A stretch of DNA of 64,000 bases, taken from the NCBI GenBank assembly GCA_963717505.1, contig OY970342.1, forward strand, positions 937,551-1,001,550, given 5' to 3'. The notes under the pieces were generated by a model. The model did no database searches, was not told the DNA's origin, and saw nothing but the letters and a program-made list of their open reading frames with translations. Position 1 is the first letter of the stretch. Every line of letters begins with the position of its first letter. Origin of the DNA: Candidatus Eiseniibacteriota bacterium. Lineage in GTDB: Bacteria; Eisenbacteria; RBG-16-71-46. Positions 1-64,000 of the stretch are shown here, in pieces. A program made the position numbers and the translations under genes.

Positions 1-122
1 TCCTGCTGCATCTCAAGTCGGGGCCCACCGGCAAACGGACTTCCCGAGGTCGGCTTTTCGCATGGGGGACTAGCCATTAGAATCCCCCGGTCCTTCCCTA
101 CAACCCGTTTCGGGAGAACGCC

Positions 123-1103
123 TTGTCACGCATCCACGACGTCATCGTCCTGGGCTCCGGGCCGGCGGGTTACACCGCCGCCCTGTACGCCGCCCGGGCC
201 AATCTCAAGCCGCTCCTGATCGCCGGGTACCAGCAGGGGGGGCAGCTCACGATCACCACCGAGGTCGAGAATTACCCCGGATTCCGCGAGGCCATCCTCG
301 GCCCGGAACTCATGGAAATCATGAAGGACCAGGTGCTGCGCTTCGGCACCGAGATCGTCCAGGGCGCCGTCGAGCGCGTGGACTTCTCGAAGCGGCCCTT
401 CGCGGTCTGGACCGACGATGGCCAGGAGTTCCGCGGCCGCGCGGTGATCGTCGCCACCGGTGCTTCGGCCAAGTTGATCGGCGTGCCGAGCGAGGGCGAG
501 TTCATGGGCTTCGGCGTTTCGGCGTGCGCGACCTGCGATGGGTTCTTCTTCAAGAACCGGCGCGTGATGGTGGTGGGCGGCGGTGACACGGCGATGGAGG
601 AGGCCAACTACCTCACGCGTTTCACCTCGGAGGTCATCGTGGTGCATCGGCGAGATGCGCTGCGCGCCTCGAAGATCATGCAGGATCGGGCGCTCAAGAA
701 TCCCAAGATCAGCTTCCTGTGGAATCGCGAAGTCGCCGAATTCCTGGGGACCCCGCACAAGAAGCTCACCGGCGTCCGCCTGCGCGACACGCAGAACGGC
801 AAGGTCACGGAACACGAGATCGACGGTGTGTTCGTGGCGATCGGCCATCAACCCAACACCAAGTTCCTCGAGGGCCACATGCCGATGGACGCGCGCGGCT
901 ATCTTCGGATCGAACCCGGAACCTCGCGCACCCCGGTCGAGGGCGTGTTCGCCGCCGGGGACGTCGCAGACAGCGTCTATCGCCAGGCGGTGACCGCCGC
1001 CGGCACCGGATGCATGGCGGCGATTGACGCCGAACGCTGGCTCGAAGCCCAGGACGCGAGCGCCCACGACTCGGCCGCGGCCGCACCCGCGCGCACCACC
1101 TGA
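123..1103 (+). CDS. trxB: Thioredoxin-disulfide reductase (FAD/NAD(P)-dependent)
   Basis: Rossmann GSGPAGYTAA at the N-terminus. Redox-active CATCDG motif. Second NAD-binding GGGDTAMEEA. Typical 326-aa TrxB length. Apparent TTG start. Confidence 0.9.
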   Translation: MSRIHDVIVLGSGPAGYTAALYAARANLKPLLIAGYQQGGQLTITTEVENYPGFREAILGPELMEIMKDQVLRFGTEIVQGAVERVDFSKRPFAVWTDDGQEFRGRAVIVATGASAKLIGVPSEGEFMGFGVSACATCDGFFFKNRRVMVVGGGDTAMEEANYLTRFTSEVIVVHRRDALRASKIMQDRALKNPKISFLWNREVAEFLGTPHKKLTGVRLRDTQNGKVTEHEIDGVFVAIGHQPNTKFLEGHMPMDARGYLRIEPGTSRTPVEGVFAAGDVADSVYRQAVTAAGTGCMAAIDAERWLEAQDASAHDSAAAAPARTT

Positions 1104-1119
1104 ACCCGGAAGGACCGGG

Positions 1120-2811
1120 ATGGAACGTGAAGTTCTCGAGTTCGACGTCCAGTTCATCGGCGCGGGTCCGGCCGGCCTCGCCGGCGCCATCCATCTTGCG
1201 GACCTGATCGCCCGCCACGAGCAGGCGGTGGCGGCCGGCGCTCCCGGACGCACGCTCGGCGAAGTGACGATCGCCGTGCTCGAGAAGTCTGCGACGGTCG
1301 GCGCCCATGGCATCTCGGGTGCGGTCATGGACCCCCGCGCGATGCGCGAGCTGATTCCCGACTATCGCGAGCGCGGATGCCCGATCGAAAGCGACGCCGG
1401 ACGCGACGACGTCTACTTCCTGTGGCCCACCGGCCAGTTCCGCTTGCCGATCGTGCCGCCCCCGCTCGCGAACCACGGCAACCACGTCCTGTCGCTCGGC
1501 AACCTGGTCGCGTGGATGGCGGGAATCGCCGAAGAGAAGGGCGTTCTGGTGGCGACCGAGATGCCGGCGGCGCAACCGTTGGTCGAAGCCGGACGCGTGC
1601 TCGGGGTGCGGACCGGCGACAAGGGCGTCAACAAGCGCCGCGAGCCCAAGCCGAATTTCCAGCCGGGCGCCGACTGTCACGCCAAGCTCACGGTGTTGTG
1701 CGAGGGGCCGCGCGGCACGCTGGGCAAGGTGCTCGAACAGCAGCTCGGCCTGACCGTGGGACGCAATCCTCAGGTCTACTCGACCGGCGTCAAAGAGCTG
1801 TGGGAGATGCCGGCGGGACGGGTCGAGAAGGGGAGAGTGATCCACACCATGGGCTTCCCCCTTTCCAACGACACTTTCGGCGGCGGCTTCATCTACGGGA
1901 TGAACGACACGCACTGGTCGGTGGGTTTCGTCACCGGGCTCGACGCGCGCGATCCGAGAAACGATCCGCACGGCAACCTGCAGCGGTTCAAGACCCATCC
2001 ATTGGTCGAATCGCTGCTCAGGGGCGGCAAGGCGGTGGCCTATGGCGCGAAAGCGATCCCCGAGGGTGGCTATTGGTCGATGCCACGTCTGTGGGCCGAC
2101 GGCGTGCTGCTCGCCGGTGACACCGGCGGATTCCTGAACGGCGCCCGACTCAAAGGCATCCACCTCGCGATCAAGTCGGGGATGATGGCCGCCGAGACCG
2201 CGTTCGAATGTTTGCTGGCCGGTGACTTCTCGAAGGAGCGTCTGTCGGGCTACGAGAGGCGTTTCGAAGGCTCGTGGGCCGGCGCCGAGCTGCGCTCGGT
2301 CCGGAACTTCCACCAGGGTTTCGACCTCGGCCTGTTCGCCGGGATGTTCAACACCGGTGTTGCCCTGCTGACCGGCGGGCGCGACTGGCGGTTGCGCGAT
2401 CGCGCACCGGGACACCCCGGCCACGAGCGCATGCGCCGGCGCGGGCAATACGCCGACGGCGCGCCGCCCACGGTCAAGCCCGACGGGGTCCTTACCTTCG
2501 ACAAGCTGGCCGACGTCTACCTTTCCGGGACCCAACACGACGAAGACCAGCCGGTGCATCTCGTGGTCGCCGACACCAGCGTGTGCGCCACGCGCTGCCG
2601 CGAGGAGTACGGCAATCCCTGCCAGCATTTCTGTCCCGCGGCAGTCTACGAGATGGTTCCCGACGAATCCCGGGGTGCCGGGGCGCTGCGCCTGCACATC
2701 AACGCTTCGAATTGCGTCCACTGCAAGACCTGCGACATCGCCGATCCCTACCAGATCATCACCTGGGTCACGCCGGAAGGTGGCGGCGGCCCGCAGTACC
2801 GGAACCTATGA
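1120..2811 (+). CDS. Electron-transfer flavoprotein:ubiquinone oxidoreductase (ETF-QO)
   Basis: N-terminal FAD fold (VQFIGAGPAGLAGAIHLA). C-terminal 4Fe-4S ferredoxin-like domain with Cys cluster (CATRCREEYGNPCQHFCP ... CVHCKTCDIADP) characteristic of ETF-QO. First in-frame ATG at 1120 follows the trxB stop. Confidence 0.85.
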   Translation: MEREVLEFDVQFIGAGPAGLAGAIHLADLIARHEQAVAAGAPGRTLGEVTIAVLEKSATVGAHGISGAVMDPRAMRELIPDYRERGCPIESDAGRDDVYFLWPTGQFRLPIVPPPLANHGNHVLSLGNLVAWMAGIAEEKGVLVATEMPAAQPLVEAGRVLGVRTGDKGVNKRREPKPNFQPGADCHAKLTVLCEGPRGTLGKVLEQQLGLTVGRNPQVYSTGVKELWEMPAGRVEKGRVIHTMGFPLSNDTFGGGFIYGMNDTHWSVGFVTGLDARDPRNDPHGNLQRFKTHPLVESLLRGGKAVAYGAKAIPEGGYWSMPRLWADGVLLAGDTGGFLNGARLKGIHLAIKSGMMAAETAFECLLAGDFSKERLSGYERRFEGSWAGAELRSVRNFHQGFDLGLFAGMFNTGVALLTGGRDWRLRDRAPGHPGHERMRRRGQYADGAPPTVKPDGVLTFDKLADVYLSGTQHDEDQPVHLVVADTSVCATRCREEYGNPCQHFCPAAVYEMVPDESRGAGALRLHINASNCVHCKTCDIADPYQIITWVTPEGGGGPQYRNL

Positions 2812-3746
2812 TCCGCTCGTTGCTCATCGTTCTCGCCGCACTGCTGCTCGCCGGCTGTTCGATCAAGAAGATGGCGACCAAGAGCATGGCCGACGCGCTG
2901 ACCAGCGGACAGGACGTGTTCGGCACCGACAACGATCCCGAGCTGGTGCGTGACGCGTTGCCGTTCGGACTCAAGACGCTCGAGTCGCTGCTGGCCGAGC
3001 TGCCGAACCATCGAGGCCTGTTGTTGTCTGCGTGTCGCGGATTCACGCAATACGGCTTCGCGTTCGTCCAGGGCGAGGCGGCCTACGTCGAGGCGCGCGA
3101 CTACGACCGCGCTCAGGAGATGCGGGCGCGCGCGCTCCAGCTCTACCTGCGCGCCCGCGGTTATGGACTCCGTGGACTCGAGCTGTCGAATCGCGGGATC
3201 AGCGCGGCGCTGCCGGTGAACCCGGATTCCGCGGCGCGCGCGATCAAGCAGGAGAACCTGGATCTGCTCTACTGGACCGCGGCGTCCTGGGGTGCCGCGA
3301 TCGGCGTCGGCATGGACCGGCCCGAGCTGACCGCCGACGTCAGCGTGGTCCGGTCGTTGATGCAGCGCGGCCTCGAGCTTGACGAGACCTACGATGGCGG
3401 GGCGTTTCACGAGGCGATGCTGATCCTCGAGTCGGCGCCGGCGGTGATGGGCGGGTCGATCGCGCGGGCGCGCGAACATTTTGCCCGGGCGGTACAACTT
3501 TCAGGTGGACGGAAGGCGAGTCCCTACGTCACGCTGGCCGAGGCGATTTCGGTCCAGACTCAGGACCGCGCCGAGTTCTCCGCCATGCTGGAGAAAGCGC
3601 TGGCGGTCGATCCCGAAGCCGACCCGCCCAATCGGCTGGCCAATATCGTGGTACAAAAGAAGGCGCGCTGGCTGCTGAGCCGCGCCGACGAGTTGTTCCT
3701 GGACTCCCCGGTCGATGCTCCCATCGAGGAAGGTTCGAAACGATGA
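2808..3746 (+). CDS. TatT-like TPR lipoprotein, TRAP-transporter-associated T component
   Basis: Signal peptide plus lipobox (LLLAGCS). Helical TPR-like repeats. Start ATG overlaps the ETF-QO stop (ATGA) and its stop overlaps the dctP-like start (ATGA). Position directly upstream of a DctP/DctQM pair matches the tetratricopeptide-associated TRAP transporter arrangement. Confidence 0.55.
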   Translation: MIRSLLIVLAALLLAGCSIKKMATKSMADALTSGQDVFGTDNDPELVRDALPFGLKTLESLLAELPNHRGLLLSACRGFTQYGFAFVQGEAAYVEARDYDRAQEMRARALQLYLRARGYGLRGLELSNRGISAALPVNPDSAARAIKQENLDLLYWTAASWGAAIGVGMDRPELTADVSVVRSLMQRGLELDETYDGGAFHEAMLILESAPAVMGGSIARAREHFARAVQLSGGRKASPYVTLAEAISVQTQDRAEFSAMLEKALAVDPEADPPNRLANIVVQKKARWLLSRADELFLDSPVDAPIEEGSKR

Positions 3747-4771
3747 AACGATGGAACGCGATACACACGATGACCGCACTGTTGGCGCTGCCGCTCGCCG
3801 GGGTACCGGCGCCCGCCGCCGCCCAGGAGCAAGTCGTCAAGCTCGCGACGCTGGTGCCCGAAGGATCGGTGTGGCACAAGGCGCTGCGTGACCTCGGCGA
3901 CGGCTGGAACCGCGGCACCACCGCCCGCGTCGCGTTGCGCATCTATCCCGGAGGCGTTGCGGGCGACGAGCCCGACATGGTGCGCAAGATGCGGATCGGG
4001 CAGATCCAGGCGGCGGCGCTGACCATCACCGGCCTGGCCGAGATCGATCCGGCGTTCGACGTATTCGGCATCCCGATGATGTTCGACTCGTATCCCGAGC
4101 TGTTCTACGTGCTGGACAAGATGGAGCCGGTGCTGCGACAGCGTCTCGACGAGAAGGGCTTCGTGCTGCTCAACTGGGGGCACGGCGGCTGGGTCTACTT
4201 CTTCAGCAAGCAGCCGATCCAGTCACTCGCCGACCTCAAGAAGGTCAAGATGTTCGTCTGGGCTGGGGACGATCGCAGCGTCCAGATATGGAAGGCCGTC
4301 GGCTTCCAGCCGGTGGCGCTGGCCGCAACCGACATCCTTCCCGGTCTCAACACCGGCATGATCGACGCCCTGCCCACCACGCCGCTCGCGGCGGCGGCAC
4401 TCCAGTGGTTTCGGCAGACCCCGTACATGGCCGACGTCGGGCTCGGCCCGCTGGTCGGCGGCCTGATCATGACCAAGGCCGCCTGGAAGAAGATCTCCGA
4501 AGCCGACCGCGCAGCGATCCAGAAGGTGTGCAAGTCGACCGAGGCGCGCCTGATGCGTGAAGTGCCCGCACAGGATTCGACCTCGGTGCGCGAGATGCAG
4601 GCGCGCTCGCTCAAGGTCACCAAGATCCCGGCCGCGGACCAGCCGGCATGGCGCAAGCTCGCCGACGACTACGGCGCTCGCATGGAGGGCACGGTTCCCG
4701 CCGAAATCATGGCCCTCGCGCTGCGCGAACGCGACGCATTCCGCAAGCAGGCTGCGGCGGGCGGACACTGA
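3743..4771 (+). CDS. TRAP transporter solute-binding protein (DctP family)
   Basis: Signal peptide, then a DctP-type periplasmic binding fold (LATLVPEGSVWH, RIYPGGVAGDEPDMVRKMRIGQIQAA). Operon position before a fused DctQ-DctM permease. Confidence 0.85.
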   Translation: MKRWNAIHTMTALLALPLAGVPAPAAAQEQVVKLATLVPEGSVWHKALRDLGDGWNRGTTARVALRIYPGGVAGDEPDMVRKMRIGQIQAAALTITGLAEIDPAFDVFGIPMMFDSYPELFYVLDKMEPVLRQRLDEKGFVLLNWGHGGWVYFFSKQPIQSLADLKKVKMFVWAGDDRSVQIWKAVGFQPVALAATDILPGLNTGMIDALPTTPLAAAALQWFRQTPYMADVGLGPLVGGLIMTKAAWKKISEADRAAIQKVCKSTEARLMREVPAQDSTSVREMQARSLKVTKIPAADQPAWRKLADDYGARMEGTVPAEIMALALRERDAFRKQAAAGGH

Positions 4772-4816
4772 CCGCGCCGCCCAGCCCGTGACCGTCCCGC
4801 CCGCGACACTCGAACG

Positions 4817-6610
4817 TTGAAACACCTCGGCCGCCTCGAAGCCTGGATCGCGAGTCTTGCGCTCGCGGCCATGGTCCTCCTGCCGCTCGCGGAGATCGTC
4901 GCGCGACAGGTGTTCGACATCGGGATTCCGGGATCGGGCCCGTTCGTCCAACATTTGACGCTGTGGGTCGGCTTCCTGGGCGCCGCGATCGCCGCGCGCG
5001 AGGGTCGTCTGCTCACGCTCGCGACCACCGAGTACCTGCCCGAGGGCTTCTGGCGACGCGCGGCGCACACCGTGTCGTCGATGGTCGCGGCGGCGATCAC
5101 CGCGCTGCTCGCGCGCGCCTCGCTCCAGCTGGTCCTGGTCGAGCGCGACTCGGGAACCATGGTCGCCATGGTTCCGGCCTGGATCGCGCAGCTCGTGTTG
5201 CCGCTGTCGTTCGCGCTGATCGCGCTGCGGCTGGTGTGGCGGGCCGGCAACACCTGGGCGCCGCGCGTGCTGGCGGCACTCGGACTGATCGGGGGCGTCG
5301 CACTCGGGCAGTACCCGCAGGTGATGGAGTCGATTCCGTCCTGGCCCGGGCTGGTCGTCGTGTTGGTCGGCTCGGCGCTCGGCGGACCGATCTTCACCAT
5401 GCTCGGCGGCGTCGCGGTGCTGCTGTTCATGAAGGACGGCGTGCCGATCGCGGCCATGCCGGTCGAGACCTACCGGCTCGCAGTGTCGCCCACGCTCGCG
5501 GCGATCCCGCTGTTCACACTCACCGGCTATCTGTTGTCGGAGAGCCGAGCGTCCGAGCGGCTGGTCGCGGTGTTCCGCGCGTTTTTCGGCTGGTTCCCGG
5601 GCGGCACCGCGGTGGTGGTCGCCGTGGTGTGCGCGTTCTTCACCGCGTTCACCGGCGGCTCGGGCGTCACCATCCTGGCGCTCGGCGCACTGCTCTACCA
5701 GGCGCTCCAGCAGGACCGCTATCGCGACCGGTTCTCTCTCGGACTGTTGACCGCGTGCGGCTCGCTCGGGCTGCTGTTCCCGCCGTCGCTGCCGCTGATC
5801 CTCTACGGCATCGTCGCCCAGATCCCGATCGAGGATCTATTCATCGCCGGCATCCTGCCCGGGTTTCTGTTGCTCGCGATGGTGGCGTTCTGGGGCGCCC
5901 GCGAAGGCATGGTCACCGGCGCCGGCCGGCAGACGTTCCGCTGGGACGAGGCGGTGCGCTCGCTGCGTGGCGCCGCGTTCGAGCTGATGATGCCGGTGGT
6001 CGTGTTGATCGCGATCTTCGGCGGCTTCGCGACCATCGTCGAAGCCTCGGCGCTCACTGCGCTCTATGCGTTCGTCGTCCAGGTGTTCGTCAAGCGCGAT
6101 CTGTCGCTGACCCGCGACATCCCGCGGGTGTTCGCGCATTCGGTGCTGCTGATCGGCGGCGTCCTGGTGATCCTCGGCGTGGCGATGGGACTCAGCAGCT
6201 ACATGGTCGACGCCCAGATCCCGGCGCGGCTGGTCGAGTGGACGCGGGAACGGGTGCACTCGCCGCTGATGTTCCTGCTCGCGCTCAACGTGTTCCTGCT
6301 GATCGTCGGCTGCCTGATCGACATCTTCTCGGCGACCGTGGTGGTGGTGCCGTTGATCGTGCCGCTCGGGATGGTGTTCGGCATCCACCCGGTCCACCTC
6401 GGCATCATCTTCGTCGCCAATCTCGAGCTGGGCTACCTGACGCCGCCGGTCGGCCTCAACTTGTTCTTGTCGTCGTACCGCTTCCACAAGCCGGTGCTCG
6501 AGGTCGCGCGCGCTTCGATGCCGATGCTGCTCATCCTCGGGATCGGCGTGCTGGTGATCACCTACCTGCCGTGGCTGACCACCGGGCTGCTATCGCTGCT
6601 CGGGCGCTAA
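4817..6610 (+). CDS. TRAP transporter fused small/large permease (DctQ-DctM)
   Basis: 597-aa polytopic membrane protein. N-terminal DctQ-like 4-TM segment followed by a DctM-like 12-TM domain. TTG start. Confidence 0.85.
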   Translation: MKHLGRLEAWIASLALAAMVLLPLAEIVARQVFDIGIPGSGPFVQHLTLWVGFLGAAIAAREGRLLTLATTEYLPEGFWRRAAHTVSSMVAAAITALLARASLQLVLVERDSGTMVAMVPAWIAQLVLPLSFALIALRLVWRAGNTWAPRVLAALGLIGGVALGQYPQVMESIPSWPGLVVVLVGSALGGPIFTMLGGVAVLLFMKDGVPIAAMPVETYRLAVSPTLAAIPLFTLTGYLLSESRASERLVAVFRAFFGWFPGGTAVVVAVVCAFFTAFTGGSGVTILALGALLYQALQQDRYRDRFSLGLLTACGSLGLLFPPSLPLILYGIVAQIPIEDLFIAGILPGFLLLAMVAFWGAREGMVTGAGRQTFRWDEAVRSLRGAAFELMMPVVVLIAIFGGFATIVEASALTALYAFVVQVFVKRDLSLTRDIPRVFAHSVLLIGGVLVILGVAMGLSSYMVDAQIPARLVEWTRERVHSPLMFLLALNVFLLIVGCLIDIFSATVVVVPLIVPLGMVFGIHPVHLGIIFVANLELGYLTPPVGLNLFLSSYRFHKPVLEVARASMPMLLILGIGVLVITYLPWLTTGLLSLLGR

Positions 6611-6614
6611 CAGC

Positions 6615-8225
6615 CTAGAAGGTCCAGCTCAGTCCCGCGTATTCCTGGTGCGTGGTCACCGCACCACCGTGCGTGCGTTCGTAGCTGAGCGACAGATACC
6701 AGAGGGCGCCCATCGCGAGGTCAACGTCGGCGCTCTCCCACACGGCGTGCTCCTCGAGTCCCGTGACCTGCTCGCGGGTATTGCGGGCGCCACCGGCGAA
6801 TTCCAGGTGCATTCCGGTCATCGGGTCGGCGCCCAATCCGACCGACACCAGGTTCGACGACGTGATCGAGCCGTCCGCCATTCCGCCGCGCAGCCGAAGC
6901 GTGGCCATGAGTGACGTCACCCGCATCAGCTCGATCGTACCGGTCGCCGACTGGGTTCGATCGTCCGCGTCCGTGCCATGTGCGCGACCCTCGGCAGAGA
7001 GGCGCAGGTGCCGGTTGGCGCGCACCGAGACTCCGAGCCAGCCGCCCCGGCGGTACCGATCGTCAAACGCGTCCTCGGGCGTGTAGCGATCCCACCAGAG
7101 CCTGACGTTGCGACGCGCGTCGTAGCCGGCAGACAGCTCGACCGGCTTGGAGATCGTGATTCGTCCCAGTACGAACGTGCTGGTGAGCGAGACGGCCGGC
7201 TCTCCGGCCGCGCGCTTCCAGCCGCGAGCCACGTCCACTTCCTGCGATCCGGAAAGGAACCAGCGCTCGTCGGACAGGAAGCCGTGGACGAAGGCGAAAT
7301 CACGATTCGGATTGCCCCCGTGGTACGAAGACACGGCACCGGTGCTCACCGCCCAACGTCGTCGCCCCGCCGGAGCCGGACCGGATCGCCACTCCACGCC
7401 CGCGCCGTGCTGCATGATCTCGCTCGATATCTTGAGCGTCACCGGATCGGGCTGTAGTCCCCCGAACAGACGGACCGACATGCGCGACAACCGGAATTCT
7501 CCGAGCGCCCCGTCGAACAGATTGACCGCCGAGAAGCCGTCAGTGCGCTGCCGGCCGAGCGTCAGGTTCCAGCGGGAGCGCGGGTCGTGCAGGGTCCCCG
7601 ACAGGCGATAGACGCGTGCCAGACTCCGTTCTCCATCCGCGGGATTCCCTCCTACGAAGGTCCTGCGACTGCGCACATCGGCGCTGAAGTCCAGTCGTCG
7701 GGCGGGATCAATGCGATCGACGCGCAAGTCGAGCGCCGGCTGTGCGTAACCCATCCCGGTGCCTCCCTGAACCGCGAGCATCCGCAACCCGGCACGCCCG
7801 CGCAGTCCCTGAATCACCCGCCCCGAGGGAACCACCGGCGTCGCGCGGCCCTGCGCGGGCATCGCGCTCGTCGGCGGCACCTCGGGGCTGATGGGCCCCG
7901 CGGCCACGGGCGGCGGCGCTTCATGCGGTGTGAAACGGACGACGTCACCGACGATCGGGAAGACCCGGACGTTGAACGTGTCGCAGGATGCCCGTTGCGA
8001 AGACAGGAACGACACCCTCAGGTTCGCAATCACGGCCCCACCACGGACGACCTCCAGCGAATCCCCGGCCAGGAGGCCGTCGACCCGGCCGGCATTGACG
8101 TACACCGAGCCCCCCGCGAGGTAGGACACCTGGGTCGAGCGGGTCGCGGCCGATGCCGCCGCGGCCCCGAGCGCGATCAGGATGCCGGCCACCGCCGCAA
8201 TCGAGAGGGTGCACTGCCGGGGCAT
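6615..8225 (-). CDS. Outer-membrane beta-barrel protein, putative porin partner of the multiheme cytochromes
   Basis: 537 aa. Signal peptide (MPRQCTLSIAAVAGILIALGAAAASAA). Pro/Thr-rich linker. Alternating amphipathic beta-strand pattern. C-terminal aromatic terminus (...YAGLSWTF) typical of OM beta-barrels. Its ATG overlaps the TGA of the upstream cytochrome gene (TGATG). Confidence 0.55.
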   Translation of the reverse strand: MPRQCTLSIAAVAGILIALGAAAASAATRSTQVSYLAGGSVYVNAGRVDGLLAGDSLEVVRGGAVIANLRVSFLSSQRASCDTFNVRVFPIVGDVVRFTPHEAPPPVAAGPISPEVPPTSAMPAQGRATPVVPSGRVIQGLRGRAGLRMLAVQGGTGMGYAQPALDLRVDRIDPARRLDFSADVRSRRTFVGGNPADGERSLARVYRLSGTLHDPRSRWNLTLGRQRTDGFSAVNLFDGALGEFRLSRMSVRLFGGLQPDPVTLKISSEIMQHGAGVEWRSGPAPAGRRRWAVSTGAVSSYHGGNPNRDFAFVHGFLSDERWFLSGSQEVDVARGWKRAAGEPAVSLTSTFVLGRITISKPVELSAGYDARRNVRLWWDRYTPEDAFDDRYRRGGWLGVSVRANRHLRLSAEGRAHGTDADDRTQSATGTIELMRVTSLMATLRLRGGMADGSITSSNLVSVGLGADPMTGMHLEFAGGARNTREQVTGLEEHAVWESADVDLAMGALWYLSLSYERTHGGAVTTHQEYAGLSWTF

Positions 8226-9751
8226 CAGCTCCGACCCCGCGGATGGCACGAGAAGCACGCATTGCTTTCGTATTGGTATCCCGACTCGCCGTTGTGATCG
8301 CCATCGGTTTTGGCGCGATCGCTGTGCGGATGACAGGTCAAACAGGTGAACACCGAGAGGTTGGTCGGGTTGGTGTGACAGTCGGAGCAGGCGTCCCATT
8401 TTCCATTGTGCGCTCCGCTGTGGATCGGGAAGAAGTTCGTGTCGTGGTCGAACGTCGCGCCGGTCCAGGTCACGGTCGAGTGACAGGTGACGCAGTCGGT
8501 GTTGAATCCGGCCGCGGCATGCGCTGGGTTCGTCGTGCCGTCGTAGTCCGCCCGATGGCACGAGATGCACGCCGCGCTCTTCCCCTGGTAGACCCCGTCG
8601 CCGTGGCAGCTCGCGCACACCGCAGCCTGATGGGCCCCGGTCAGCGGGAAGCCGGTCATGGAATGGTCGAACACGGCTCCGCCCCAGGTGATCGTCGAGT
8701 GACAGGTCATGCAGTTCGTGCTGAACCCGGCGGATCGGTGGACCGGATCGGAGGTTCCATCGTAGTCCGCTTGGTGACAAGACACGCATGCGGTGCTCTT
8801 GCCGTCGTAGACGCCGTCGCCGTGGCAACTCATGCACGCTGCCGATTGGTGGGCGCCGGTCAGCGGGAACGCGGTCAACGAATGATCGAATGGACTTCCG
8901 CCCCAGGCGGTCGTGGTGTGGCAGGTGATGCAGTTGGTGCTGAACCCCGCCGAGCGGTGCTCCGGATCGGTGGTTCGGTCGTAGTCCTCCTGGTGACAGG
9001 ACACGCACGCCGTGTTCTTTCCATTGTAGACACCATCTCCGTGACAGCTCATGCACGCCACGGATCGATGGGCGCCACTCAGCGGGAACGCGGTCAAGGA
9101 GTGATCGAAGGTCGCGGTCTTCCACCCGATGGAGTTGTGGCAGGTCGCGCACTCGGTCGGGAACCCGCCGCCCCGGTGATCCGGGGTGCGCGCCGCGTCG
9201 TAGTCCTTCATGTGACAGCTCTGGCAGTCGGCCTGCGTATTCAGGAACTGCATCTGACCCTGGGCTGCCGGCGGGTGGCAGGTCTCGCAATCCAGGGTCG
9301 CGTGGAAGCCGGTGAGCGGGAACGCCGTGAGCTGGTGCGCCTGGACCATGGGCGCGCGATCCACGAAGCTGCGGGAACCGTGGCAGCGCGCACAATCGGT
9401 GCCGAACTCGCCCAGGTGCGGATCCTCGTGGCAGGAGGCGCACCGGGGCTCGGTCCGGCGGAACTCGAGACTCGAATGGCACGAGCGGCAGTCGGCGGCG
9501 GCGTGAGCGCCCGCCAACTCGAATCCGAACTTCCCGTGGTCGAACTTGGGGCTGATCTTCGCCGGCTTCCAGGCGTTGGCCTCGTGACAGAGCGCACAAT
9601 CCTCGCGGAAGTCGCCGTGGGGGTTGTTGTCCTTCGCCCGATCGGCGGCCAGCGCCGCCATCGCCAACGCCGCGAGCGGCGTCAACACAACCGCAGCAAT
9701 CGCAAAGCGGCCCCACGTCCGGCGACGTTGATTGTCAGTGCGCGGAATCAT
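8225..9751 (-). CDS. Multiheme c-type cytochrome (19 CXXCH), periplasmic or secreted
   Basis: 508 aa. N-terminal signal/anchor. 19 CXXCH heme-binding motifs. Three near-identical 73-aa triheme repeat units (FDHS[LM]T.FPL.GAH...C.SCHGDGVY.GK..AC.SCH..DYD.T..P.H..AGF.T.C.TCH). Confidence 0.85.
   Translation of the reverse strand: MIPRTDNQRRRTWGRFAIAAVVLTPLAALAMAALAADRAKDNNPHGDFREDCALCHEANAWKPAKISPKFDHGKFGFELAGAHAAADCRSCHSSLEFRRTEPRCASCHEDPHLGEFGTDCARCHGSRSFVDRAPMVQAHQLTAFPLTGFHATLDCETCHPPAAQGQMQFLNTQADCQSCHMKDYDAARTPDHRGGGFPTECATCHNSIGWKTATFDHSLTAFPLSGAHRSVACMSCHGDGVYNGKNTACVSCHQEDYDRTTDPEHRSAGFSTNCITCHTTTAWGGSPFDHSLTAFPLTGAHQSAACMSCHGDGVYDGKSTACVSCHQADYDGTSDPVHRSAGFSTNCMTCHSTITWGGAVFDHSMTGFPLTGAHQAAVCASCHGDGVYQGKSAACISCHRADYDGTTNPAHAAAGFNTDCVTCHSTVTWTGATFDHDTNFFPIHSGAHNGKWDACSDCHTNPTNLSVFTCLTCHPHSDRAKTDGDHNGESGYQYESNACFSCHPRGRS
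8453..9109 (-). repeat. Intragenic tandem repeat: three ~219-bp units each encoding a triheme module
   Basis: Residues 215-287, 288-360 and 361-433 of the 19-heme cytochrome are >75% identical to each other. The underlying DNA is visibly repetitive. Diverged copies flank on both sides. Confidence 0.6.
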
Positions 9752-11624
9752 GGGCAGACGCCTCTCGGGTGGTCAGCATTAGAGCGAATTCCCGTCGCGG
9801 GGATCTGAGCATCATCCCAGACTTCTTCTCTTCGGGCACGTTCTTCCCGTGACAGCTCTCGCACTCGTGGGGAACCGGACGCCAGATCACGAGCGGTCCC
9901 TTCGCCGTCTGTTCCGTGCGATGACACGACAGGCACGGTGTGCGGGCATGTTCGCCTTCGAGTTTGAAGGAGGAGTGCCGGTTGTGATCGAACCGTGACG
10001 CGGGCGCGAACGCATCGTTGTCGTGACAGCCCTCGCAAGCGCCCCGGTCTTTACGACCCTTGAACTGGCCGGCGTGGACGTCCTCGTGGCACTCGGTGCA
10101 ACGGGCGCGCTTCTGGGTGAAGGGCAGGGTCCGGCCGTGCGCGGCGCGCAGGGTCGAAGCGGCAGCCGTCGCCTTGAGCTCGGCGTGGCACGCCTGACAT
10201 GGCACGGCCGCGTGCGCGCCCTCGAGCGGGAAGGCGTAGGCGGCGTGGGCCGCGACGTCCACGGCCGAGGGCCGGAACCGATGCACATCGTGACAGGACA
10301 AGCAGGCCTCTTGGGCACCGCGGGCGGTTGCAAAACGCCCGGCGTGCGGGTCACGGTGACAATCGACGCACTTCTCATGCCCGGGGCGCATGCGGACACG
10401 CGCCGGGCCCAGGGTGGCGGCCTCCGCGGCGTTGCCGCGTGCATGGCACAGGCGGCATTCGGTCTCGACGTGCGCCCCCTCCAGTGGATAGCGGGTAGCG
10501 CGATGACTGGCCACGGTGAACGAAGAGTGCTCGAAGGTCGCGACGGTGTGACAGGTCGCGCAGTCGGCCGGCTTCCCGACGATCTGGCCCTGCCCGGCGT
10601 GCTGGTCCTTGTGGCATGAACCGCAGGTTGCGAACGGCGGCTTGGCCCCCCAAGCGCGCTTCGTGTCGTGACAGTCGGCGCATGCGACCTCGGCGTGCTT
10701 CCCTTTGAGCGGGTATCGCGTCAGGTCGTGATCGAATCCCTTTTCGTTGATCACCGCGAATCCCTTGGTCGAGTGGCAGTCCGAGCAGGCGGTCCCGAAT
10801 CGACCCTGATGTACGTCGCGGTGGCAGGAGCTGCATTCGGCGTGGGGCACCGGCCGGTAGCGCGCGTCTTCGGTGAGCTTGGGTGCGTGAGCGGCGGCCA
10901 TGCCGCTGGCCGCAGTTCGGGTGCGGGTTCGCTGGCCTTCGGCCGCGACCACCTGGACTCCCGCAGGGGGATGGCACTTGGCACACTCGACGTCGACGTG
11001 CTTGCCGGTGAGCGCGAAGCGGGATTGATCGTGGTCGAACTTCGCCGCCGGACTCCAACCGTCGAGCCCGTGGCAGGTCTCGCACTTCGACCCTACCTGG
11101 CTGCGATGCACGTCTTTGTGACACGAGACGCAATCGGTCTCGAGGGCGAGCCAGCTCTCGGTATGGTTCTCGACCCGGAGCTTCCCGGAGAGCGGTAGTC
11201 GCTGGTACTTCGGTTCGTGACAGGTTCTGCACTCGACCTTGGCGTGCTTGCCCTCGAGCGGCCAGCCGGCTTCGTTGTGGTCGAAGGCCTCGAGTCCGGC
11301 CTTGCCCCAGGACACCAGGTCGAAGTCGCGCCCGGCGTGATCGGGATGGCAGCTCGCGCAGGCCTGGTCGGCGACCTTGGCATGGTACCCGCGATTCGCG
11401 CTCCTCATGGTCGCGATCTCGGTGTGACAAGCGAGGCAGTTCGCGTCCATCGTCGACTTGCGCCCGGGCGCGACGTGGCACTTGAAGCAGTCGAGCGAGC
11501 CGTCGAGGCTGCGATGCGCATGGGCGAGCGGGCCGGGCGAGATCTGGCCCGCGGCCGGTGCCGCCCACGCGGAGACTCCGACCAGCAGCACCGCCCGCAG
11601 GAATCCGTCACGATGCCACCTCAC
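9735..11624 (-). CDS. Multiheme c-type cytochrome (20 CXXCH)
   Basis: 629 aa. Signal peptide (LRAVLLVGVSAWAAPAAGQ). 20 CXXCH motifs with paired-CXXCH spacing and recurring FDH...[FY]PL.G.H modules. GTG start overlaps the stop of the upstream oxidoreductase by 4 nt. 14-nt gap to the next cytochrome gene. Confidence 0.85.
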   Translation of the reverse strand: MRWHRDGFLRAVLLVGVSAWAAPAAGQISPGPLAHAHRSLDGSLDCFKCHVAPGRKSTMDANCLACHTEIATMRSANRGYHAKVADQACASCHPDHAGRDFDLVSWGKAGLEAFDHNEAGWPLEGKHAKVECRTCHEPKYQRLPLSGKLRVENHTESWLALETDCVSCHKDVHRSQVGSKCETCHGLDGWSPAAKFDHDQSRFALTGKHVDVECAKCHPPAGVQVVAAEGQRTRTRTAASGMAAAHAPKLTEDARYRPVPHAECSSCHRDVHQGRFGTACSDCHSTKGFAVINEKGFDHDLTRYPLKGKHAEVACADCHDTKRAWGAKPPFATCGSCHKDQHAGQGQIVGKPADCATCHTVATFEHSSFTVASHRATRYPLEGAHVETECRLCHARGNAAEAATLGPARVRMRPGHEKCVDCHRDPHAGRFATARGAQEACLSCHDVHRFRPSAVDVAAHAAYAFPLEGAHAAVPCQACHAELKATAAASTLRAAHGRTLPFTQKRARCTECHEDVHAGQFKGRKDRGACEGCHDNDAFAPASRFDHNRHSSFKLEGEHARTPCLSCHRTEQTAKGPLVIWRPVPHECESCHGKNVPEEKKSGMMLRSPRREFALMLTTREASAHDSAH

Positions 11625-13060
11625 GACACCGCGGCCGCTTCATGCGTCGCCGGTTCCAGCGCGATTTCCTTGCGCACGATGCGGACTCCCATCCGCTGCA
11701 GAAACGGGTAGGGGGCTTCCCCCCCGATGCGAACGATGACAAAGTCATTGGGTTGCTCGTACGGAGCGCCATTCTGCTCCAGGATCACCGAATGAGGTCG
11801 GATCTCTCGTACCTGGGTACCGAGCAGGAGCTGGATCCGCTTCTGCTCGACTGCGGCCTTGAGCTTGGCCTGATTGCGCTCCTTCAGCCGCGAGAACTCG
11901 GTTCCGCGATACGAGAGGCTGACGGTCGTGCCCTTCTGGTTCGCGAGCCCGAGCGCCGACTCGATCGCGCTGTCGCCGCCCCCGACCACCAGCATCGACT
12001 GTCCGGCGAACGCCTCCATCTCGATGATGTCGTAGAGCACCTTTTCGGAATCCTCGCCGGGCACCCCCAGACGCCGCGGCGTCCCGCGCCGGCCCATGGC
12101 GAGCACCACAGTGCGCGAACGGACCTCGCGGTCGGCGGTCGAGACCCGGAACATCTCGCCGTCGCGCTCCACGCGCTCGATTCGGTGACCGGTGTTCACG
12201 ATCAGGCCGGTCTTGGCGATGACCGTCTTCCACACGGCCAGCAGCTCTTCCTTCGAGCCGTCCGCCACCCACAAATCGCCGTACAGGGGCATGCGCACCG
12301 GCTCGGCGAACAGCAGCTTCTTGCGCGGGTACTTGTTGATCGTGTCCGAGATCGCCCCCTGCTCCACCACCAGGTAGTGAAGCCCGGATCTCAGGGCCTC
12401 GAGACCGGCGCTCAGTCCTGCAGGGCCCGCACCCACGACCACGATGTCGTAGGCGTGCACGTCGCGATCCCGCCGCGGTTGACTGGGTGGCAGGAGACGA
12501 GCGATGTGCTCGACCGCGAGCTTGCCCTCGTTGACCGCGTTCTTGATCAGCCCGCGACCGCCGAGCTCGCCGACCACGTAGAGCCCGCGAACGTTGGTCT
12601 GAAAGTGCGCATCGACATAGGGCACCTCGAGGCGTTGCACCGCCGCACCCGCGGTGACCACCACCGCGCCTACCGGACATGCGGCTTTGCAGCTCGCGTG
12701 GCCCTTGCACAAGTCCAGATTCACGGTGGCGAGCTTGTTCACCATCACGATGGCCCCTGGCTCCGGGCAGGCGTCGACGCAGGTGCCGCAGCCCACGCAC
12801 AGATCCGATCGCACCACGGCGTGGAGCGGCCCCGAGGCCTCGGGCTCGGGGCCGTCGGCGACGATTGGCGCCAGGACCAGATCGTACGCCTGCATCGGCG
12901 CGTTGCATCGGGGGCAGGCCGAAGCATCGGGGGCCACCATGGTCTTGCACCGGGGGCAGGGCATGCCGGCGTTGCGGCCGGAGCCGCGCTGTCGCATGTG
13001 GAGCACGGCCAGCAGCACCGTGATTCCGGCGAATGCGATCGTTGTTATGAGCATGGTCAC
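11621..13060 (-). CDS. Membrane-anchored ferredoxin-domain / FAD-NAD(P) pyridine-nucleotide-disulfide-family oxidoreductase
   Basis: N-terminal TM helix (MLITTIAFAGITVLLAVL). Cys4 zinc-ribbon (CPRCK...CPRCN). Two 4Fe-4S ferredoxin motifs (CVGCGTCVDACP, CKGHASCKAACP). Then a TrxR-like FAD/NAD-binding fold (VVVGAGPAGLSAG, second Rossmann VVGGGDSAIE). Confidence 0.75.
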   Translation of the reverse strand: MTMLITTIAFAGITVLLAVLHMRQRGSGRNAGMPCPRCKTMVAPDASACPRCNAPMQAYDLVLAPIVADGPEPEASGPLHAVVRSDLCVGCGTCVDACPEPGAIVMVNKLATVNLDLCKGHASCKAACPVGAVVVTAGAAVQRLEVPYVDAHFQTNVRGLYVVGELGGRGLIKNAVNEGKLAVEHIARLLPPSQPRRDRDVHAYDIVVVGAGPAGLSAGLEALRSGLHYLVVEQGAISDTINKYPRKKLLFAEPVRMPLYGDLWVADGSKEELLAVWKTVIAKTGLIVNTGHRIERVERDGEMFRVSTADREVRSRTVVLAMGRRGTPRRLGVPGEDSEKVLYDIIEMEAFAGQSMLVVGGGDSAIESALGLANQKGTTVSLSYRGTEFSRLKERNQAKLKAAVEQKRIQLLLGTQVREIRPHSVILEQNGAPYEQPNDFVIVRIGGEAPYPFLQRMGVRIVRKEIALEPATHEAAAVS

Positions 13061-13070
13061 GAGCGAATCC

Positions 13071-14042
13071 TCAAGACCCGACGGCGCCCATCAGCACCGC
13101 GACCACCACGTGGATCAATATCGCGACCAGCGCGGTGATGGCCACCGGACGATGTGCCACGTGCCAGAGCGCGAACAGTCGCCGGGTGGCTTCGAAAGCG
13201 CGGATCTGGTGGGCCAGAGTCATCTCCCGCCGAGCGAGACGGGTCACTTCCACGAGCTGACCGTGATCGAGCGCCTTGCGTCCCGGACCGGGCCGTGCGA
13301 ACCGCTTGGTCAGGTGCCTCACCGCGCGCCAGCGGGTGAAATCGCTGGTGACCAGCAGGATCAACGCGCGGCCCGTGCCCAATCGCGACGTCGGCGCAGG
13401 ATCCAACACCAGCATCTGCTCCACGTCCGAGGGGAGCAGCCCGGTGGTGGCGGCGATCCGGGTGACGATGGCACGTCGCTCGTTCGAAGCGTCCTCGAGC
13501 GTGAGTTCGAGACCGGCCTGGCTGCGCGGAATGCGTACGTAGAGATAGCGGCCGACGATGCCGCTCAGGACCACGAGCATCATCGCCAGGAAACCGAGGC
13601 CGATCAGCCCCTCGAACCGCCAGCCGGCATGAACCGCAACCAGCCCCGGCAGGGCGAGCCCGGCAACCGTGTGGACGCGCATCCACGAGGGCAGCTTCCC
13701 GGTCCACGCCAGCCAGCGGAACTTCTTGCGCAGCGGGTAGAGCCACATGAACAGGAAGAAGGCGAAGCCCACGATCCCGAACGAGAGTCCGACCGAGCCG
13801 CCCGGCTTGAGCAGGGCGTGCACCGGGTCTCGGACACGCTCACTGCGCTCGGCCACGTAGTAGTGGAGCCAAACCAGCGACAGGGCCGCCGGAATCGCCA
13901 GGAGGACGAGCAGCGACCACCGATCGGCCGTCTCGGAGCGTTGAGCCGGCGCCACCAGCTTGGGTTTTGCGGACACGACCGGGGGCCGGCCAGGGGGCGG
14001 GAACGCAGCCCTTGGCCTGCCCGAAGCAGGTGCCTGTTGCAT
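13071..14042 (-). CDS. Polytopic membrane protein with conserved intramembrane His pairs; candidate b-type heme or electron-transfer membrane subunit
   Basis: 324 aa from the first ATG (MQQAP...). 5-6 predicted TM helices. His residues inside helices (HYY in TM1; H-x13-H in HTVAGLALPGLVAVH; WHVAH and IHVV in the last helix). First gene of the cytochrome operon, 11 nt before the oxidoreductase gene. Confidence 0.45.
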   Translation of the reverse strand: MQQAPASGRPRAAFPPPGRPPVVSAKPKLVAPAQRSETADRWSLLVLLAIPAALSLVWLHYYVAERSERVRDPVHALLKPGGSVGLSFGIVGFAFFLFMWLYPLRKKFRWLAWTGKLPSWMRVHTVAGLALPGLVAVHAGWRFEGLIGLGFLAMMLVVLSGIVGRYLYVRIPRSQAGLELTLEDASNERRAIVTRIAATTGLLPSDVEQMLVLDPAPTSRLGTGRALILLVTSDFTRWRAVRHLTKRFARPGPGRKALDHGQLVEVTRLARREMTLAHQIRAFEATRRLFALWHVAHRPVAITALVAILIHVVVAVLMGAVGS

Positions 14043-14131
14043 GATGCAACGCTCCGTATCGCGGTTTGCGAGGGAAACACACGGAGAAACCTGGCCCGCA
14101 GCCATTGAGGGACGGGGGTAGGCCAGGTCCT

Positions 14132-14147
14132 TGCAGAACAGGTGCCA
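14132..14147 (-). promoter_or_regulatory. Candidate sigma-54 (-24/-12) promoter upstream of the cytochrome operon
   Basis: Minus-strand sequence TGGCACctgtTcTGCA matches TGGCACG-N4-TTGCA at 14/16 positions with the correct GG/GC spacing, about 90 nt upstream of the operon's first start codon. Confidence 0.35.
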
Positions 14148-14199
14148 CAGCGGCCCCACAACTTGTTGTACCAGAAAAGGGGTTCGCGAGTTTCCGAAA

Positions 14200-16068
14200 C
14201 TATCGCGGCGCCGCCCCCTCACTCTCCAGCCAGCCCACGATCTCCCGGGTCTTGTCGTTATCGGGCGCCAGCCTTCGCAAGTGAAGGACTGCGTGCTCGA
14301 CTGCGGCGCGATTGCCGCAATTGATCCCACTCACCCCGACACCGAACCAGGCGATCGTGAGGTTCGAATCGCGCTCGGCGGCGCGCAAGTAGATGTCGAG
14401 GGCCCGGTCGTGTCGGCCGTTCATGGTCTCGGCCATCGCCCAGTGCGTGTGGTTGCGGGCGCTGGGCGCGGCCGCCACTGCCTGTTCGAACGCGCGCGCG
14501 GAGTCCTCGTAGCGCGCCTCGCGAAAGTTCCGCCAGCCGAGAAAGTCCCAGGTGCGAGCGCGATCGACCGCCGGGCGGCCGGGCGGCTCGAGCATCAGGG
14601 CTTCCAGTCGCGCGAAGCCGCGCGCTTCATCGGCGTAGTGCACCAGCCACTGAACGGCCGGGGTCGCGACCGCCGCGATCACCGCGACGGCGAGCCACCC
14701 GCGGCGCGAGCCATCGAGTGCGACCGCGATGCGCCATGCCGACCAGACCGCGAGTGCCACACCGGCGGTTGCGAACGAGTCCCAGTCGCGCACCAGCCCC
14801 TGTGGCGGACGTGCCGCCAGGAACACGAACGCGAACGGAATCGCGATCGACGCGGCGATCCAACCCTGGTCGCGACGTAGCTGTCGGATGGCGGCGTCCG
14901 GCTCCGCGGCGCGCCGGCCGGCGATCGCCGCGATCACGGCCACCAGCAGGGCCGGCGCCAGGAACAGAACCAGGTTCAACACGTCGAGCAGCCGCGTCGG
15001 CTCGAATGCGGCCGCGAGCATTCCACCTCCGGCGCGCGTCTCAGCGGTCGCGAAGTTGGCGCCGAGGTCATAGGTCACGATGGTCCGCCACAGACGCGGC
15101 GCCAGGACGCAGAGCACGGTGATCGGAATGGTGACGGCGAAGAGCGCCGCGGCACCCGGTCCGCCGCGCGCCCTACGAAGCGCTCGAAACCCGATCACCC
15201 AGGTCAGCAGCAGTGCCGGCACCAGCCCGAGCGCAAAGCGATGGAACAAGACGCCGATCGAAACGCATAGTCCGGCGCCGAGCAGCGGTACGCCGACGGC
15301 GGCCGACCCGCTCGCCGCCCGGCTCGCGTCTGCAACTGCGAGCGCGCACGCCGCGAAAGCGACCACCACCACACAGATCTCCGCGAAGGCCTTGCTCTCC
15401 CCCGTGTAGAGACAGAGGTAGCCGCCAAACAGAACCATCGCGGCGGCGGCCGTGGTCGCCGCCGGGCCCACTCGCATCGACCGCGCCAGGAAGATGGCCG
15501 CGGCGCCGAGCAGTGCCGCGCCCACGGCACCGATCACGCGTACGGCGGTGTGGACGTCGGTCCAGCCGGCCGACTGCACCCACCGTGGCAGCGAGTAGTG
15601 CAGCCAGACATCGAGTGGGAATGCCTGCGGCGAGAGCACCGTCGGGTCTTGTCCGTCTCGGAGCCCGCCCAAACGGATCAGGAAGTCCCCGACGAAGTAG
15701 AGACGGTCGGGGAGCGCGAACACGAGGGCGGCGGCAATCACGGCGGCGACCAGGCCACCAAGCGCGGTTCGCGTCTGGATCGCGCGCCCGGCGGCCTCCG
15801 CCAACGGCGCCAGACGGCGGGCCACCGGTGGCGTCAGCGCCGCGGCCGCCAGAACCCACGGCGCCCACGCCCACCAGGGGTCGAGGAAGCGCTGGACGTT
15901 GAGCCCCCACAGGGCCATCGACGGAACGAACGAGACGACGGCGCGGGCGACGAGGAGTGTCACCAGCGCAACCGCAATCGCCGTCGAACGGTGGTCCCGG
16001 GAACGCACTTCGTGGCCGATGGCGCCCCGGTGCGCGCCGGACGCGCCTTGCTGCGCGAGTTTCGCCAT
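14200..16068 (-). CDS. Polytopic membrane protein with C-terminal TPR-like repeats (possible GT-C/PMT-ArnT-like glycosyltransferase)
   Basis: 622 aa. About 12+ hydrophobic helices followed by a soluble C-terminal helical-repeat region (ARYEDSARAFEQAVAAAP...ALDIYLRAAERD). Function inferred only from architecture. Confidence 0.4.
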   Translation of the reverse strand: MAKLAQQGASGAHRGAIGHEVRSRDHRSTAIAVALVTLLVARAVVSFVPSMALWGLNVQRFLDPWWAWAPWVLAAAALTPPVARRLAPLAEAAGRAIQTRTALGGLVAAVIAAALVFALPDRLYFVGDFLIRLGGLRDGQDPTVLSPQAFPLDVWLHYSLPRWVQSAGWTDVHTAVRVIGAVGAALLGAAAIFLARSMRVGPAATTAAAAMVLFGGYLCLYTGESKAFAEICVVVVAFAACALAVADASRAASGSAAVGVPLLGAGLCVSIGVLFHRFALGLVPALLLTWVIGFRALRRARGGPGAAALFAVTIPITVLCVLAPRLWRTIVTYDLGANFATAETRAGGGMLAAAFEPTRLLDVLNLVLFLAPALLVAVIAAIAGRRAAEPDAAIRQLRRDQGWIAASIAIPFAFVFLAARPPQGLVRDWDSFATAGVALAVWSAWRIAVALDGSRRGWLAVAVIAAVATPAVQWLVHYADEARGFARLEALMLEPPGRPAVDRARTWDFLGWRNFREARYEDSARAFEQAVAAAPSARNHTHWAMAETMNGRHDRALDIYLRAAERDSNLTIAWFGVGVSGINCGNRAAVEHAVLHLRRLAPDNDKTREIVGWLESEGAAPR

Positions 16069-16180
16069 GGAGATCGGCGACTATGCCACAGCGCCTCGTG
16101 GTTCGCGGATGGGGCCGACGTCAGGAACGCTCTGTTAGACTGGAGCCCAAACTACTGCTCCCAACTCGCCGCAGGTCCAG

Positions 16181-19100
16181 ATGACCCAAGCACCGACCCA
16201 TCCTGAACCCCGCCGCAGCACCCCTTTTCCCTGGCGCCCGGTGCTTACCGTCCTCCTGGTCCCCGTGGTGCTGGTCGTGGTCCTGGTGGCCGCGCTCCAC
16301 ACGCCGTGGGGCATGAAGACGGTCGCTAATCAGGCTTTGCGGGCGGTGCCCCTGTGGCCCGAGACGCGGCTCGAGGCCGCCGCCGCCCGCGGCGGGTTTG
16401 GCTCGGGCATCGAGCTCTACGGCATCCGCCTGATCGCGCCCAACGGACCTTTGGCGGGCGTCATCGACACGCTGCGCGTGAGCTACCAACTGCACGAGCT
16501 GTTGGGAAACCCGAGGCGCGTACGCGAGATCCGGATCGCCGGACTTCAGTTGCTGGCGAGCCGGCTGCCGCGCGCGGTGGCCAAGGATCGCAAGTCGCGC
16601 GCCGACCGCCGGCCGCCGCAGGTCACCCTGGACCGGCTCGAGCTGCATCGCACCGATCTCGAAATTCACGTTTCATCGTTCGGACGCGACTCGGTGCTGC
16701 TCGTCAAGGGACTCGATCTGACGATGACCGATTTTCGGTTGCACGAGTCGACCTCGCTCGCGCTCGACACGCTGAGCGCGACCCTGGTGTCGCCCGCCGC
16801 CCCGGCCGAGTCCTTGCGCCTCGCGATGCGCGGGCGCCTGACACCGACGCGCCTCGAGCTCGATACATTGTCGATTGCCGGGGTGCGCACCCGAGTCACC
16901 GGTGCGGGAACGCTGCCGGTGAAGGGTGGCGAGGGCGCGAGTTTCGTGGGCGCGGACTTCAGCCTATACGCCCGGCCGCTCGCCGGCGCCGACATCGAGC
17001 GCTTCCTTCCGTTCCTGGGCAATCCGGGCGACCTGACGCTCGGCATGGTCGCCCGCAGCCGGGGCTCGCGGCTGCACGCCACGGTCGACGCGCGCGCCGC
17101 GCGCGGCGGCCACGTCGCACTAGAAGCGACGGTGGCGGCTGCTGGCGGTCCGATTTCGCTGCACACAGACGGGCGTGTGGATGATCTCGATCTCGGCGCA
17201 CTTCGGGGCGGAGCGGCCGACAGCTTGGTGATCGACGCCTCGTGGCGGGCGGAGTTGGATGGGCCGGACCGCGCACACCTTTCGGGCCCGATCGCGCTGA
17301 CCCTCGATGGGTCGCGCGTCGGCGACCTGCGGTTCGACGAAGCCCGAATCGAGGGCGCACTCGCCGACCGTCGCGCAACCGTGAACGCGCGCGCCCGCGG
17401 CGAGGGTTTCGCACTGACCGTCGCCGGCTGGGCGACCCCGCTCGACTCGATCGTCGCCTACGACGCCTCGGCGGTTCTTTCCCTCGCGCGCGTCCCGTAT
17501 CCACCGAGGTCGCCTTTCTCGCCGCCACCCGATTCGCTGGCGGACTCGACGACGTTGTTCGCGGGTGATACCGAGATTCAAATCAGGGGCCGCGGCCTCT
17601 CGGCGGATCGTGCGCAGACGATTGCGACCCTCGAGCTGCGTCCGGATTCGACCACGCCGTCGCTGTTGGGCGCCGGCCGGGTCGCAGCCAACCTCGATGC
17701 GGGGGTCGCGCGCTGGCGAGTCGACCTGCAGGCCACATCGGGTTCGATCCGTGCCAGCGGTGATTTTGGCCTGTCGCCCGAGCTATCGTATCGGATTCAT
17801 CGCGCCGAGATCGCCGGCGTCGACATCGCAGCGTTCGCCGGCGACACCACCGCGAGCCGGCTCGACCTCGTGCTGCGTGCCGAGGGCCGTGGCGCGGAGC
17901 CCGATCGGATTCGGGCGACCGCCGTGATCGATTCCCTGGCGCTGGCTTACGGGATCCATCGGATCGCCGGCGGCACCGCCACGGTGAACCTGGATCGCGG
18001 GCGCGCGCGATTCGAGAGTGCGGTCACCGTGGACCAGGCAACCGTCCAGGCGAGCGGCACGCTCGAGCCCCTGAGCCAACCCAAAGCCGCGCGCATCGCG
18101 TTCGATGTTCGCGACCTCGATCTGGCCAAAGTCACCGGAGACTCCCTGCTCACGAGCCAGCTCGCCGGCCACGTTCGAGCCGAGCTGCGCGGGTCCGATC
18201 TCGCCGCGTGGCTCGGGACACCGACGCGGAATGCAGCGATCGAGTCCGGGCGCGGCCTGGTGCGAATCGAGCTCGAACCATCGTCGGTCGGCGATCAGCA
18301 CATCGCGGTCTTCGACCTGCGCGGCGACCTCGAGCGCGGCACCGTGAAGCTCGGGGGGCGACTCGAGTCCTCGTTCGGCGAGGTGCGACTCGCCGGGACC
18401 GCACGTCCGTTCGATGCGGTTCCGACGCTGCGGCTCACCCCGCTCGCCTTCTCGTCGTTCTCGCCCCTGCTGTTGGTCGGCCGCCCGGACCCCGCGCTCG
18501 AATTCGAAGGCCGGCTCGACGCCGAATTGTCGGGACGGAGTCTCGCCGAGCTCAGCGGCAACCTCGATCTCGTGCTCGACGGGTCGCGGGTGAACTCGAT
18601 GACCTTCGATCAGCTCGCCGTTCATTCGCGCATGGGCGAAGGGACCATCGAGACCCACCTCACTGCGCGCGCCGCGGATGATTCGGCCGACGTGGCGTTG
18701 ATCGGCGCGCCGTTCCTGGATCCGCGTCGCTTGCACGCCGCCGGACGGATTCGGTCGGTCGGCCTGGCCTCTATGTTGGGCATCGATTCGGTCCGTGCCG
18801 GCGCCGGCCTCGAGTTCACCTTCGACGGCCGTCAACCGCGGGGCGGTGGCGTGGACGATCTCGTACTTTCGGGGTCGGTGGCGGGTAACGCTTGGCTGGG
18901 CGAGGCGCGCCTCGACACGGTTGCGGGCGAGTTCAACGTCGAGCACGGCGTTGCGCAGGTGCCTCGTCTCGCGTTGCGCGGCAACGTGCTGAATGCCGAC
19001 GGTGGCGGCCGGGTGGTGCTGCCGCGATCCCGGTCGCGCGAGGCCACGGACGTTCGCCTCACGGGAACGCTGGACCGCATTGAACTGCTGCCTCCCCTCC

Positions 19101-21310
19101 CTGGGATCAAGGAACTGGCGGGGAGCGCCCGGATTCAGGTGGCCGCTTCGGGCCCGCTCGGCGCCACTGGAATCAGCGGGGATCTGAAGATCGCGCGGCC
19201 GCACATCAACGAGATCTGGGCCGACAGCGCCGAGGTCCACTTCACGGGATTGATGCACGACACGGTTCTCGCGCGACTCGACGCGACCATCCAGGCCCAC
19301 CGACTGGTGGCCTGGCCGCTGCTGGCCCGAAATATCGATGCCACGGCGGTCTGGGACGGAACCGGCCTGGTCGTGGACAGCCGCTCGGCTCTCGATGACC
19401 GGCGATCGGACCACATCACCGTGCGTCTGGAACCGATGGCGAGTGGGGTCCGCGGCCGCCTGGAGGCGTTCGAGCTCCTTCGCCGTCGCCTGAACGTCAC
19501 ATTGCAGAAGCCCGCGGCGTTCGAATTCAGCGGAATCACGCGGATCGACGATCTGGTCCTGCTCGAGAACGGCGTCCCACGGCTTCGCGTCGATGGCGGC
19601 ATCGACAGCGCAGGGATGGCCGACCTTCGCGTCGACGTCGACTCCCTCGATCTCAGCGACTACCTGGATTTGGCGGGACTGCCGGCCCTCCAGGGCCACC
19701 TCTCCTTCGAGGGTTCCGTCACCGGGCGCCGCGACCGGCCTGTGTTCGATGTCTCGATGCGTGCACGGCTGGTTTCCGGGAAGCGCAAGCCCGCGTGGAT
19801 CACCGGTCGTCTGGCGTGGGCCGACTCCGCGTTCGACCTGACCACCGAGTTCGAGCAGTCCGCCGGCCACCGAATCGCGCTCGAATCGCACCTGCCCCTG
19901 GCGCTCACGCTGGCGCCCGCACGGGGCAGGCCGTTCGTCACAACGCTCGAGGCGCCGATGTCGTCGCGATTCCAGGCGGAGCGCTTCGACTTCTCGTGGT
20001 TCGAGCCGCTGATCTCGCCGCGAGTGGCGCGTCAGCCGCGCGGGTGGCTGAACGGAGACGTGCGAATCCAAGGCGAGCCCGGCATCCCGGAGGTCTCGGG
20101 TTTGCTCGCCCTGACCGAGGCGCAGGTCGAGCTGCCGCCGCTCGGCGTCCGCTATCAACACGGCGAGGCGCGGCTGTCGTTCGCGGGCCGAACCATCACG
20201 CTCGACCGCGCCAGTGTGACTTCCGGCGGCCGTGCCGAAGCCCGGGGCTCGGCGACGTTCCACGGCCGTGGCCGGCGCACGGTGGATCTGACGCTGTCGC
20301 TCGATCGCTTCATTCCGTTGAACACACTCGAAGCCAAGGCCACGCTCTCCGGGGAGGCGACGCTCGCCGGAAACCTGAGCGCCCCGCAGTTGCGCGGCAC
20401 GATCAAAGTGCACAACACCACCACCAACATTGAAACCGGCGGCGAAGCCAACGTCGAGTCGGTCGAGCTGACCGCGCGCGATCGCCTCGACATCAAGGAG
20501 CGCTTTGGCGTTGGAGCCGGCAGCAATGGGCAAGCGACTCCCCCTTTGCTGGATCGGGTGGACGTCGACCTCACGATCGCGATCGGCGACAACGTCTGGG
20601 TTCGGCGGCGCTCCGACCCGGTCGTGGCGCTCGAACTCGAAGGGGATCTGCACGCGCGCAAGCCCGCGGGCGGGGCGCTGGACGCGCGCGGAACTCTCGG
20701 CATCCGCACCGGACGAAGCTTCATGAGCTTCGCCGGGCGGCGCTTCGACCTGACCCACGCCGAGGTCGATCTGCCGGGCCCGTTGGCGGAGGCGCGGGTG
20801 GTGGTCGAGGCTTTCTACTCGCCGCAGACCAGCGGATCGTCGTCGGCCGACGTCGAGGTCACCGCGGTGGTCACGATCGACGCCAACGGCGTGGTCACCG
20901 ACCTGCGGTCGGAACCGTACCTGGATCAATCGGCGTTGCTCAACTACCTGGCGACCGGCCAGGTTCAGGGTGGCATGGAGTCGGGAACTGCCTATGGGCT
21001 CGCGGCCGGTGCGGCATTGGGCGCGGTCGGCGGGGCGGCGGGCCGCAGCCTTGGGCTCGACGTCGTGCAGGTGACCATGGACGCCAACGGCGGGCAGACA
21101 CTGAGCGCGGGCAGCTACATCGACCCGCGCATCTATCTTGGATTCCGCCAGCCGGTGGTTCAGGACCAGACCCGCGGCACCAGCTCGACTTCGGGTGCGA
21201 CCCCAACCGAGTTCGAAGTCGAGCTCGAGGCGCGGCGGAATCTGCTGTTCAACGTCCAGGGCAGCTCGGCGCGGTATCGATTCCTCTTTCGGCCGCGGCT
21301 CGGGAGGTAA
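16181..21310 (+). CDS. TamB/AsmA-family translocation-and-assembly module protein (very large, 1709 aa)
   Basis: N-terminal signal-anchor helix (VLTVLLVPVVLVVVLVAAL). Long repetitive beta-rich periplasm-spanning body. C-terminal DUF490-like end. Immediately followed by an Omp85-family gene. Confidence 0.6.
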   Translation: MTQAPTHPEPRRSTPFPWRPVLTVLLVPVVLVVVLVAALHTPWGMKTVANQALRAVPLWPETRLEAAAARGGFGSGIELYGIRLIAPNGPLAGVIDTLRVSYQLHELLGNPRRVREIRIAGLQLLASRLPRAVAKDRKSRADRRPPQVTLDRLELHRTDLEIHVSSFGRDSVLLVKGLDLTMTDFRLHESTSLALDTLSATLVSPAAPAESLRLAMRGRLTPTRLELDTLSIAGVRTRVTGAGTLPVKGGEGASFVGADFSLYARPLAGADIERFLPFLGNPGDLTLGMVARSRGSRLHATVDARAARGGHVALEATVAAAGGPISLHTDGRVDDLDLGALRGGAADSLVIDASWRAELDGPDRAHLSGPIALTLDGSRVGDLRFDEARIEGALADRRATVNARARGEGFALTVAGWATPLDSIVAYDASAVLSLARVPYPPRSPFSPPPDSLADSTTLFAGDTEIQIRGRGLSADRAQTIATLELRPDSTTPSLLGAGRVAANLDAGVARWRVDLQATSGSIRASGDFGLSPELSYRIHRAEIAGVDIAAFAGDTTASRLDLVLRAEGRGAEPDRIRATAVIDSLALAYGIHRIAGGTATVNLDRGRARFESAVTVDQATVQASGTLEPLSQPKAARIAFDVRDLDLAKVTGDSLLTSQLAGHVRAELRGSDLAAWLGTPTRNAAIESGRGLVRIELEPSSVGDQHIAVFDLRGDLERGTVKLGGRLESSFGEVRLAGTARPFDAVPTLRLTPLAFSSFSPLLLVGRPDPALEFEGRLDAELSGRSLAELSGNLDLVLDGSRVNSMTFDQLAVHSRMGEGTIETHLTARAADDSADVALIGAPFLDPRRLHAAGRIRSVGLASMLGIDSVRAGAGLEFTFDGRQPRGGGVDDLVLSGSVAGNAWLGEARLDTVAGEFNVEHGVAQVPRLALRGNVLNADGGGRVVLPRSRSREATDVRLTGTLDRIELLPPLPGIKELAGSARIQVAASGPLGATGISGDLKIARPHINEIWADSAEVHFTGLMHDTVLARLDATIQAHRLVAWPLLARNIDATAVWDGTGLVVDSRSALDDRRSDHITVRLEPMASGVRGRLEAFELLRRRLNVTLQKPAAFEFSGITRIDDLVLLENGVPRLRVDGGIDSAGMADLRVDVDSLDLSDYLDLAGLPALQGHLSFEGSVTGRRDRPVFDVSMRARLVSGKRKPAWITGRLAWADSAFDLTTEFEQSAGHRIALESHLPLALTLAPARGRPFVTTLEAPMSSRFQAERFDFSWFEPLISPRVARQPRGWLNGDVRIQGEPGIPEVSGLLALTEAQVELPPLGVRYQHGEARLSFAGRTITLDRASVTSGGRAEARGSATFHGRGRRTVDLTLSLDRFIPLNTLEAKATLSGEATLAGNLSAPQLRGTIKVHNTTTNIETGGEANVESVELTARDRLDIKERFGVGAGSNGQATPPLLDRVDVDLTIAIGDNVWVRRRSDPVVALELEGDLHARKPAGGALDARGTLGIRTGRSFMSFAGRRFDLTHAEVDLPGPLAEARVVVEAFYSPQTSGSSSADVEVTAVVTIDANGVVTDLRSEPYLDQSALLNYLATGQVQGGMESGTAYGLAAGAALGAVGGAAGRSLGLDVVQVTMDANGGQTLSAGSYIDPRIYLGFRQPVVQDQTRGTSSTSGATPTEFEVELEARRNLLFNVQGSSARYRFLFRPRLGR

Positions 21311-21361
21311 GGTCTGCGCCGGTCGTTCGGGTGGGCGGTCGTCGCCACGGCGCTGGCGGGC

Positions 21362-23479
21362 TTGGGGTTCGCGACCGGCGTCCGGGCCCAGGGCCTCCAC
21401 CTCGCCCCGGATGCGGAAGTGCGCTCGCTGAAGTTCCGGTTCGCCGGCAAGCACGAGCTGATGGGGTCGGATCTGGCCGGAGTGATCGCCACCGCCGGGC
21501 CCGGCTCGTTCCGTGGGCTGCAGGTCGCCACCGCGTGGATCCCCTTCCTTCCGGATCCCAAGCCGCTTCCGTTCGACCCGGTCCGCCTCCAGGAGGACGT
21601 CGTTCGGATCCGGCGCCACTACCGGCGGCAGGGATTCCCGTCGGCAACTGTCGACTACGACGTGAGCACCGATCGCAATAGACGCCGGGTCGACGTGACG
21701 TTCCTGATCGATGAAGGTCCGGCGCTTCGAATCCGCAGTCTGACCATGGCGGGTCCCGGCGGTGACGAGGCCGTTCCGATCCCGGACGCCGAGCGACAGG
21801 AGATTCGCGAGGAATGGGGCCGGGTGCAGTCGCGATACCTCGGGCGCCGCGTCCGCCAAGAGGAAATCGTTCATCTTCAGAATGGGCTGATGTCGTTCCT
21901 CGCCGACCGAGGTTATGCGAAACCGGCGATCGAGCCGCGCGCCCTGATCGACTCGATCGGCGGCCACGTGGACATCGTGTTGCAGGTGACCCCCGGGCCG
22001 CGCACCCGGGTGTCCTCGATCGAGGTCGAAGGCGCCCATTCGGTTCCGGAAAGGATCGTCGAGCGACAGCTCGGCTTCGAGGCTGGCGACTGGACGTCGA
22101 AGAAGCACCTCGAACGCGGCCGGGCGAATCTGCTCACCGTGGAGCTCTTTCGTCGGGCGGACGTGCACCTCACGGGTTCAGTCGGCGACAGCGCCGTGCC
22201 GGTGAAGGTCCAAATTGGCGAGGACCGGCCACGGTTCACCAACATCGAAGTCGGATACGTCACGGACGGCGCCGGCATCACCGGCCAGGTGCGCTGGACC
22301 CACCCCAACTTCACCGGTGGAGCGCGTAGTCTCAACACCATCGGCCTGTTTCAGTCGGGATGGGGCTCGACCAGCGACGTCAAGGACCGGCTGGCGCGCG
22401 CGACCATCGTGCTCAATCAGCCCTACGTCGGCGCGCCCGAACTGTCACTCGGCTTCGGACCCTCGTTCGAATTCCGGGACGGGAACATCGACCGCTCGGT
22501 CGCCTACACGCTGCAGAGCACGCTGGTCTGGCGGTTCAATACGCTCCAGTCCGCCGCATTGCGCTACGAATTCACCTACCGGCAAGTCGACGAATCGCGC
22601 TCCGTCGAGCTGACTTCCGACACGCGATCGCCGCAGACGCTGCGCGCCATCGGGGGCCAAGCGCTGCTCGATTCCCTGAGCCAACCGGTGCTCAGCAGCT
22701 TGTTCAGTTTGTCCACCAGCCTGGGCGGTCTCGACGATATCGCGCGCCCACAGCGCGGCCTGGTGCTCAAACCGTACCTGTCCATCACCGCGCCTTCGCC
22801 CTGGGGCTCGATCGAGTTCGGCCGGGTGGACCTGCAGGCCACGACCTTCGTGCCAATGCCTGGTCGTTCGAATGCGGTCATGTTGCGCGGCAACTTCGGC
22901 GGACTGTGGCCGTTCGGCAAGAGCATTCCGGACCCGGGTGAGTTGCCGATCATCGAGCTGTCACGCATGCGCGACTACGTTCTGACCGCGGGTGGCGCCA
23001 ACGACGTTCGAGGCTACGCCACCCGCATGCTCGGGCCCAAGATTCCCCGGGTCGAAGCTACTTTGTCGGGCGCGGACACGGTCCTGGTTGCGGACGAATA
23101 CGTCGAATTCGGTGGGCTGCGCCGTTGGACCGGGACCGTCGAATTCCGCATTGGGATGCCGTGGATCTCGCGCGACGTCTTCGCGCACCTGTTCGGCGAC
23201 GCCGGGCGCGTCTGGACCTCCGACCCGCGATTCCTGCCGACCAACACCATCAGCGACGAGCAGCGTGTGTTCTATGCGACCGGCGGCGGGATCGGCTACT
23301 ACACCCCGGTCGGCGCCATTCGCTTCGACGTCGGCTACAAGCTGAACCCGTCGCTGCTGGACGAGCGCGATCCGCAGGACGTGCTGAACGCCTTGATCGC
23401 CGGTCAGCCGCCGTCGGCCGCCCGCGTCGATCCCTGGCGACGCTACGCCTTTCACTTCGCGCTGGGGCTGTTCTTCTAG
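21362..23479 (+). CDS. Omp85-family outer membrane protein (BamA/TamA-like) with POTRA domains
   Basis: POTRA-like repeats followed by a 16-strand-type beta-barrel ending ...YAFHFALGLFF (C-terminal Phe). A signal-peptide-like stretch (RRSFGWAVVATALAGLGFATGVRAQG) lies in frame upstream of the first ATG, so the true start may be non-canonical. The ATG at 21362 is reported. Confidence 0.75.
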   Translation: MGFATGVRAQGLHLAPDAEVRSLKFRFAGKHELMGSDLAGVIATAGPGSFRGLQVATAWIPFLPDPKPLPFDPVRLQEDVVRIRRHYRRQGFPSATVDYDVSTDRNRRRVDVTFLIDEGPALRIRSLTMAGPGGDEAVPIPDAERQEIREEWGRVQSRYLGRRVRQEEIVHLQNGLMSFLADRGYAKPAIEPRALIDSIGGHVDIVLQVTPGPRTRVSSIEVEGAHSVPERIVERQLGFEAGDWTSKKHLERGRANLLTVELFRRADVHLTGSVGDSAVPVKVQIGEDRPRFTNIEVGYVTDGAGITGQVRWTHPNFTGGARSLNTIGLFQSGWGSTSDVKDRLARATIVLNQPYVGAPELSLGFGPSFEFRDGNIDRSVAYTLQSTLVWRFNTLQSAALRYEFTYRQVDESRSVELTSDTRSPQTLRAIGGQALLDSLSQPVLSSLFSLSTSLGGLDDIARPQRGLVLKPYLSITAPSPWGSIEFGRVDLQATTFVPMPGRSNAVMLRGNFGGLWPFGKSIPDPGELPIIELSRMRDYVLTAGGANDVRGYATRMLGPKIPRVEATLSGADTVLVADEYVEFGGLRRWTGTVEFRIGMPWISRDVFAHLFGDAGRVWTSDPRFLPTNTISDEQRVFYATGGGIGYYTPVGAIRFDVGYKLNPSLLDERDPQDVLNALIAGQPPSAARVDPWRRYAFHFALGLFF

Positions 23480-23499
23480 CGCGCCCCAGGCCGCGGCGG

Positions 23500-25683
23500 C
23501 TAGAACCGGGCGCCGAGCTGGAAGTCGAATCGGCGATGCCCGGCCGAGCTCGCACCCCACTCCACACGCAAAGGACCGGTCGGCAGGTCGATCTCGGCGC
23601 CCAGACCGATTCCGCCCACCGGATCCGGCCCCAGGTCGGCTCCGCTCACCGCGTCGTTGACCCGGCCCGACTGAATCCCGAGATAGGCGCGCGCCTGGCG
23701 GCCGGCTTCCACGGCCAGCTCGAGCGAGATTGCTCCGGCCGTGCGGCCCAACCACTCGTCGTGGCGCAGACCGGAGAGCGAGCGCGGTCCACCGAGGCCG
23801 ACCAGCGCGTCGGGCGGCACGTTGCCCTCGACGGCGCCGTAGCGTGCGCCCGGAGTCAGTGCCAGGAAGCGGTAGCGAAGGTCGAAGTCGAACACGGCCA
23901 GCATGCGCGAGTAGCCGTCGTCTCCCATCGCCCACTCCACGTCCAGGGTCCGCTCGCCTCCACCCAGCGACTGCGTGCGCAGCGCCATCATCAACCCACT
24001 CCACCCCGGGCTGGGTCGCGCGATGTCGGCCACGCCCACGCCCCCCTGGAACACCTGCCGGGTCGCGAGCCCGACCTGGCCGCCGCCGAACAACTCGAAG
24101 CGGTTGGTCCGCAACGTGCGCACCGGCTCGCGTCCTTCGAACACGCGCGTGCGCATTTCGTGATAGCGACCGCGCACGAACCACCCATGGTTCCCCTGGT
24201 CGAGCGCGTAGGGCTCGAGGCTGCCGTGCAGGTTCCATCCGAGCGGGCGGAGTCCCCAACCGACCTTGCCCAGCGAAGGCCATGGGCCACGCAACGGACG
24301 AATCGTCGTACCGACGTGCACGCTGGCGCCCTCGTCGTTGTTGATGTCGAAGGCAGGGCCGACGGCGACCACCGGCCGCTCGCGCACCTCGAACGACAAC
24401 ACGGTCGAGTCGCCGCGATTGGTGAGTGTCGGCCACGCGCTTTCGAACAGGCCGCTGCGCGCCAGCCGGCGCAGCGCCGGCTTGAGATCCGAAGCCAGGA
24501 ATGGCCCCTCCGGCAGACGGCCGAGAACGGCGTGCGCGACCGCGCCGCGCCGCACTTCGCCACGGCCGTGCCACTCGACGCCGGCCGACAGGGGCGGCAG
24601 GATCGGCGCCGGCGGCACCAGCGGCGTCGTCGCACGCGGGAGACCGGAGCGTCGCGCCCACGAGCGCACCGGCTCAACCGCCTCGCGATAGCCCTCCTCC
24701 ATGATGCTCGCGCCGGCCGAGAAGTCCGACGCTCCCGAATTGGGGATGCGCAGCCAGATCAGGGTGTCGCCGGCGGCGGTCGATATGGTGTCGTTCTGTC
24801 CGCGCTTGTTGAGGATGTCCCACAATTGGAGAAACACGGTGACGCCCGACGACGATTCGTTGAGTTCCGGGTAGGGCAACGCCACGTCGACGGCCAGCAC
24901 CCGCTCGGCGCCGGCGGCACGCGCGGGACTGATCGGCAGGTTGCTCGACATACCACCGTCGACCAGCAGGGCCTCGCCCTCGGCGACCGGCGGGAACACG
25001 AGCGGCAGGCCGGAAGTGATGCGACACGCGCGCGCCAGGCTGCCGTGATCGAGCATGTACCAGCGGCCGGTACGCACGTCGGTGCCGATGGTGCGGAACG
25101 GAATCGGCAGGCGGTCGAAGTCGCCCTGGGCCGCGGCGTCGGCGTTCAGGAACAGTTCGGTCAGCACCTGGTTGATGACCGTGTTGTCCACCAGTGATGC
25201 CGGAATCTGGAGTCCGTTGCCGCTGCCCGCGACCAGCTCGAACCACGGTCGCGGCCACACGCTGCGCCACTGATAGGCGTTGGGTACCCCGCCGAAGATC
25301 AAATCCCACGGGATCACCTTGAGGATCTTGCGCAAGCTGTCGGGCGAATAGCCGGCGCAATACATGGCGCCGACCAGGCCACCCATGCTCGAACCAACGA
25401 CCAGGTCCGGCCGCACGCCCTCCTCTTCGAGAGCCTGGATGACGCCGCCGTGCGCGAACCCGCGCGCGATGCCGCCCGAGAGCACCAGCGCCCAGCGTGG
25501 AGTGCGCGCGATCGTGGATCCGGAATCCGCAGGTGAGACGGCGGTGTCGGGAACGGCAGTGGCGGAGGAGTCGGGTAACACGGCCGCGCTGTCAGGTTCC
25601 GCAGCCGACCCGAAAGTGGCGACACCCAACAGCGCGGCCAGCACTGCGGGGGCGAGCCCGCAGCAGAGAGTCCTGAGGCGCAT
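23500..25683 (-). CDS. Patatin-like phospholipase fused to an Omp85-type beta-barrel (PlpD-like, type Vd secretion architecture)
   Basis: Signal peptide from the second Met. Patatin hallmarks: Gly-rich GGIARG, nucleophile elbow GSSMGG, catalytic DGG. C-terminal beta-barrel ending ...FDFQLGARF. Confidence 0.75.
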   Translation of the reverse strand: MRLRTLCCGLAPAVLAALLGVATFGSAAEPDSAAVLPDSSATAVPDTAVSPADSGSTIARTPRWALVLSGGIARGFAHGGVIQALEEEGVRPDLVVGSSMGGLVGAMYCAGYSPDSLRKILKVIPWDLIFGGVPNAYQWRSVWPRPWFELVAGSGNGLQIPASLVDNTVINQVLTELFLNADAAAQGDFDRLPIPFRTIGTDVRTGRWYMLDHGSLARACRITSGLPLVFPPVAEGEALLVDGGMSSNLPISPARAAGAERVLAVDVALPYPELNESSSGVTVFLQLWDILNKRGQNDTISTAAGDTLIWLRIPNSGASDFSAGASIMEEGYREAVEPVRSWARRSGLPRATTPLVPPAPILPPLSAGVEWHGRGEVRRGAVAHAVLGRLPEGPFLASDLKPALRRLARSGLFESAWPTLTNRGDSTVLSFEVRERPVVAVGPAFDINNDEGASVHVGTTIRPLRGPWPSLGKVGWGLRPLGWNLHGSLEPYALDQGNHGWFVRGRYHEMRTRVFEGREPVRTLRTNRFELFGGGQVGLATRQVFQGGVGVADIARPSPGWSGLMMALRTQSLGGGERTLDVEWAMGDDGYSRMLAVFDFDLRYRFLALTPGARYGAVEGNVPPDALVGLGGPRSLSGLRHDEWLGRTAGAISLELAVEAGRQARAYLGIQSGRVNDAVSGADLGPDPVGGIGLGAEIDLPTGPLRVEWGASSAGHRRFDFQLGARF

Positions 25684-25843
25684 CGAACCAGGTCCGTTCA
25701 GTAGGGGTCGGGAGCGATCGAAGCCCGACACGCTAGCACGCCAACACGAAATCGCCAGTCGTGAGTCGAGCCTTGACTCGCGCGCAGCGAGAGCGGAACA
25801 TGACGCGTTCGCGCAGTCGCCGCCTCACTTCGGCCGAGCCACG

Positions 25844-26815
25844 ATGACGCATTCGCTTCGATTCCTCGCTGCCATCCTGCTCCTCGGACTCTCCGGCTGC
25901 TCGCAGGCAGGGTTCGTCCCCGAGTCGTCGCCCATGCCGGCGGCGCGTGCCGGGCTCGAGCCTGAGTACCGCATCTTCTACGACTCGCTGATCGATCACG
26001 GCGATTGGATCCTGATCGAGCCGCTCGGCTTCGTGTTCCGCCCGCGCGTCAATTTCGTCGCCTGGCAGCCGTACGACGACGGCTTCTGGGTGCCGACCGA
26101 TCTCTACGGCTGGGTCTGGGTGTCGTCGGAGCCATTCGGGTGGGCGACGTACCACTACGGTCGCTGGTTCTACGACGACTACCGCGGCTGGGTCTGGGTT
26201 CCGGGTCTCGACTGGGGACCGGCGTGGGTGAACTGGTACGCGGTCGATTCCTACGTCGGCTGGTCGCCGCGACTGGCGGCGGGATCGAGCCCTCTGCCTG
26301 AGGCCGCGTGGTCGTTCGTCACCGTCGATCGACTGGCCGCGCCCAACGTCGGCGAATTGCGGGTCGAGCGCGAACAACTCGGCCCCGCGGCGGCACGCCT
26401 GCAGCGCATCGACACCCAAGTCGAAGTGAACGGCGTCGTCGTTCCGGCCGGGCCGCGCTTCCAGGACGTCGAGCGCGTCGCCGGACCTTTGACTCGCGTC
26501 AAGATCCAGGACCTGGTGGCGCCCGGTGCTGTCGGGGCGCCGCGCGAGGGGTCCGGCGCTGGTAAGAAGGCCGAACGCGAGAACGCGAAGGACGCGGAGA
26601 CTGCCTCGCCGAATCCGGAACTGCGCCGGGCCGGCGAGCAGGCGGCACGCGAGGCGCAGTCGATGATCAGTCGCAAGCAAGTCGGCTCGGTGGTTCCAGT
26701 GGTGCGGCCGATCGGCGTGCCCGACGCCCGGCCGCCCGCGAAGACGAGCGCCGGAAAGAAAGGTCCGCCGCCGCCCAAGACCCGCTCCAGCGCGCCACCG
26801 GACTCGGCCCGCTGA
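25844..26815 (+). CDS. Lipoprotein with Trp/Tyr-rich repeats and a Lys/Pro-rich C-terminal tail
   Basis: Lipobox LLGLSGCS. Repeated Y/W..GW.W motifs (DLYGWVWVSSEPFGWATYHYGRWFYDDYRGWVWVPGLDWGPAWVNWY). No confident family assignment. Confidence 0.5.
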   Translation: MTHSLRFLAAILLLGLSGCSQAGFVPESSPMPAARAGLEPEYRIFYDSLIDHGDWILIEPLGFVFRPRVNFVAWQPYDDGFWVPTDLYGWVWVSSEPFGWATYHYGRWFYDDYRGWVWVPGLDWGPAWVNWYAVDSYVGWSPRLAAGSSPLPEAAWSFVTVDRLAAPNVGELRVEREQLGPAAARLQRIDTQVEVNGVVVPAGPRFQDVERVAGPLTRVKIQDLVAPGAVGAPREGSGAGKKAERENAKDAETASPNPELRRAGEQAAREAQSMISRKQVGSVVPVVRPIGVPDARPPAKTSAGKKGPPPPKTRSSAPPDSAR

Positions 26816-26838
26816 GCGCGCTCCACACCGTTCCGCTC

Positions 26839-27996
26839 GTGACGCCGGATCGCGCACCCGCCGAGCGCATACGCGCTCATGCGCTCGAGCTGGGCTTCGA
26901 CGACGTCGGCATCGCTCGCGCCGAACCCACTCGCCACGCCGGCCACTACCCCGACTGGATCGCGGCCGGACGGCACGGCGACATGGTCTGGATGGCGAGC
27001 GATCGGCATCGCGAACGGCGCGCCGAACCTGCACGCCTCCTGCCTGGATTGCGTTCGATCGTGTGCGTGGCGCTGTGCTACGAGCCGACACTCGACGAGA
27101 CACGCGCGCAGCGCCTCGGACGCATCGCTCGCTACGCGGGTGGCGAGGACTACCATCGCGTGATGCGCGACCGCCTCGGGGCGCTCGAGTCCTTCATTCA
27201 CGACCTGCTGCCGGGGGTGCGCACGCTCGGCTACTCCGACACCGGCGCGCTGCTCGAGCGCGGGCACGCCGAGGCCGCCGGGCTTGGCTGGATCGGCAAG
27301 CATTCGGGGCTCCTGTCGCGCCGCCTCGGCTCGTGGTTCCTGCTGGGCGAGCTTCTGGTCGACCACGAGCTGGAACCGGACACCCCTATCGAGCGCGAGC
27401 ACTGCGGAACCTGCCGGCGTTGCATCGATGTCTGTCCGACCGGCGCGATCGTCGCCCCGTATCAGGTGGACGCGCGGCTGTGCATCTCGTACCTGACCAT
27501 CGAGCTGCGTGGTCCCATTCCGCGTGAATTGCGTCCGAGAATCGGCGATTGGATCTTCGGCTGCGACCTGTGCCAGGACGTCTGCCCGTGGAACCGATTC
27601 GCTCCGGCGGCGCGCGAGGCCCGGCTGCATGCGCGCACGCTCGAAGGCTGGTCGCTCGAGCGCTTCCTCGAGCTCGACGACGACGGCTTCGCCCGGCTGT
27701 TCGCGACCAGCCCGATCCGCCGCGCGCGGCGCGCGGGGTTCCAGCGCAACGTGTGCGTGGCCCTCGGCAACCGCCGCGACCCAGGAGCGATTCCCGCCCT
27801 GATGCGCGCGACGGCCGACGGTTCGTCGCTGGTCCGCGGCCATGCCACCTGGGCACTCGGCGAAATCGCCCGTCAGCACGCCGACCGCCGAGTCGAAGTC
27901 CGCGTCGCGCTGGACCGCCTCGCGGCGAACGATCCGGATCCCTTCGTGGTCGAGGAAGCTGCGATCGCAGTCTCTGCGCTCGCGGAACTCTCGTGA
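26839..27996 (+). CDS. queG: Epoxyqueuosine reductase
   Basis: QueG-specific layout: N-terminal cobalamin-binding region; two 4Fe-4S motifs (CGTCRRCIDVCPTGA and CISYLTIE...CDLCQDVCPWN); C-terminal HEAT-like repeats. GTG start. Confidence 0.85.
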   Translation: MTPDRAPAERIRAHALELGFDDVGIARAEPTRHAGHYPDWIAAGRHGDMVWMASDRHRERRAEPARLLPGLRSIVCVALCYEPTLDETRAQRLGRIARYAGGEDYHRVMRDRLGALESFIHDLLPGVRTLGYSDTGALLERGHAEAAGLGWIGKHSGLLSRRLGSWFLLGELLVDHELEPDTPIEREHCGTCRRCIDVCPTGAIVAPYQVDARLCISYLTIELRGPIPRELRPRIGDWIFGCDLCQDVCPWNRFAPAAREARLHARTLEGWSLERFLELDDDGFARLFATSPIRRARRAGFQRNVCVALGNRRDPGAIPALMRATADGSSLVRGHATWALGEIARQHADRRVEVRVALDRLAANDPDPFVVEEAAIAVSALAELS

Positions 27997-30359
27997 ACCT
28001 GATTCTCTGGGTGCACTCGGCGCTGGCGATCGTCCTGCTCGCCGGCGCCCGCCCCGACCCGCACGACACCGAGCACATCACCAATGGCTCGTTCGACCGC
28101 GGCATTTACGGCTGGGCCGACTTCGTCAGCGACCGGCCCGCCAATCGCCTGGTGGTCGAGGGGCCGGCGGACGACCGCCGCAATCCGGGGGCACACATCG
28201 CGATTCGCTCGGTGAGCGGCAGGCCACCGAAGTGGCACACCAACCTCGTTCAAGCGAATCAAGCGCTGCAGAAACTGAAGCCGCGTTCGACCTACGTGCT
28301 GCGCTTCCGCGCCCGCGCATCGTCGCCCCGCCGGTTGCAGGTGGCCCTCGCCCAGACGTTCAAACCGCACCGCAATCTCGGGCTCGACGCCGAGGTGCTG
28401 CTCGATTCCGAGCTCCGCGCCTACGACGTCCAATTTCGGACCGACTCGATCATTCCGGCTCCAGGGCCGACCTCGTCCGGAGCGTGGCTGTCGTTCTTCG
28501 CCGACACCCTGCCCGGTGAGACCTGGATCGACGATGTGAGCCTGCGTCTGGCCTCGCCGGCCGTGGGCCTGAACGCGGGACGGACCGAGCAGCTCGCAAC
28601 GTTCGAGCGCAATGAGGGCTGGCAGGCCAACCATCCGTTGCGACCGGTGACGCTCGCCGACGGCGAGTCCGGGCTCGAAGTCCTGGTGGCCGCGAACGGA
28701 CTGGCGTTCGTGAGTCGCGAGCGCTCGCTGCGGCTGCCGGACACCGCCTGGGACCTCGAGCTGCGCGTTCACTGCGAGGCGCCGGAGACGATCGGTCGCA
28801 TCTCGGTCATGGCTCGTTCGGGCGAGGATCGCGGTCTCGATGACACCATCGTCTCGACCAGCGGGCTCCAGCGTGGCTGGAACACGCTGCGTTTCCCGCG
28901 CGAGCGATTCTATCGCCACTGGTTCAGCGGATTTCGCTGGGATCAGGTGCGAACTCTGGCCGTGCGCATCGAGGCGAACGCCAACGGCCCGGCGCGCATC
29001 GTCCTGGGCGAAGTGCGGGTCGTCCCGCGTCCCGCCGGCGCCCTGCCGCCGGTTCTGCGCTTCGTCGGTGTCGAAAGAGTGACGCCCCGGTGGGCGTTCG
29101 TCGTGTGCGAGACCGACGTCCCGGTCGCCGCCGAAGTCCACTTCGGGCCTGGCGTCGCCTACGGGCGTACGGTCGCCGCCCGCGCCAAGGCGCGACGCCA
29201 TCGATTGCGTCTCGATGACCTCGAGCCCGGCACCCTCCAGCACGTTCGCGTCTTCGTGGACGGCGGCGTTTCGAGCGGCGATCTCGCGTTCCTGACGCCT
29301 CCCGACCGTCCGCCATTGCCGGCGCCCGAGCAGGACCCGAAGTTCGACGTCGGGCTCTACGGCGCCAATCAACTCGACGATCTGCGCCGCGCGGCCGGCT
29401 CGGCGTTCGACTGCTTCCAGAGCTACCAGCTGGCGAGCCCGGCCCACAACACCACCGCGGACGTAGTTCGCTACGTAGCGACCGCCGAATCCCTGGGCAC
29501 GCGCGTGATCGTCGGCTTCGAAGTCGCCCGGATCAACGAGGGCGATCTGGATTACGTGCGCGAGCGCGTCCGAACGCTGAAGGACCGGCCCGGTGTCCGT
29601 GGCTGGTACCTCTACGACGAGCCCGAGATGCATTCGGTCGAACCCGCGACGCTCAAGGCCTGCTATCGGGAGATCAAGCAGGTGGACCCGCAGCACCCCG
29701 TATACATCGCCACCAGCTGGCTGGACGCCGACTACCCGCACCGCGGCGCGTTCGACGTCGCGATTCTCGACAAATTTCCGATTCCCTACGCCGGACCCGA
29801 TGCGATCCTGCCTTCGCTCGAACAGGCACGGCGATCGGGCGAGTGGTTCCAGTTCGTATTCCAGGCGTACTCGGTGGACCTCGACCATCGCTGGCCGGCT
29901 ACCGGGGCCGGCCCCGGGCGCTTCCCAACCCGCGACGAGATGCGGGTGATGGCCTACTTGGCGATCAATCGCGGCGCCGCCGGCCTGTGGGCATTTTCCT
30001 ATGACTACCTGCACTTCACGTCGGGGGCCGATTGGAAGTGGGTCGAGCTGACCGACATCGCCCGCGAGCTGCGAGCCCTGGCGCCGGTGCTCGCGTCGCG
30101 CGACCGCCCGCGGCGGAAATCGTCGAACCCACCGCGCGAGTTGGACGTCGCGCTCAAGTCGTACCGCGGCGAGGACTACGTGATCACGGTCAACAAGAGC
30201 GCGTCACCCGTTTCGGCGACCGTGGCGCTTCCGGGCGCAGCCCTGACGTCGGTCGAGCGGGTGGATCAGGCGCCCGACGCCGGAACCGCGCGGGTCGACG
30301 CCGGCGGCATTGCCGATCAGTGGCAGCCGCGCGCCGTGCACGTGTACCGGGTGCGCTAG
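27993..30359 (+). CDS. Secreted protein with N-terminal CBM4/9-like carbohydrate-binding module; possible glycoside-hydrolase-like C-terminal domain
   Basis: GTG start overlapping the queG stop. Signal peptide (LILWVHSALAIVLLAGA). CBM-like motif ITNGSFDRGIYGW...W. C-terminal region with WYLYDEPE and NEG motifs reminiscent of TIM-barrel glycosidases. Assignment is tentative. Confidence 0.4.
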   Translation: MNLILWVHSALAIVLLAGARPDPHDTEHITNGSFDRGIYGWADFVSDRPANRLVVEGPADDRRNPGAHIAIRSVSGRPPKWHTNLVQANQALQKLKPRSTYVLRFRARASSPRRLQVALAQTFKPHRNLGLDAEVLLDSELRAYDVQFRTDSIIPAPGPTSSGAWLSFFADTLPGETWIDDVSLRLASPAVGLNAGRTEQLATFERNEGWQANHPLRPVTLADGESGLEVLVAANGLAFVSRERSLRLPDTAWDLELRVHCEAPETIGRISVMARSGEDRGLDDTIVSTSGLQRGWNTLRFPRERFYRHWFSGFRWDQVRTLAVRIEANANGPARIVLGEVRVVPRPAGALPPVLRFVGVERVTPRWAFVVCETDVPVAAEVHFGPGVAYGRTVAARAKARRHRLRLDDLEPGTLQHVRVFVDGGVSSGDLAFLTPPDRPPLPAPEQDPKFDVGLYGANQLDDLRRAAGSAFDCFQSYQLASPAHNTTADVVRYVATAESLGTRVIVGFEVARINEGDLDYVRERVRTLKDRPGVRGWYLYDEPEMHSVEPATLKACYREIKQVDPQHPVYIATSWLDADYPHRGAFDVAILDKFPIPYAGPDAILPSLEQARRSGEWFQFVFQAYSVDLDHRWPATGAGPGRFPTRDEMRVMAYLAINRGAAGLWAFSYDYLHFTSGADWKWVELTDIARELRALAPVLASRDRPRRKSSNPPRELDVALKSYRGEDYVITVNKSASPVSATVALPGAALTSVERVDQAPDAGTARVDAGGIADQWQPRAVHVYRVR

Positions 30360-30778
30360 CTCTTGAGCGGCGTCCCCGTCACCCACTCCGAGTCACCCTC
30401 GCCAAAGTGCTCGCGCTTCCAGATCGGCGCGCGGGTTTTGACCTCATCCATCGCACGCCGGCAGGCGTCGAACGCCGCGGCCCGATGGTGCGCCGCGACC
30501 ACCACCGCGACACTGGCTTCGCCGGCCGGCACCTCGCCCAGCCGATGGACGATGCGGCACGAGGCGATGGCGAACTGCTCGAGGGTCTCGCGTTCGATCG
30601 TGCTCAGCACTTCGAGCCCCATCGGCTCGTAGGCTTCGTACGACAAGCGAAGCACCGTGCGCCCGTCGTGGTGGTTGCGGGTGGTGCCGAGGAACAGGTC
30701 GATCGCGCCGCAGTCGGGTCGTGCCGCCTCGCGCAGCAGACGGGCGGCATCGATCGCCACGTGAGTGAACTCAGCCAC
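30356..30778 (-). CDS. moaE: Molybdopterin synthase catalytic subunit
   Basis: Motifs align to MoaE: GTTRNHHDG, IVHRLGEV, AHRAAAFDACR, KTRAPIWKRE. Confidence 0.85.
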   Translation of the reverse strand: MAEFTHVAIDAARLLREAARPDCGAIDLFLGTTRNHHDGRTVLRLSYEAYEPMGLEVLSTIERETLEQFAIASCRIVHRLGEVPAGEASVAVVVAAHHRAAAFDACRRAMDEVKTRAPIWKREHFGEGDSEWVTGTPLKS

Positions 30779-31415
30779 CTTTGCTCCGCCGCTTCGATGC
30801 GGGTTTCAGCTCGCGGCGCATGATGCGCCGGCTGGGCGAGGGCCGTGCGACCTCTTCGAAACCCGCGGCTGCGAACGACGCGGGCACGCCGAACCAGGCG
30901 AACGCGTCGGGGCTGTTGCGCGACTTGGTTACGTAGGGGTAGCCCTCGAGCAGGGTCGCACCGTGATCGCGCGCGTATTTCGCCGCCGCTTCCAGCAACC
31001 GTGACGTCAGTCCCTTCCGCCGCCACTCCTTCGCAATGAAGAAGCAGACCACCGACCAGACGGGCAGGTCGTCGATCGGCTGGAGCAGACGCGAGTGCAG
31101 GATGCGTGGATAGGTCTCGCGCGGCGCGAGCGCACACCATCCAACGGCTTCACCTCCGGCGTACGCGAGAATCCCGGGTTCCTCGCCCGCCTTCACGATT
31201 CGTTGGATGGCACGACGGTTCCCATCGCCGGAACCGGCCTGGTATTCGGCGCCACGCAGTCGCGGGTACATGCACCAGCACCCGGCGCAGCCACCGCGCG
31301 GCCCGAACAGCTGGACGAAGTCCGGCCAGCGCTCGGGCGTCAGCGGGTGGAAGGAGAGCGCGGGAGGGCGCGATCGCGTGCGCACCGACCGTCGGGCTCG
31401 AGGCGCCGCGCTCAT
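30771..31415 (-). CDS. GNAT-family N-acetyltransferase
   Basis: Acetyl-CoA binding signature (VVCFFIAKEWRRKGLTSRLL). Sits between moaD and moaE with ATGA and 8-nt overlaps. Confidence 0.65.
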   Translation of the reverse strand: MSAAPRARRSVRTRSRPPALSFHPLTPERWPDFVQLFGPRGGCAGCWCMYPRLRGAEYQAGSGDGNRRAIQRIVKAGEEPGILAYAGGEAVGWCALAPRETYPRILHSRLLQPIDDLPVWSVVCFFIAKEWRRKGLTSRLLEAAAKYARDHGATLLEGYPYVTKSRNSPDAFAWFGVPASFAAAGFEEVARPSPSRRIMRRELKPASKRRSKGG

Positions 31416-31657
31416 CCGCCGCTCACCGGCGGCAACAACGCCACCTCGGCGCCGTCTTTCAGGAGCGCCGACTCCATGGACAACTGCCCGTCGACTGCGA
31501 TCGCGAGGTGCGCCCACAGGGGCTCGAGCGCCGGATGGTCGGCGCGCACGCGTTGCACCAGGTCGGCCACGCGGCTGCCCTCCGGCAGCTCGATCAGCCG
31601 CTCGGCGTGACCCGCGCGGTCGCGCGCCTGGGCGAAGAACAGAATTCGAACCTTCAT
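31412..31657 (-). CDS. moaD: Molybdopterin synthase sulfur-carrier subunit
   Basis: 81 aa. Ubiquitin-like beta-grasp. Terminates in the diagnostic Gly-Gly (...LLPPVSGG). Confidence 0.7.
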   Translation of the reverse strand: MKVRILFFAQARDRAGHAERLIELPEGSRVADLVQRVRADHPALEPLWAHLAIAVDGQLSMESALLKDGAEVALLPPVSGG

Positions 31658-31687
31658 TGGGTTGGACGCTCCCCAAAAGTGTGCCGT

Positions 31688-32914
31688 ATGCTTGCGGCAA
31701 TGCGCGACTCGAATCAAGAGACCCCGGACGGTTCGCCCGATCCGGGCTCGATCGACGCGCCCGCGAATCCGCCCCAGGCCGCGACGGATCCCGAATTGCC
31801 CGCGCCAGTGCGGAGTCCCGACGAGCCCGGCGCCCCCAACCCGGACCTCGAGTCGCCGCGGGCGACGCCGTCGGCGAGCCTGGTTCAGACCCCGGACATT
31901 GCCGCCGGACTGAGCCTTTGGCTGGTGCTGATCGTGGGCCTCGGTCTGGTCAGTGTCACCCTCGGTCAGACCGATGTCGCGATGCTCGCGGTGTTGTCGG
32001 GCCTGTGCGTCGCCGCCCAGTCGGCCGACGCCGATCCCCGATGGCGCGGGCTCCACACGCTCCTCGCCTGGATCGTCCCGGTCGGCGGCGCCGTCCTGCT
32101 CGGTATGATGGGCGTTCTGCTCGCGCAGAGCGACATCGGCGGGCCCGGGTCCGCCGCGATGATCGGCCTCTGCGTGGGCGGAGCCGCGACGAGCTTGCTG
32201 GTTGCGCTGCGCCCGTTCGCCAATGCGCTGACCGTGATGTGGTTCCGGGCGCCGCCATCGTACACGCTGCGCCTCGCGGCGCGCATCGTGTTCATCGGGC
32301 TGGTCACCGCGGTTCCGCTGTGGCTCGCGTTGCGCGTGTTGCTCGATTCGGTCATGGACGATCTCGGCTCGATGCTCGAGAGCGCGGGGCTGGGGCTCGG
32401 GCTCATCGGCTACGTTCTGCTCGCGTTCGCGTCGGTCGGCTGCTGGATTCGCCGGGATCTGCCGGCATCGATGGCACGCCTCGGGGTGGCGCCACTTCAT
32501 CAGGGCCACGTCGTGGCGATCCTGCTGGGGGTCGGCGTTCTGCTCGTCTTCAACACCGGCCTGGAAGTCGTCCAGCGCCGGTTCTTCTCCGATTGGTGGC
32601 TCGAGGATCAGCAGATCAATCAGGCGATCCGCTCCGGTCTTGGCCTGCCCCAGATGCTGCTGCTCGGCGTCAGCGCCGGGATCGGAGAGGAAATCACGCT
32701 ACGCGGCGCCTTGCAGCCACGGCTCGGACTGTTCTGGACGTCGCTGCTGTTCGCCGTCCTCCACGTCCAGTACTCGTGGTTCGGAATCGCCGTCATCTTC
32801 GCGATCGGGCTGATTCTCGGCGTGATCCGCAACCGCACGAACACCTCGGTCGCGATGGCGATCCACGCGCTCTACGACATCGTCGCGGTGCTGTCGATCG
32901 AGTCCCCCACGTAG
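31688..32914 (+). CDS. CPBP-family (CAAX/Abi) intramembrane metalloprotease
   Basis: Polytopic membrane protein. Conserved motifs EEITLRGAL (motif 1), FAVLHVQY (motif 2), HALYD (motif 3). Confidence 0.7.
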   Translation: MLAAMRDSNQETPDGSPDPGSIDAPANPPQAATDPELPAPVRSPDEPGAPNPDLESPRATPSASLVQTPDIAAGLSLWLVLIVGLGLVSVTLGQTDVAMLAVLSGLCVAAQSADADPRWRGLHTLLAWIVPVGGAVLLGMMGVLLAQSDIGGPGSAAMIGLCVGGAATSLLVALRPFANALTVMWFRAPPSYTLRLAARIVFIGLVTAVPLWLALRVLLDSVMDDLGSMLESAGLGLGLIGYVLLAFASVGCWIRRDLPASMARLGVAPLHQGHVVAILLGVGVLLVFNTGLEVVQRRFFSDWWLEDQQINQAIRSGLGLPQMLLLGVSAGIGEEITLRGALQPRLGLFWTSLLFAVLHVQYSWFGIAVIFAIGLILGVIRNRTNTSVAMAIHALYDIVAVLSIESPT

Positions 32915-32946
32915 CATGCCGCTCGTGCAGCCGGCGGGAAAACCGA

Positions 32947-33666
32947 CTACGACAGGGTTTCCCCGGGGCGCAGTGCCACCACCTCGCTGGCGACGCCGAG
33001 CTTGCGCAGCTCCTCGCGCAGCGCGTCGGGCGTTCCCGTCAGGGCCGGGAACGTGCCGTGGTGCATGGGCACGATGTACTTGGGCTTGAGCAAGCGCGCC
33101 GCCACCGCCGCCTCGCGCGGCGACATCGTGTACAAGTCGCCGATCGGCAGCAGCGCGATCTCCGGCGCATAGATCTCGCCGATCAGCGCCATGTCCGAGA
33201 ACACCGCGGTGTCGCCGGCGTGGTAGATGCGCGTGCCGTCCTCGAGCGTGACCACGAAGCCGCACGGCTCCCCGCCGTAGTGCAGCTGCGAGCCGTCTTC
33301 GATGCCACCGGAGTGCAGTGCCTGGGTCATGGTGAAGCGCACGCCGTGGACCTCCTGCGTGCCGCCCTTGTTCATCGGCGACGTCGTGGTCACACCCTTG
33401 CGCTGGAGCCAGGCGTGGATTTCGTAGATGCAGACCACGGTCGGCCGATGTTTCTTGGCCAGGGTCACGGCGTCGCCCATGTGGTCGCCGTGGCCGTGCG
33501 AGATCGACATGATGTCGATCTTGTCGAATTGCTTCTGCCCCTGCGGGCAGGCCGGATTGCCCTCGACCCACGGATCCATGAGCACGGTCTTGGCGCCACG
33601 GGTCACCAGCCGGAAGGTGCTGTGGCCGAGCCAGGTCAGCGCGAAGCCGCGATTCAAGGTGGGCAT
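32947..33666 (-). CDS. Metallo-beta-lactamase-fold metal-dependent hydrolase (UPF0173 family)
   Basis: HGHGDH zinc-binding motif. Overall 239-aa MBL-fold pattern. Confidence 0.8.
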   Translation of the reverse strand: MPTLNRGFALTWLGHSTFRLVTRGAKTVLMDPWVEGNPACPQGQKQFDKIDIMSISHGHGDHMGDAVTLAKKHRPTVVCIYEIHAWLQRKGVTTTSPMNKGGTQEVHGVRFTMTQALHSGGIEDGSQLHYGGEPCGFVVTLEDGTRIYHAGDTAVFSDMALIGEIYAPEIALLPIGDLYTMSPREAAVAARLLKPKYIVPMHHGTFPALTGTPDALREELRKLGVASEVVALRPGETLS

Positions 33667-33708
33667 GGACGGTGGCAGTCTACGCGCGGGTTCGCGGGGT
33701 CACAAACC

Positions 33709-34380
33709 CTAGTTGTGCGGGCCGGCCTCGCGCGGCGGATCCCCGGACTCCGGACGCCCGGAGCCGCGACGCAACACGCGTTCGATATGCTCGCGGATCG
33801 CGCGCCCGCGTTCGATCAAACTGTCCATCGCCAACAGCTCGAGCCGCTCTTCGGCGGGCAGGTCGCACGCCATGCAGATCGTGTTCACCAGGATCTCGTA
33901 GCGCAGGCTTCGGTCCACGCGACTCTCGGCCACCTCGCCCCCCACGGCGGCCAGCAGGCGCTCGAACGAATCGGCCAGCGCGCGCTTGTCGAGTTCGATC
34001 AATGGATCGTCGTCCGGATACGGATGCTGGGGCATCAACTCGATGCGCGCGGTTCGATACGGGAATTCGGACACGACCTTGCGGAAGCGCACGCGGGTGA
34101 GGCCGGTGACCTTGAGGTCGTAACAGTCGTTCGGCAGCCATTCGACTTCGTCGAAGCTCGCCAGGCATCCGAGCGCGTGGAACTCGGGGCTGCCGTGGTA
34201 GTCCAGCTCCCAGCCCGGCTTGAGCAGCGCCAGGGCCATGGTGCGATCCCCCGACAGCGCGTCGCGCACCATGGTGCGATAGCGCAGCTCGAACACGTGC
34301 AGGGCGAGCGTCGTGCCGGGGAACAGCACGGTGCCCGGAAGCGGAAACACCGGCACCGTGTGCCGGGGCGCCGAAACCAC
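33709..34380 (-). CDS. Lon protease N-terminal (LON substrate-binding) domain protein
   Basis: VPVFPLPGTVLFPGTTLALHVFELRYRTMV matches the N-terminal PUA-like Lon domain. No AAA+ or protease domain present. Confidence 0.7.
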   Translation of the reverse strand: MVSAPRHTVPVFPLPGTVLFPGTTLALHVFELRYRTMVRDALSGDRTMALALLKPGWELDYHGSPEFHALGCLASFDEVEWLPNDCYDLKVTGLTRVRFRKVVSEFPYRTARIELMPQHPYPDDDPLIELDKRALADSFERLLAAVGGEVAESRVDRSLRYEILVNTICMACDLPAEERLELLAMDSLIERGRAIREHIERVLRRGSGRPESGDPPREAGPHN

Positions 34381-34452
34381 GTCGATTCCCTCTTCGCGCG
34401 AACCGCGGCGTGCGCCGGCCCCGAGTGGGGCGCCGGCGATCCGCCGGGGGGT

Positions 34453-34929
34453 TCAGTCGCGCACGAAGTCGAGCACGTCGGCGATGTGGCCTTCGACCTT
34501 GACCCGCGGCCAGATCTGCGCCACGCGTCCGGTGCGGTCGATGACAAAAGTCGTGCGCTCGATGCCCATGTGCTTCTTGCCGTACAGGTTCTTCTGTTTG
34601 TAAACGCCGTACAGCTTCGAAACCGCGGTGTCTTCGTCGGCCAGTAGCGGGAACGGCAGGTGGAACTTGTCGCGGAACTTGTGATGCGACTCCATGGGAT
34701 CGGTCGAGATTCCGAGGACCACGACGTTGTTTTGGTCGAACTCCGCGGAATGATCGCGGAAATCGCAGGCTTCTTTGGTGCACCCCGGCGTGTCGTCCTT
34801 CGGGTAAAAGTAGAGGACGACGGTCTTCTTGCCCTTGAACTGCTTGAGCGTGATCGTCTCGCCGGTGCTTGCCGGCAGGCTGAAGTCCGGAGCCATCTTC
34901 CCGATCACGGGAAGCAGAGCCGTGGCCAT
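34453..34929 (-). CDS. bcp: Thiol peroxidase / peroxiredoxin Bcp
   Basis: FYPKDDTPGCTKEAC peroxidatic Cys motif. 158 aa. GGAGG RBS 8 nt upstream. Confidence 0.85.
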   Translation of the reverse strand: MATALLPVIGKMAPDFSLPASTGETITLKQFKGKKTVVLYFYPKDDTPGCTKEACDFRDHSAEFDQNNVVVLGISTDPMESHHKFRDKFHLPFPLLADEDTAVSKLYGVYKQKNLYGKKHMGIERTTFVIDRTGRVAQIWPRVKVEGHIADVLDFVRD

Positions 34930-34971
34930 TCGTTTCCTCCGTCGGTGTTCGGGTTCGGGCCTCAAGCACAT

Positions 34972-34993
34972 CCGGGCTCCGCCTGGAGCCCGG
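34972..34993 (-). terminator. GC-rich hairpin downstream of sod (candidate terminator or attenuator, no U-tract)
   Basis: CCGGGCTCC-gcct-GGAGCCCGG perfect 9-bp stem, 31 nt after the sod stop on the minus strand. Confidence 0.3.
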
Positions 34994-35024
34994 ATGGCAT
35001 GGGCGGCGCGCGCCCGGAGTCGCT

Positions 35025-35639
35025 CTACCGGTGAACCGCCTGCATGGCGAGTGCGCGATCGAGGTTTTGCGCGACCACGTCCCAATCGAGATTGTTGAAG
35101 AACGCCTCGATGTACTTGGCGCGCGCACGACCGTAGTCGAGCCAGTACGCGTGCTCGTACACGTCGAGCGCGAGGACCGGCGTCGCGTTCCACAGCGGGA
35201 ACGTGTTCTGGGCGTCGCCGACCACGGTGGTCAGCGTGCTCCAATCATGATCGTAGGCCAGCCAGACCCAGCCACGGGCCGCGAGTCCCGAGGCCTTGAA
35301 GTCCGCGAGCCAGGCGTCGTAGGAAGGGAAGTCGCGCGCGATCATCTCCTTGAGCTTGCCGCCGGCAGCGCCGCCCTTGCCGCCCAGGTGCCCGAAGTAG
35401 ATCTCGTGGTTCTTGACGCCGCCGGTGGCGAACGAGAGATCCACGCGCAGCGAGCGCAGGTCGCTGAAGATCTGGTTGGCGGTCGCGCGGTCGACGGTCG
35501 CGAGCTTTTCCTGGATTTCGTTGGTCTTGGCGACGTAGCCCTTGTAGAGCTCGTAGTGCTCTTCCATGGTTCGCGCCGAAATGCCGTTCAGTTCCTTGAT
35601 CGACGCGAACGTCTTGGGAGTGAGTTTCGGGAATGGCAT
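35025..35639 (-). CDS. Fe/Mn superoxide dismutase
   Basis: Metal ligand region DVYEHAYWLDY. N-terminal helical hairpin with HH. 204 aa. AAGGAGA RBS. Confidence 0.9.
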   Translation of the reverse strand: MPFPKLTPKTFASIKELNGISARTMEEHYELYKGYVAKTNEIQEKLATVDRATANQIFSDLRSLRVDLSFATGGVKNHEIYFGHLGGKGGAAGGKLKEMIARDFPSYDAWLADFKASGLAARGWVWLAYDHDWSTLTTVVGDAQNTFPLWNATPVLALDVYEHAYWLDYGRARAKYIEAFFNNLDWDVVAQNLDRALAMQAVHR

Positions 35640-35785
35640 GGCCGTATCTCCTTCGGACTCCGGGGAGGCGCGACCCCGCCGCGATGGCGTACGGCCTCCG
35701 AGATTATGGGTCGGGGAATGTGACCCCGGGAGGCTATCCCCGTCTCGCGCGGAGTGTCAATCGCCGAATCCGCGCGCGACTTGCG

Positions 35786-36268
35786 TCAGTTCGCCGGATG
35801 CGCGGGTTCATCGCCGGGACGCGCACGCAAGCGCGACACGCCCCCGGTGAGTCCAGCGACCACCGAATCGCGCAGCGCCTCGAGGATTGGCCCGCTTTCC
35901 GGACAGGTCGGATCGTAGGTGCGGCAGGCCGCCAAGGTGTAGCCACATCCACAGGTGCAGTTCCGCGCGTTCGCGAAGCGCACGAAATGCTCGAGCTGTC
36001 GCGGCGAGAGCCCGGCGACCTCGATCTGCTTGATGTCGTCCATCCAGCGTTGCTTGAGCTCGGTCGAGTCCACCGGAATCTGTCCCAATGCACGATCGAT
36101 CACCGCGTCGCTCGAGTCGTCGAAAGCGGCCAGCGGATCGACCGGGGCCGGCGCGGGCGGGCTTGCTGCGCGCCAGTTGGCGAACCACGCGACCAGCCCC
36201 GCGAGCAGGGCGACCAAGGTCATCGCGGCGATCCAGGAAATGCGGCCATGTTGGCTTGCGTCCCTCAT
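35786..36268 (-). CDS. Membrane-anchored hypothetical protein with a CTCGCGY...C...C cysteine cluster
   Basis: One N-terminal TM helix. Soluble domain with NARNCTCGCGYTLAACRTYDPTCPESG. Ordinary amino-acid composition, unlike the Arg-rich antisense ORF on the opposite strand. Confidence 0.45.
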   Translation of the reverse strand: MRDASQHGRISWIAAMTLVALLAGLVAWFANWRAASPPAPAPVDPLAAFDDSSDAVIDRALGQIPVDSTELKQRWMDDIKQIEVAGLSPRQLEHFVRFANARNCTCGCGYTLAACRTYDPTCPESGPILEALRDSVVAGLTGGVSRLRARPGDEPAHPAN

Positions 36269-36325
36269 GACCCTGAATGATAGTCGGCGCCCGATGAATC
36301 GTCACGACCAGCGCATCACAGCTCC

Positions 36326-36898
36326 ATGACCTGGACGCGCGGCGTTCCCGCGTCCGAGGCCAAGCCACCGCTGGATTCCATCTATCAGCGAATCGGCGGG
36401 GCGTCGTCGCGCGGTGCGGTCGCGAACCTGTGGCAGTCGATGGGATCCGATCCCAAGACGCTCGAGGCCGCGTTCGTGCTCTATCGCACGCTGATGTCGG
36501 ACCCGGCGCCGCTGACCCAGGCTCAGGCCGAGCTGATCGCGGTGGTCGTGTCGGCGACCAACGGCTGCGGCTACTGCGTCGCGCGCCGTGGCCCGCGCCT
36601 CGCTGCCGCACTTCAGAACGAAGCGCTCGCCCGCGCGGTGGCGCGCGACTATCGCGAGGCCGACCTGCCGGCTCGCGATCGCGTGTTGCTCGACTATGCG
36701 GTGGCACTGACCTGCGAACCTTCCGAGCGCACCGCCGCCGATGTCGAGCGGGTTCGCGAGTACGGGTTCGACGACGCCGCGATCCTCAAAGCCACCGAGA
36801 TCACCGCCTACTACAACTTCATCAATCGCGTCGCGAGCGGGTTGGGCGTGCCGCACGACGAGGGTGTGGAGCCGTGGGAGTTCGGCGCGCAGAAGTAG
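36326..36898 (+). CDS. Carboxymuconolactone-decarboxylase-family peroxidase-related protein (AhpD-like)
   Basis: CxxC-type motif in an AhpD-like helical fold (SATNGCGYCV). Confidence 0.7.
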   Translation: MTWTRGVPASEAKPPLDSIYQRIGGASSRGAVANLWQSMGSDPKTLEAAFVLYRTLMSDPAPLTQAQAELIAVVVSATNGCGYCVARRGPRLAAALQNEALARAVARDYREADLPARDRVLLDYAVALTCEPSERTAADVERVREYGFDDAAILKATEITAYYNFINRVASGLGVPHDEGVEPWEFGAQK

Positions 36899-36942
36899 GA
36901 AGGCCAAACCGGACAACCCAGGCGGTGTTCACCGACTGACGT

Positions 36943-37791
36943 TCACGCCCCCGCGGCGTCGCGCTCTTCGGCCGGGGGCGCGACGACCGCGCCGGGCACC
37001 GCGAACTCGAGCAACGCCGCTCCGGCTCCGGGCCCCGGCTCGTAGCAGCGCAGGTCGGCGCGCACGTCCTCGCCCAGGAAACCGCGCAGGATCTCGAGGT
37101 GGCGGAGACCCGCTTCGAGCTGGACGCGGTCGCCGTGCGCGACATTGTCCTCGGGAACCGTCGCTCGCTCGGCCTCGACCTCGGACCAGTTGCCGGCACG
37201 AAGTGCCGCGATCAATCGCTCGTCGACTTCCGCTCCCCCGGCCAGCTCGCGGCCGAATCGCCACGCGTGCTCGTTGAAGGTCAGGAGCCCTCCGACCACG
37301 AAGGCGACCGGGTCCGGCCACGTGCTCGCCACCTGCGCGATGGCAGCGCCGAAGGCGCGGCACTCCGACGCCGGCCGGTCGGCGACCGACACCGGCACGA
37401 TGCGCACCCCGCGGTCGGGAATCAGGAAGCGCATCGGCACGCTGACGCCGCTGTCGACGCCGCGCTTGGTGGTCTGGACGCGCGCACCCGCGGCCGAGGC
37501 GCGCTCCACGATCGCCCGCGCCAACGCCGGGTCGCCCGCGCAGTCGTAACGGACCTCGACGCCCAGGTCGGCGTAGTCGGTGATCGTGCGATGTCGCGCG
37601 CCGATGTCGACCAGGAACGGACCCGAGGTGCGCCAGCGCGCGCTGACCACGACCACGGTGGACGGCCGGGCGGCTCGCATCGATGCCGAGGCGTCGACCA
37701 GTGCGGTCAGCATCGGGGTCTCGTGCCCGCGGTGCGCATCGACAGCCAACGTGGGCAGGTGCGGGACGAGCCACGCGAGCGGGGTGATCAT
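36943..37791 (-). CDS. Class III extradiol dioxygenase-fold protein (LigB/DODA/Memo-like)
   Basis: 282 aa. N-terminal His cluster (LVPHLP...HRGHE). Weak family-level resemblance only. 7 nt downstream of ispH. Confidence 0.4.
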   Translation of the reverse strand: MITPLAWLVPHLPTLAVDAHRGHETPMLTALVDASASMRAARPSTVVVVSARWRTSGPFLVDIGARHRTITDYADLGVEVRYDCAGDPALARAIVERASAAGARVQTTKRGVDSGVSVPMRFLIPDRGVRIVPVSVADRPASECRAFGAAIAQVASTWPDPVAFVVGGLLTFNEHAWRFGRELAGGAEVDERLIAALRAGNWSEVEAERATVPEDNVAHGDRVQLEAGLRHLEILRGFLGEDVRADLRCYEPGPGAGAALLEFAVPGAVVAPPAEERDAAGA

Positions 37792-37798
37792 GGCGGCG

Positions 37799-38812
37799 TC
37801 AGTGGTGCCGGATGCGGAACTCGGCTTCGGCGCGCGCGGCGGCCCGCTCGTTGCCGGCGCCGACCGCGACCCCTTCGCGCCGAGCCGCGACCAGCAGCTC
37901 GCCGGGCAGCGGAAACACCACGCGTTCCTCGACCATGCGGAACTCCTCGACGCGGTAGCTACCGAGCGCGCACACGCGCTCGACGCATTGCTGCACGATG
38001 TCCTCCGGGGTCGATGCGCCCGCGGTGATTCCGAGGTCACCGGTGATCCACTCGGGCTGGATGTCCTCGGCCGACTCGATCAGGTAGGAACGGGCGCCAT
38101 GTTGCGCAGCGACCTCGACCAGGCGATTGGCGTTGCTGCTGGCAGGTGCTCCCACCACCAGCACCAGGCCACACCGCCGCGCCAGCTCCTTGACCGCGTT
38201 CTGGCGATTCTGCGTCGCGTAGCAGATGTCGTCCTTCGCCGGCTCGTGGATCGCGGGAAAGCGGAGCTTGAGCGCGCCCACGATCTGGCGCACGTCGTCG
38301 ACCGACAGCGTGGTCTGGGTGATGTAGGCGACGCGCGCGGGGTCGCGCACCTCGAGTCGCTCGGCTTCGGCAACGGTCTCGACCAACACGATCGCTTCGG
38401 GCGCCTCGCCCATCGTGCCCTGGACCTCGACGTGGTCGCGGTGGCCGATGAGCACGATCGTGTAGCCGTCCCGCGCGTACTTGAGAGCCTCGAGGTGCAC
38501 CTTGGTCACCAGCGGGCAGGTCGCGTCGAGCGACTTGAGGCCGCGGGCCTCGGCTTCGCGACGCACCGCCGGCGACACACCGTGCGCGGAAAAGATCACG
38601 TGCGAGCCCTCGGGCACCTCCGACAGCTCGTCGACGAACACCGCGCCCTTGTCGCGCAGGTCGCTGACCACGTGACGATTGTGGACGATCTCGTGCCGCA
38701 CGTAGATCGGGGGACCGTAGACCTGGAGCGCCAGGTCCACGATGTCGATGGCGCGGTCGACGCCCGCGCAGAAACCGCGGGGTGCGGCCAGATGCAAGGT
38801 GTGGGTGGTCAT
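37799..38812 (-). CDS. ispH: 4-hydroxy-3-methylbut-2-enyl diphosphate reductase
   Basis: LAAPRGFCAGVDRAI N-terminus. Conserved Cys ligands. HNRHVV motif. Full-length LytB/IspH. Confidence 0.9.
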   Translation of the reverse strand: MTTHTLHLAAPRGFCAGVDRAIDIVDLALQVYGPPIYVRHEIVHNRHVVSDLRDKGAVFVDELSEVPEGSHVIFSAHGVSPAVRREAEARGLKSLDATCPLVTKVHLEALKYARDGYTIVLIGHRDHVEVQGTMGEAPEAIVLVETVAEAERLEVRDPARVAYITQTTLSVDDVRQIVGALKLRFPAIHEPAKDDICYATQNRQNAVKELARRCGLVLVVGAPASSNANRLVEVAAQHGARSYLIESAEDIQPEWITGDLGITAGASTPEDIVQQCVERVCALGSYRVEEFRMVEERVVFPLPGELLVAARREGVAVGAGNERAAARAEAEFRIRHH

Positions 38813-38922
38813 CGGGCCGAGGAGTGTAATACAGGGCGACGCCGGACGCGCAGGCGGGAAAGCCCATGACGGAGCAGCCGCGGCCCGCGCCCCGCGTGGC
38901 CCGTCGTTAGATGACAGCTCGG

Positions 38923-39474
38923 CTAGCGGAGCCTCAGGTCCCGCGTCACGAGCAGAACGCCGTCTGTTCCCTTGGTCACGCGCTGCACGGTTCCGAAACG
39001 GCCCTCGCTGCGCGAACGCTCGCGCTCGGCGCGGGTCACCAGCGGATCGTCGTCGAAGCGAACCTCGAATTCCTGGCTGCGCTCGTCGCGCGTGACCCGG
39101 TAGTGGATGTGCGCGGGAATCGACCGATTGGGATAGGCCGCAGGCCGAATCGTGTGCAGCTCGTACTCGCCGTTCTCGCCGCTCGTCAGGTCCGCGGTCA
39201 GCCGCGGCTCGCCGAGACTGCCATCGGGCGCGTAGTAGCCGCGCGTGTCGGTCTGCCACACGTGGAGTGCGGCCCCAGCCACCGGTGTCTTGCCATCGGC
39301 CGCAGTGATGCGTCCGCGAACGATCATCCGGGCGCCGGGCTCTCCCGGCGTGGCCACGGTCGCGCGCCACGGCGCCGCCTCGCCGGAATCCTGAGCCGCG
39401 GGGAACGCGGTCAGGAGCCCAGGGTTCAACATGATCGTAGCGGTCATCAACGCCACTTTCGGAACACGATGCAT
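38923..39474 (-). CDS. Secreted intradiol ring-cleavage dioxygenase-like protein
   Basis: Signal peptide. GRITAADGKTPVAGAALHVWQTDTRGYY and IPAHIHY segments resemble the protocatechuate 3,4-dioxygenase beta-sandwich. Confidence 0.5.
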   Translation of the reverse strand: MHRVPKVALMTATIMLNPGLLTAFPAAQDSGEAAPWRATVATPGEPGARMIVRGRITAADGKTPVAGAALHVWQTDTRGYYAPDGSLGEPRLTADLTSGENGEYELHTIRPAAYPNRSIPAHIHYRVTRDERSQEFEVRFDDDPLVTRAERERSRSEGRFGTVQRVTKGTDGVLLVTRDLRLR

Positions 39475-39654
39475 GCGGGCTCTCCTGGGGGATCGGTTCG
39501 CGAGAACGCTAGCCCGCAAACCCGCCCGGGCCGAACCCGGATCGACGAGCGGCGAGCCCGCGGCGACGAACGCCGTCCCCTGACAGGGGCGTGACCCGAT
39601 TCCGTGGGCGAAGCGGGGCCGGGGCGTGACGGCGCGCGCGGCCCGCGGCCGACT

Positions 39655-40797
39655 CTATCGGCGTTGCGCCTCGCGAATCCGCGATTCCTCGGCCAGCGAA
39701 TCCGCGGTCGCTAGTGCGCGAATCGAATCCGACGCGGTGGCCAGCTGGCCCGCCTTGAGGTTGCGCACGTAGCCGCGATTGAGCGGATCGGTGAACAACC
39801 GCTCGGCCGCTCGCAGCTCGCGCAGCGCGCCGCGCGAATCGCCCTGCGAACCGAGGACGCTGCCCAAGACGACCCGTGCGTCTCCCGACCTCGGGTTGCG
39901 GCGGACGCCGTCGCGCGCGAGCTGGAGCGCCTCGTCTTCGCGCCCGGCTTCCTGAAGCATGCGGATCGCCTGCACGCGGGCGTTGTGGTCGTCCGGCCGC
40001 TGTTTGAGCCAGCGCAACGCAACCGCCAGGGCTTCATCCTTTCGGCCCAGGGACTCGAGCATTTGCATCTGCCCCTGAATCGCGAGCGCCGACGTCGAGT
40101 CGGCGGCTTCGGCACTTCGGTAGGCGGCCAGTGCTTCCTCCTGCCGGCCGGCGCGGCGTTCCAGGTTGCCGAGATTCACCCAGGCGCCGGCGTCGGAATC
40201 GTCGATCGCGATCGCGGCGCGGTACTCTTCGCGAGCATCGGCATCGCGCCCGAGCGTGGTCAGCACGACGCCGAGGTCCCGGTGCTCGGCCGCGCGGTCC
40301 GGCGGCAGGTCGATCGCGCGCCGCAGCGCTCGCTCGGCATCGGGGGGGCGGCCCTGCAGGGAGTAGGCGAACGCGAGCGCCTGCCAGGCCTGATCATCGT
40401 CGCTGCGCTCGGCGGTCAGCGCCTCGAGCAGCGTCGTCGCCTCGGCGGCGTTGCCGATACGGGCGAGCGCCAGGCCCAGCTCCCGCTTCGCCCCCGGGTG
40501 TTGCGGTTGCAAGTTCAGCTCGCGACGGAACGCCACGATGGCCTCGCGCAATCGATCCATGCCCGACAGCACGACACCGATCCGATACTGGGCCTCGGGG
40601 AAGGTCGAGTCGGCGGCCGAGGCCGCGGCGTACGCGGAGATCGCCGAGGTCGGCCGGTGCTCCTGCTCGAAGCGGAGTCCATCGCCGAAGGCGGCCTGCG
40701 CCTTGGCGCGATCTCCGGGTGGCGCCGCCGACGTGGCCGCAAGCACGAGGGCCGCGGCGACGATCGCCACCGCGGCCCCGCTCTTAGGTTGCTGCAC
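39655..40797 (-). CDS. Secreted tetratricopeptide-repeat protein
   Basis: Signal peptide followed by about 8 TPR units (W/A..LG..Y...G....A...Y..A periodicity). Confidence 0.7.
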   Translation of the reverse strand: MQQPKSGAAVAIVAAALVLAATSAAPPGDRAKAQAAFGDGLRFEQEHRPTSAISAYAAASAADSTFPEAQYRIGVVLSGMDRLREAIVAFRRELNLQPQHPGAKRELGLALARIGNAAEATTLLEALTAERSDDDQAWQALAFAYSLQGRPPDAERALRRAIDLPPDRAAEHRDLGVVLTTLGRDADAREEYRAAIAIDDSDAGAWVNLGNLERRAGRQEEALAAYRSAEAADSTSALAIQGQMQMLESLGRKDEALAVALRWLKQRPDDHNARVQAIRMLQEAGREDEALQLARDGVRRNPRSGDARVVLGSVLGSQGDSRGALRELRAAERLFTDPLNRGYVRNLKAGQLATASDSIRALATADSLAEESRIREAQRR

Positions 40798-40801
40798 GGA
40801 T

Positions 40802-41605
40802 TCAGCGTCCGCTGAAGTTCGGCTTCCGTTTCTCGACGTAGGCCGCCAGTCCTTCCTTGGCGTCTTCGCTCTGGAACAGCTGCTGCTGCAGCTCGCGCTC
40901 GATCGCCAGCGACGACTCGAAGGGAACCTCGGCGCCGCTCTGCACCGAGCGCTTGATGCGTCCGACCGCCTTGGCCGCCTTGTTCGGCGGGCAGAACTGC
41001 TCGGCGTATTTCTGAACTCGCTCGATGAACTCGCTGGCCGGCGCGTCCCAGATCTGGTTCACGATGCCCAGTTCCATGCCCCTTTCGAAATCAAAGGTCT
41101 CGCCGGTGACCATCAGCTCGATCGCGGTCGACTTGTTGATCAGCCGGGCCAGACGCTGGGTGCCGCCGGTCCCAGGCAGCACGCCGAGCGTGACTTCCGG
41201 CAGGCCGATCTTGCCCGCGCCCTTGCGAGCGATGCGCAGGTCGGCGGCCATCGCGATCTCGAGACCGCCGCCCACCGTGTGGCCGTTGAGCGCCGCGATC
41301 ACCAGCTTGGGCGTGTGCTCGAGTCGATTCAGCGTCTCGTTGGCGTGCAGGCAGAAGAAATACTTGAAGGTCGGGTTGACCGTCTTGAGCATGTTGATGT
41401 TCGCGCCGGCGCAGAAGAACTTCTCCCCGGCCCCACGCAGGACCATCACGTGGACGCTCTCGTCGAAGCGCGCCTGGAGGATGGCGTCGTCGAGATCGCG
41501 CATCATCTCGTAGGTGTAGGTGTTGGCCGGCGGATCGGTCAGCTCGATCCAGGCGACGCCGTTCTTGACGCGATAGTCCACGAGCTTGGTTTTGGTGGCT
41601 TCCAT
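40802..41605 (-). CDS. Enoyl-CoA hydratase/isomerase family protein
   Basis: Crotonase fold with oxyanion-hole motifs (FCAGANI, GHTVGGGLEIAMAADLRIA). Confidence 0.85.
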   Translation of the reverse strand: MEATKTKLVDYRVKNGVAWIELTDPPANTYTYEMMRDLDDAILQARFDESVHVMVLRGAGEKFFCAGANINMLKTVNPTFKYFFCLHANETLNRLEHTPKLVIAALNGHTVGGGLEIAMAADLRIARKGAGKIGLPEVTLGVLPGTGGTQRLARLINKSTAIELMVTGETFDFERGMELGIVNQIWDAPASEFIERVQKYAEQFCPPNKAAKAVGRIKRSVQSGAEVPFESSLAIERELQQQLFQSEDAKEGLAAYVEKRKPNFSGR

Positions 41606-41822
41606 GGGCTGGCTCCTTCGGGGTGTCGGTCGCGGCCGGCAGAGGCGCGGGGCGCCGTTCGCTGGCAGGGGTTCGTTTTCGAGCGGACGGAGTATACGGG
41701 CGCCTATGGAAAAGCTCCACCCCCGCGCCCACCAAAGCTTTGCTGGAGCCTGACACGCCCGACGACGAACTCATTCATCGTAAAACGCCGATGGACGATA
41801 AACACGACCAGGAGGGGACGCG

Positions 41823-42155
41823 ATGACGACCCGACCGGAACCCAAGACCCGGCCGACCGGGCGCCGACACCGTGCGCTGGGAGTGGCCGGCCCCGATGCC
41901 GAGCTGGCGACGCTGGCCAAGGCGCTGGGACATCCGGCGCGAGTCGCGATCGTCCGGATGCTGATCCAGTCCGGGGAATGCGTGTGCGGCGCGATCGTCG
42001 ACCGGCTCCCGCTCGCTCAGGCCACGGTGTCCCAGCACTTGAAGGTGCTGAAAGACGCCGGGCTGATTCGTGGCGAGATCGATGCGCCGCGTGTCTGCTA
42101 CTGCATCGACCCCGCAGCCGTCCGACGTCTCAAGCAGCTCATCACGGCGCTCTAG
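41823..42155 (+). CDS. arsR: ArsR/SmtB-family metalloregulator
   Basis: Winged HTH with the metal-site Cys pair in the ECVCG motif just before the DNA-recognition helix. Directly upstream of arsM. Confidence 0.8.
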
Positions 42156-42186
42156 CCGGGCGCCTGAATAGAGGAGGATCACCACC

Positions 42187-42987
42187 ATGACCGAGACCAC
42201 CGACATTCGCACCGTCGTCCGCGAGAAGTACGGCGCAATCGCCGAGGACCGCGCCTCGGGTTGTTGTGGACCCGATGCCACATCCGGCTGCGGCTGCGGT
42301 TGCGGCGCTGCCGACGTTCTCGAGCAGATCGGCTACAGCGCCGAACAGGCGGCTGCGGTTCCCGAGGGCTCGAACCTGGGCCTCGGCTGCGGCAACCCCC
42401 TCGCCTACGCCGCCTTGCGCCCGGGCGAGACCGTGCTCGACCTGGGCTCGGGCGCCGGGGTCGACTGCTTCCTCGCCGCGCGCGAGGTCGGCCCCAGCGG
42501 CCGGGTGATCGGGGTCGACATGACGGCGGCGATGGTCGAGCGGGCACGCGGCAATGCCGCCCGAAGTGGCGCCGCCAATGTCGAGTTCCGCCTGGGCGAG
42601 ATCGAGCATCTCCCGCTGGCCGACGGCAGCGTCGATGTCGTGATTTCGAACTGCGTGGTCAACCTGTCGCCCGACAAGCCCCAGGTGTTCCGGGAGGCCT
42701 TCCGCGCGCTCAAGCCTGGCGGTCGCATGGTGGTCAGCGATCTGGTGCTGCGCCGGCCGCTGGCCCCCGAGCTACAGAAGAACATCGACCTCTACGTCGG
42801 CTGCGTGGCCGGGGCGTCCCTCCGGGACGACTACCTGGGCTTCATTCGCGGCGCCGGGTTCCGGAACGTAGAAATCATGGGCGAATCGGGCTATTCGATC
42901 GGGACCGAGCACCTGCCGGCCGGCACCCCAGAGCTCGAGGCCTTCGACGCAGTGGCTTCGATCAAGGTGCGGGCGGTCAAGGCCTAG
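42187..42987 (+). CDS. arsM: Arsenite S-adenosylmethionine methyltransferase
   Basis: N-terminal Cys-rich As(III)-binding region (CCGPD...CGCGCG). SAM motif VLDLGSGAG. Downstream conserved Cys in VGC. GAGGAGG RBS. Confidence 0.85.
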
Positions 42988-43026
42988 GCCCCCCGTCACC
43001 GGCCTTTCTCCAGGTCGCAACTCGAA

Positions 43027-43062
43027 GCGCCAAGGTGCCCTGACTGGGCCTTGGCGCTTTTT
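43027..43062 (+). terminator. Rho-independent terminator after arsM
   Basis: GCGCCAAGG-(13 nt)-CCTTGGCGC stem immediately followed by TTTTT. Confidence 0.6.
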
Positions 43063-43342
43063 CCCTCCCTGTAACACGGCCGACACACCCTGTACTCCGG
43101 TGACCCCCTAGGGTCTGGCACGTCCGGGGAAGCGGGCCGAAGGGTCCGCAACCGGAACGCTGAACAACCTCCCGCATGCGTTCCGAAAGCACTGGGGCCC
43201 GCACCCTTGCTTCCCCGATCGGACTTGGAGCCTTCCAGAACCAAGGTCGCGCAATCGGTACCGCGGCCAGCGCAAGTCCGGCTCCGAACGCACACGAAGA
43301 CATTCACGGTCTAGCAGGCACGCACACCTCAAGGGAGGCACC

Positions 43343-45088
43343 ATGCGATTCGACGCGAATGGGAAGCTTTCGTTCATCCATCGCGGGTTGTTTGCGCTCG
43401 CTCTGGTCGCCGGTACGGCGAGCAGCGCAGCGGCGCAGATGACCGGGAACGGACTCTTGGTCTTCAACAACAACGCATCCGGCACGCTCGCCGGGCAGTT
43501 CCTGGGAACGGCGGGCGCCGGAGCTCCGGCCTGCGCCGGTCTTACGGCGGCGACGCTGTTCTCGGTCACCAATCCGAACAACAACTACGCCGATCCGCTC
43601 CTGAACGGCGGGATCTACCCGAACAACGACTTCCAGCCCGGGCTCGGCAGCCCGGCCTACAGCAACGCGGTGCAAGTGATCGCCGACGGATTCTTCGAGC
43701 AGGCCTGTTTGCTGGGCGCAGTGGGCCCCAACGCCGACGACCGCTGGTGGGAGGGCTGGACGTACTTCGATTCGACCGGCGCCAACCGCCAGGACCTGCA
43801 CCTCGCGGGGATGCCCGACCCGCGGCCGCTTGCGACCTACGCCGGCATCAACATCTATGGCCACCAGTATTTCGGGCCTGACAGCAATTACCTGGTTCGC
43901 GGCCAGCTGCGCGTCAAGAGCCAGGCCACGCTGACCATCGCCCCCGGCGTGGTCGTGTTCGAAGAGAACGCCTCGGTCGGCACGATCGTCATCGAGCGCG
44001 GCGGCAAGCTGATCGCGGTAGGCAACGCGTGCGAGCCGATCATCATCACCTCCGATCAGTATCCGAATCAGCGCCGCGGCCAGTGCGGCGGCATCGTGAT
44101 GAATGGCCTCGCGAGGACCAACATCGTCAACTCGTGCGCCGGTGACTCCTCGGCCAGCGAAGGCGGCGCAATCGGCTTCTATGGCGGCAACAATGACGAC
44201 GACTGCTCGGGCTACCTGCGCTACGTCCGCGTCGAGTACGCGGGCCGCGAGATCAGCGCCAACAACGAGCTGAATTCCTTCACGTTCAACTCGGTCGGCC
44301 AGAACACCCGCGTCGACTGGTGCCAGTCGTTCCGCGGCGCCGACGACGGCTTCGAGTGGTTCGGTGGACTGGCGCATTCCAAGTACTTGGTGGCGGTCGA
44401 CGGCGCCGACGACGGGATCGACAGCCAGCTCGGCTCGCGGGTGCGCGTCCAGTTCGCCATCGTTCGCACGTCGCCGGAGCAGGCGCCGTCGCTGACTCAG
44501 TTCGGCGAGCGCGGCATCGAAGCCGACAACAACGAGTTCAACTTCGATCAGCTCCAGTGCGCGGGTCGGTCCTACATGCGGGTCGCCAATGCAACGTTCA
44601 TCGGCGACAAGCGGGTGGGCGCGATCTACCCCGGCTCGAGCCAGGGCGCCGAGTGGCGTCGTGGCACGGCATACGACCTGCGCAATTCGATCATCACGAA
44701 CTACAAGAGCGCGGCGATTCGCGTGAGCGACGATGCGACGTGGGCGGCCCACTGCGCAGCCCCGCCGCCGGTTCCCGCCGTGTTCTGCCCGGGTGCCCTG
44801 GGTGTCAATCCGGTGGGTGCGGGCAACGTGTTCGTGGCCAACGGCCGTCCGAACCCGTTCCGCGACGAGGTCACGCTGTCCTTCAACCTGCCGACGTCGT
44901 CGCCGGTGACGGTGGAGATCTACTCGGCGGATGGTCGCCGGGTGCAGACGATCGCCAAGGGCGAAATGCCTGCCGGCCCGCAGTCGCTGCAGTGGAAGCT
45001 CGACCGCTCGACCCCGAGCGGCGTGTACTTCTATCGCGTCCTCGCCGGCCAGAACGAAGCAACCGGCAAGCTGACGTTGGTGGACTGA
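43343..45088 (+). CDS. Secreted protein with T9SS-type C-terminal sorting (FlgD Ig-like / Por_Secre_tail) domain
   Basis: Signal peptide. Gly/Asn-rich beta-rich body, possibly a parallel beta-helix. Last ~80 aa (NPFRDEVTLSFNLP...VEIYSADGRRV...GVYFYRV...KLTLVD) match the Por-secretion C-terminal domain pattern. Confidence 0.6.
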   Translation: MRFDANGKLSFIHRGLFALALVAGTASSAAAQMTGNGLLVFNNNASGTLAGQFLGTAGAGAPACAGLTAATLFSVTNPNNNYADPLLNGGIYPNNDFQPGLGSPAYSNAVQVIADGFFEQACLLGAVGPNADDRWWEGWTYFDSTGANRQDLHLAGMPDPRPLATYAGINIYGHQYFGPDSNYLVRGQLRVKSQATLTIAPGVVVFEENASVGTIVIERGGKLIAVGNACEPIIITSDQYPNQRRGQCGGIVMNGLARTNIVNSCAGDSSASEGGAIGFYGGNNDDDCSGYLRYVRVEYAGREISANNELNSFTFNSVGQNTRVDWCQSFRGADDGFEWFGGLAHSKYLVAVDGADDGIDSQLGSRVRVQFAIVRTSPEQAPSLTQFGERGIEADNNEFNFDQLQCAGRSYMRVANATFIGDKRVGAIYPGSSQGAEWRRGTAYDLRNSIITNYKSAAIRVSDDATWAAHCAAPPPVPAVFCPGALGVNPVGAGNVFVANGRPNPFRDEVTLSFNLPTSSPVTVEIYSADGRRVQTIAKGEMPAGPQSLQWKLDRSTPSGVYFYRVLAGQNEATGKLTLVD

Positions 45089-45209
45089 CATAAGGACTCG
45101 TCGGACGTCGGGCTCGGCGGCGCCCCGCAGGCCGCCGAGCTGCGACGTCAGGCGATCCTCGGTCGAAGGGGCCGAGGGTCGCTGTTCCATCGTGAGGAGG
45201 TTCATTCGG

Positions 45210-48032
45210 ATGAGTACCCATCTCCCTGGCAGCCTCATTCGTAGCCGCATGAAGCTCTGGATCGCGGTCGTTGCCGTGATCTGCCTGACCGCGACCTGGG
45301 CCGAAGCCGCAGCAATTGGAAAGATCGGCGGGCGAATCGTCGCCACCGACACCGGTGAGCCACTCGCCTACGCCGACCTGCTCCTGACGCCTGCCGATAC
45401 GACCCTCAAGCGGGTTGGCGGCCTGACCAATGGCGACGGCACGTTCCTGCTCGAGGCGGCTCCCGGGCTCTACACGCTCCAGCTGCGCGCTCTGTCGTAT
45501 GCCACCAAGAAATTCGAAGCCATCCAGATCGAAGAAGGAAAGCTGCTGGATTTCAGCACGGCACTCGCGCCCGAGGCGCTCCAGCAGGAAGAAATCGTCG
45601 TCGAAGCGCGTCGATCGGAGAACACGGAAGCGTCGATGCTCGCCGCCCGCAAGAAGGCGCCATCGGTCGGCGACGCGATCAGCGCCGAACAGGTGCGCAA
45701 GTCCGCCGACCGCGACGCCGCCGAGGTGTTGAAGCGGGTTACCGGCGTTTCGGTCAGCGACGGCAAATACGTGTTCGTCCGCGGCCTTGGCGAGCGCTAT
45801 AGCTCGACCGAGGTGGATGGGGTCCGCATCGCCAGCCCGGAGGAGAACAAGCGGGTGGTGCCGCTCGACCTGGTGCCCTCCACCCTGCTCGAGAACATCG
45901 TGGTGCAGAAGACCTACACCGCCGACCGGCCCGGAGAATTCGGCGGCGGCGACGTCCAGGTGCGCACCAAGGACTTCCCGGGACGGCGGACGTGGTCGTT
46001 CGAGGTCCAGCAGGGCTTCGCCGAGAACGTGACGTTCGAAAACCGCAGAGCCTACGGTTTCTACCAGGGATTCGGCGCCGGCCAGCGTGCCATGCCCTCC
46101 GAAGTCGCTGGCATCCCGGTCCCGGGTCTTTCGAACGCAACGCGCCCGCAGCTGGCGTCCATGGCGCGGTCGTTCACCAACGAGTGGTCGCCGTACGGAT
46201 CGACCACCGCGCCCAACGGCAGGTACTCGCTCACCTACGGTGACGAGCTCAAGCTGTTCGGCCGCTCGGTCGGGCTGATCCTCTCGTCCACGTTCTCGCG
46301 GGCCTTCGATATGCAGGAAGAGTCGCAGCGTTTGTTCCGCTCGTCGACCGACACGATCTACGACTACCGCGTGACCAAGTGGACGGATGTCGCGCAGCTC
46401 GCCGGCCTCGGCGGTCTCAGCTACCGGCTGTCCCCATCACACTCGCTCCACCTGCGCGGGCTCTACACCAGCACCGCCGATGACGAAGTGCGTATTTACG
46501 AGGGCTCGGATCACAACAGCAGCGACCCGATTTCCAACGAGTGGCTACAGCGCCGGAACACGCGGCTCCTGTACGCGCAAAGGACGGTGTTGTCCGGTTC
46601 GATCGAAGGCAAGCATCAGTTCCCGAGCGTGTTCGGCGCCGGCCTCGATTGGAAGTTCGGCCGCTCGCGGGCCGAGCGCGATCAGCCCGACCGGCGTGAC
46701 GTCACCTACAACCGGCAATACTGGTTCGAAGGCGACACTGCTCACTGGGTCCTCAGCTCCCAGGGGATCCGAGAGTTCGGCGAGCTGACCGACAACGGCT
46801 GGGGCACGACGCTCAAGGGCGAGGTGCCGTACCAGCTGGGGAAGCTCGGTAACGGCAAGATGGCGATCGGCTACGACCGCCAAGCCAAGGACCGCGACAA
46901 CTTTTACCGTCGATTCAACCTGTTCGTCGAGCCGCCCTATGTGGACAATATGGAGGCCCCGCCCGAGAGCATCTTCGCCCCCGGCACGTTCGACGGCAGC
47001 TCGACCAGCGGGTATCTGCTGGACGTGACTTACAACGACCCACTGATCGGCGTCGACAACTACACCGCCCAGCAGCGGGTGACCGCGGGATTCCTCAACT
47101 TCGACGTGCCTTTTGGCTCCAAAGTCCGTGGCGCCTTCGGGGTCCGCGTCGAGCATGGCTACCAGAATGTCGAGAGCTTCGCCCTGTTCGACCCGGACTC
47201 GATCCTGATCGCGGGCGAGCTGGACAACACCGACTGGCTGCCGGCCGGCAATCTGACCTGGGCCATCACCCAGACGGTGAACCTTAGGCTCGCGGGCAGC
47301 CAGACCATCTCGCGGCCGGATCTCAACGAGCTATCGCCGAGCCCATTCCCCGAGTACATCGGCGGCTACTTCGTGAAGGGCAACCCTGACCTCGATCGCG
47401 CCCTGCTCGACAACTACGACATCCGATTCGAGGCATTCCCCGGGCTCTCCGAAGTGTTGGCGGTGGGCGTGTTCTACAAGAATCTGCGCCAGCCGATTGA
47501 ACGAGTCATCAAGCCCGGCAGCCAGGTCGCCCTGCTGCAGCCCGAGAACTCCGCGAAGGGCCGCAACCAGGGTATCGAGCTGGAAGCCCGAGTCGGACTC
47601 GGAAGAGTATGGAGCCCGCTGTCCCGCTTCTCGATCAGTTCCAATGCGTCGTTCATTTCGTCCAAGGTCACGCTCTATCCAACGGTCTCGCGCACCGGGA
47701 CGTCCGAGCATCCCCTGCAGGGCCAGACTGATTATCTGATCAATGTCGGACTCGGCTACGCGATCCCGGGAAGACTCGATGCGACTCTACTGGTCAACTC
47801 GATCGGCAAACGCCTGACGGCGCTCGGCTACGATCCACTGCCCGACATCTACGAGCAGCCGTACACGTCGATGGACGCCGCGTTGAATATGATGGTGTTC
47901 TCCAACGGTCGGCTCAAGCTCGGTGCGAGAAACCTGCTCGACCCGACGATCGAGCGACTCCAGGGTCATCGTGTGTCATCTTCGTACCGGACCGGCCGCA
48001 CCTTCTCGATCGCGTTCACGGTCGGTTCGTAG
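45210..48032 (+). CDS. TonB-dependent outer-membrane receptor with N-terminal carboxypeptidase-regulatory-like domain
   Basis: GAGGAGG RBS. Signal peptide. CarbopepD_reg-like region. Plug and 22-strand barrel hallmarks. C-terminal ...TFSIAFTVGS terminus. Confidence 0.8.
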   Translation: MSTHLPGSLIRSRMKLWIAVVAVICLTATWAEAAAIGKIGGRIVATDTGEPLAYADLLLTPADTTLKRVGGLTNGDGTFLLEAAPGLYTLQLRALSYATKKFEAIQIEEGKLLDFSTALAPEALQQEEIVVEARRSENTEASMLAARKKAPSVGDAISAEQVRKSADRDAAEVLKRVTGVSVSDGKYVFVRGLGERYSSTEVDGVRIASPEENKRVVPLDLVPSTLLENIVVQKTYTADRPGEFGGGDVQVRTKDFPGRRTWSFEVQQGFAENVTFENRRAYGFYQGFGAGQRAMPSEVAGIPVPGLSNATRPQLASMARSFTNEWSPYGSTTAPNGRYSLTYGDELKLFGRSVGLILSSTFSRAFDMQEESQRLFRSSTDTIYDYRVTKWTDVAQLAGLGGLSYRLSPSHSLHLRGLYTSTADDEVRIYEGSDHNSSDPISNEWLQRRNTRLLYAQRTVLSGSIEGKHQFPSVFGAGLDWKFGRSRAERDQPDRRDVTYNRQYWFEGDTAHWVLSSQGIREFGELTDNGWGTTLKGEVPYQLGKLGNGKMAIGYDRQAKDRDNFYRRFNLFVEPPYVDNMEAPPESIFAPGTFDGSSTSGYLLDVTYNDPLIGVDNYTAQQRVTAGFLNFDVPFGSKVRGAFGVRVEHGYQNVESFALFDPDSILIAGELDNTDWLPAGNLTWAITQTVNLRLAGSQTISRPDLNELSPSPFPEYIGGYFVKGNPDLDRALLDNYDIRFEAFPGLSEVLAVGVFYKNLRQPIERVIKPGSQVALLQPENSAKGRNQGIELEARVGLGRVWSPLSRFSISSNASFISSKVTLYPTVSRTGTSEHPLQGQTDYLINVGLGYAIPGRLDATLLVNSIGKRLTALGYDPLPDIYEQPYTSMDAALNMMVFSNGRLKLGARNLLDPTIERLQGHRVSSSYRTGRTFSIAFTVGS

Positions 48033-48036
48033 CCGA

Positions 48037-48699
48037 ATGGCGGATCGTATTCACCGAACTCGAAGGGCCCGGTCGCGTCTGGCGGCTGCGTTGGCGTGTG
48101 GATTCCTGCTGCTGGCGGCCTCGGCCCTCGCCGCCAGCACCCCCGATTCCACATCGGTCCAGAGCAATCGTGTCTACTCGGTCAAGGATTCGCCCGGCTA
48201 CTTCCCGCCGGCGGACCCCGAGTCAGCGTCGGTTCGCATCGGGCGCCGGGTGAATGCGCCACTGATCAAGAAGTCCTTCAACGGCGGCGGCGCCAGCATG
48301 AAGGAACTCGGGACGATGATCTGCCGAGTGTTCGAGCGCACCCCAAAGGTGGATTCGCTGATGATGCTGTCGGTCTCGCGCGACGAGTTCGAAGTGATCC
48401 TGTGGCCGGAGTTCCCGCAGAGCCGGCCCGCCACCGGGTTGACCGGCGAGGATGCCTGGCGCGTGCTGTACCCGCGGTTGGTCAACGGCAACAACAGCGC
48501 GCTGATCAGCTACGGCGGCGGACTCTACGAGTTCCTGCGCTTCGAGGTCGATTCGGTGGCGAAATACAAGAACTTCAAGCTGCACAACGGGGTGACGCTG
48601 GTGGCTCGCGGTGCGGACGGCGAAGAAACGCGGATGGACTGGATTCGTTCGATCGCCGAGCGCAGCGGCCGGTTCAAGCTCTACAGCGTACGCGACTGA
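48037..48699 (+). CDS. Small secreted hypothetical protein encoded immediately after the TonB-dependent receptor
   Basis: Signal peptide (LAAALACGFLLLAASALAAS). 220 aa. 4-nt gap after the receptor stop suggests co-transcription. Confidence 0.45.
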   Translation: MADRIHRTRRARSRLAAALACGFLLLAASALAASTPDSTSVQSNRVYSVKDSPGYFPPADPESASVRIGRRVNAPLIKKSFNGGGASMKELGTMICRVFERTPKVDSLMMLSVSRDEFEVILWPEFPQSRPATGLTGEDAWRVLYPRLVNGNNSALISYGGGLYEFLRFEVDSVAKYKNFKLHNGVTLVARGADGEETRMDWIRSIAERSGRFKLYSVRD

Positions 48700-48706
48700 G
48701 CGCGGG

Positions 48707-49603
48707 TCAGCGCAAGAACAGGATCACCACGCCCGCCACCGCGACCAGTGCCCCGATCACGGCTCGCGCCGTCACCCGCTCGCCGTGGAACCGCGCGGCG
48801 ATGAGCATCGCCAGCACCGGATAGAACGCGGTGATCGACGCCGCAACCCCGGCCTCGATGAACGACAGGGCGACCAGCGACAGCGTCACGCCAAGGAAGG
48901 GGCCGAACACCGCGCCGCCGACCATGAACCACGTGCTGGTTCGGTCCCGTAGCGCCGCGAGCGTGCGCGGGATCGCACCTTGGACCGCCGCCAGCAACGT
49001 GATCGCGATCGCGGCGGAGGTGATGCGAATCACCGTCGCCGACAGCGGATCGATGCCCGTGCGCAGGGCGAGCTTGGAGAGGACGTAGCCGCTGCCCTGG
49101 CCCATGGCGCCGAGCACACCGGCGAGCACTCCAAAGGCCACCGAGCCCTCGACGTGCGCCGGGGCCCCGCGTTCGCGCTCGTACAGCACCCAGGCGATCC
49201 CGCCGACGATCAACAGCATGCCGAGGAGTGCCAGCGGGCCCGGAATCTCGCCCAGCACCGGCAGGCCGATCACCGTGGTGAAGATCGGCGCACTCGAAGC
49301 GAGCACCGAGGCACGACCCGGACCGAGGATTACGAGTGATCGGAAGTAGAAGCTGTCGCCGAATACGAAGCCGATCAATCCACTGAGGGCCAGGATTCCG
49401 ACCTGCTCGCCGGTGGCCCAGACGGGCCAAGGACTGCCGCGTACCACCCACAGGGCGAAGCCCAGCAATCCCATCGCCACCACGATGCGCAGCCGGTTGA
49501 GCACCATGGAGCCCATGCGCTTCCCGGCGGCGGCGAACAGATTCGAGCCGGTGGCCCAGCACAACGCGGTGCCGAGCGCCGCCAGCTCGCCTGCGTAGTT
49601 CAC
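48707..49603 (-). CDS. DMT-superfamily (EamA-type) transporter
   Basis: 10 TM helices in two EamA repeats. Confidence 0.8.
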   Translation of the reverse strand: MNYAGELAALGTALCWATGSNLFAAAGKRMGSMVLNRLRIVVAMGLLGFALWVVRGSPWPVWATGEQVGILALSGLIGFVFGDSFYFRSLVILGPGRASVLASSAPIFTTVIGLPVLGEIPGPLALLGMLLIVGGIAWVLYERERGAPAHVEGSVAFGVLAGVLGAMGQGSGYVLSKLALRTGIDPLSATVIRITSAAIAITLLAAVQGAIPRTLAALRDRTSTWFMVGGAVFGPFLGVTLSLVALSFIEAGVAASITAFYPVLAMLIAARFHGERVTARAVIGALVAVAGVVILFLR

Positions 49604-50421
49604 TCGAAGCGGGTCGCCCTACGGGCCGACGGAGGCGCGCCGAACTTGGCCTCGCGCTTCTCCCCGAACGCAAATATGCCCTCGGCGGAATCCGGGGATT
49701 TCCAGCACGCCTCCTGAGCATCGATCTCGGCCGCCAGAACCTGCTCGACCGAGCTGCCGAGCGAGGCGCGCAGCAGGCGCTTGGCCTCGCGCAGGCTGGT
49801 CTGCGGCGCGGCCGCAAGCCGGCGCGCGAGTGCCTGGGTTTCGACCGCGAGTCGCGTACCGGAGACCACACGATTCACGAGCCCGATGCGATGTGCTTCA
49901 CGCGCGTCGACCGGCTCGCCCGTCCAACACAGCTCCTGCGCCTTGGCCAGCCCGACCAGGCGCGGCAGGTGGTAGGCACCGCCCCAGTCGATGCACAACC
50001 CGATGTTGACGAAGCTGACGATGAAGCTCGCGGTCTCCGACGCGATCCGCAGGTCGCACGCCAGGGCCAGACACATGCCGCCGCCGGCTGCCACGCCGTT
50101 GACCGCCGCGATCGTCGGACCGGGAAACACATCGAGTCGTCGCACGACTTCACGCCCGGCTTCGAGCAGGGGGCGCAGACCGTCGTAGCCCGCCTCGCGC
50201 GCCTTCAGGTCCATCATGAAACGCACGTCGCCGCCGGCGCTGAACGCCCGCCCGGCGCCGGTGATCACCAGCACGCGCGCCTCGGGATTCGACGCGAGGT
50301 GGTCGAGCCCGGCGACGATCTGCTCGCGCATGTCGTCGGCGAACGAGTTGAGCTTCTCCGGACGATTGATGGTCAGCGTGCCGACACCGTCGCGAACTTC
50401 AGTGAGGATGCGGTCGGACAT
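49600..50421 (-). CDS. Enoyl-CoA hydratase/isomerase family protein
   Basis: Crotonase motifs (ITGAGRAFSAGGDV, AAVNGVAAGGGMCLALACDLRIA). Confidence 0.8.
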   Translation of the reverse strand: MSDRILTEVRDGVGTLTINRPEKLNSFADDMREQIVAGLDHLASNPEARVLVITGAGRAFSAGGDVRFMMDLKAREAGYDGLRPLLEAGREVVRRLDVFPGPTIAAVNGVAAGGGMCLALACDLRIASETASFIVSFVNIGLCIDWGGAYHLPRLVGLAKAQELCWTGEPVDAREAHRIGLVNRVVSGTRLAVETQALARRLAAAPQTSLREAKRLLRASLGSSVEQVLAAEIDAQEACWKSPDSAEGIFAFGEKREAKFGAPPSARRATRFE

Positions 50422-50543
50422 TCCTTGTCTCCTCCCCGGGTCGAGATTCCCCCGGCGCAGGATACAACCGCCACGCGCCGGCGGCGATCCGGTTTCCCGG
50501 ACGAGGTTTGTGGGTGATGCCCAGGGCTCACTATGATCCGCCG

Positions 50544-50960
50544 ATGCCCGCACGCGTCAGTGACACCATGGCTTCGCTCGGCCTGCTGATCCTGCGATTG
50601 TTCGCCGGCGGCATCCTGATCTACGGCCATGGCTGGCCCAAGCTCATGAAATGGCGCGAGGCGGCTGCGACCTTCCCCGATCCGATCGGGATTGGTTCGG
50701 TGGCGGGATTCTGGCTCGTGGCCGCCGCCGAAACCCTGTGCAGTGCGCTGGTCCTGCTGGGCTGGTTCACACGCGTGGCCTGCGTGCTCCCGATCGGGTT
50801 CTTTCTGATCGCCTTCTTTGTTCAGCACGCGGCGGACCCGTTCCGCCAGAAGGAGCTGGCGCTCCTGTTCCTCGCCGTGTTCGCGTGTCTGTTCTTCACC
50901 GGCCCCGGCCGGTTCGCGCTCGACGAAAAGTTCGGGCCGAGGTTCTCGTTCCGGGGCTGA
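50544..50960 (+). CDS. DoxX-family membrane protein
   Basis: Four TM helices. LRLFAGGILIYGHGWPKL motif typical of DoxX. Confidence 0.7.
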   Translation: MPARVSDTMASLGLLILRLFAGGILIYGHGWPKLMKWREAAATFPDPIGIGSVAGFWLVAAAETLCSALVLLGWFTRVACVLPIGFFLIAFFVQHAADPFRQKELALLFLAVFACLFFTGPGRFALDEKFGPRFSFRG

Positions 50961-50963
50961 CGA

Positions 50964-51575
50964 CTACGCCGCCGCCGCCGCCGGCCGGCGCGAGGTGCCG
51001 CGCTTCCACTCGAGCCACTTGACCCAAGCGTTCTCGAACTCGTTCGCGACACTGCTGCCGTTCACCGACTTGAACACGCCCATCGGACGTTCGGTGCAGG
51101 CGCGCGCGAACGGCGCGTAGACTCCGACCGCGCGGACCTGAACCACGCTGTGTCCCGGCGCGGGGTCGCGGTCGGCGCCGGCGCGCGTGGTGAACGTGAC
51201 CTGGTCGCCGTTGGCGTAGGTGGTGACGATGTCCATCCAGCGGCCGGAGGTTGCATGGTCGTAGAGCGCAGCGTGCACGCAGTGAGTCGGGTGCGCGAGC
51301 AGCCGGATCGTGACGTCGCGGGCGCCGTCGAACGTGAAGCACCCCGCGTCCTCGAAGCCCTGATCGGTCAGCGCGTTCGCGGTCCGCTCCAACCACTCGG
51401 ACACGACGATCGACCGCCTCTCGAGCGGCACGACCCGGATCGCCTCGGGAAGCCGTGAGGCGTCGAACAGCCTCAGGTACGCGGGGGGCCGAGTCCGCGC
51501 GCGGCGGCGGCGATGAACGCCCCACGCAACGCCCGCAACGGCCAGCACACCCGCAGCCAAAGCGAATCCGTTCAT
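50964..51575 (-). CDS. Hypothetical membrane-anchored protein
   Basis: N-terminal TM helix (FALAAGVLAVAGVAWGV). Normal composition. No family recognised. Confidence 0.35.
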   Translation of the reverse strand: MNGFALAAGVLAVAGVAWGVHRRRRARTRPPAYLRLFDASRLPEAIRVVPLERRSIVVSEWLERTANALTDQGFEDAGCFTFDGARDVTIRLLAHPTHCVHAALYDHATSGRWMDIVTTYANGDQVTFTTRAGADRDPAPGHSVVQVRAVGVYAPFARACTERPMGVFKSVNGSSVANEFENAWVKWLEWKRGTSRRPAAAAA

Positions 51576-51823
51576 GGCGCTCTCCCGGCCACGCGGCCTG
51601 GAATTCGCCTGCCACGATCCCAAGGCTGCAGGTTTCGTACCGTGCGCCGAACCCCATCTGCGAACGCATCGTCCGCTGCCCCGCGCATCCGGCTTCCGCC
51701 CGCATTCCGGGCGGGTGAATGTCGCGATCACCCACCACTCGCGTAAGCCCTTGCGAGTGCGCCCGGGTGGGCGATTGCGCGCGCAGCATTGCAGGCTGCA
51801 CGGAGCCCGCATACGGTTCGCCC

Positions 51824-52756
51824 ATGCCGGAACTTCCGGACATCACTCTCTACGTCGAGCATCTCGAGCGTCGGATCGCCGGCGCCACCCTGGTCAGCGC
51901 TCAGGTGGTCGGCGCGAACTTGCTGCGGACGGTCGAGCCGGCGCTCGACGCCGGGCACGGACGGCGGGTGCACTCGGTCGACCGGATCGGCAAGCGCATC
52001 GCGATCGGCTTCGAAGGCGGGCTCTACTTCGTTCTTCACCTGATGATCTCTGGGCGCCTGCAGTGGCGGGACCGGGATGCTCCCCCTCGGCGCGCGGCCG
52101 CACCCGCTCCCGGTCGCCCCCGGCCCCGACTCGGACGCAATGGCCTCGCGGCCTTCGAGTTCTCGACCGGCCTCCTGACGCTGACCGAGACCAGTCGCCA
52201 CCAACGCGCGGCACTCCACGTCGTCCAGGGCGAATCGGCGGCCCGATCCCTCGGCGCCGGCGGGGTCGAACCGCTGGAAGCCGACGCGGCGGCATTCCGC
52301 GCGGCGTTGGGCCGCGAGAACCACACGCTCAAACGCGCGCTCACCGATCCGCGCATGTTCAGCGGGATCGGCAACGCCTACTCCGACGAGATCCTGCATC
52401 GCGCGCGCCTGTCGCCACTCCAGTGGACGTCGCGGCTCGACGACGGTGAGATCGAACGATTGCGCGACGCCACGCGCGCGGTGCTGGTCGAGTGGACCGA
52501 CCGGTTGCGCCGCGAGTGCGGCGACGCGTTCCCTCGAGAAGTGACCGCTTTCCGCGAAGGCATGGCCGTGCATGGCCGGTTCCGGAAACCCTGTCCGGCG
52601 TGCGGAACACCGATCCAGCGCATCGTCTACGCGGAGCACGAAACCAACTACTGCGCGCGCTGCCAGACCGGGGGGCGTCTGCTCGCGGACCGCGCTCGGT
52701 CGCGTCTGCTCGGCAGCGATTGGCCGCGCACGCTCGAGGAGCTGGAGGAGCGCTAG
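51824..52756 (+). CDS. Fpg/Nei-family DNA glycosylase/AP lyase
   Basis: Catalytic N-terminal MPELPD. H2TH region. C-terminal zinc finger C..C...C..C (CPACGT...CARCQ). Confidence 0.8.
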   Translation: MPELPDITLYVEHLERRIAGATLVSAQVVGANLLRTVEPALDAGHGRRVHSVDRIGKRIAIGFEGGLYFVLHLMISGRLQWRDRDAPPRRAAAPAPGRPRPRLGRNGLAAFEFSTGLLTLTETSRHQRAALHVVQGESAARSLGAGGVEPLEADAAAFRAALGRENHTLKRALTDPRMFSGIGNAYSDEILHRARLSPLQWTSRLDDGEIERLRDATRAVLVEWTDRLRRECGDAFPREVTAFREGMAVHGRFRKPCPACGTPIQRIVYAEHETNYCARCQTGGRLLADRARSRLLGSDWPRTLEELEER

Positions 52757-52835
52757 GAGATCGCTGCGCGCCCGGCGGCGCCCTTGGACTCCGGTGCCGC
52801 ACTCGCGTGTCGCAAAGCGTTTGACGTCCCGGCGA

Positions 52836-53873
52836 CTACGCCGCGCGGCGCAGATTGCGCCAGCGGGCGGGCTTACCCTGATGATTCCAGACCGCGCGCG
52901 AGTGCGGGAGGAACTCGATGGGACGCGCGTCCGGATTCGGCTTCTCCTCGCGCTCGGCGGCCTCACGGGGCGCGACCATGAACGCCCAGCCGGTCTCCGC
53001 GTCGCGGGCCAGCTGTGCGGCGAGCCGCAAGGCGCGCAGGTACTCGAACAGCGCGGCCCCGAGTGCCGCGACCTGGAGCGCGATCAACGGCCAGCGCCGG
53101 CGCAGATAGTCCCCGATCGCGGAGGGCTGGAACAGCAGGATGCCGATCCACGCGACCAAGCCCAGAATGCCGATCAGCACCCAGTGATTTGGCCAGCGCA
53201 GGTGCCGGATGTGCTCCTCCAGCTCGCCGCGTTCCGAGTCGTTGAGCGTGCGACGCACGATCTCGGCGTCCGGGGCGCCCTCGAGCCACGCGACCTCACG
53301 CGGCACGGAGACGCGCAGCGAGTACTGGGGTAGTGCCGCGACCTCGCTGAGCGTCACCGGCTCGAAACGAACCTCGCGTCCGCGGCGGACCATCACGCAT
53401 GACGACACCGGGAGCACGTCGAGCCACTGGGTTACCCCGGGCTCGTCGCGCAGGACCCCCGCGGCCAGCAGGCGCGCCTGCTCGTCGTCGAGGGTTTCGC
53501 CGTCGTCGATCCGGCCGGCAAAGCGCAGCAACTCGCCGTGTTCGAGGTCGCCACGGAATCGGGCGCGTTCGCGCCAGCGGTCACGAATGACCAGTCCGAG
53601 CACCGCTGGGAGCACGATCGCAGCCAGCAGGACGCCGGCCCCACGCATCACCAGGTCCAGGGTCGAAGGGGCCGCGGGGCCCCAGGTCAGCAGGGTGAGC
53701 GCGGCGAGCATCGTGGTCGGGATCCCGGCGAGTGCCAGCCCCAGGTCTCGGGAATGCAAGGCAATCGAGCGCTCGAGGATGGTGCGCTCGGCCACGGTAT
53801 AGGGCCGGGATTCCTCGAGTCGGAGCCCGGCGCACCAGTGTTCGGTCCGAAGGTCGTCGCGCTCGGCTGTCAT
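52836..53873 (-). CDS. Hypothetical membrane protein
   Basis: Several TM helices. No recognisable family. First ATG taken as the start. Confidence 0.4.
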   Translation of the reverse strand: MTAERDDLRTEHWCAGLRLEESRPYTVAERTILERSIALHSRDLGLALAGIPTTMLAALTLLTWGPAAPSTLDLVMRGAGVLLAAIVLPAVLGLVIRDRWRERARFRGDLEHGELLRFAGRIDDGETLDDEQARLLAAGVLRDEPGVTQWLDVLPVSSCVMVRRGREVRFEPVTLSEVAALPQYSLRVSVPREVAWLEGAPDAEIVRRTLNDSERGELEEHIRHLRWPNHWVLIGILGLVAWIGILLFQPSAIGDYLRRRWPLIALQVAALGAALFEYLRALRLAAQLARDAETGWAFMVAPREAAEREEKPNPDARPIEFLPHSRAVWNHQGKPARWRNLRRAA

Positions 53874-54137
53874 GCCATGAGTAATCGGCACGAATCGGCC
53901 GGCGGACCAGGGGCTTGCCCTGATCCGCCGCTTGAATAACGCACTCTCCCCCGGCCTCCGACGGCGACTTTCATGGTTTTCCTCCTTCCTTCGATGGGGG
54001 ATACTCCTCGGGTCTTCATCCCATGGCTTAAGCGGGCGCCAGTGGGAAGGGACCGTTCTAAAACCGGTCTAGTATTGCTTTAGAATGAACCCCACTCCAG
54101 CCGCGTCCGCAGTGTGTCGCAGAAGTGAGGTAATGCC

Positions 54138-54824
54138 ATGGAATCCAAAGATCTAGCCCGTCAGGTCACAGCCCTGGCCGTCCTGAACGAGCCGGCCCGC
54201 CGGAGGCTCTATCTCTACGTAGCGGATCAGGATGGAGAGGTCAGCCGCGAGGAAGCGGCGCAGGCGATAGGGATCTCTCGTCCCCTGGCGGCCTTCCATC
54301 TGGACAAGCTGGTCGAGGCCGGGCTCCTGGAATCCGACTTTCGAAGGCTCTCCGGTCGGTCGGGGCCGGGGGCCGGGAGGCCCTCGAAGCTCTATCGCCG
54401 GGCAACCGCCCAGTTCGATGTCAGCCTGCCGCCTCGTCGCTACGAGCTGGCGGCCCATCTCATGGCGAAAGCCCTGGCTGAGGCTGGGGCCATCGAGCAC
54501 CTGATCGGTGCGGCTCGCGACTGGGGAAAGCGGTTGGCCTGCGACCTGGCGGCGAGCGCCCGCGAGCTGCTGCCGATGAAGCGCGCCACCCACGCGCTGG
54601 AGGCCTGCGGCTTCGAACCTCGCTCGAAGCCGTGCGGAACGGTGGTCCTGCACAACTGCCCTTTCGCCTCGCTGCGCCGGGATCGCAAAGAGGTCATCTG
54701 CAACATGAACCTTGCCCTGGTTCTGGGCCTGCTCGAAGGGTTGGAGCTCCGCGGAATCGAGGCGCGGCTCACTCCCAGCCCGGACGCCTGTTGCGTGACG
54801 CTGGTCGATCAACCGAAGGAATAG
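54138..54824 (+). CDS. Winged-helix transcriptional regulator (ArsR/MarR-like N-terminal HTH with Cys-containing C-terminal domain)
   Basis: N-terminal wHTH (LAVLNEPARRRLYLYVADQ...SREEAAQAIGISRPLAAFHLDKLVEAGLL). C-terminal CGTVVLHNCPF...ICNMN and ACC cysteines. Sits after a 264-nt lower-GC intergenic region. Confidence 0.55.
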   Translation: MESKDLARQVTALAVLNEPARRRLYLYVADQDGEVSREEAAQAIGISRPLAAFHLDKLVEAGLLESDFRRLSGRSGPGAGRPSKLYRRATAQFDVSLPPRRYELAAHLMAKALAEAGAIEHLIGAARDWGKRLACDLAASARELLPMKRATHALEACGFEPRSKPCGTVVLHNCPFASLRRDRKEVICNMNLALVLGLLEGLELRGIEARLTPSPDACCVTLVDQPKE

Positions 54825-54851
54825 TCCCCGCCGCGGAGCGGGCTTGGATCA

Positions 54852-56036
54852 CTAGACGCGCTCGAACAACACCGCCATCCCCTGTCCGCCGCTCACGCAC
54901 AGGGTCGCGATCCCGTAGCGGCCCTTGATGCGCTCCAGCTCGGACAGCAGCTCGACGACGATGCGCGCGCCGCTGCAGCCGGTCGGATGGCCGAGCGCGA
55001 TCCCGCCACCATTCGGATTCAAGCGCTCACGATCGAACTCGAGCTCGCGGTCGCAGGCCAGGACCTGTGCGGCGAACGCCTCGTTGAGCTCGACCACGTC
55101 GACCTGGCTCAGCGACAGGCCGTGGCGGTCGAGCAGCTTGCGCACCGCGGGCACCGGACTGATGCCCATGCGCGCCGGGTCGACGCCGACCGAGGTGTAG
55201 CCGAGCAGCGCCCCGAGAGGCTCGGCGCCGTGGCGCTTGGCTGCGGCTTCCGACAGCACCACGATCGCCGCGGCGCCGTCGGTGATCGCGGAGGCGTTGG
55301 CCGCGGTGATCGTGCCGTCCTTCTTGAACACCGGCCGGAGCTTCGCCATCTCCTCGAGCGAGGCATCGGCGCGGAAGTGCTCGTCGCGTTCGACCGCGGT
55401 CGCGCGCTTGCCTTCGCCAACCGTCACCGGGACGATCTCGCGCGCGAAGCGCCCTTCGCTCCATGCGCGCGCTGCACGCTGATTGCTGGCGAGCGCGTAG
55501 CGGTCCTGCTCCTCGCGCGGAATGCCGTATTCGACCGCCAGCGTTTCGGCGGTCTCGCCCATCAACTGGTTGCACAGCGGGCACAGGTAGCCATCACGGT
55601 ACATGCTGTCGACCAGCGTTTCGTCGCCGAGCTTCTTGCCCCAGCGCACGTCGAGCGCCAGGAACGGCACGCTCGACATGTGCTCGGTGCCTCCCGCAAG
55701 CACGACGTCGGCATCGCCGAGGCGGATGCTCTGCGCCGCCGACACGATCGACTGGAGGCCCGAGGCGCATGCTTTGTTGATCGTGTACGCCGGAACCTCG
55801 TCGGGAAGTCCGGCGCGGCGTCCGATCTGGCGCGCGATGTTGGGGCCGTTGCCGGCCTGGCGCGCGCAACCGAAGATCACTTCGTCGAACGCCGCGGCGG
55901 GCACCCGCGAGCGCTCGACCGCGGCGCGAGCCGCAGCGCCGCCCAGGGCGGCAGAGCTGGACTGGGCCAGTGCGCCGCCGAAATTGCCGATCGGAGTTCG
56001 TGTGGGTGCGGTGAGCAGGACTCGCGTCATGTCCAC
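54852..56036 (-). CDS. Acetyl-CoA C-acetyltransferase (thiolase II)
   Basis: Active-site Cys region INKACASGLQ. C-terminal NEAFAAQ...GHPTGCSGARI...CVSGGQG. Confidence 0.9.
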   Translation of the reverse strand: MDMTRVLLTAPTRTPIGNFGGALAQSSSAALGGAAARAAVERSRVPAAAFDEVIFGCARQAGNGPNIARQIGRRAGLPDEVPAYTINKACASGLQSIVSAAQSIRLGDADVVLAGGTEHMSSVPFLALDVRWGKKLGDETLVDSMYRDGYLCPLCNQLMGETAETLAVEYGIPREEQDRYALASNQRAARAWSEGRFAREIVPVTVGEGKRATAVERDEHFRADASLEEMAKLRPVFKKDGTITAANASAITDGAAAIVVLSEAAAKRHGAEPLGALLGYTSVGVDPARMGISPVPAVRKLLDRHGLSLSQVDVVELNEAFAAQVLACDRELEFDRERLNPNGGGIALGHPTGCSGARIVVELLSELERIKGRYGIATLCVSGGQGMAVLFERV

Positions 56037-57046
56037 CGGCGGAAGAACAGGGCTTCCTTGGCGATCGGCTCGGTGCGCGCGGTCAGCGCCGCCATTTCAT
56101 TCGCGTTGATGGGATTGAACGAGCGGGCGAGCGCGATGTTCTCCTCGAGCTGAGCGATCGAATCGCAGCCGACGATCACGGTGCTCACCGGCAACGACAA
56201 CACGTAGTCCATCGCCTGGCGCATGGTGATCCGGCCCTTGCCGCTCCCCGAGTGCGGCGCGGTCGAGATCAGCCGTCCGCGTGCCGGGACCTTCATGCCG
56301 ATGATTCCCATTTTCTTCTCGACCGCCATCGGCAGCAGCTCGGATGCGAAACTCAGGTGGTGCGGATCGGCGGCATTGAGCGCCATCAGGATGGTGTCGA
56401 ACGGAAAGCGATGAATCGCCTCTTTCAGCACGTCGGGATCAGCATGCCCGGTGACGCCCAGGAAACGCACGATCTTCTGCTCGCGGGCCTGCAGCAGCGC
56501 TTCGACCGCGCCGCCGGGCGCGAAGATCCGATCGACCTGTTCCATTCGCTCGAGGTTGTGGATCTGCCACAGGTCGAGGTGGTCCGTCTGCAGCAGCTCG
56601 AGCGACTTCTCGAGCAATCTCAATGAACCGTCGCGCGTGCGGTCGTGCGTCTTGGTCGCGAGGAACGCTTCCTTGCGACGCCGCACCATGACCTCGCCGA
56701 TGTAGCGTTCGCTCCAGCGCTCGTCCCCGCCGTAGCGTGCCGAGGTGTCGATGTAGTTCACGCCCAGGTCGAGCGCACGATCGATGATCGGCACCGCGAC
56801 GTCGGCGTTGTGGACTTCCTCGATCGCGCTCTGGCCACCGAGGCTGAAGAGGCCGACGCGGTATCCGGTCTGTCCCAGATTGCGCGTGGGCATTTCGGGC
56901 TTGGCGGCCGGAGCGACTTTCTTCGACGGCGTTTCCGCGGCGTTGGCGAGATTTGCTGCCAGGAAGCCGAGGCCCCCGGCGGTGCCCAGCTTGAGGAAGC
57001 CGCGGCGGTCGAGACCCTGGGCGTCACGGGGTTCTTGCTTGCTCAT
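56027..57046 (-). CDS. Aldo/keto reductase with twin-arginine (Tat) signal peptide
   Basis: RRGFLKLGTAGGLGFLAANLANA Tat signal. AKR TIM-barrel motifs (GVNYIDTSARYG, IHNL). Confidence 0.8.
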   Translation of the reverse strand: MSKQEPRDAQGLDRRGFLKLGTAGGLGFLAANLANAAETPSKKVAPAAKPEMPTRNLGQTGYRVGLFSLGGQSAIEEVHNADVAVPIIDRALDLGVNYIDTSARYGGDERWSERYIGEVMVRRRKEAFLATKTHDRTRDGSLRLLEKSLELLQTDHLDLWQIHNLERMEQVDRIFAPGGAVEALLQAREQKIVRFLGVTGHADPDVLKEAIHRFPFDTILMALNAADPHHLSFASELLPMAVEKKMGIIGMKVPARGRLISTAPHSGSGKGRITMRQAMDYVLSLPVSTVIVGCDSIAQLEENIALARSFNPINANEMAALTARTEPIAKEALFFRRWT

Positions 57047-57250
57047 GAGGTGCCTCGGTCGTGGATGGTGTGACGTGGCCGGCTCATTCTAGCGCCATCC
57101 CGGGCAGCGAACACACCGCCCGCGGCGGGTGGCTCATGCGAGGCGGCCGCCCTACCAGGCCCCGGCACCGCGAAAACCGTGGACGCTAGGGTTGCGGCTG
57201 TGCTCTGCTCTTGGTGGGTCTTCTGTCACGCCCCTACCCCCGAGAGCCGC

Positions 57251-60200
57251 ATGTCCACTCGATCCGTCCTCCGCTGGTCCGCCCTGGCTGGGTTGCTGCT
57301 GTTGCATTCGCCCGTCGAGGCAAGGGGCAACCGCCTCGGTCTCCCGCGAATCCACACGACGGACATCGCGCGCCGCATCGACGCCAATCAGATCAACATG
57401 TGCGCGACGAACGTCGGCTCGTTCGCATTCAACCTGTCCACCGGAGACGCCGGACTCGAGTACCCGAAGGGCTCTGGCATCACGTCGATCTTCGCCGCGG
57501 GATTGTGGATGGGCGCGCGGGTCGGCGGCGAGACGCGCGTGGTGGTCGCCGAGTACTCACAGGAATTCGGTCCGGGCGCGATGTCGGGCGGAACGTTCAC
57601 CGATCCCTCGCTGCCCGCCTACCGCGTGTACAAAGTCGCGCGGTGGTCCGGCGATCCGCAAGACAGCGCTCATGTCGATCGTGTGGCTCCCGGCCCTTTC
57701 GAGGACCCGCTCGTTCATGACTCCTGGAGCGAGTACATGGCTGGTGCCGTTCCGTTCGGCGCCCCGTGGCGCCTGCATCGACTGCCCGACCTGAACACGC
57801 CAGCGCCCGACGACTCGGTCGACGTTCCCGGCCCCGAGGTTCTCGGCGACCAGATGCTGTGGACCGTTTACAACGACGCGAATCCCTCGAACCATTACAA
57901 CAATGCCGGCAACTCGCCGCCTCTTGGCATCGAAGTGCAGCAGTTCGTCTGGGCCTTCAACCAGTCCGGCGGGCTGGGGCGAACGGTGTTCATGAAGTTC
58001 AAAATCATCAACAAGGGCGGCAACTCTCTCGAGGACGCGTACGTCTCCCTGTGGAGCGATCCCGACCTGGGGGGCGCGGCCGGCTTTACCGACGACCTCG
58101 TCGGTTGCGACACAACGCTCGATCTCGGCTACGTCTACAACGCGACCAACAACGATGGCGGCTATGGATCCTCGCCGCCGGCGTGCGGATTCGTGCTGCT
58201 TCGCGGCCCGGCGACCGGCTCAGACACGCTGCGCATGACGGCCTTCACCAAGTACATCAATGGCACCGACCCGACTGCGAACCTCGATTCCTACAACCAC
58301 ATGCAGGGTTTGTTCGCCGACGGTAGCCCGATCGTCGATCCGACCACTGGGTTCGAGACGCGCTTCATGCACTCGGGCGAGCCCGTGTCCGGAATGGGGT
58401 GGCTGGATTCGAATCCCGCCGATCGCAGGATGATGGTTTCGTCCGGGCCATTCCACATGGCCCCCGGCGACACTCAGCAGGTCGAGTACGCGATCGCGAT
58501 CGGCCAGGGCAGCAATCGGCTCGCTTCGATATCGGACCTCAAGACGCTTGCCGCAGAGCTCAAGGACCTGGTGCCACCGCCACCACCGCCTACTGCGCTC
58601 AACTGCCCGCGGGACCCAGATTACTGGAGCGTGCAGTGCGATCCCTCGGAAGCCGAACTCAGTTCCAGCGCCGTGGATTCGATCGCCGCGTACGTGAATC
58701 AGGGATCTCTGCTATTCGACTGGTTGGCGCCGCGAAACGAATTCTGCGCGGCGATTACTCCTGCCGAGCCGGTGGACCTCCGTGCCCAGGCGAAGCGCGA
58801 GTTCGCGGCGTTACTGGCGAACTACGGCGCCGGCGTGCTCGACATCGTCCCCCCGGGCGGCTCGACCATCGAGCTGCAGCCGCAAACACCCATCTCCTGT
58901 CCCGGCATGGCCGCCGTCAACATCGAGGGGCTGGTGGCGATCGCCACGCCGAGTATCAGCGTGCGAAGTGCGGACTACCTCGATCTCAATCCCGACCATC
59001 GGCGGGCTCTCGAGGGGCTGGACTGGGGAGGCGCCGGGTTCGGAGGCGGCGCGGCAACCTTGTGGGAATTCTTCGGTTCGAGCCTCGATCCCCTGGCACA
59101 TCCCGACTCCTTCGTCACCGTCGAGATTCGTTTCTCGCCGACCGAGACTCAGTACGCCTACCGGTACTTGCGGCTCGAGCAGGTCGATGGTTCGCAGCCG
59201 GTCATCGGTCGCGGGTATCCATACGGTGGCTTCCGCACCGTCCCCTTCCAGGCGTGGGATGTGCGCAACAACGTCCAGCTCGACGTTGCGTTCGTCGAGC
59301 GCACGATCACCGACGCCGACGGCACGATCCTGCCCCCGGCTCAGCAGCCGGCGACGTTCGATTCGACCTGGATGCCTTCGTCGGATCCGCTGGACCGCGA
59401 GTATCTGATCGTGATCTCGCGACCCTATGGAGACGCCGCCAAGGCCGAGTTGGCCATCGACGGCCTGCCGATCAGCGGGGTGATGCCCGGGCTCTATGTT
59501 CTGTGGTCGTATCTGCGTACCCCCGACGACGTGATCGACGACGGCGACGCGTTCGAATTCGTCTGGTCGCCCTACAGCGGCCCCGGCGTCGACACGCGAC
59601 TGCTCGAGCTCGAGGGCGAGCCCCTGTCCGACCCGTCGGTGGAAGCCGCGTACGCCGAGATCATCGCGTGCGTCGGCAATGTCAACCGCGGCATCGGGCT
59701 GGAGAACCCGTGCGACAAGGTGACGCCCGTCCTGGTGTCGCTGGTTGACGCGTTCGCGGAACCCACCGGCGTCACGCTCGCGTGGCAGGTGTCGGGCACG
59801 GGACTTCCGGTCGTCCTCGAGCGCCGCGAGTCGCACGGCGACTGGGCTCCCGTGGCGATCCTCAGCGCCGACGGCACCGGGATGATCCGCTACCTGGATC
59901 GTGACGTTCTCCCCGGCAACCGCTATGGCTATCGCCTCCAGTTCGACAGCGACGGCGTCGTGGTGACGCAAGGCGAAACCTGGTTGGACGTTCCGGTTCG
60001 CGATGCCCTGGCGCTCGCAGGCTTCGTCCCGAATCCGGCGTCTCGGAACCCGTCGGTCGAATTCCTTCTGCCCTCACGCGATCGAGCGCGACTGGAGCTG
60101 TTCGACGTGCAGGGACGCAGGATGCTCACCCGCGAAGTCGGCCAGCTCGGGCCGGGCCGTCACGTGATCTCGCTGGAAGGCGCGGTCCAGCTGGCGCCGG

Positions 60201-60268
60201 GAACCTACTTGATCACGCTCACCCAGCGGGGACAGACGACCCGCCGCAAGGGCGTCGTCGTCCGCTAG
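57251..60268 (+). CDS. Large secreted protein (1005 aa) with T9SS-type C-terminal sorting domain
   Basis: Signal peptide (LAGLLLLHSPVEA). C-terminal ~80 aa (NPASRNPSVEFLLP...LELFDVQGRRM...GTYLITLTQ...) of the same family as the 43343-45088 C-terminus. Body unassigned. Confidence 0.55.
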   Translation: MSTRSVLRWSALAGLLLLHSPVEARGNRLGLPRIHTTDIARRIDANQINMCATNVGSFAFNLSTGDAGLEYPKGSGITSIFAAGLWMGARVGGETRVVVAEYSQEFGPGAMSGGTFTDPSLPAYRVYKVARWSGDPQDSAHVDRVAPGPFEDPLVHDSWSEYMAGAVPFGAPWRLHRLPDLNTPAPDDSVDVPGPEVLGDQMLWTVYNDANPSNHYNNAGNSPPLGIEVQQFVWAFNQSGGLGRTVFMKFKIINKGGNSLEDAYVSLWSDPDLGGAAGFTDDLVGCDTTLDLGYVYNATNNDGGYGSSPPACGFVLLRGPATGSDTLRMTAFTKYINGTDPTANLDSYNHMQGLFADGSPIVDPTTGFETRFMHSGEPVSGMGWLDSNPADRRMMVSSGPFHMAPGDTQQVEYAIAIGQGSNRLASISDLKTLAAELKDLVPPPPPPTALNCPRDPDYWSVQCDPSEAELSSSAVDSIAAYVNQGSLLFDWLAPRNEFCAAITPAEPVDLRAQAKREFAALLANYGAGVLDIVPPGGSTIELQPQTPISCPGMAAVNIEGLVAIATPSISVRSADYLDLNPDHRRALEGLDWGGAGFGGGAATLWEFFGSSLDPLAHPDSFVTVEIRFSPTETQYAYRYLRLEQVDGSQPVIGRGYPYGGFRTVPFQAWDVRNNVQLDVAFVERTITDADGTILPPAQQPATFDSTWMPSSDPLDREYLIVISRPYGDAAKAELAIDGLPISGVMPGLYVLWSYLRTPDDVIDDGDAFEFVWSPYSGPGVDTRLLELEGEPLSDPSVEAAYAEIIACVGNVNRGIGLENPCDKVTPVLVSLVDAFAEPTGVTLAWQVSGTGLPVVLERRESHGDWAPVAILSADGTGMIRYLDRDVLPGNRYGYRLQFDSDGVVVTQGETWLDVPVRDALALAGFVPNPASRNPSVEFLLPSRDRARLELFDVQGRRMLTREVGQLGPGRHVISLEGAVQLAPGTYLITLTQRGQTTRRKGVVVR

Positions 60269-60272
60269 TCGG

Positions 60273-61400
60273 CTACTTCTTGCGGCCGCGGTTCGCCGCC
60301 GCGCGTTTGACCGGCTTGGTGCGACTCTTGGTCGCCACCGAGAGCTTCTTGGCCGCCAGTGTGCGGCGTTCGGCCTTGCGCAGTCGACCGATCGCAGGCC
60401 TGGTCTTGGCGCGTTCTGGGTCGTTCTTCTTCCGCGGCGCGAGTCGCGTGCGGTCGGGACCGGCGCCACGCACCGACTTGAGACGTGGCGTGTCCTCGGC
60501 GCGTTTCTTCGCCACAGAGGCCCGCGCCGCGGTCCGCGAGGCGCGAGTCACCTTTGGCTTCTCTCGGTAGTCGGGGCGCAGCGCGACTCGACTCACGGCC
60601 TTGGAGCCCTTTGTCACCGGCTTGCGGATCCCGGCACGCCGCGGGGCGCCATCGTCCTCGAAGGCCTCGGCCACCGCGGGCGGCGCGGGAATCACGCCGG
60701 CGGGTTCGCGGAACACGATCAGGTTGCCGTCGGGGTCCGTGATCTCGGCATAGACGCCCAGGTCGCCATCGCCGGGTTCGGAAGTCAGTCGCACACCGCG
60801 GTCCTCGACCTCGCGCGACCAGACGTCCAAATCGTCGACGTCGAACGCGAGCGCCACGCTCTGGTGGGTGTGTGCCGGCGCATCGGGGCGCTCGGCCCGC
60901 GCCCGGACGATGATTCGGGAGCCGCCGGTTTCGAACTCGATCCAGTCGGGCAGCTCGGCCATCGGGGCGAGCCCGAGGCGATCACGGTAGAACATGGCCG
61001 TCGCCCCGAAGTCCCACGCGTTGACGATCACCGCGCCCAGCTCGGGCGCGCCCGAACCGGGGGCGGGCCGGGCCGGCTCGAGCAGCGTGACCAGGGTGCG
61101 TTCCGGATCGCGCATGTGGATCAGTCGCCCGAACGGCTCCTTACGGATCTCGTCGACGAATCGCATGCCGCGGCCGCGCAGTCGCTCGACGTCGGATTCC
61201 AGTCGGTCGGTGGCGAAGCACAACTCGTACTCCGGCTTCTGCTCGGGCTCGATCGCGAGCAGCGCGAAGCTGGACGAACCCGTGCGAAACGGGGTGAAGA
61301 ACGGACTCTCGTTGCCAGGGGTGAGCCCGACCGCATCCCGGTAGAACTCGGTCATTCCATCCATATCGGAGGTGAACAGAATCGAATAGGCGAGCTTCAA
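60273..61400 (-). CDS. Tandem VOC (glyoxalase/bleomycin-resistance/dioxygenase) domain protein with ~115-aa Lys/Arg-rich C-terminal tail
   Basis: Two VOC-fold halves. Tail KPVTKGSKAVSR...KKRAEDTPRLK...RKKNDPERAKTRP...AAKKLSVATKSRTKPVKRAAANRGRKK. TTG start 10 nt after the ALDH stop with an AGAGGGA RBS; ATGs at 61364 and 61355 are alternatives. Confidence 0.6.
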   Translation of the reverse strand: MKLAYSILFTSDMDGMTEFYRDAVGLTPGNESPFFTPFRTGSSSFALLAIEPEQKPEYELCFATDRLESDVERLRGRGMRFVDEIRKEPFGRLIHMRDPERTLVTLLEPARPAPGSGAPELGAVIVNAWDFGATAMFYRDRLGLAPMAELPDWIEFETGGSRIIVRARAERPDAPAHTHQSVALAFDVDDLDVWSREVEDRGVRLTSEPGDGDLGVYAEITDPDGNLIVFREPAGVIPAPPAVAEAFEDDGAPRRAGIRKPVTKGSKAVSRVALRPDYREKPKVTRASRTAARASVAKKRAEDTPRLKSVRGAGPDRTRLAPRKKNDPERAKTRPAIGRLRKAERRTLAAKKLSVATKSRTKPVKRAAANRGRKK

Positions 61401-61410
61401 GAAATCCCTC

Positions 61411-62871
61411 TCATTCCACGCTGATCCAGACGCTCTTGACCTGGGTGACGTCGCGCAGGCTGTCCGGTCCCAGGTCGCGGCCGAAACCCGAGGCCTTGTA
61501 GCCGCCGAACGGAACACCGGCGTCGTAGAAGTTGTAGGTGTTGACCCAGACGGTGCCGGCCTGGAGCCGGCGTGAGACCGAATGCGCCTTCTTGATGTCG
61601 CGCGTCCACACGCCGGCCGCGAGCCCAAAGGGTGTGTCGTTGGCGATGCGCACCGCATCGTCGACGTCGTCGAACGGAATCACGGCCAGCACCGGGCCGA
61701 AGATCTCCTCGCGCGCAACGCGCATGTCGTTGCGCACGCCGTCGAGCACCGTCGCCTGAACGAACCAGCCCTTGCCGTTGACCGGCTGGCGCTTGCCTCC
61801 GGCGACGACTTTCGCGCCTTCCTGGATGCCGGCCTCGACGTACCCGAGCACGGTCTGCATCTGCTTCTCGCTGACCAAGGAACCCAGCCGGGTCTTGGGC
61901 TCGAGCGGATCGGCGGGCTGGAGCTTGGCCGCGCGCTCGGCGAGCTTGGCGACGAACTCGGCGTGGATGCCGCGCTCGACCAGCAGTCGCGAGCCGGCGG
62001 CGCACACCTCACCCTTGCCATAGAAGATGCCGGTCGAAGCACCGCGCACCGCGGCGTCGAGGTCGGCGTCGGCGAACACGATGTTCGGCGACTTGCCGCC
62101 CAGCTCGAGCGTGAGCTTCTTGATCGTGTCGGCGGCGGTCCGCATCAGGTGTTTGCCGACCTCGGTCGAGCCGGTGAACGAGATCTTGTCGATCCCGGGA
62201 TGTTTCACCATCGCCTCGCCGGCCACCGAGCCCTTGCCGGGCAGGATGTTGAGCGCACCCGGCGGCAGACCGGCTTCGAGCGCCAGTTCACCGATACGGA
62301 TGGCGCTGAGCGGCGTCAGCTCGGCGGGTTTGATGATGACGGTGTTGCCGGCGGCGAGCGCGGGCGCCGCTTTCCAGGCCACCATGATCATCGGGAAGTT
62401 CCACGGAATGATCGCGCCCAGGACCCCGAGCGGCTCGCGCAGCGTGTAGTTGAGGAACGCAGAATTCACGGGCAGAGTTTCGCCGGCGATCTTGGTCGCC
62501 CAGCCGGCGAAGTAGTGGAAGCAGTTTGCGACCATCGGGATGTCGACCTGGCGCGACTCGAAGATCGGTTTGCCGTTGTCGAGCGTTTCCAGGCGCGCGA
62601 TGTCGTCGGCGTTCTGGAGGATCAGGTCGCCGAGCTTGAACAGCACTCGCTGGCGATCGGCGGGCTTCATCTTGGCCCATGGCCCCTCGAACGCGGCGCG
62701 CGCGGCCTGGACCGCCCGATCGACGTCCTCGACGCCGGCCTCGGCCACCTCACAGATCGGCTGCTCGGTCGCTGGATTCATCGTCGTGAACGTCCGGCCG
62801 GAGGCGGCGTCGACCGCCTTGCCGTCGAGAATCAGCTTGCCGGGCTTGATCGCGGCGAGGGTTTCGGTCAT
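61411..62871 (-). CDS. NAD(P)-dependent aldehyde dehydrogenase
   Basis: ALDH glutamate and cysteine active-site motifs (LELGGKSP, FYGKGEVCAAGSR). 486 aa. Confidence 0.9.
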   Translation of the reverse strand: MTETLAAIKPGKLILDGKAVDAASGRTFTTMNPATEQPICEVAEAGVEDVDRAVQAARAAFEGPWAKMKPADRQRVLFKLGDLILQNADDIARLETLDNGKPIFESRQVDIPMVANCFHYFAGWATKIAGETLPVNSAFLNYTLREPLGVLGAIIPWNFPMIMVAWKAAPALAAGNTVIIKPAELTPLSAIRIGELALEAGLPPGALNILPGKGSVAGEAMVKHPGIDKISFTGSTEVGKHLMRTAADTIKKLTLELGGKSPNIVFADADLDAAVRGASTGIFYGKGEVCAAGSRLLVERGIHAEFVAKLAERAAKLQPADPLEPKTRLGSLVSEKQMQTVLGYVEAGIQEGAKVVAGGKRQPVNGKGWFVQATVLDGVRNDMRVAREEIFGPVLAVIPFDDVDDAVRIANDTPFGLAAGVWTRDIKKAHSVSRRLQAGTVWVNTYNFYDAGVPFGGYKASGFGRDLGPDSLRDVTQVKSVWISVE

Positions 62872-62982
62872 TGGGGGGAAGGCCTTTCCAGGCGGGGCCC
62901 ATTTGTGCCCCGGGCGTCTCGCCGGAGCGGATCGACATCCAGGCGCATCATGGCCTGGGAGCGCTCCGTCTGTCGAGTGCCT

Positions 62983-63009
62983 TGCACGTTCTGGACAGGA
63001 TGCTAGACT
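62983..63009 (+). promoter_or_regulatory. Candidate sigma-70-like promoter upstream of the decaheme cytochrome gene
   Basis: TTGCAC-(15 nt)-TAGACT about 120 nt upstream of the ATG. GGAGG RBS lies 9 nt before the start. Confidence 0.25.
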
Positions 63010-63129
63010 GCCGGCGCTATCACCCTGCGGTTGTCATCGACCCTCTCGATCAGCCGCCGGTCGAAACCGTCGGATCCCCTCAAGGCCGACCCAACGTAGC
63101 GCCAACCCTCCTCCCCTTGGAGGCGCGCC

Positions 63130-64000
63130 ATGCGTAAGGGTGCAGTCTTCACGGCGGTACTCCTCGGCACCTCGACGCTCGCGTTGGTCTTCGCACGCGC
63201 TCCGCTCTCGCAGTCGGAAGCGAAGCCCGTCGGCGACGACGCCTGCATCGAGTGTCACGAGGCGCAGTATCTGAGTTTCCGGGCAGGTCCACACGGCCGC
63301 GCCGCCCACGATCCGGGCAACGCCACAGCTCCCGACTGCGAAACCTGCCACGGTCCCGGATCGCTTCACGTCGAAGCCGACGGCGACAAATCGCTTCCGG
63401 GCTTCGCCACCATGAAGCGGTACGGCGACAAAGCGACCAACGCCCAGGCCACCGAGCTGTGCCAGACCTGCCACAAGGGCGGCGAGCAGTCGTACTGGCA
63501 GCACAGCGCTCACTCGCGCAAAGGCGTGTCGTGCATCGAGTGCCACAGCATGCACTCGGCCAAGGACCCCGGCGGCGAGAAGCAGCTCAAGGCGGAGACG
63601 CCCACCGAGATGTGCTTCACCTGCCACAAGACCAAGCAGTTCAAGCTCTCGCGCTCGGCCCACATGCCGCTGATCGAGGGCGGGATGAATTGCACCGAAT
63701 GCCACAACCCTCATGGCTCGGCGGGACCCCATCAAATCCGCGCGGTGTCGAACAACGAGCTGTGCGAGAAGTGCCACGCCGACAAGCGCGGGCCGCTGTT
63801 GTGGGAACACGCGCCGGTGCGCGAGAACTGCGTGACCTGTCACGAACCGCACGGCTCCAACAACGACAAGGTGCTGACGGGAAAGAAACCCTTCCTATGT
63901 CAGCGGTGCCACATCGGCACGCGACACCCGGCCACGCTCTACGACAATCCCGATCTGCAGAGCAATCGGCTCTTCAACCGCTCGTGCACGAATTGCCACT
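63130..64000 (+). CDS. MtrA/DmsE/MtoA/PioA-family periplasmic decaheme c-type cytochrome (3' end truncated by window edge)
   Basis: Signal peptide. 10 CXXCH motifs within 290 aa, at the density and spacing typical of the MtrA family (CIECH, CETCH, CQTCH, CIECH, CFTCH, CTECH, CEKCH, CVTCH, CQRCH, CTNCH). No stop before the window end. Confidence 0.8.
   Translation, partial: MRKGAVFTAVLLGTSTLALVFARAPLSQSEAKPVGDDACIECHEAQYLSFRAGPHGRAAHDPGNATAPDCETCHGPGSLHVEADGDKSLPGFATMKRYGDKATNAQATELCQTCHKGGEQSYWQHSAHSRKGVSCIECHSMHSAKDPGGEKQLKAETPTEMCFTCHKTKQFKLSRSAHMPLIEGGMNCTECHNPHGSAGPHQIRAVSNNELCEKCHADKRGPLLWEHAPVRENCVTCHEPHGSNNDKVLTGKKPFLCQRCHIGTRHPATLYDNPDLQSNRLFNRSCTNCH

Follow-up and report, generated by a model that had tools for sequence, protein, structure and literature searches.

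Five tightly packed genes on the minus strand, g1 to g5 in order of transcription (positions 6615-14042 of the window, i.e. the complete 64-kb stretch of DNA analysed), probably encode an electron conduit of the PCC3 type that starts in the cytoplasm, ends at the cell surface and has an entry resembling a split ferric reductase/NADPH oxidase. This reading is favored by the anatomy and tight coupling of the five genes, by the conservation of the module in most of 52 related loci and through shuffling of the gene order, by the fit of the cytochromes and the barrel to the published PCC3 description, and by a flavoprotein that is cytoplasmic, carries FAD and NAD(P)H motifs and has no redox cysteine in its flavodomain. 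Such a constant NAD(P)H-type flavoprotein partner seems to be new with respect to the literature found on porin-cytochrome conduits.

Organization of the operon

The operon comprises an inner-membrane protein (IMP; g1, 13071-14042, 323 residues), a membrane-anchored Fe-S/FAD flavoprotein (g2, 11621-13060, 479 residues, GTG start), a 20-heme c-type cytochrome (g3, 9735-11624, 629 residues, 20 CXXCH), a 19-heme c-type cytochrome (g4, 8225-9751, 508 residues, 19 CXXCH) and an outer-membrane β-barrel protein (g5, 6615-8225, 536 residues). All five are located on the minus strand, to which every feature coordinate below refers, as described in an earlier sequence-only reading of this DNA. The upper limit of 14147 given there is about 100 nt too far; g1 starts at 14042, as does the public gene call P0121, with an alternative ATG at 14105. 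The N-terminus of g2, MTMLITT, agrees with the family consensus MxMLLTT.

The gap between g1 and g2 amounts to 10 nt (TGA GGATTCGCTC GTG) and not to the 11 nt previously counted, and in place of a 14-nt gap g3 and g4 overlap by 17 nt, provided that g4 starts with the ATG at 9751, 9 nt upstream of which a GAGAGG is found. The other two junctions, a 4-nt GTGA overlap between g2 and g3 and a 1-nt TGATG overlap between g4 and g5, were found as reported, and so was the total of 39 CXXCH motifs in g3 and g4, a number far beyond chance since only one other ORF of the window contains at least two. The earlier view that none of the components is exotic by itself is inaccurate, because g1 and g5 match no family above threshold in Pfam and NCBIfam searches.

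The inner-membrane protein and its flavoprotein partner

g1 contains five transmembrane (TM) helices; TM4 and TM5 are separated by about 118 residues that form a helical domain in the cytoplasm. The checked translation places WMRVH(124)-x13-H(138) on TM3 (13623-13694), SGIVG, an SGXXG motif, on TM4 (13536-13610) and WHVAH(297)-x13-H(311) on TM5 (13092-13172). In an alignment of 97 homologues His124 and His138 as well as Ser160, Gly161 and Gly164 are invariant; in TM5 the same holds for His294, beside His297 and His311, and the TM5 motif is retained in homologues of 29-33% identity. The intramembrane histidine pairs noticed earlier are thereby substantiated as four invariant, depth-matched histidines on TM3 and TM5, and g1 is putatively a di-heme-b transmembrane wire. 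The homologue alignment contains no conserved cysteine, and a search for Pfam Ferric_reduct in g1 never rose above threshold. The cytoplasmic domain (residues 170-287, 13182-13535) carries 20 lysines and arginines, its helices are predicted by AF2 at residues 182-200, 204-211, 223-249 and from 260 onwards, and Glu179, Glu188, Arg189, Asp234 and Arg237 are invariant. This domain may offer the surface on which g2 docks.

Pfam assigns g2 to Pyr_redox_3 (6e-43), Pyr_redox_2 (1e-25) and Fer4 families, with weak matches to DZR/Zn_ribbon_3. Its homologues number 6812 at E<=1e-10, the best 120 of these 6812 being about 60% identical over the full length. The closest PDB entries are YpdA/Bdr (7a76, 7e-35; 7a7b), followed by thioredoxin reductase (TrxR) and TrxR-type FNR, and the flavodomain matches 5ygq/3ab1 with E of about 1e-12. 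At the N-terminus hydropathy reveals a TM anchor, MLITTIAFAGITVLLAVLHM, which is followed by RQRGSGR (12995-13054); every g2 homologue inspected, even at about 40% identity, has such a TM helix and K/R stretch. The g2 N-terminus harbors neither a Tat motif nor a signal peptidase site, leaving the anchor uncleaved. By predicted topology, anchor and K/R stretch place g2 in the cytoplasm, which upholds the earlier assignment of the flavoprotein to the cytoplasmic side with no cleavable Tat/Sec signal.

The anchor precedes a four-cysteine ribbon, CPRC-x10-CPRC (12905-12958), to which the weak DZR/Zn_ribbon_3 matches belong. Cys35, Cys38, Cys49 and Cys52 are invariant within the close family, the ribbon is missing in several distant homologues, and it may bind zinc or form a rubredoxin-like centre. 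In the ferredoxin-like domain, CVGCGTCVDACP and CKGHASCKAACP (12665-12817), Cys88, Cys91, Cys94, Cys98, Cys118, Cys124 and Cys128 are invariant with the pattern CxxCxxCxxxCP plus CxGHxxCxxxCP, and the place of the missing cysteine is usually taken by a histidine, distant homologues included. As there are seven conserved cysteines and not eight, two canonical [4Fe-4S] clusters are not assured, and the cysteine pattern would rather suit one [4Fe-4S] together with either a [3Fe-4S] or a His-ligated cluster. Of the cofactor domains proposed earlier, the Zn-ribbon, the ferredoxin domain and the FAD/NAD(P) domain are thus supported by Pfam, the first of them weakly, whereas the cysteine count leaves the pair of [4Fe-4S] clusters uncertain. 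The FAD/NAD(P)H domain is of the TrxR/YpdA type with the Rossmann motifs GAGPAG and GGGDSA (11639-12451); it contains no cysteine at all, hence no redox cysteine, and a conserved SYRG..F.R after the second Rossmann motif suggests a preference for NADPH.

Multiheme cytochromes and the outer-membrane barrel

Pfam matches for the cytochromes are to the Cytochrome_C7/c3 families (g3 matches Cytochrome_C7 at 1e-25). g3 possesses a Sec signal peptide, 53 histidines and 31 residues per heme, and the gene at its position encodes 23 hemes in 33 and 20 hemes in 16 of the 52 related loci, so that g3 is presumably the conserved periplasmic wire. g4 is rich in Thr, Ser, Ala and Gly, has 26.7 residues per heme and contains three near-identical 73-residue tri-heme repeats (8492-9169) with a CXXCH spacing of 32/16/25. 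With 10-70 hemes at its position in related loci, g4 is presumably the variable component at the outer side. Inspection of the signals of g3 and g4 revealed no lipoprotein signal, that of g4 being a plain Sec signal devoid of a lipobox.

g5 is composed of a signal peptide, a small N-terminal β domain (residues 29-98, 7932-8141), a disordered linker and a barrel (residues 140-535, 6618-7808) ending in GLSWTF. For the latter 22 strands are predicted, which makes it a large barrel and not a small porin, in line with the earlier reading. In fold it comes closer to generic porins, ushers and TonB receptors than to MtrB, which weighs against the conduit reading.

Conservation of the module

Conservation was counted in those 52 related genome loci whose sequence extends 9.5 kb or more beyond the g1 homologue on its downstream side. 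All 52 contain the barrel, at least two cytochromes of at least ten hemes are found in 47/52, and the flavoprotein adjoins the g1 homologue in 47/52 (32 co-directional, 15 divergent). In about 4/52 loci g2 is absent within 10 kb, and the conduit may therefore accept other inputs. Carriers, mostly uncultured MAGs, belong to Eisenbacteria, Gemmatimonadota, Krumholzibacteriia, Latescibacteria, Acidobacteriota, Bacteroidota and Myxococcales. Around distant g1 homologues (29-33% identity) the five parts stay linked in permuted orders, namely IMP-MHC20-MHC18-MHC12-barrel-Fp, IMP-MHC21-barrel-Fp-MHC21, MHC23-MHC31-barrel-x-IMP-Fp and IMP-Fp-MHC20-MHC34-MHC9-barrel. The five-gene set, whose recurrence in related genomes had been made a touchstone by the earlier reading, is accordingly one module conserved across phyla. 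A cultured carrier is Emticicia oligotrophica, isolated from warm spring water, which holds the operon on plasmid pEMTOL02; there, ccsA precedes it. Several of the carrier lineages, Gemmatimonadota among them, are generally regarded as aerobic heterotrophs, and no metal-respiring lifestyle was seen in the results on carrier lineages.

On proteobacterial plasmids the gene immediately preceding the IMP homologue encodes another type of NAD(P)H flavoprotein. Methylophaga, Legionella and Alteromonas have the architecture FAD_binding_6+NAD_binding_1+Fer2 and Sphingobium has Pyr_redox_3+cNMP+Fer4_11, each cassette holding a c-type multiheme cytochrome as well. This pairing supports a split NOX/ferric-reductase-like route. 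Three-gene cassettes consisting of flavoprotein, IMP and a cytochrome of about seven hemes lack a barrel; they lie near metal-handling genes (multicopper oxidase, P-type ATPase).

Proposed electron path and alternative readings

From the observed genes, motifs, predicted folds and co-occurrence across phyla, we infer cofactor content, protein contacts, donor, direction and acceptor as follows. Tethered to the cytoplasmic face by its single TM helix, g2 would oxidise NAD(P)H at the FAD and hand the electrons on to g1 through its two Fe-S clusters. Two b hemes of g1, both between TM3 and TM5, would move them across the membrane, the cytoplasm-near heme being ligated by His124 with His297 or His294 and the periplasm-near one by His138 with His311. 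The 20-heme g3 would span the periplasm, and g3 and/or the variable 19-heme g4 would go through or sit on the 22-strand barrel g5, where an extracellular or insoluble acceptor would be reduced. The outward direction is favored because external acceptors typically lie at potentials far above that of NAD(P)H (about -320 mV) and because outward electron movement runs with the membrane potential, which suggests a route for electron disposal or reductive metal mobilisation and not for proton pumping.

An inward, quinone-coupled conduit, as originally modelled for the PCC3/PCC4 IMPs of iron oxidisers (He et al. 2017, PMC5566968), would take electrons from extracellular Fe(II), Mn(II) or reduced humics to g1 as a quinone-reactive cytochrome b, g2 being an accessory NAD(P)H-making outlet or a redox-state regulator. 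The few loci devoid of g2 agree with it, and PCC3 genes are, according to the literature, expressed in Sideroxydans, with one IMP gene rising during iron oxidation. However, the reduction of NAD(P)+ by donors in the Fe(II) range is strongly uphill, electrons moving inward would oppose the membrane potential, and the operon contains no pump or proton-coupling element. The flavoprotein flanking the IMP in 47/52 loci and the three flavoprotein architectures that fill this position in other lineages argue that the IMP has its partner in the cytoplasm and not in the quinone pool. None of the lineages of the mostly uncultured carriers is known as an iron oxidiser. The inward direction hence appears unlikely. 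We regard it as similarly improbable that g1 and g2 feed periplasmic multiheme cytochromes acting as a redox buffer or as reductant of soluble substrates (oxidants, metal ions, an enzyme), with the barrel as substrate porin or export channel. In the Fre-MsrQ-MsrP system, a known case of this kind, a flavin reductase feeds a heme-b protein that delivers electrons to the periplasm (PMC12525009), and the barrel-less cassettes near metal-handling genes, the nearest folds of g5 and the lack of lipoprotein signals in g3 and g4 fit such a function. Against it, the barrel occurs in all long loci, keeps its linkage when the gene order changes and shows translational coupling to g4; furthermore, 20-70 hemes at 27-31 residues per heme are wire-like and not enzyme-like, and the length of the second cytochrome varies strongly, as for a surface-exposed part.

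It is highly improbable that g2 is a thiol/disulfide reductase of the YpdA/thioredoxin-reductase kind, serving cytochrome c maturation or envelope thiol homeostasis instead of feeding hemes. JGI homologues are named 'putative YpdA family bacillithiol system oxidoreductase' and 'thioredoxin reductase', YpdA/Bdr are the best PDB relatives, and the ccsA ahead of the Emticicia operon would suit maturation. This function is largely refuted by the sequence, namely by the cysteine-free flavodomain and by a TIGR04018 YpdA score of 176.7 bits, below the equivalog cut-off of 339.9. The fused Fe-S domain and membrane anchor of g2, the lack of a conserved cysteine in g1 and the FNR-type flavoproteins that take the place of g2 in other lineages likewise speak against it.

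Comparison with known systems

PCC3 is a bioinformatic prediction (He et al. 2017, Front Microbiol, PMC5566968), termed 'functionally unverified' in the literature and covered by a survey of Gallionellaceae (PMC9900912). It combines a porin, a periplasmic MHC of about 21 hemes, a many-heme extracellular MHC and an IMP of about 300 residues, and the operon was likened to it by this published description (motifs, heme counts, architecture). A heme-b membrane subunit had been considered absent from described conduits; however, the motifs of the PCC3/PCC4 IMPs, for which two b hemes were proposed (five TM helices, SGXXG on TM4, WX3HX13H on TM3 and TM5; PMC5566968), are all found in g1. Also shared are one conserved cytochrome of about 21-27 hemes next to a highly variable one of 10-85 hemes, the residues per heme (22-39 in PCC3, 27-31 here), internal heme-bearing repeats (tri-heme repeats here) and a large β-barrel, the Leptothrix PCC3 porin being predicted to have 22 strands. 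In contrast, PCC3 has four genes with no cytoplasmic partner and an IMP proposed to talk to quinones. The present module almost always includes the Fe-S flavoprotein as a fifth gene, has another gene order and resides in Eisenbacteria, Gemmatimonadota, Acidobacteriota and Bacteroidota instead of Proteobacteria. PCC4 (He et al. 2017) has IMP motifs identical to those of g1, an Fe-S (pfam13247) gene that lies upstream of the IMP gene, and further redox genes in the cluster; the Sphingobium plasmid locus, with its flavoprotein, IMP and 10-heme cytochrome in succession, is of this style. The PCC4 cytochromes are periplasmic with 4, 5 or 10 hemes and none is extracellular, unlike the 20- and 19-heme pair of the operon.

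MtrCAB/MtoAB and OmaB-OmbB-OmcB follow the same logic, in that clustered genes encode a multiheme cytochrome of the periplasm, a barrel of the outer membrane and a cytochrome on the outer side. The operon cytochromes score below the family cut-offs (DmsE/MtrA 44.9 bits, cut-off 192; OmcA/MtrC 32, cut-off 209), and those systems receive electrons from the quinol dehydrogenases CymA, ImcH or CbcL, for none of which a gene is present in the five-gene operon. With YpdA/Bdr and TrxR-type ferredoxin-NADP+ reductases g2 shares the flavodomain fold and the FAD/NAD(P)H motifs, but differs by its cysteine-free flavodomain, the fused ferredoxin-like domain, the Cys4 ribbon and the TM anchor. Fre-MsrQ and the single-chain NOX/ferric reductases of the FRD superfamily (PMC12525009, PMC5676040, PMC11031084) follow the route proposed here, in which electrons of NAD(P)H pass via flavin to heme b, cross the membrane and reach an acceptor in the periplasm or outside the cell, and likewise carry histidine pairs on TM3 and TM5 at a 13-residue spacing. 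They have six TM helices and g1 has five; the operon furthermore differs by a flavoprotein of the TrxR/YpdA type with its own membrane anchor, by interposed Fe-S clusters and by a chain of multiheme cytochromes as acceptor.

Organization of the operon

The operon comprises five tightly spaced open reading frames on the minus strand, namely g1 (13071-14042, 323 aa), coding for the inner-membrane protein (IMP), g2 (11621-13060, 479 aa), coding for the Fe-S flavoprotein, g3 (9735-11624, 629 aa) and g4 (8225-9751, 508 aa), coding for multiheme cytochromes c with 20 and 19 CXXCH motifs, respectively, and g5 (6615-8225, 536 aa), coding for the barrel. A gap of 10 nt separates g1 from g2, whereas g2 and g3 overlap by 4 nt (GTGA), g3 and g4 by 17 nt with the ATG at 9751 as start (GAGAGG is found upstream of it) and g4 and g5 by 1 nt (TGATG). 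As only one other open reading frame of the window, truncated at its far end, carries at least two CXXCH motifs, the operon described in the sequence-only reading is confirmed with respect to its genes, tight packing and CXXCH counts, while the gap sizes, the upper coordinate and the Fe-S count had to be corrected. The truncated frame is a second multiheme cytochrome gene (63100-63999, plus strand), which runs off the window end with at least ten CXXCH motifs in 300 aa, a strong Paired_CXXCH_1 match (4e-32) and NrfB-like matches. Genes for aldehyde dehydrogenase and glyoxalase are its neighbors, and it has no linkage to the operon.

A polytopic membrane protein of 622 aa with TPR repeats at its C-terminus is encoded 157 nt upstream of g1, likewise on the minus strand (14200-16068), and beyond it a TamB-like protein of 1709 aa (16181-21310, plus strand). 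On the other side, a TRAP transporter (3743-6610, plus strand; DctP and a fused DctQ-DctM of 597 aa) faces g5 in convergent orientation, its end being 4 nt from the g5 stop codon. All three were rejected as members of the module, as they are not conserved beside it in other genomes. A promoter and terminator scan yielded no promoter-like and two terminator-like sites, not above the level of shuffled sequences and uninformative at 68% GC; no terminator-like site was found between the TRAP transporter and g5. A sigma-54-like string 5′ of g1 (TGGTAC...GTTGT) was dropped because it lacks the GG-N10-GC spacing. No regulator gene adjoins the operon in the window. Elsewhere, sigma-54-dependent response regulators adjoin the module in two distant lineages (locus L086, 1-910; locus L088, 1816-4481), the latter with an additional PAS histidine kinase.

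Conservation of the module

A scan with the g1 profile, using one genome per species, returned 80 loci from Eisenbacteria, Gemmatimonadota, Krumholzibacteriia, Latescibacteria and Acidobacteriota as well as from one Bacteroidota and one Myxococcales MAG. Composition was counted in 52 loci, those whose sequence reaches 9.5 kb or more downstream of the g1 homologue. The barrel is present in all 52 and at least two cytochromes of at least ten hemes in 47; a g2 homologue is likewise adjacent in 47 (32 co-directional, 15 divergent) and lacking nearby in about four. The five-gene synteny suspected from the single operon thus recurs in related genomes, and the module is a real, strongly conserved unit. 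The first cytochrome, in the position of g3, is a 23-heme protein at 33 loci and a 20-heme protein at 16, whereas the second, in the position of g4, has between 10 and 70 hemes. Homologues of g1 with 29-33% identity retain the motifs described below and are accompanied by the same five parts in four other gene orders. The same flanking arrangement is seen around g2 homologues on long contigs of a Gemmatimonadaceae genome, a Gemmatimonadaceae MAG and an Eisenbacteria MAG, where a membrane protein of ~330 aa, two or three large cytochromes and a ~540-aa protein without Pfam domain follow one another, with outer neighbors that vary between the genomes.

Among cultured organisms, Emticicia oligotrophica DSM 17448 carries the gene order of the window on the 100-kb plasmid pEMTOL02 (EMTOL_RS21090-21110), with ccsA upstream; in RefSeq its genes are named hypothetical, NAD(P)-binding and cytochrome c3 family. 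The module is preceded there (L090, 902-8982) by genes for a CcsA-type cytochrome c biogenesis protein (1028 aa), an ECF-type sigma factor and another beta-barrel protein, and also by a Rieske protein, a DUF5777 barrel, a YceI protein and a c-type cytochrome, which suggests that the plasmid carries a larger redox island.

At divergent loci (L038, 1137-9648, minus strand; Gemmatimonadales loci L030, L044, L046, L060, L066 and L068) g2 leads a second operon with genes for a CcmE-domain protein, a molybdopterin oxidoreductase of 808 aa, 5-heme and 4-heme cytochromes and an NrfD-like membrane protein. This arrangement suggests that the flavoprotein may act in two systems.

The inner-membrane protein

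Hydropathy and the AF2 model (pLDDT 83) agree on five transmembrane helices in g1, and in the model TM4 and TM5 are separated by a helical domain of ~118 aa on the cytoplasmic side. The characteristic motifs are WMRVH-x13-H on TM3, SGIVG on TM4 and WHVAH-x13-H on TM5. Across 97 homologues His124 and His138 (TM3), His294, His297 and His311 (TM5) as well as Ser160, Gly161 and Gly164 (TM4) are invariant, and the motif residues are also kept in relatives of ~30% identity. The family has no Pfam model and forms 2757 clusters at 50% identity, found when 1.84 billion representatives were searched with its profile. Neither a sequence search of the g1 profile against solved structures nor a Foldseek search of the g1 model against the PDB (best E 2.4) gave a match. 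Long homologues (P0240, P0271 and P0276), inspected for gene fusions that could point to physical contact, have extensions of Pro/Ala-rich low complexity only.

The flavoprotein and its replacement

The N-terminal hydrophobic helix of g2 leads into RQRGSGR; next come a CPRC-x10-CPRC ribbon, a domain resembling ferredoxins and a two-Rossmann FAD/NAD(P)H domain. All homologues inspected share this helix, have a K/R-rich segment behind it and are devoid of a twin-arginine motif, from which the redox domains are predicted to be cytoplasmic, in agreement with the cytoplasmic side assumed for the flavoprotein in the sequence-only reading. The flavodomain (Pyr_redox_3, 6e-43) carries GAGPAG and GGGDSA, and the closest solved structures are YpdA/Bdr and thioredoxin-reductase-type ferredoxin-NADP reductases. 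A disulfide reductase of the YpdA/Bdr type was nevertheless rejected, since residues 204-479 are devoid of Cys and the score against the YpdA equivalog TIGR04018 (176.7 bits) stays below the cut-off of 339.9.

The ferredoxin domain (12665-12817, minus strand) harbors seven invariant Cys rather than the eight implied by the two [4Fe-4S] clusters assumed before, and the eighth position is usually His, even in distant homologues. One cluster is therefore probably [3Fe-4S] or His-ligated. In the second Fe-S motif, CxGHxxCxxxCP, the second Cys that is usual there is replaced by His, and this His is kept even in homologues of ~40% identity; in the Emticicia homologue the first motif is without its second Cys as well (CIGSGAC).

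In IMP homologues on proteobacterial plasmids another flavoprotein is found before the IMP and a 7- or 10-heme cytochrome after it. In Methylophaga, Legionella and Alteromonas the preceding gene encodes an FNR-type flavoprotein (FAD_binding_6, NAD_binding_1 and 2Fe-2S), in Sphingobium one with Pyr_redox_3, cNMP and Fer4_11 domains; the Legionella IMP is called 'iron reductase' in RefSeq. That three flavoprotein architectures occupy one position speaks for an NAD(P)H dehydrogenase as the cytoplasmic partner of the IMP. The link between g2 and the IMP is supported by adjacency, by persistence through gene-order shuffling and by replacement with other flavoproteins. A compact three-gene cassette was observed on plasmids of Methylophaga, Legionella fallonii, Alteromonas macleodii and Bradyrhizobium BTAi1 (L093, 6073-9427; L094, 2980-6310; L095, 2989-6472; L091, 8270-10424), consisting of an FNR-like FAD/NAD/2Fe-2S flavoprotein of ~640 aa, a short IMP of 228-252 aa and a cytochrome c3-family protein with ~7 hemes. 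It often adjoins metal-related or hydrogenase genes (multicopper oxidase, P-type ATPase, hydrogenase small subunit).

The cytochromes and the barrel

Both cytochromes possess Sec-type signal peptides and c7/c3-type heme domains with 31 (g3) and 27 (26.7; g4) residues per heme, and their His content is sufficient for bis-His ligation. Sequence searches of g3 and g4 against solved structures gave no match for either. From the signal peptide alone we infer a periplasmic location of g3. In g4 three near-identical 73-aa tri-heme repeats (8492-9169, minus strand; CXXCH spacing 32/16/25) suggest a recent tandem expansion, which would fit the 10-70 heme range of the gene in related genomes. The AF2 model of g5 depicts a 22-strand barrel, so that the outer-membrane beta-barrel of the sequence-only reading is upheld as a large one. 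A g5-like barrel protein of 993 aa in locus L086 (6202-9183) contains an AMIN domain, which suggests that such barrels have a periplasmic N-terminal module that may bind the cell wall.

Proposed electron path

A split chain resembling NOX and ferric reductases would be the most economical mechanism, in which donor, direction and acceptor are inferred. Electrons would pass from NAD(P)H to FAD, then to the Fe-S clusters and to an inner heme b held by His124 and His297, from there to an outer heme b held by His138 and His311, further to g3 and finally, at the g5 barrel or by way of it, to g4. Outward flow is favored by reasoning from thermodynamics and membrane potential, since the reverse would be doubly uphill and no coupling device is found among the operon genes.

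The point of entry is the matter on which this chain departs from the original proposal for the porin-cytochrome gene cluster PCC3, in which the IMP binds two b hemes in the manner of the ferric-reductase domain and exchanges electrons with quinones (He et al. 2017, PMC5566968), i.e. acts as a quinone-reactive cytochrome b. The His motifs of g1 are those of the PCC3 IMP. The constant partnership with a flavoprotein, its survival of gene-order shuffling and its replacement by unrelated flavoproteins indicate a direct, NAD(P)H-driven and NOX-like entry. That the IMP family as a whole supplies the membrane part of a widespread split system that resembles NOX/ferric reductases and works without quinones, in which interchangeable NAD(P)H flavoproteins feed two b hemes and periplasmic multiheme cytochromes and, where the barrel is present, the cell surface, is put forward tentatively, at somewhat less than an even chance.

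The exit of electrons from the cytoplasmic membrane into conduits has been described for a few Proteobacteria and Geobacter only, by quinol dehydrogenases, and PCC3-type clusters are widespread with an IMP so far assumed to be quinone-linked; the module is of interest as a testable alternative to quinone-fed conduits. If the family-wide reading is true, the quinone-based model of PCC3 and of the related cluster PCC4 would be revised, and phyla that are abundant in soil and sediment (Gemmatimonadota, Eisenbacteria, Acidobacteriota, Bacteroidota) would possess a direct route from NAD(P)H to the outside, possibly used for reductive Fe/Mn mobilization, redox balancing or extracellular superoxide formation. 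If the direct NAD(P)H-driven entry is right, conduit energetics would shift from respiration-linked to electron disposal or reductive mobilization, candidate extracellular electron transfer would reach major soil phyla without a model organism, and Emticicia oligotrophica DSM 17448 would offer a concrete cultured test system.

Comparison with known systems

The decaheme cytochrome models of MtrCAB/MtoAB are not reached, the DmsE/MtrA model TIGR03508 scoring 44.9 and 28 bits (cut-off 192.2) and the OmcA/MtrC model TIGR03507 32 and 20.5 bits (cut-off 209.3). The conserved clusters of a peat preprint on extracellular electron transfer (10.64898/2026.05.27.727921) were discarded as the same system, being different clusters with 8-13-heme cytochromes. 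With NOX and ferric reductases g1 shares His pairs ~13 residues apart on TM3 (His124/His138) and TM5 (His297/His311) as putative heme sites, but it has five instead of six transmembrane helices, and the flavoprotein is a separate TrxR/YpdA-type chain instead of a fused FNR-type domain. Furthermore, g1 has no hit to Ferric_reduct (PF01794), for which 28 of 97 family members give sub-threshold matches only (best E 0.0024).

The closest likeness is to PCC3, predicted in iron oxidizers and other Proteobacteria with a porin, a periplasmic cytochrome with a median of 21 hemes and an extracellular cytochrome that contains internal repeats and 22-39 residues per heme, with a median of 34 hemes and a maximum of 85 (PMC5566968). 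Its IMP of ~300 aa spans the membrane five times and carries SGXXG in TM4 as well as WX3HX13H in both TM3 and TM5 (PMC5566968), all of which recur in g1 with its 323 aa; the heme-b subunit, formerly held to be foreign to described conduits, is thus not foreign to them. The 20 CXXCH motifs of g3 compare with about 21 (21-27) hemes of the periplasmic cytochrome, and g4, with 19 hemes, 26.7 residues per heme, internal repeats and a heme number that varies across loci, compares with the extracellular one. The modelled 22 strands of g5 equal those predicted for the PCC3 porin of Leptothrix. Judged by these described features and motifs, the operon core is PCC3-like. PCC3, itself a prediction that is functionally unverified, is consistently described as four genes without a cytoplasmic redox partner, whereas g2 is adjacent to the IMP in 47 of the 52 loci; in PCC4 an Fe-S (pfam13247) gene lies upstream of the IMP (He et al. 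2017, PMC5566968). No paper was found that links a flavoprotein to PCC3 or places PCC3 in the phyla considered here. The operon is best filed as PCC3/PCC4-type, extended to the FCB group and Acidobacteriota and provided with its own NAD(P)H-type input. The module is not categorically new; its new element is the constant flavoprotein.

Follow-up and report, generated by a model that had tools for sequence, protein, structure and literature searches.

The 64-kb stretch of DNA analysed here, hereafter the window, ends inside a gene dense in CXXCH haem-binding motifs, which raises the question of whether this gene encodes the cytochrome of an outer-membrane electron conduit and, if so, with which partners and in which direction it would move electrons. 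Our reading, to which we assign a probability of about 0.88, is that the gene (mtrA) opens a porin-cytochrome operon of the MtrAB type without MtrC, and that the host is an outer-membrane-bearing bacterium of the Candidatus Eisenbacteria kind. The operon would bring a closed-genome case from Eisenbacteria to the MtrAB/MtoAB/PioAB conduits, which are widespread, and would give a candidate phylum known only from metagenomes the hardware for electron exchange with extracellular iron, humics or partners; this bears on how roles in iron cycling are assigned in soils and sediments. In a search of the literature, no paper connected Eisenbacteria with MtrA or MtoA; the sole mention was a FeGenie survey that lists Eisenbacteria among taxa with iron-cycling genes. 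The mtrA gene itself is ordinary and has already been named by automatic pipelines: P0361, a member of its cluster at ≥90% identity, carries the JGI name 'DmsE family decaheme c-type cytochrome'.

On the + strand, an ATG at position 63130 opens a reading frame with no stop up to the window end (Table 1); the preliminary description had placed the gene at 63130-64000, which is exact. An identical full-length protein, P0001, has 306 aa (100% identity to the window part). Therefore, just 16 codons are cut off by the window end, and the complete coding sequence would stop approximately 50 nt beyond it. The last 16 residues of P0001 add no haem site. Ten CXXCH motifs in about 290 aa behind a signal peptide had been claimed, and ten were indeed counted in the 290 codons, at residues 39, 70, 111, 135, 162, 188, 212, 234, 257 and 286. 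The N-terminus consists of MRK followed by approximately 18 hydrophobic residues, and inspection by eye together with a hydropathy calculation suggests a signal peptide, with candidate cleavage after VFA22 or SEA31. Stop-to-stop translation of all 64 kb in six frames yielded only three ORFs with two or more CXXCH motifs, namely mtrA and the 19- and 20-haem genes, so the motif cluster in mtrA is not due to chance. The region upstream of mtrA is presumed to be the promoter region of the operon. A promoter and terminator scan of it detected neither a terminator nor, on the + strand, a sigma-70-like site, and an inverted-repeat search gave nothing usable on that strand.

Table 1. Positions in the window of the mtrA-like gene, its parts and the neighbouring or related genes discussed in the text.
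Feature	Position	Strand	Basis
mtrA-like gene, codons 1-290 of 306	63130..64000	+	Translation, TIGR03508, 6R2Q_A alignment
Shine-Dalgarno GGAGG, 6 nt 5' of the ATG	63119..63123	+	Direct reading of the letters
Predicted Sec-type signal peptide, aa 1 to ~22 or 31	63130..63222	+	MRKGAVFTAVLLGTSTLALVFARAPLSQSEA and hydropathy profile
Haem-binding core, ten CXXCH (aa 39-290) among conserved distal-ligand histidines	63244..63999	+	
Intergenic region between the aldehyde dehydrogenase gene and mtrA	62872..63129	.	ORF list
Aldehyde dehydrogenase gene, divergent from mtrA	61411-62871	minus	ORF list
19- and 20-haem genes (39-haem operon)	8225-11624		

Profile searches and alignment confirmed that the predicted product belongs to the MtrA/DmsE family of periplasmic decahaem c-type cytochromes, in line with its earlier placement among MtrA, DmsE, MtoA and PioA. 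TIGR03508 (DmsE/MtrA family), for which the curated whole-protein cut-off is 192.2 bits, scored 258.9 bits on P0001 over the entire profile (positions 1-258 of 258) and 239.6 bits on the 290-aa part of MtrA within the window; Pfam Paired_CXXCH_1 scored 110.5 bits. The solved MtrA of Shewanella baltica (6R2Q_A) aligned to residues 28-304 at 39.9% identity (E = 5.7e-60) with every CXXCH in register, although the protein here is shorter (306 aa vs 333 aa). All ten motif histidines were invariant across 78 MtrA homologues. Another 14 histidines of MtrA lie outside the motifs, and eight of these (H80, 128, 178, 195, 227, 241, 266 and 294) are conserved at ≥85% in the same homologues, with three more at 46-78%. 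As expected, these conserved extra histidines would suffice for the predicted bis-His ligation of the MtrA haems. The best NCBIfam model carries the name 'DmsE family', which would suit a DmsEF-like module in which the decahaem cytochrome and its barrel feed an extracellular terminal reductase (a molybdoenzyme acting on DMSO or iodate) rather than metals. Membership of the TIGR03508 subfamily and the pairing of a decahaem cytochrome with a barrel are indeed shared with Shewanella DmsEFAB. However, TIGR03508 covers the whole MtrA/DmsE subfamily and not DmsE specifically, and we consider such a module very unlikely.

A neighbour-joining tree of the 78 homologues was constructed with bootstrap, its references being the solved S. 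baltica MtrA and loci typed by gene context, with no named MtoA, PioA or DmsE among them. MtrA was placed in a Candidatus Eisenbacteria clade (bootstrap 100/100), and S. baltica MtrA joined proteobacterial loci of MtrC context (bootstrap 87/100). Unlike the Shewanella protein, the Eisenbacteria MtrA thus stands outside the proteobacterial MtrCAB clade, and in this tree no named clade, the reference MtrA clade included, contains it. The phylogeny proposed in the preliminary description, against MtrA, MtoA, PioA and DmsE, was therefore obtained in part: it resolves the Eisenbacteria clade and its separation from solved MtrA, the remaining comparison being with context-typed loci in place of named MtoA, PioA and DmsE. 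Among GTDB species representatives, which do not include the source genome, the best match was at 62-65% identity, and searching JGI metagenomes for exact 30-mers gave no match. The organism does occur in the samples ERR12036786, ERR15459715 and JGI 3300086399.

An MtrB-type barrel partner had been anticipated for this cytochrome, and one is encoded in the same genome. P0137, a 726-aa MtrB/PioB barrel protein, lies on the same 4,162,540-bp contig as P0001. Pfam PF11854 is assigned to it and scores 256-280 bits in its relatives, against a cut-off of 23. From Shewanella MtrB it differs considerably in sequence, with 16% identity in the structural alignment and an NCBIfam TIGR03509 score of 205.7 bits, below the curated cut-off of 240.05. 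An AlphaFold model of P0137 (pLDDT 91.6, pTM 0.85) has approximately 26-28 long strands and superposes on MtrB: the top Foldseek match was 6R2Q_B (E = 3.9e-39, TM 0.81/0.90), and the next matches were TonB-dependent receptors at TM ~0.4. As modelled, P0137 has the MtrB fold, a large barrel of about 26 strands. NCBI already labels Eisenbacteria MtrB/PioB proteins. An alignment of 110 MtrB sequences was highly diverse, and a metagenome scan with P0137 gave 149 pattern matches, none of them a relative.

The position of the barrel gene was judged from gene spacings and a congener. A gene begins 12 nt after the mtrA stop on a short-read contig, and on a second such contig the gap between a + strand gene and the start of P0137 is likewise 12 nt. 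The syntenic JGI contig L083, with 85-88% nucleotide identity to window positions 54851-63998, has the Aldedh and Glyoxalase neighbours of mtrA in the same order, and its similarity to the region upstream of mtrA returns at 63114. Directly downstream of mtrA, after 13 nt, L083 carries an ORF 80% identical to P0137 over 470 aa. The matching spacings and this congener indicate that mtrB would lie directly downstream of mtrA in the source genome as well. Among the 80 related loci, nearly all those with enough downstream sequence have an MtrB homologue directly 3' of mtrA, and the barrel gene begins 10-20 nt after the cytochrome gene in approximately 60 loci from many phyla; in Shewanella MtrCAB, too, it follows immediately. 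MtrA can be purified in soluble form and can exchange electrons with periplasmic partners, which is compatible with a decahaem protein that serves as a soluble periplasmic carrier or store outside any barrel; alternatively, the locus might be inactive. Both are extremely improbable in our estimation, given the spacing kept across these loci, the intact ORFs, in which none of the ten haem sites is missing and the conserved distal histidines are present, and the confident, MtrB-like barrel model.

No MtrC or OmcA gene lies next to mtrA, the 5' neighbour being the aldehyde dehydrogenase gene on the opposite strand, and the lack of an adjacent surface decahaem distinguishes the Eisenbacteria locus from Shewanella MtrCAB. 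The OmcA/MtrC model TIGR03507 was passed by the upstream 10-haem genes of the proteobacterial loci L059 and L063 (455 bits). It was failed by all multihaem neighbours tested in the Eisenbacteria loci L003 and L006, and by the 19- and 20-haem proteins of the window.

Beyond mtrB, a + strand gene of the source genome begins after 25 nt on a short-read contig. The contig that holds P0001 and P0137 also encodes P0277, a 139-aa monohaem class I cytochrome c. L085 is the closest of the relatives whose sequence extends beyond mtrB. Its MtrB C-terminus shares 75% identity with P0137 and is followed after 23 nt by a cytochrome c that shares 75% identity with P0277, next by a NapC/NirT-like protein and a 68-aa small membrane protein; L081 and L001 carry the same downstream parts. 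From these closest relatives, we infer that the source operon continues with P0277 and then a NapC/NirT-type membrane cytochrome. A cymA/mtoD-like partner, the other companion suggested by the preliminary description, has its counterparts in L085, where the small cytochrome c gene and the NapC/NirT (CymA/ImoA-like) gene come after mtrB. In the small cytochrome family a second histidine is invariant and no methionine is conserved, and cytochromes of the P0277 type are probably bis-His, with His108 as a candidate axial ligand. The structure of MtoD has been solved; an assignment of the small cytochrome as an MtoD homologue was tried and rejected upon finding no solved-structure match at E≤1, a result that applies if the searched library includes the MtoD structure. 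In the relatives, the NapC-like protein combines three CXXCH motifs with a conserved CX4CH, and its N-terminal part contains two hydrophobic segments. In many Eisenbacteria loci, a Rieske/cytochrome b complex lies right behind mtrAB, and 9- and 18-haem proteins adjoin mtrAB in other Eisenbacteria.

A further member of the small cytochrome family, 73% identical to P0277, closes a molybdopterin oxidoreductase/Fer4/NrfD cluster in L084, as might be expected if the mtrAB locus were a DmsEF-like module feeding a molybdoenzyme. However, that cluster is without mtrAB, and no molybdopterin oxidoreductase gene occurs by mtrAB in the window, in L083 or in the close relatives L085, L081 and L082, nor among the genes conserved around mtrAB across the 16 Eisenbacteria loci of the survey. 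Shewanella DmsEFAB differs in this respect, with its adjacent DmsAB-type molybdoenzyme genes.

In the preferred reading, an MtrC-less MtrAB conduit, MtrA would be exported by the Sec pathway and receive ten covalent bis-His haems in the periplasm. It would thread into the MtrB barrel encoded directly downstream and occupy its lumen, such that the MtrA haem chain spans the outer membrane and electrons could pass from the periplasm to the outside of the cell or back. P0277 would serve as a periplasmic shuttle, and the NapC/NirT-type membrane cytochrome would provide the link to the quinone pool. Along an outward route, electrons would pass from quinol via the NapC-like protein, cytochrome c and MtrA to extracellular acceptors, among them soluble or chelated Fe(III) and humics. 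It is our judgement that the flow is somewhat more apt to be outward than not, which fits a heterotroph. The host is likely a heterotroph of the FCB-group candidate phylum Eisenbacteria, and the Omp85/TamB and TonB-dependent receptor genes of the window point to a diderm with an outer membrane.

Inward electron uptake or Fe(II) oxidation is possible and, in our estimation, the less probable direction. An MtoAB/PioAB-like uptake conduit would oxidise Fe(II) or minerals at a surface-exposed MtrA haem and pass electrons inward, and the small cytochrome c would hand them to a terminal oxidase, or they would go uphill to quinones via the NapC/NirT-like protein or a bc complex. The lack of an MtrC adjoining mtrAB and the Rieske/cytochrome b complex behind mtrAB in many Eisenbacteria loci are both in its favour, as is gene context. 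The Sideroxydans lithotrophicus ES-1 cluster is arranged mtoD-mtoA-mtoB-imoA-pmcA (PMC13390432), encoding MtoAB, MtoD, the CymA-like ImoA and PmcA, and the mtrA-mtrB-monohaem c-NapC/NirT arrangement of the relatives mirrors it: both are MtrC-less and cluster a monohaem class I cytochrome c, apparently bis-His like MtoD, with a NapC/NirT cytochrome. The predicted gene order of the MtrC-less conduit is thus Mto-like, although not that of Sideroxydans itself, and the likeness is one of gene context, not of MtoA sequence comparison. The motif set of the relatives' NapC-like protein, three CXXCH plus a CX4CH, is another difference, and Sideroxydans is a betaproteobacterial lithoautotroph whereas the host here is likely a heterotrophic member of the Eisenbacteria. 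PioABC of Rhodopseudomonas palustris TIE-1 likewise combines a decahaem cytochrome with an MtrB/PioB-family barrel and no MtrC. PioA has an extended N-terminal region of approximately 270 residues (PMC10654088), which is absent here, where the first CXXCH comes at residue 39 of 306. No HiPIP (PioC) gene was noted next to mtrAB or in the relatives, in searches that did not include a HiPIP model.

Several observations weigh against the uptake conduit. NapC/NirT proteins are mostly quinol dehydrogenases, and the small cytochrome had no sequence match to solved cytochromes at E≤1. The window is heterotrophic-looking in content (ETF-QO, thiolase, aldehyde dehydrogenase, TonB-dependent receptors and T9SS cargo), with no autotrophy or oxidase genes seen within the 64 kb. 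MtoA and PioA form no function-specific clade in MtrA trees (PMC8805035), and the MtrA described here falls outside every named clade. An MtrC-less MtrAB also occurs in Magnetospirillum AMB-1, where its role is thought to be iron reduction (PMC7005843), and MtrAB operates both ways in the laboratory (PMC8805035, PMC7005843). The preliminary description had moved from MtoA/PioA-type systems to Fe(II) oxidation and to possible extracellular electron transfer in both directions, a step that the tree does not bear out, since MtrA groups with no named reference. Sequence does not reveal whether such a conduit is used for Fe(II) oxidation or for the reduction of extracellular acceptors, and the literature likewise does not derive direction from sequence (PMC8805035, PMC7005843); therefore, operation in both directions stays speculation.

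More speculatively, Eisenbacteria and neighbouring soil phyla may share a distinct MtrC-less MtrAB wiring, in which a family of bis-His monohaem cytochromes like P0277 would join MtrA to an inner-membrane quinone module, and the conduit would serve both uptake (e.g. Fe(II) oxidation) and export in an uncultured heterotrophic phylum; we regard this as a doubtful extension of the main reading. The quinone module might consist of an atypical NapC/NirT protein, whose fourth haem site is CX4CH, together with a small membrane partner; it might also be a Rieske/cytochrome b complex that includes 9- and 18-haem subunits, or an ACIII-like NrfD complex. The repeated association of mtrAB with the specific small cytochrome, the NapC-like protein or the Rieske/cytochrome b complex offers testable partners for the direction of flow.

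The window holds a further multihaem cluster, the 39-haem operon. Its 19- and 20-haem proteins were considered as homologues of the mtrAB-linked 9- and 18-haem proteins of other Eisenbacteria, a relationship that would have tied the two loci of the window together and that was rejected upon finding no blastp match at E<1e-8 in any of the loci compared. The last gene of the operon encodes a protein with a signal peptide and a C-terminus, ...LSWTF, that resembles a beta-barrel signal. Since this cluster is separate and closes with a protein that has such a C-terminus, the proposal that the genome carries two porin-cytochrome systems is plausible.

The open reading frame (ORF) that runs off the 3′ end of the window encodes a decahaem cytochrome of the MtrA family. 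Translation gave exactly ten CXXCH motifs (residues 39, 70, 111, 135, 162, 188, 212, 234, 257 and 286), and MRKGAVFTAVLLGTSTLALVFARAPLSQSEA at the N-terminus resembles a Sec signal peptide. When the window was scanned in all six frames, just three stop-to-stop ORFs contained at least two CXXCH, the other two being the 19- and 20-haem genes (8225-11624, minus strand), so the motif density is not due to chance; the preliminary description had both the coordinates of the gene and its ten motifs right. The window fragment scored 239.6 bits on the NCBIfam model TIGR03508 (DmsE family decahaem c-type cytochrome; cut-off 192.2 bits) over profile positions 1-248 of 258, and Pfam recognized three Paired_CXXCH_1 units in it. 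A search of ~5.8 billion proteins recovered the full-length protein, P0001 (306 aa, 100% identical to the fragment), on a 4,162,540-bp contig; it scored 258.9 bits with the entire profile covered. Its C-terminus reads ...CTNCHSQIHGSNHPSGKFFLR, and the window therefore misses only 16 codons and the haem count is still ten. The sole strong match among solved structures was chain A of the Shewanella baltica Mtr complex (6R2Q; E=5.7e-60), to which residues 28-304 of P0001 align at positions 56-331 with all haem motifs in register (39.9% identity, 263 aligned columns). The solved-structure table labels this chain 'Cystathionine beta-synthase', which is potentially misleading; the aligned sequence is decahaem MtrA. 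Across an alignment of 78 homologues, 10/10 motif histidines were invariant and eight further histidines were at least 85% conserved, as bis-His haems would need.

An MtrB/PioB barrel gene lay directly 3′ of mtrA in nearly all of the 80 fetched loci that reached far enough. When a relative's barrel was used as query, the source genome yielded P0137 (726 aa, Pfam PF11854), likewise on the 4,162,540-bp contig. Its AlphaFold model, built from a 110-sequence alignment, has ~26-28 long strands (pLDDT 91.6, pTM 0.85) and matched MtrB (6R2Q_B) best in the PDB (E=3.9e-39, TM 0.81/0.90), with TonB-dependent receptors as runners-up at TM ~0.4. P0137 reached 205.7 bits on TIGR03509, below the stricter cut-off of 240.05, and is thus a divergent family member. 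Several lines support its placement beside mtrA. On one short-read contig the next gene begins 12 nt past the P0001 stop, and on another P0137 begins 12 nt past a plus-strand gene and is followed after 25 nt by a further plus-strand gene. L083, a 30-kb JGI contig carrying a member of the 90% cluster of P0001, keeps the gene order of the window (thiolase, aldo-keto reductase, glyoxalase, aldehyde dehydrogenase, mtrA), with nucleotide identity of 85-88%, and the gene 13 nt past its mtrA matches P0137 with 80% identity over 470 aa. The MtrB-type partner that had been predicted downstream is present, as judged from model fold, short-read spacings and gene order in L083.

In the loci whose MtrB is nearest to P0137, the gene after mtrB encodes a small class I monohaem cytochrome c (L081, L001) or a dihaem c (L082). 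A profile of these small cytochromes matched P0277 (139 aa), again on the 4,162,540-bp contig. L085, the closest relative available, covers its MtrB only in the last 178 residues (75% identity to P0137); 23 nt on comes a cytochrome c with 75% identity to P0277, then a 208-aa NapC/NirT-like cytochrome and a 68-aa hydrophobic protein. From the post-mtrB genes of L081, L001 and L085, and from P0277 itself, we infer the order mtrA-mtrB-cytochrome c in the source genome, probably continued by the genes for the NapC-like and the small hydrophobic protein. The NapC/NirT-like proteins of L085, L081 and L001 have two hydrophobic segments at the N-terminus and share three CXXCH and a conserved CM(T/S)SGCH (CX4CH); in L085 and L081 the next gene encodes a hydrophobic protein, 63-68 aa long and likewise conserved. 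In the 120-member small cytochrome family, CXXCH and a second histidine (His108) are invariant and no methionine is conserved, which suggests bis-His ligation, an unusual arrangement also reported for MtoD (PMC13390432). Solved cytochromes gave no detectable sequence match to the family. It is not exclusive to MtrAB, since a copy 73% identical to P0277 closes an L084 cluster lacking mtrAB, after a multihaem c7-type cytochrome, a molybdopterin-oxidoreductase-like protein, an Fe-S protein and NrfD. That cluster looks like alternative complex III or a related quinol oxidoreductase.

In both the window and L083 no MtrC lies beside mtrA, whose 5′ neighbor is the aldehyde dehydrogenase gene on the opposite strand. 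A ten-haem gene of 720-900 aa occurs directly 5′ of mtrA in seven proteobacterial loci, most with a CymA-like four-haem gene nearby, and both such upstream genes tested passed the OmcA/MtrC model TIGR03507 (455 bits). In Eisenbacteria loci L003 and L006, none of the multihaem neighbors tested passed, and neither the 19- nor the 20-haem window protein reached the cut-off. In a neighbor-joining tree referenced to S. baltica MtrA and loci typed by gene context, the window protein shared a clade (100/100 bootstrap) solely with MAG sequences that are unlabelled or labelled Candidatus Eisenbacteria, and S. baltica MtrA grouped with the MtrC-context proteobacterial loci (87/100). The window protein is without the long N-terminal extension that belongs to PioA, and no DmsAB-type genes were found near mtrAB in the window, L083 or relatives. 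In L006, the Eisenbacteria locus with the MtrA nearest that of the window (65%), another MtrA-like ten-haem protein, longer at 425 aa (TIGR03508 170 bits, under the cut-off), is encoded 4.3 kb upstream and is followed by a 755-aa six-haem protein.

As in the homologous Mtr complex of known structure, the decahaem would sit threaded through the MtrB barrel and its haem chain would conduct electrons across the outer membrane, with the small cytochrome and NapC/NirT-like protein as putative links to the quinone pool. The direction of flow cannot be read from sequence. MtoA and PioA form no function-specific clade, and MtrCAB can run backwards (Baker et al., PMC8805035); FeGenie classes MtrC-less clusters as ambiguous, and Magnetospirillum AMB-1, with MtrAB only, is cited as a likely reducer (PMC7005843). 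We lean towards electron export through MtrAB (probability about 0.55, a judgement and not a measurement). Export fits the gene content of the window, which looks heterotrophic (ETF-QO, thiolase, TonB-dependent receptors, T9SS cargo), the usual role of NapC/NirT proteins as quinol dehydrogenases and the second large multihaem cluster. Electron uptake, or flow both ways, is in our judgement, again not a measurement, less likely; uptake fits the Mto-like gene order and the Rieske/cytochrome b genes that often adjoin mtrAB in other Eisenbacteria. Transfer in both directions in the source organism, as the preliminary description proposed, is speculation.

Rieske and cytochrome b genes lie directly 3′ or 5′ of mtrAB in many Eisenbacteria loci, and the combination also occurs in Terriglobia, Binatia and deltaproteobacterial loci, often with a 9-haem cytochrome and in some cases one of 18 haems. 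Conduit plus bc-type complex is, from gene order, a recurrent cluster. MtrAB/MtoAB/PioAB homologues are already known as widespread, pipelines name them in Eisenbacteria MAGs, and Eisenbacteria appear in one survey's list of taxa that carry iron-cycling genes (PMC8478452). What merits pursuit is that mtrAB is linked to one specific family of small cytochromes, to an atypical NapC-like protein or to a Rieske/cytochrome b complex.

The 39-haem cluster exists and stands apart from mtrA. Its 19- and 20-haem proteins had no blastp match (E<1e-8) in any fetched locus. The 536-aa protein at its end had no Pfam match and finishes in ...LSWTF, typical of outer-membrane barrels; it may be a novel barrel partner. 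Two porin-cytochrome systems, as the preliminary description proposed, are therefore plausible.

Coordinates of features in the window and in related loci
Feature	Sequence	Position	Strand	Remark
536-aa signal-peptide protein	window	6615-8225	minus	last gene of four; ATG overlaps preceding stop codon
19-haem (19-CXXCH) protein	window	8225-9751	minus	
20-haem (20-CXXCH) protein	window	9735-11624	minus	
Fe-S/flavin (pyridine-nucleotide-disulphide) oxidoreductase	window	11621-13060	minus	first of four consecutive genes
TamB-like protein (1709 aa), then Omp85/POTRA protein	window	16181-23479		
T9SS C-terminal sorting domain protein and TonB-dependent receptor	window	43343-48032		
1029-aa ORF	window	57179-60268	plus	between aldo-keto reductase and glyoxalase genes
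Glyoxalase-domain ORF, 461 aa	window	60273-61658		overlaps aldehyde dehydrogenase by ~250 nt
Aldehyde dehydrogenase gene	window	61411-62871	minus	
Shine-Dalgarno GGAGG	window	63119-63123	plus	ahead of ATG 63130
mtrA-like ORF	window	63130-64000	plus	ATG 63130; 290 codons without stop up to window end
NapC/NirT-like protein beside mtrAB	L085	979-1811		
NapC/NirT-like protein beside mtrAB	L081	6046-6860		
NapC/NirT-like protein beside mtrAB	L001	13528-14226		
Second MtrA-like and six-haem genes	L006	5575-9500		
Cluster closed by P0277-like cytochrome c	L084	4543-10429		
Rieske/cytochrome b beside mtrAB	L003, L005, L013, L014, L016, L017	~+3.1 to +8 kb after mtrA		
mtrAB with Rieske/cytochrome b, further loci	L038, L039, L043, L046, L047			

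The 1029-aa ORF (region 57013-60288) had no Pfam match and is missing from the otherwise syntenic L083, where the flanking genes are ~130 nt apart; by this comparison, two close relatives differ here by an insertion or deletion. The real start of the glyoxalase-domain ORF is probably further downstream, because its L083 orthologue has 385 aa. The predicted TamB, Omp85, T9SS and TonB genes are consistent with a diderm FCB-group bacterium.
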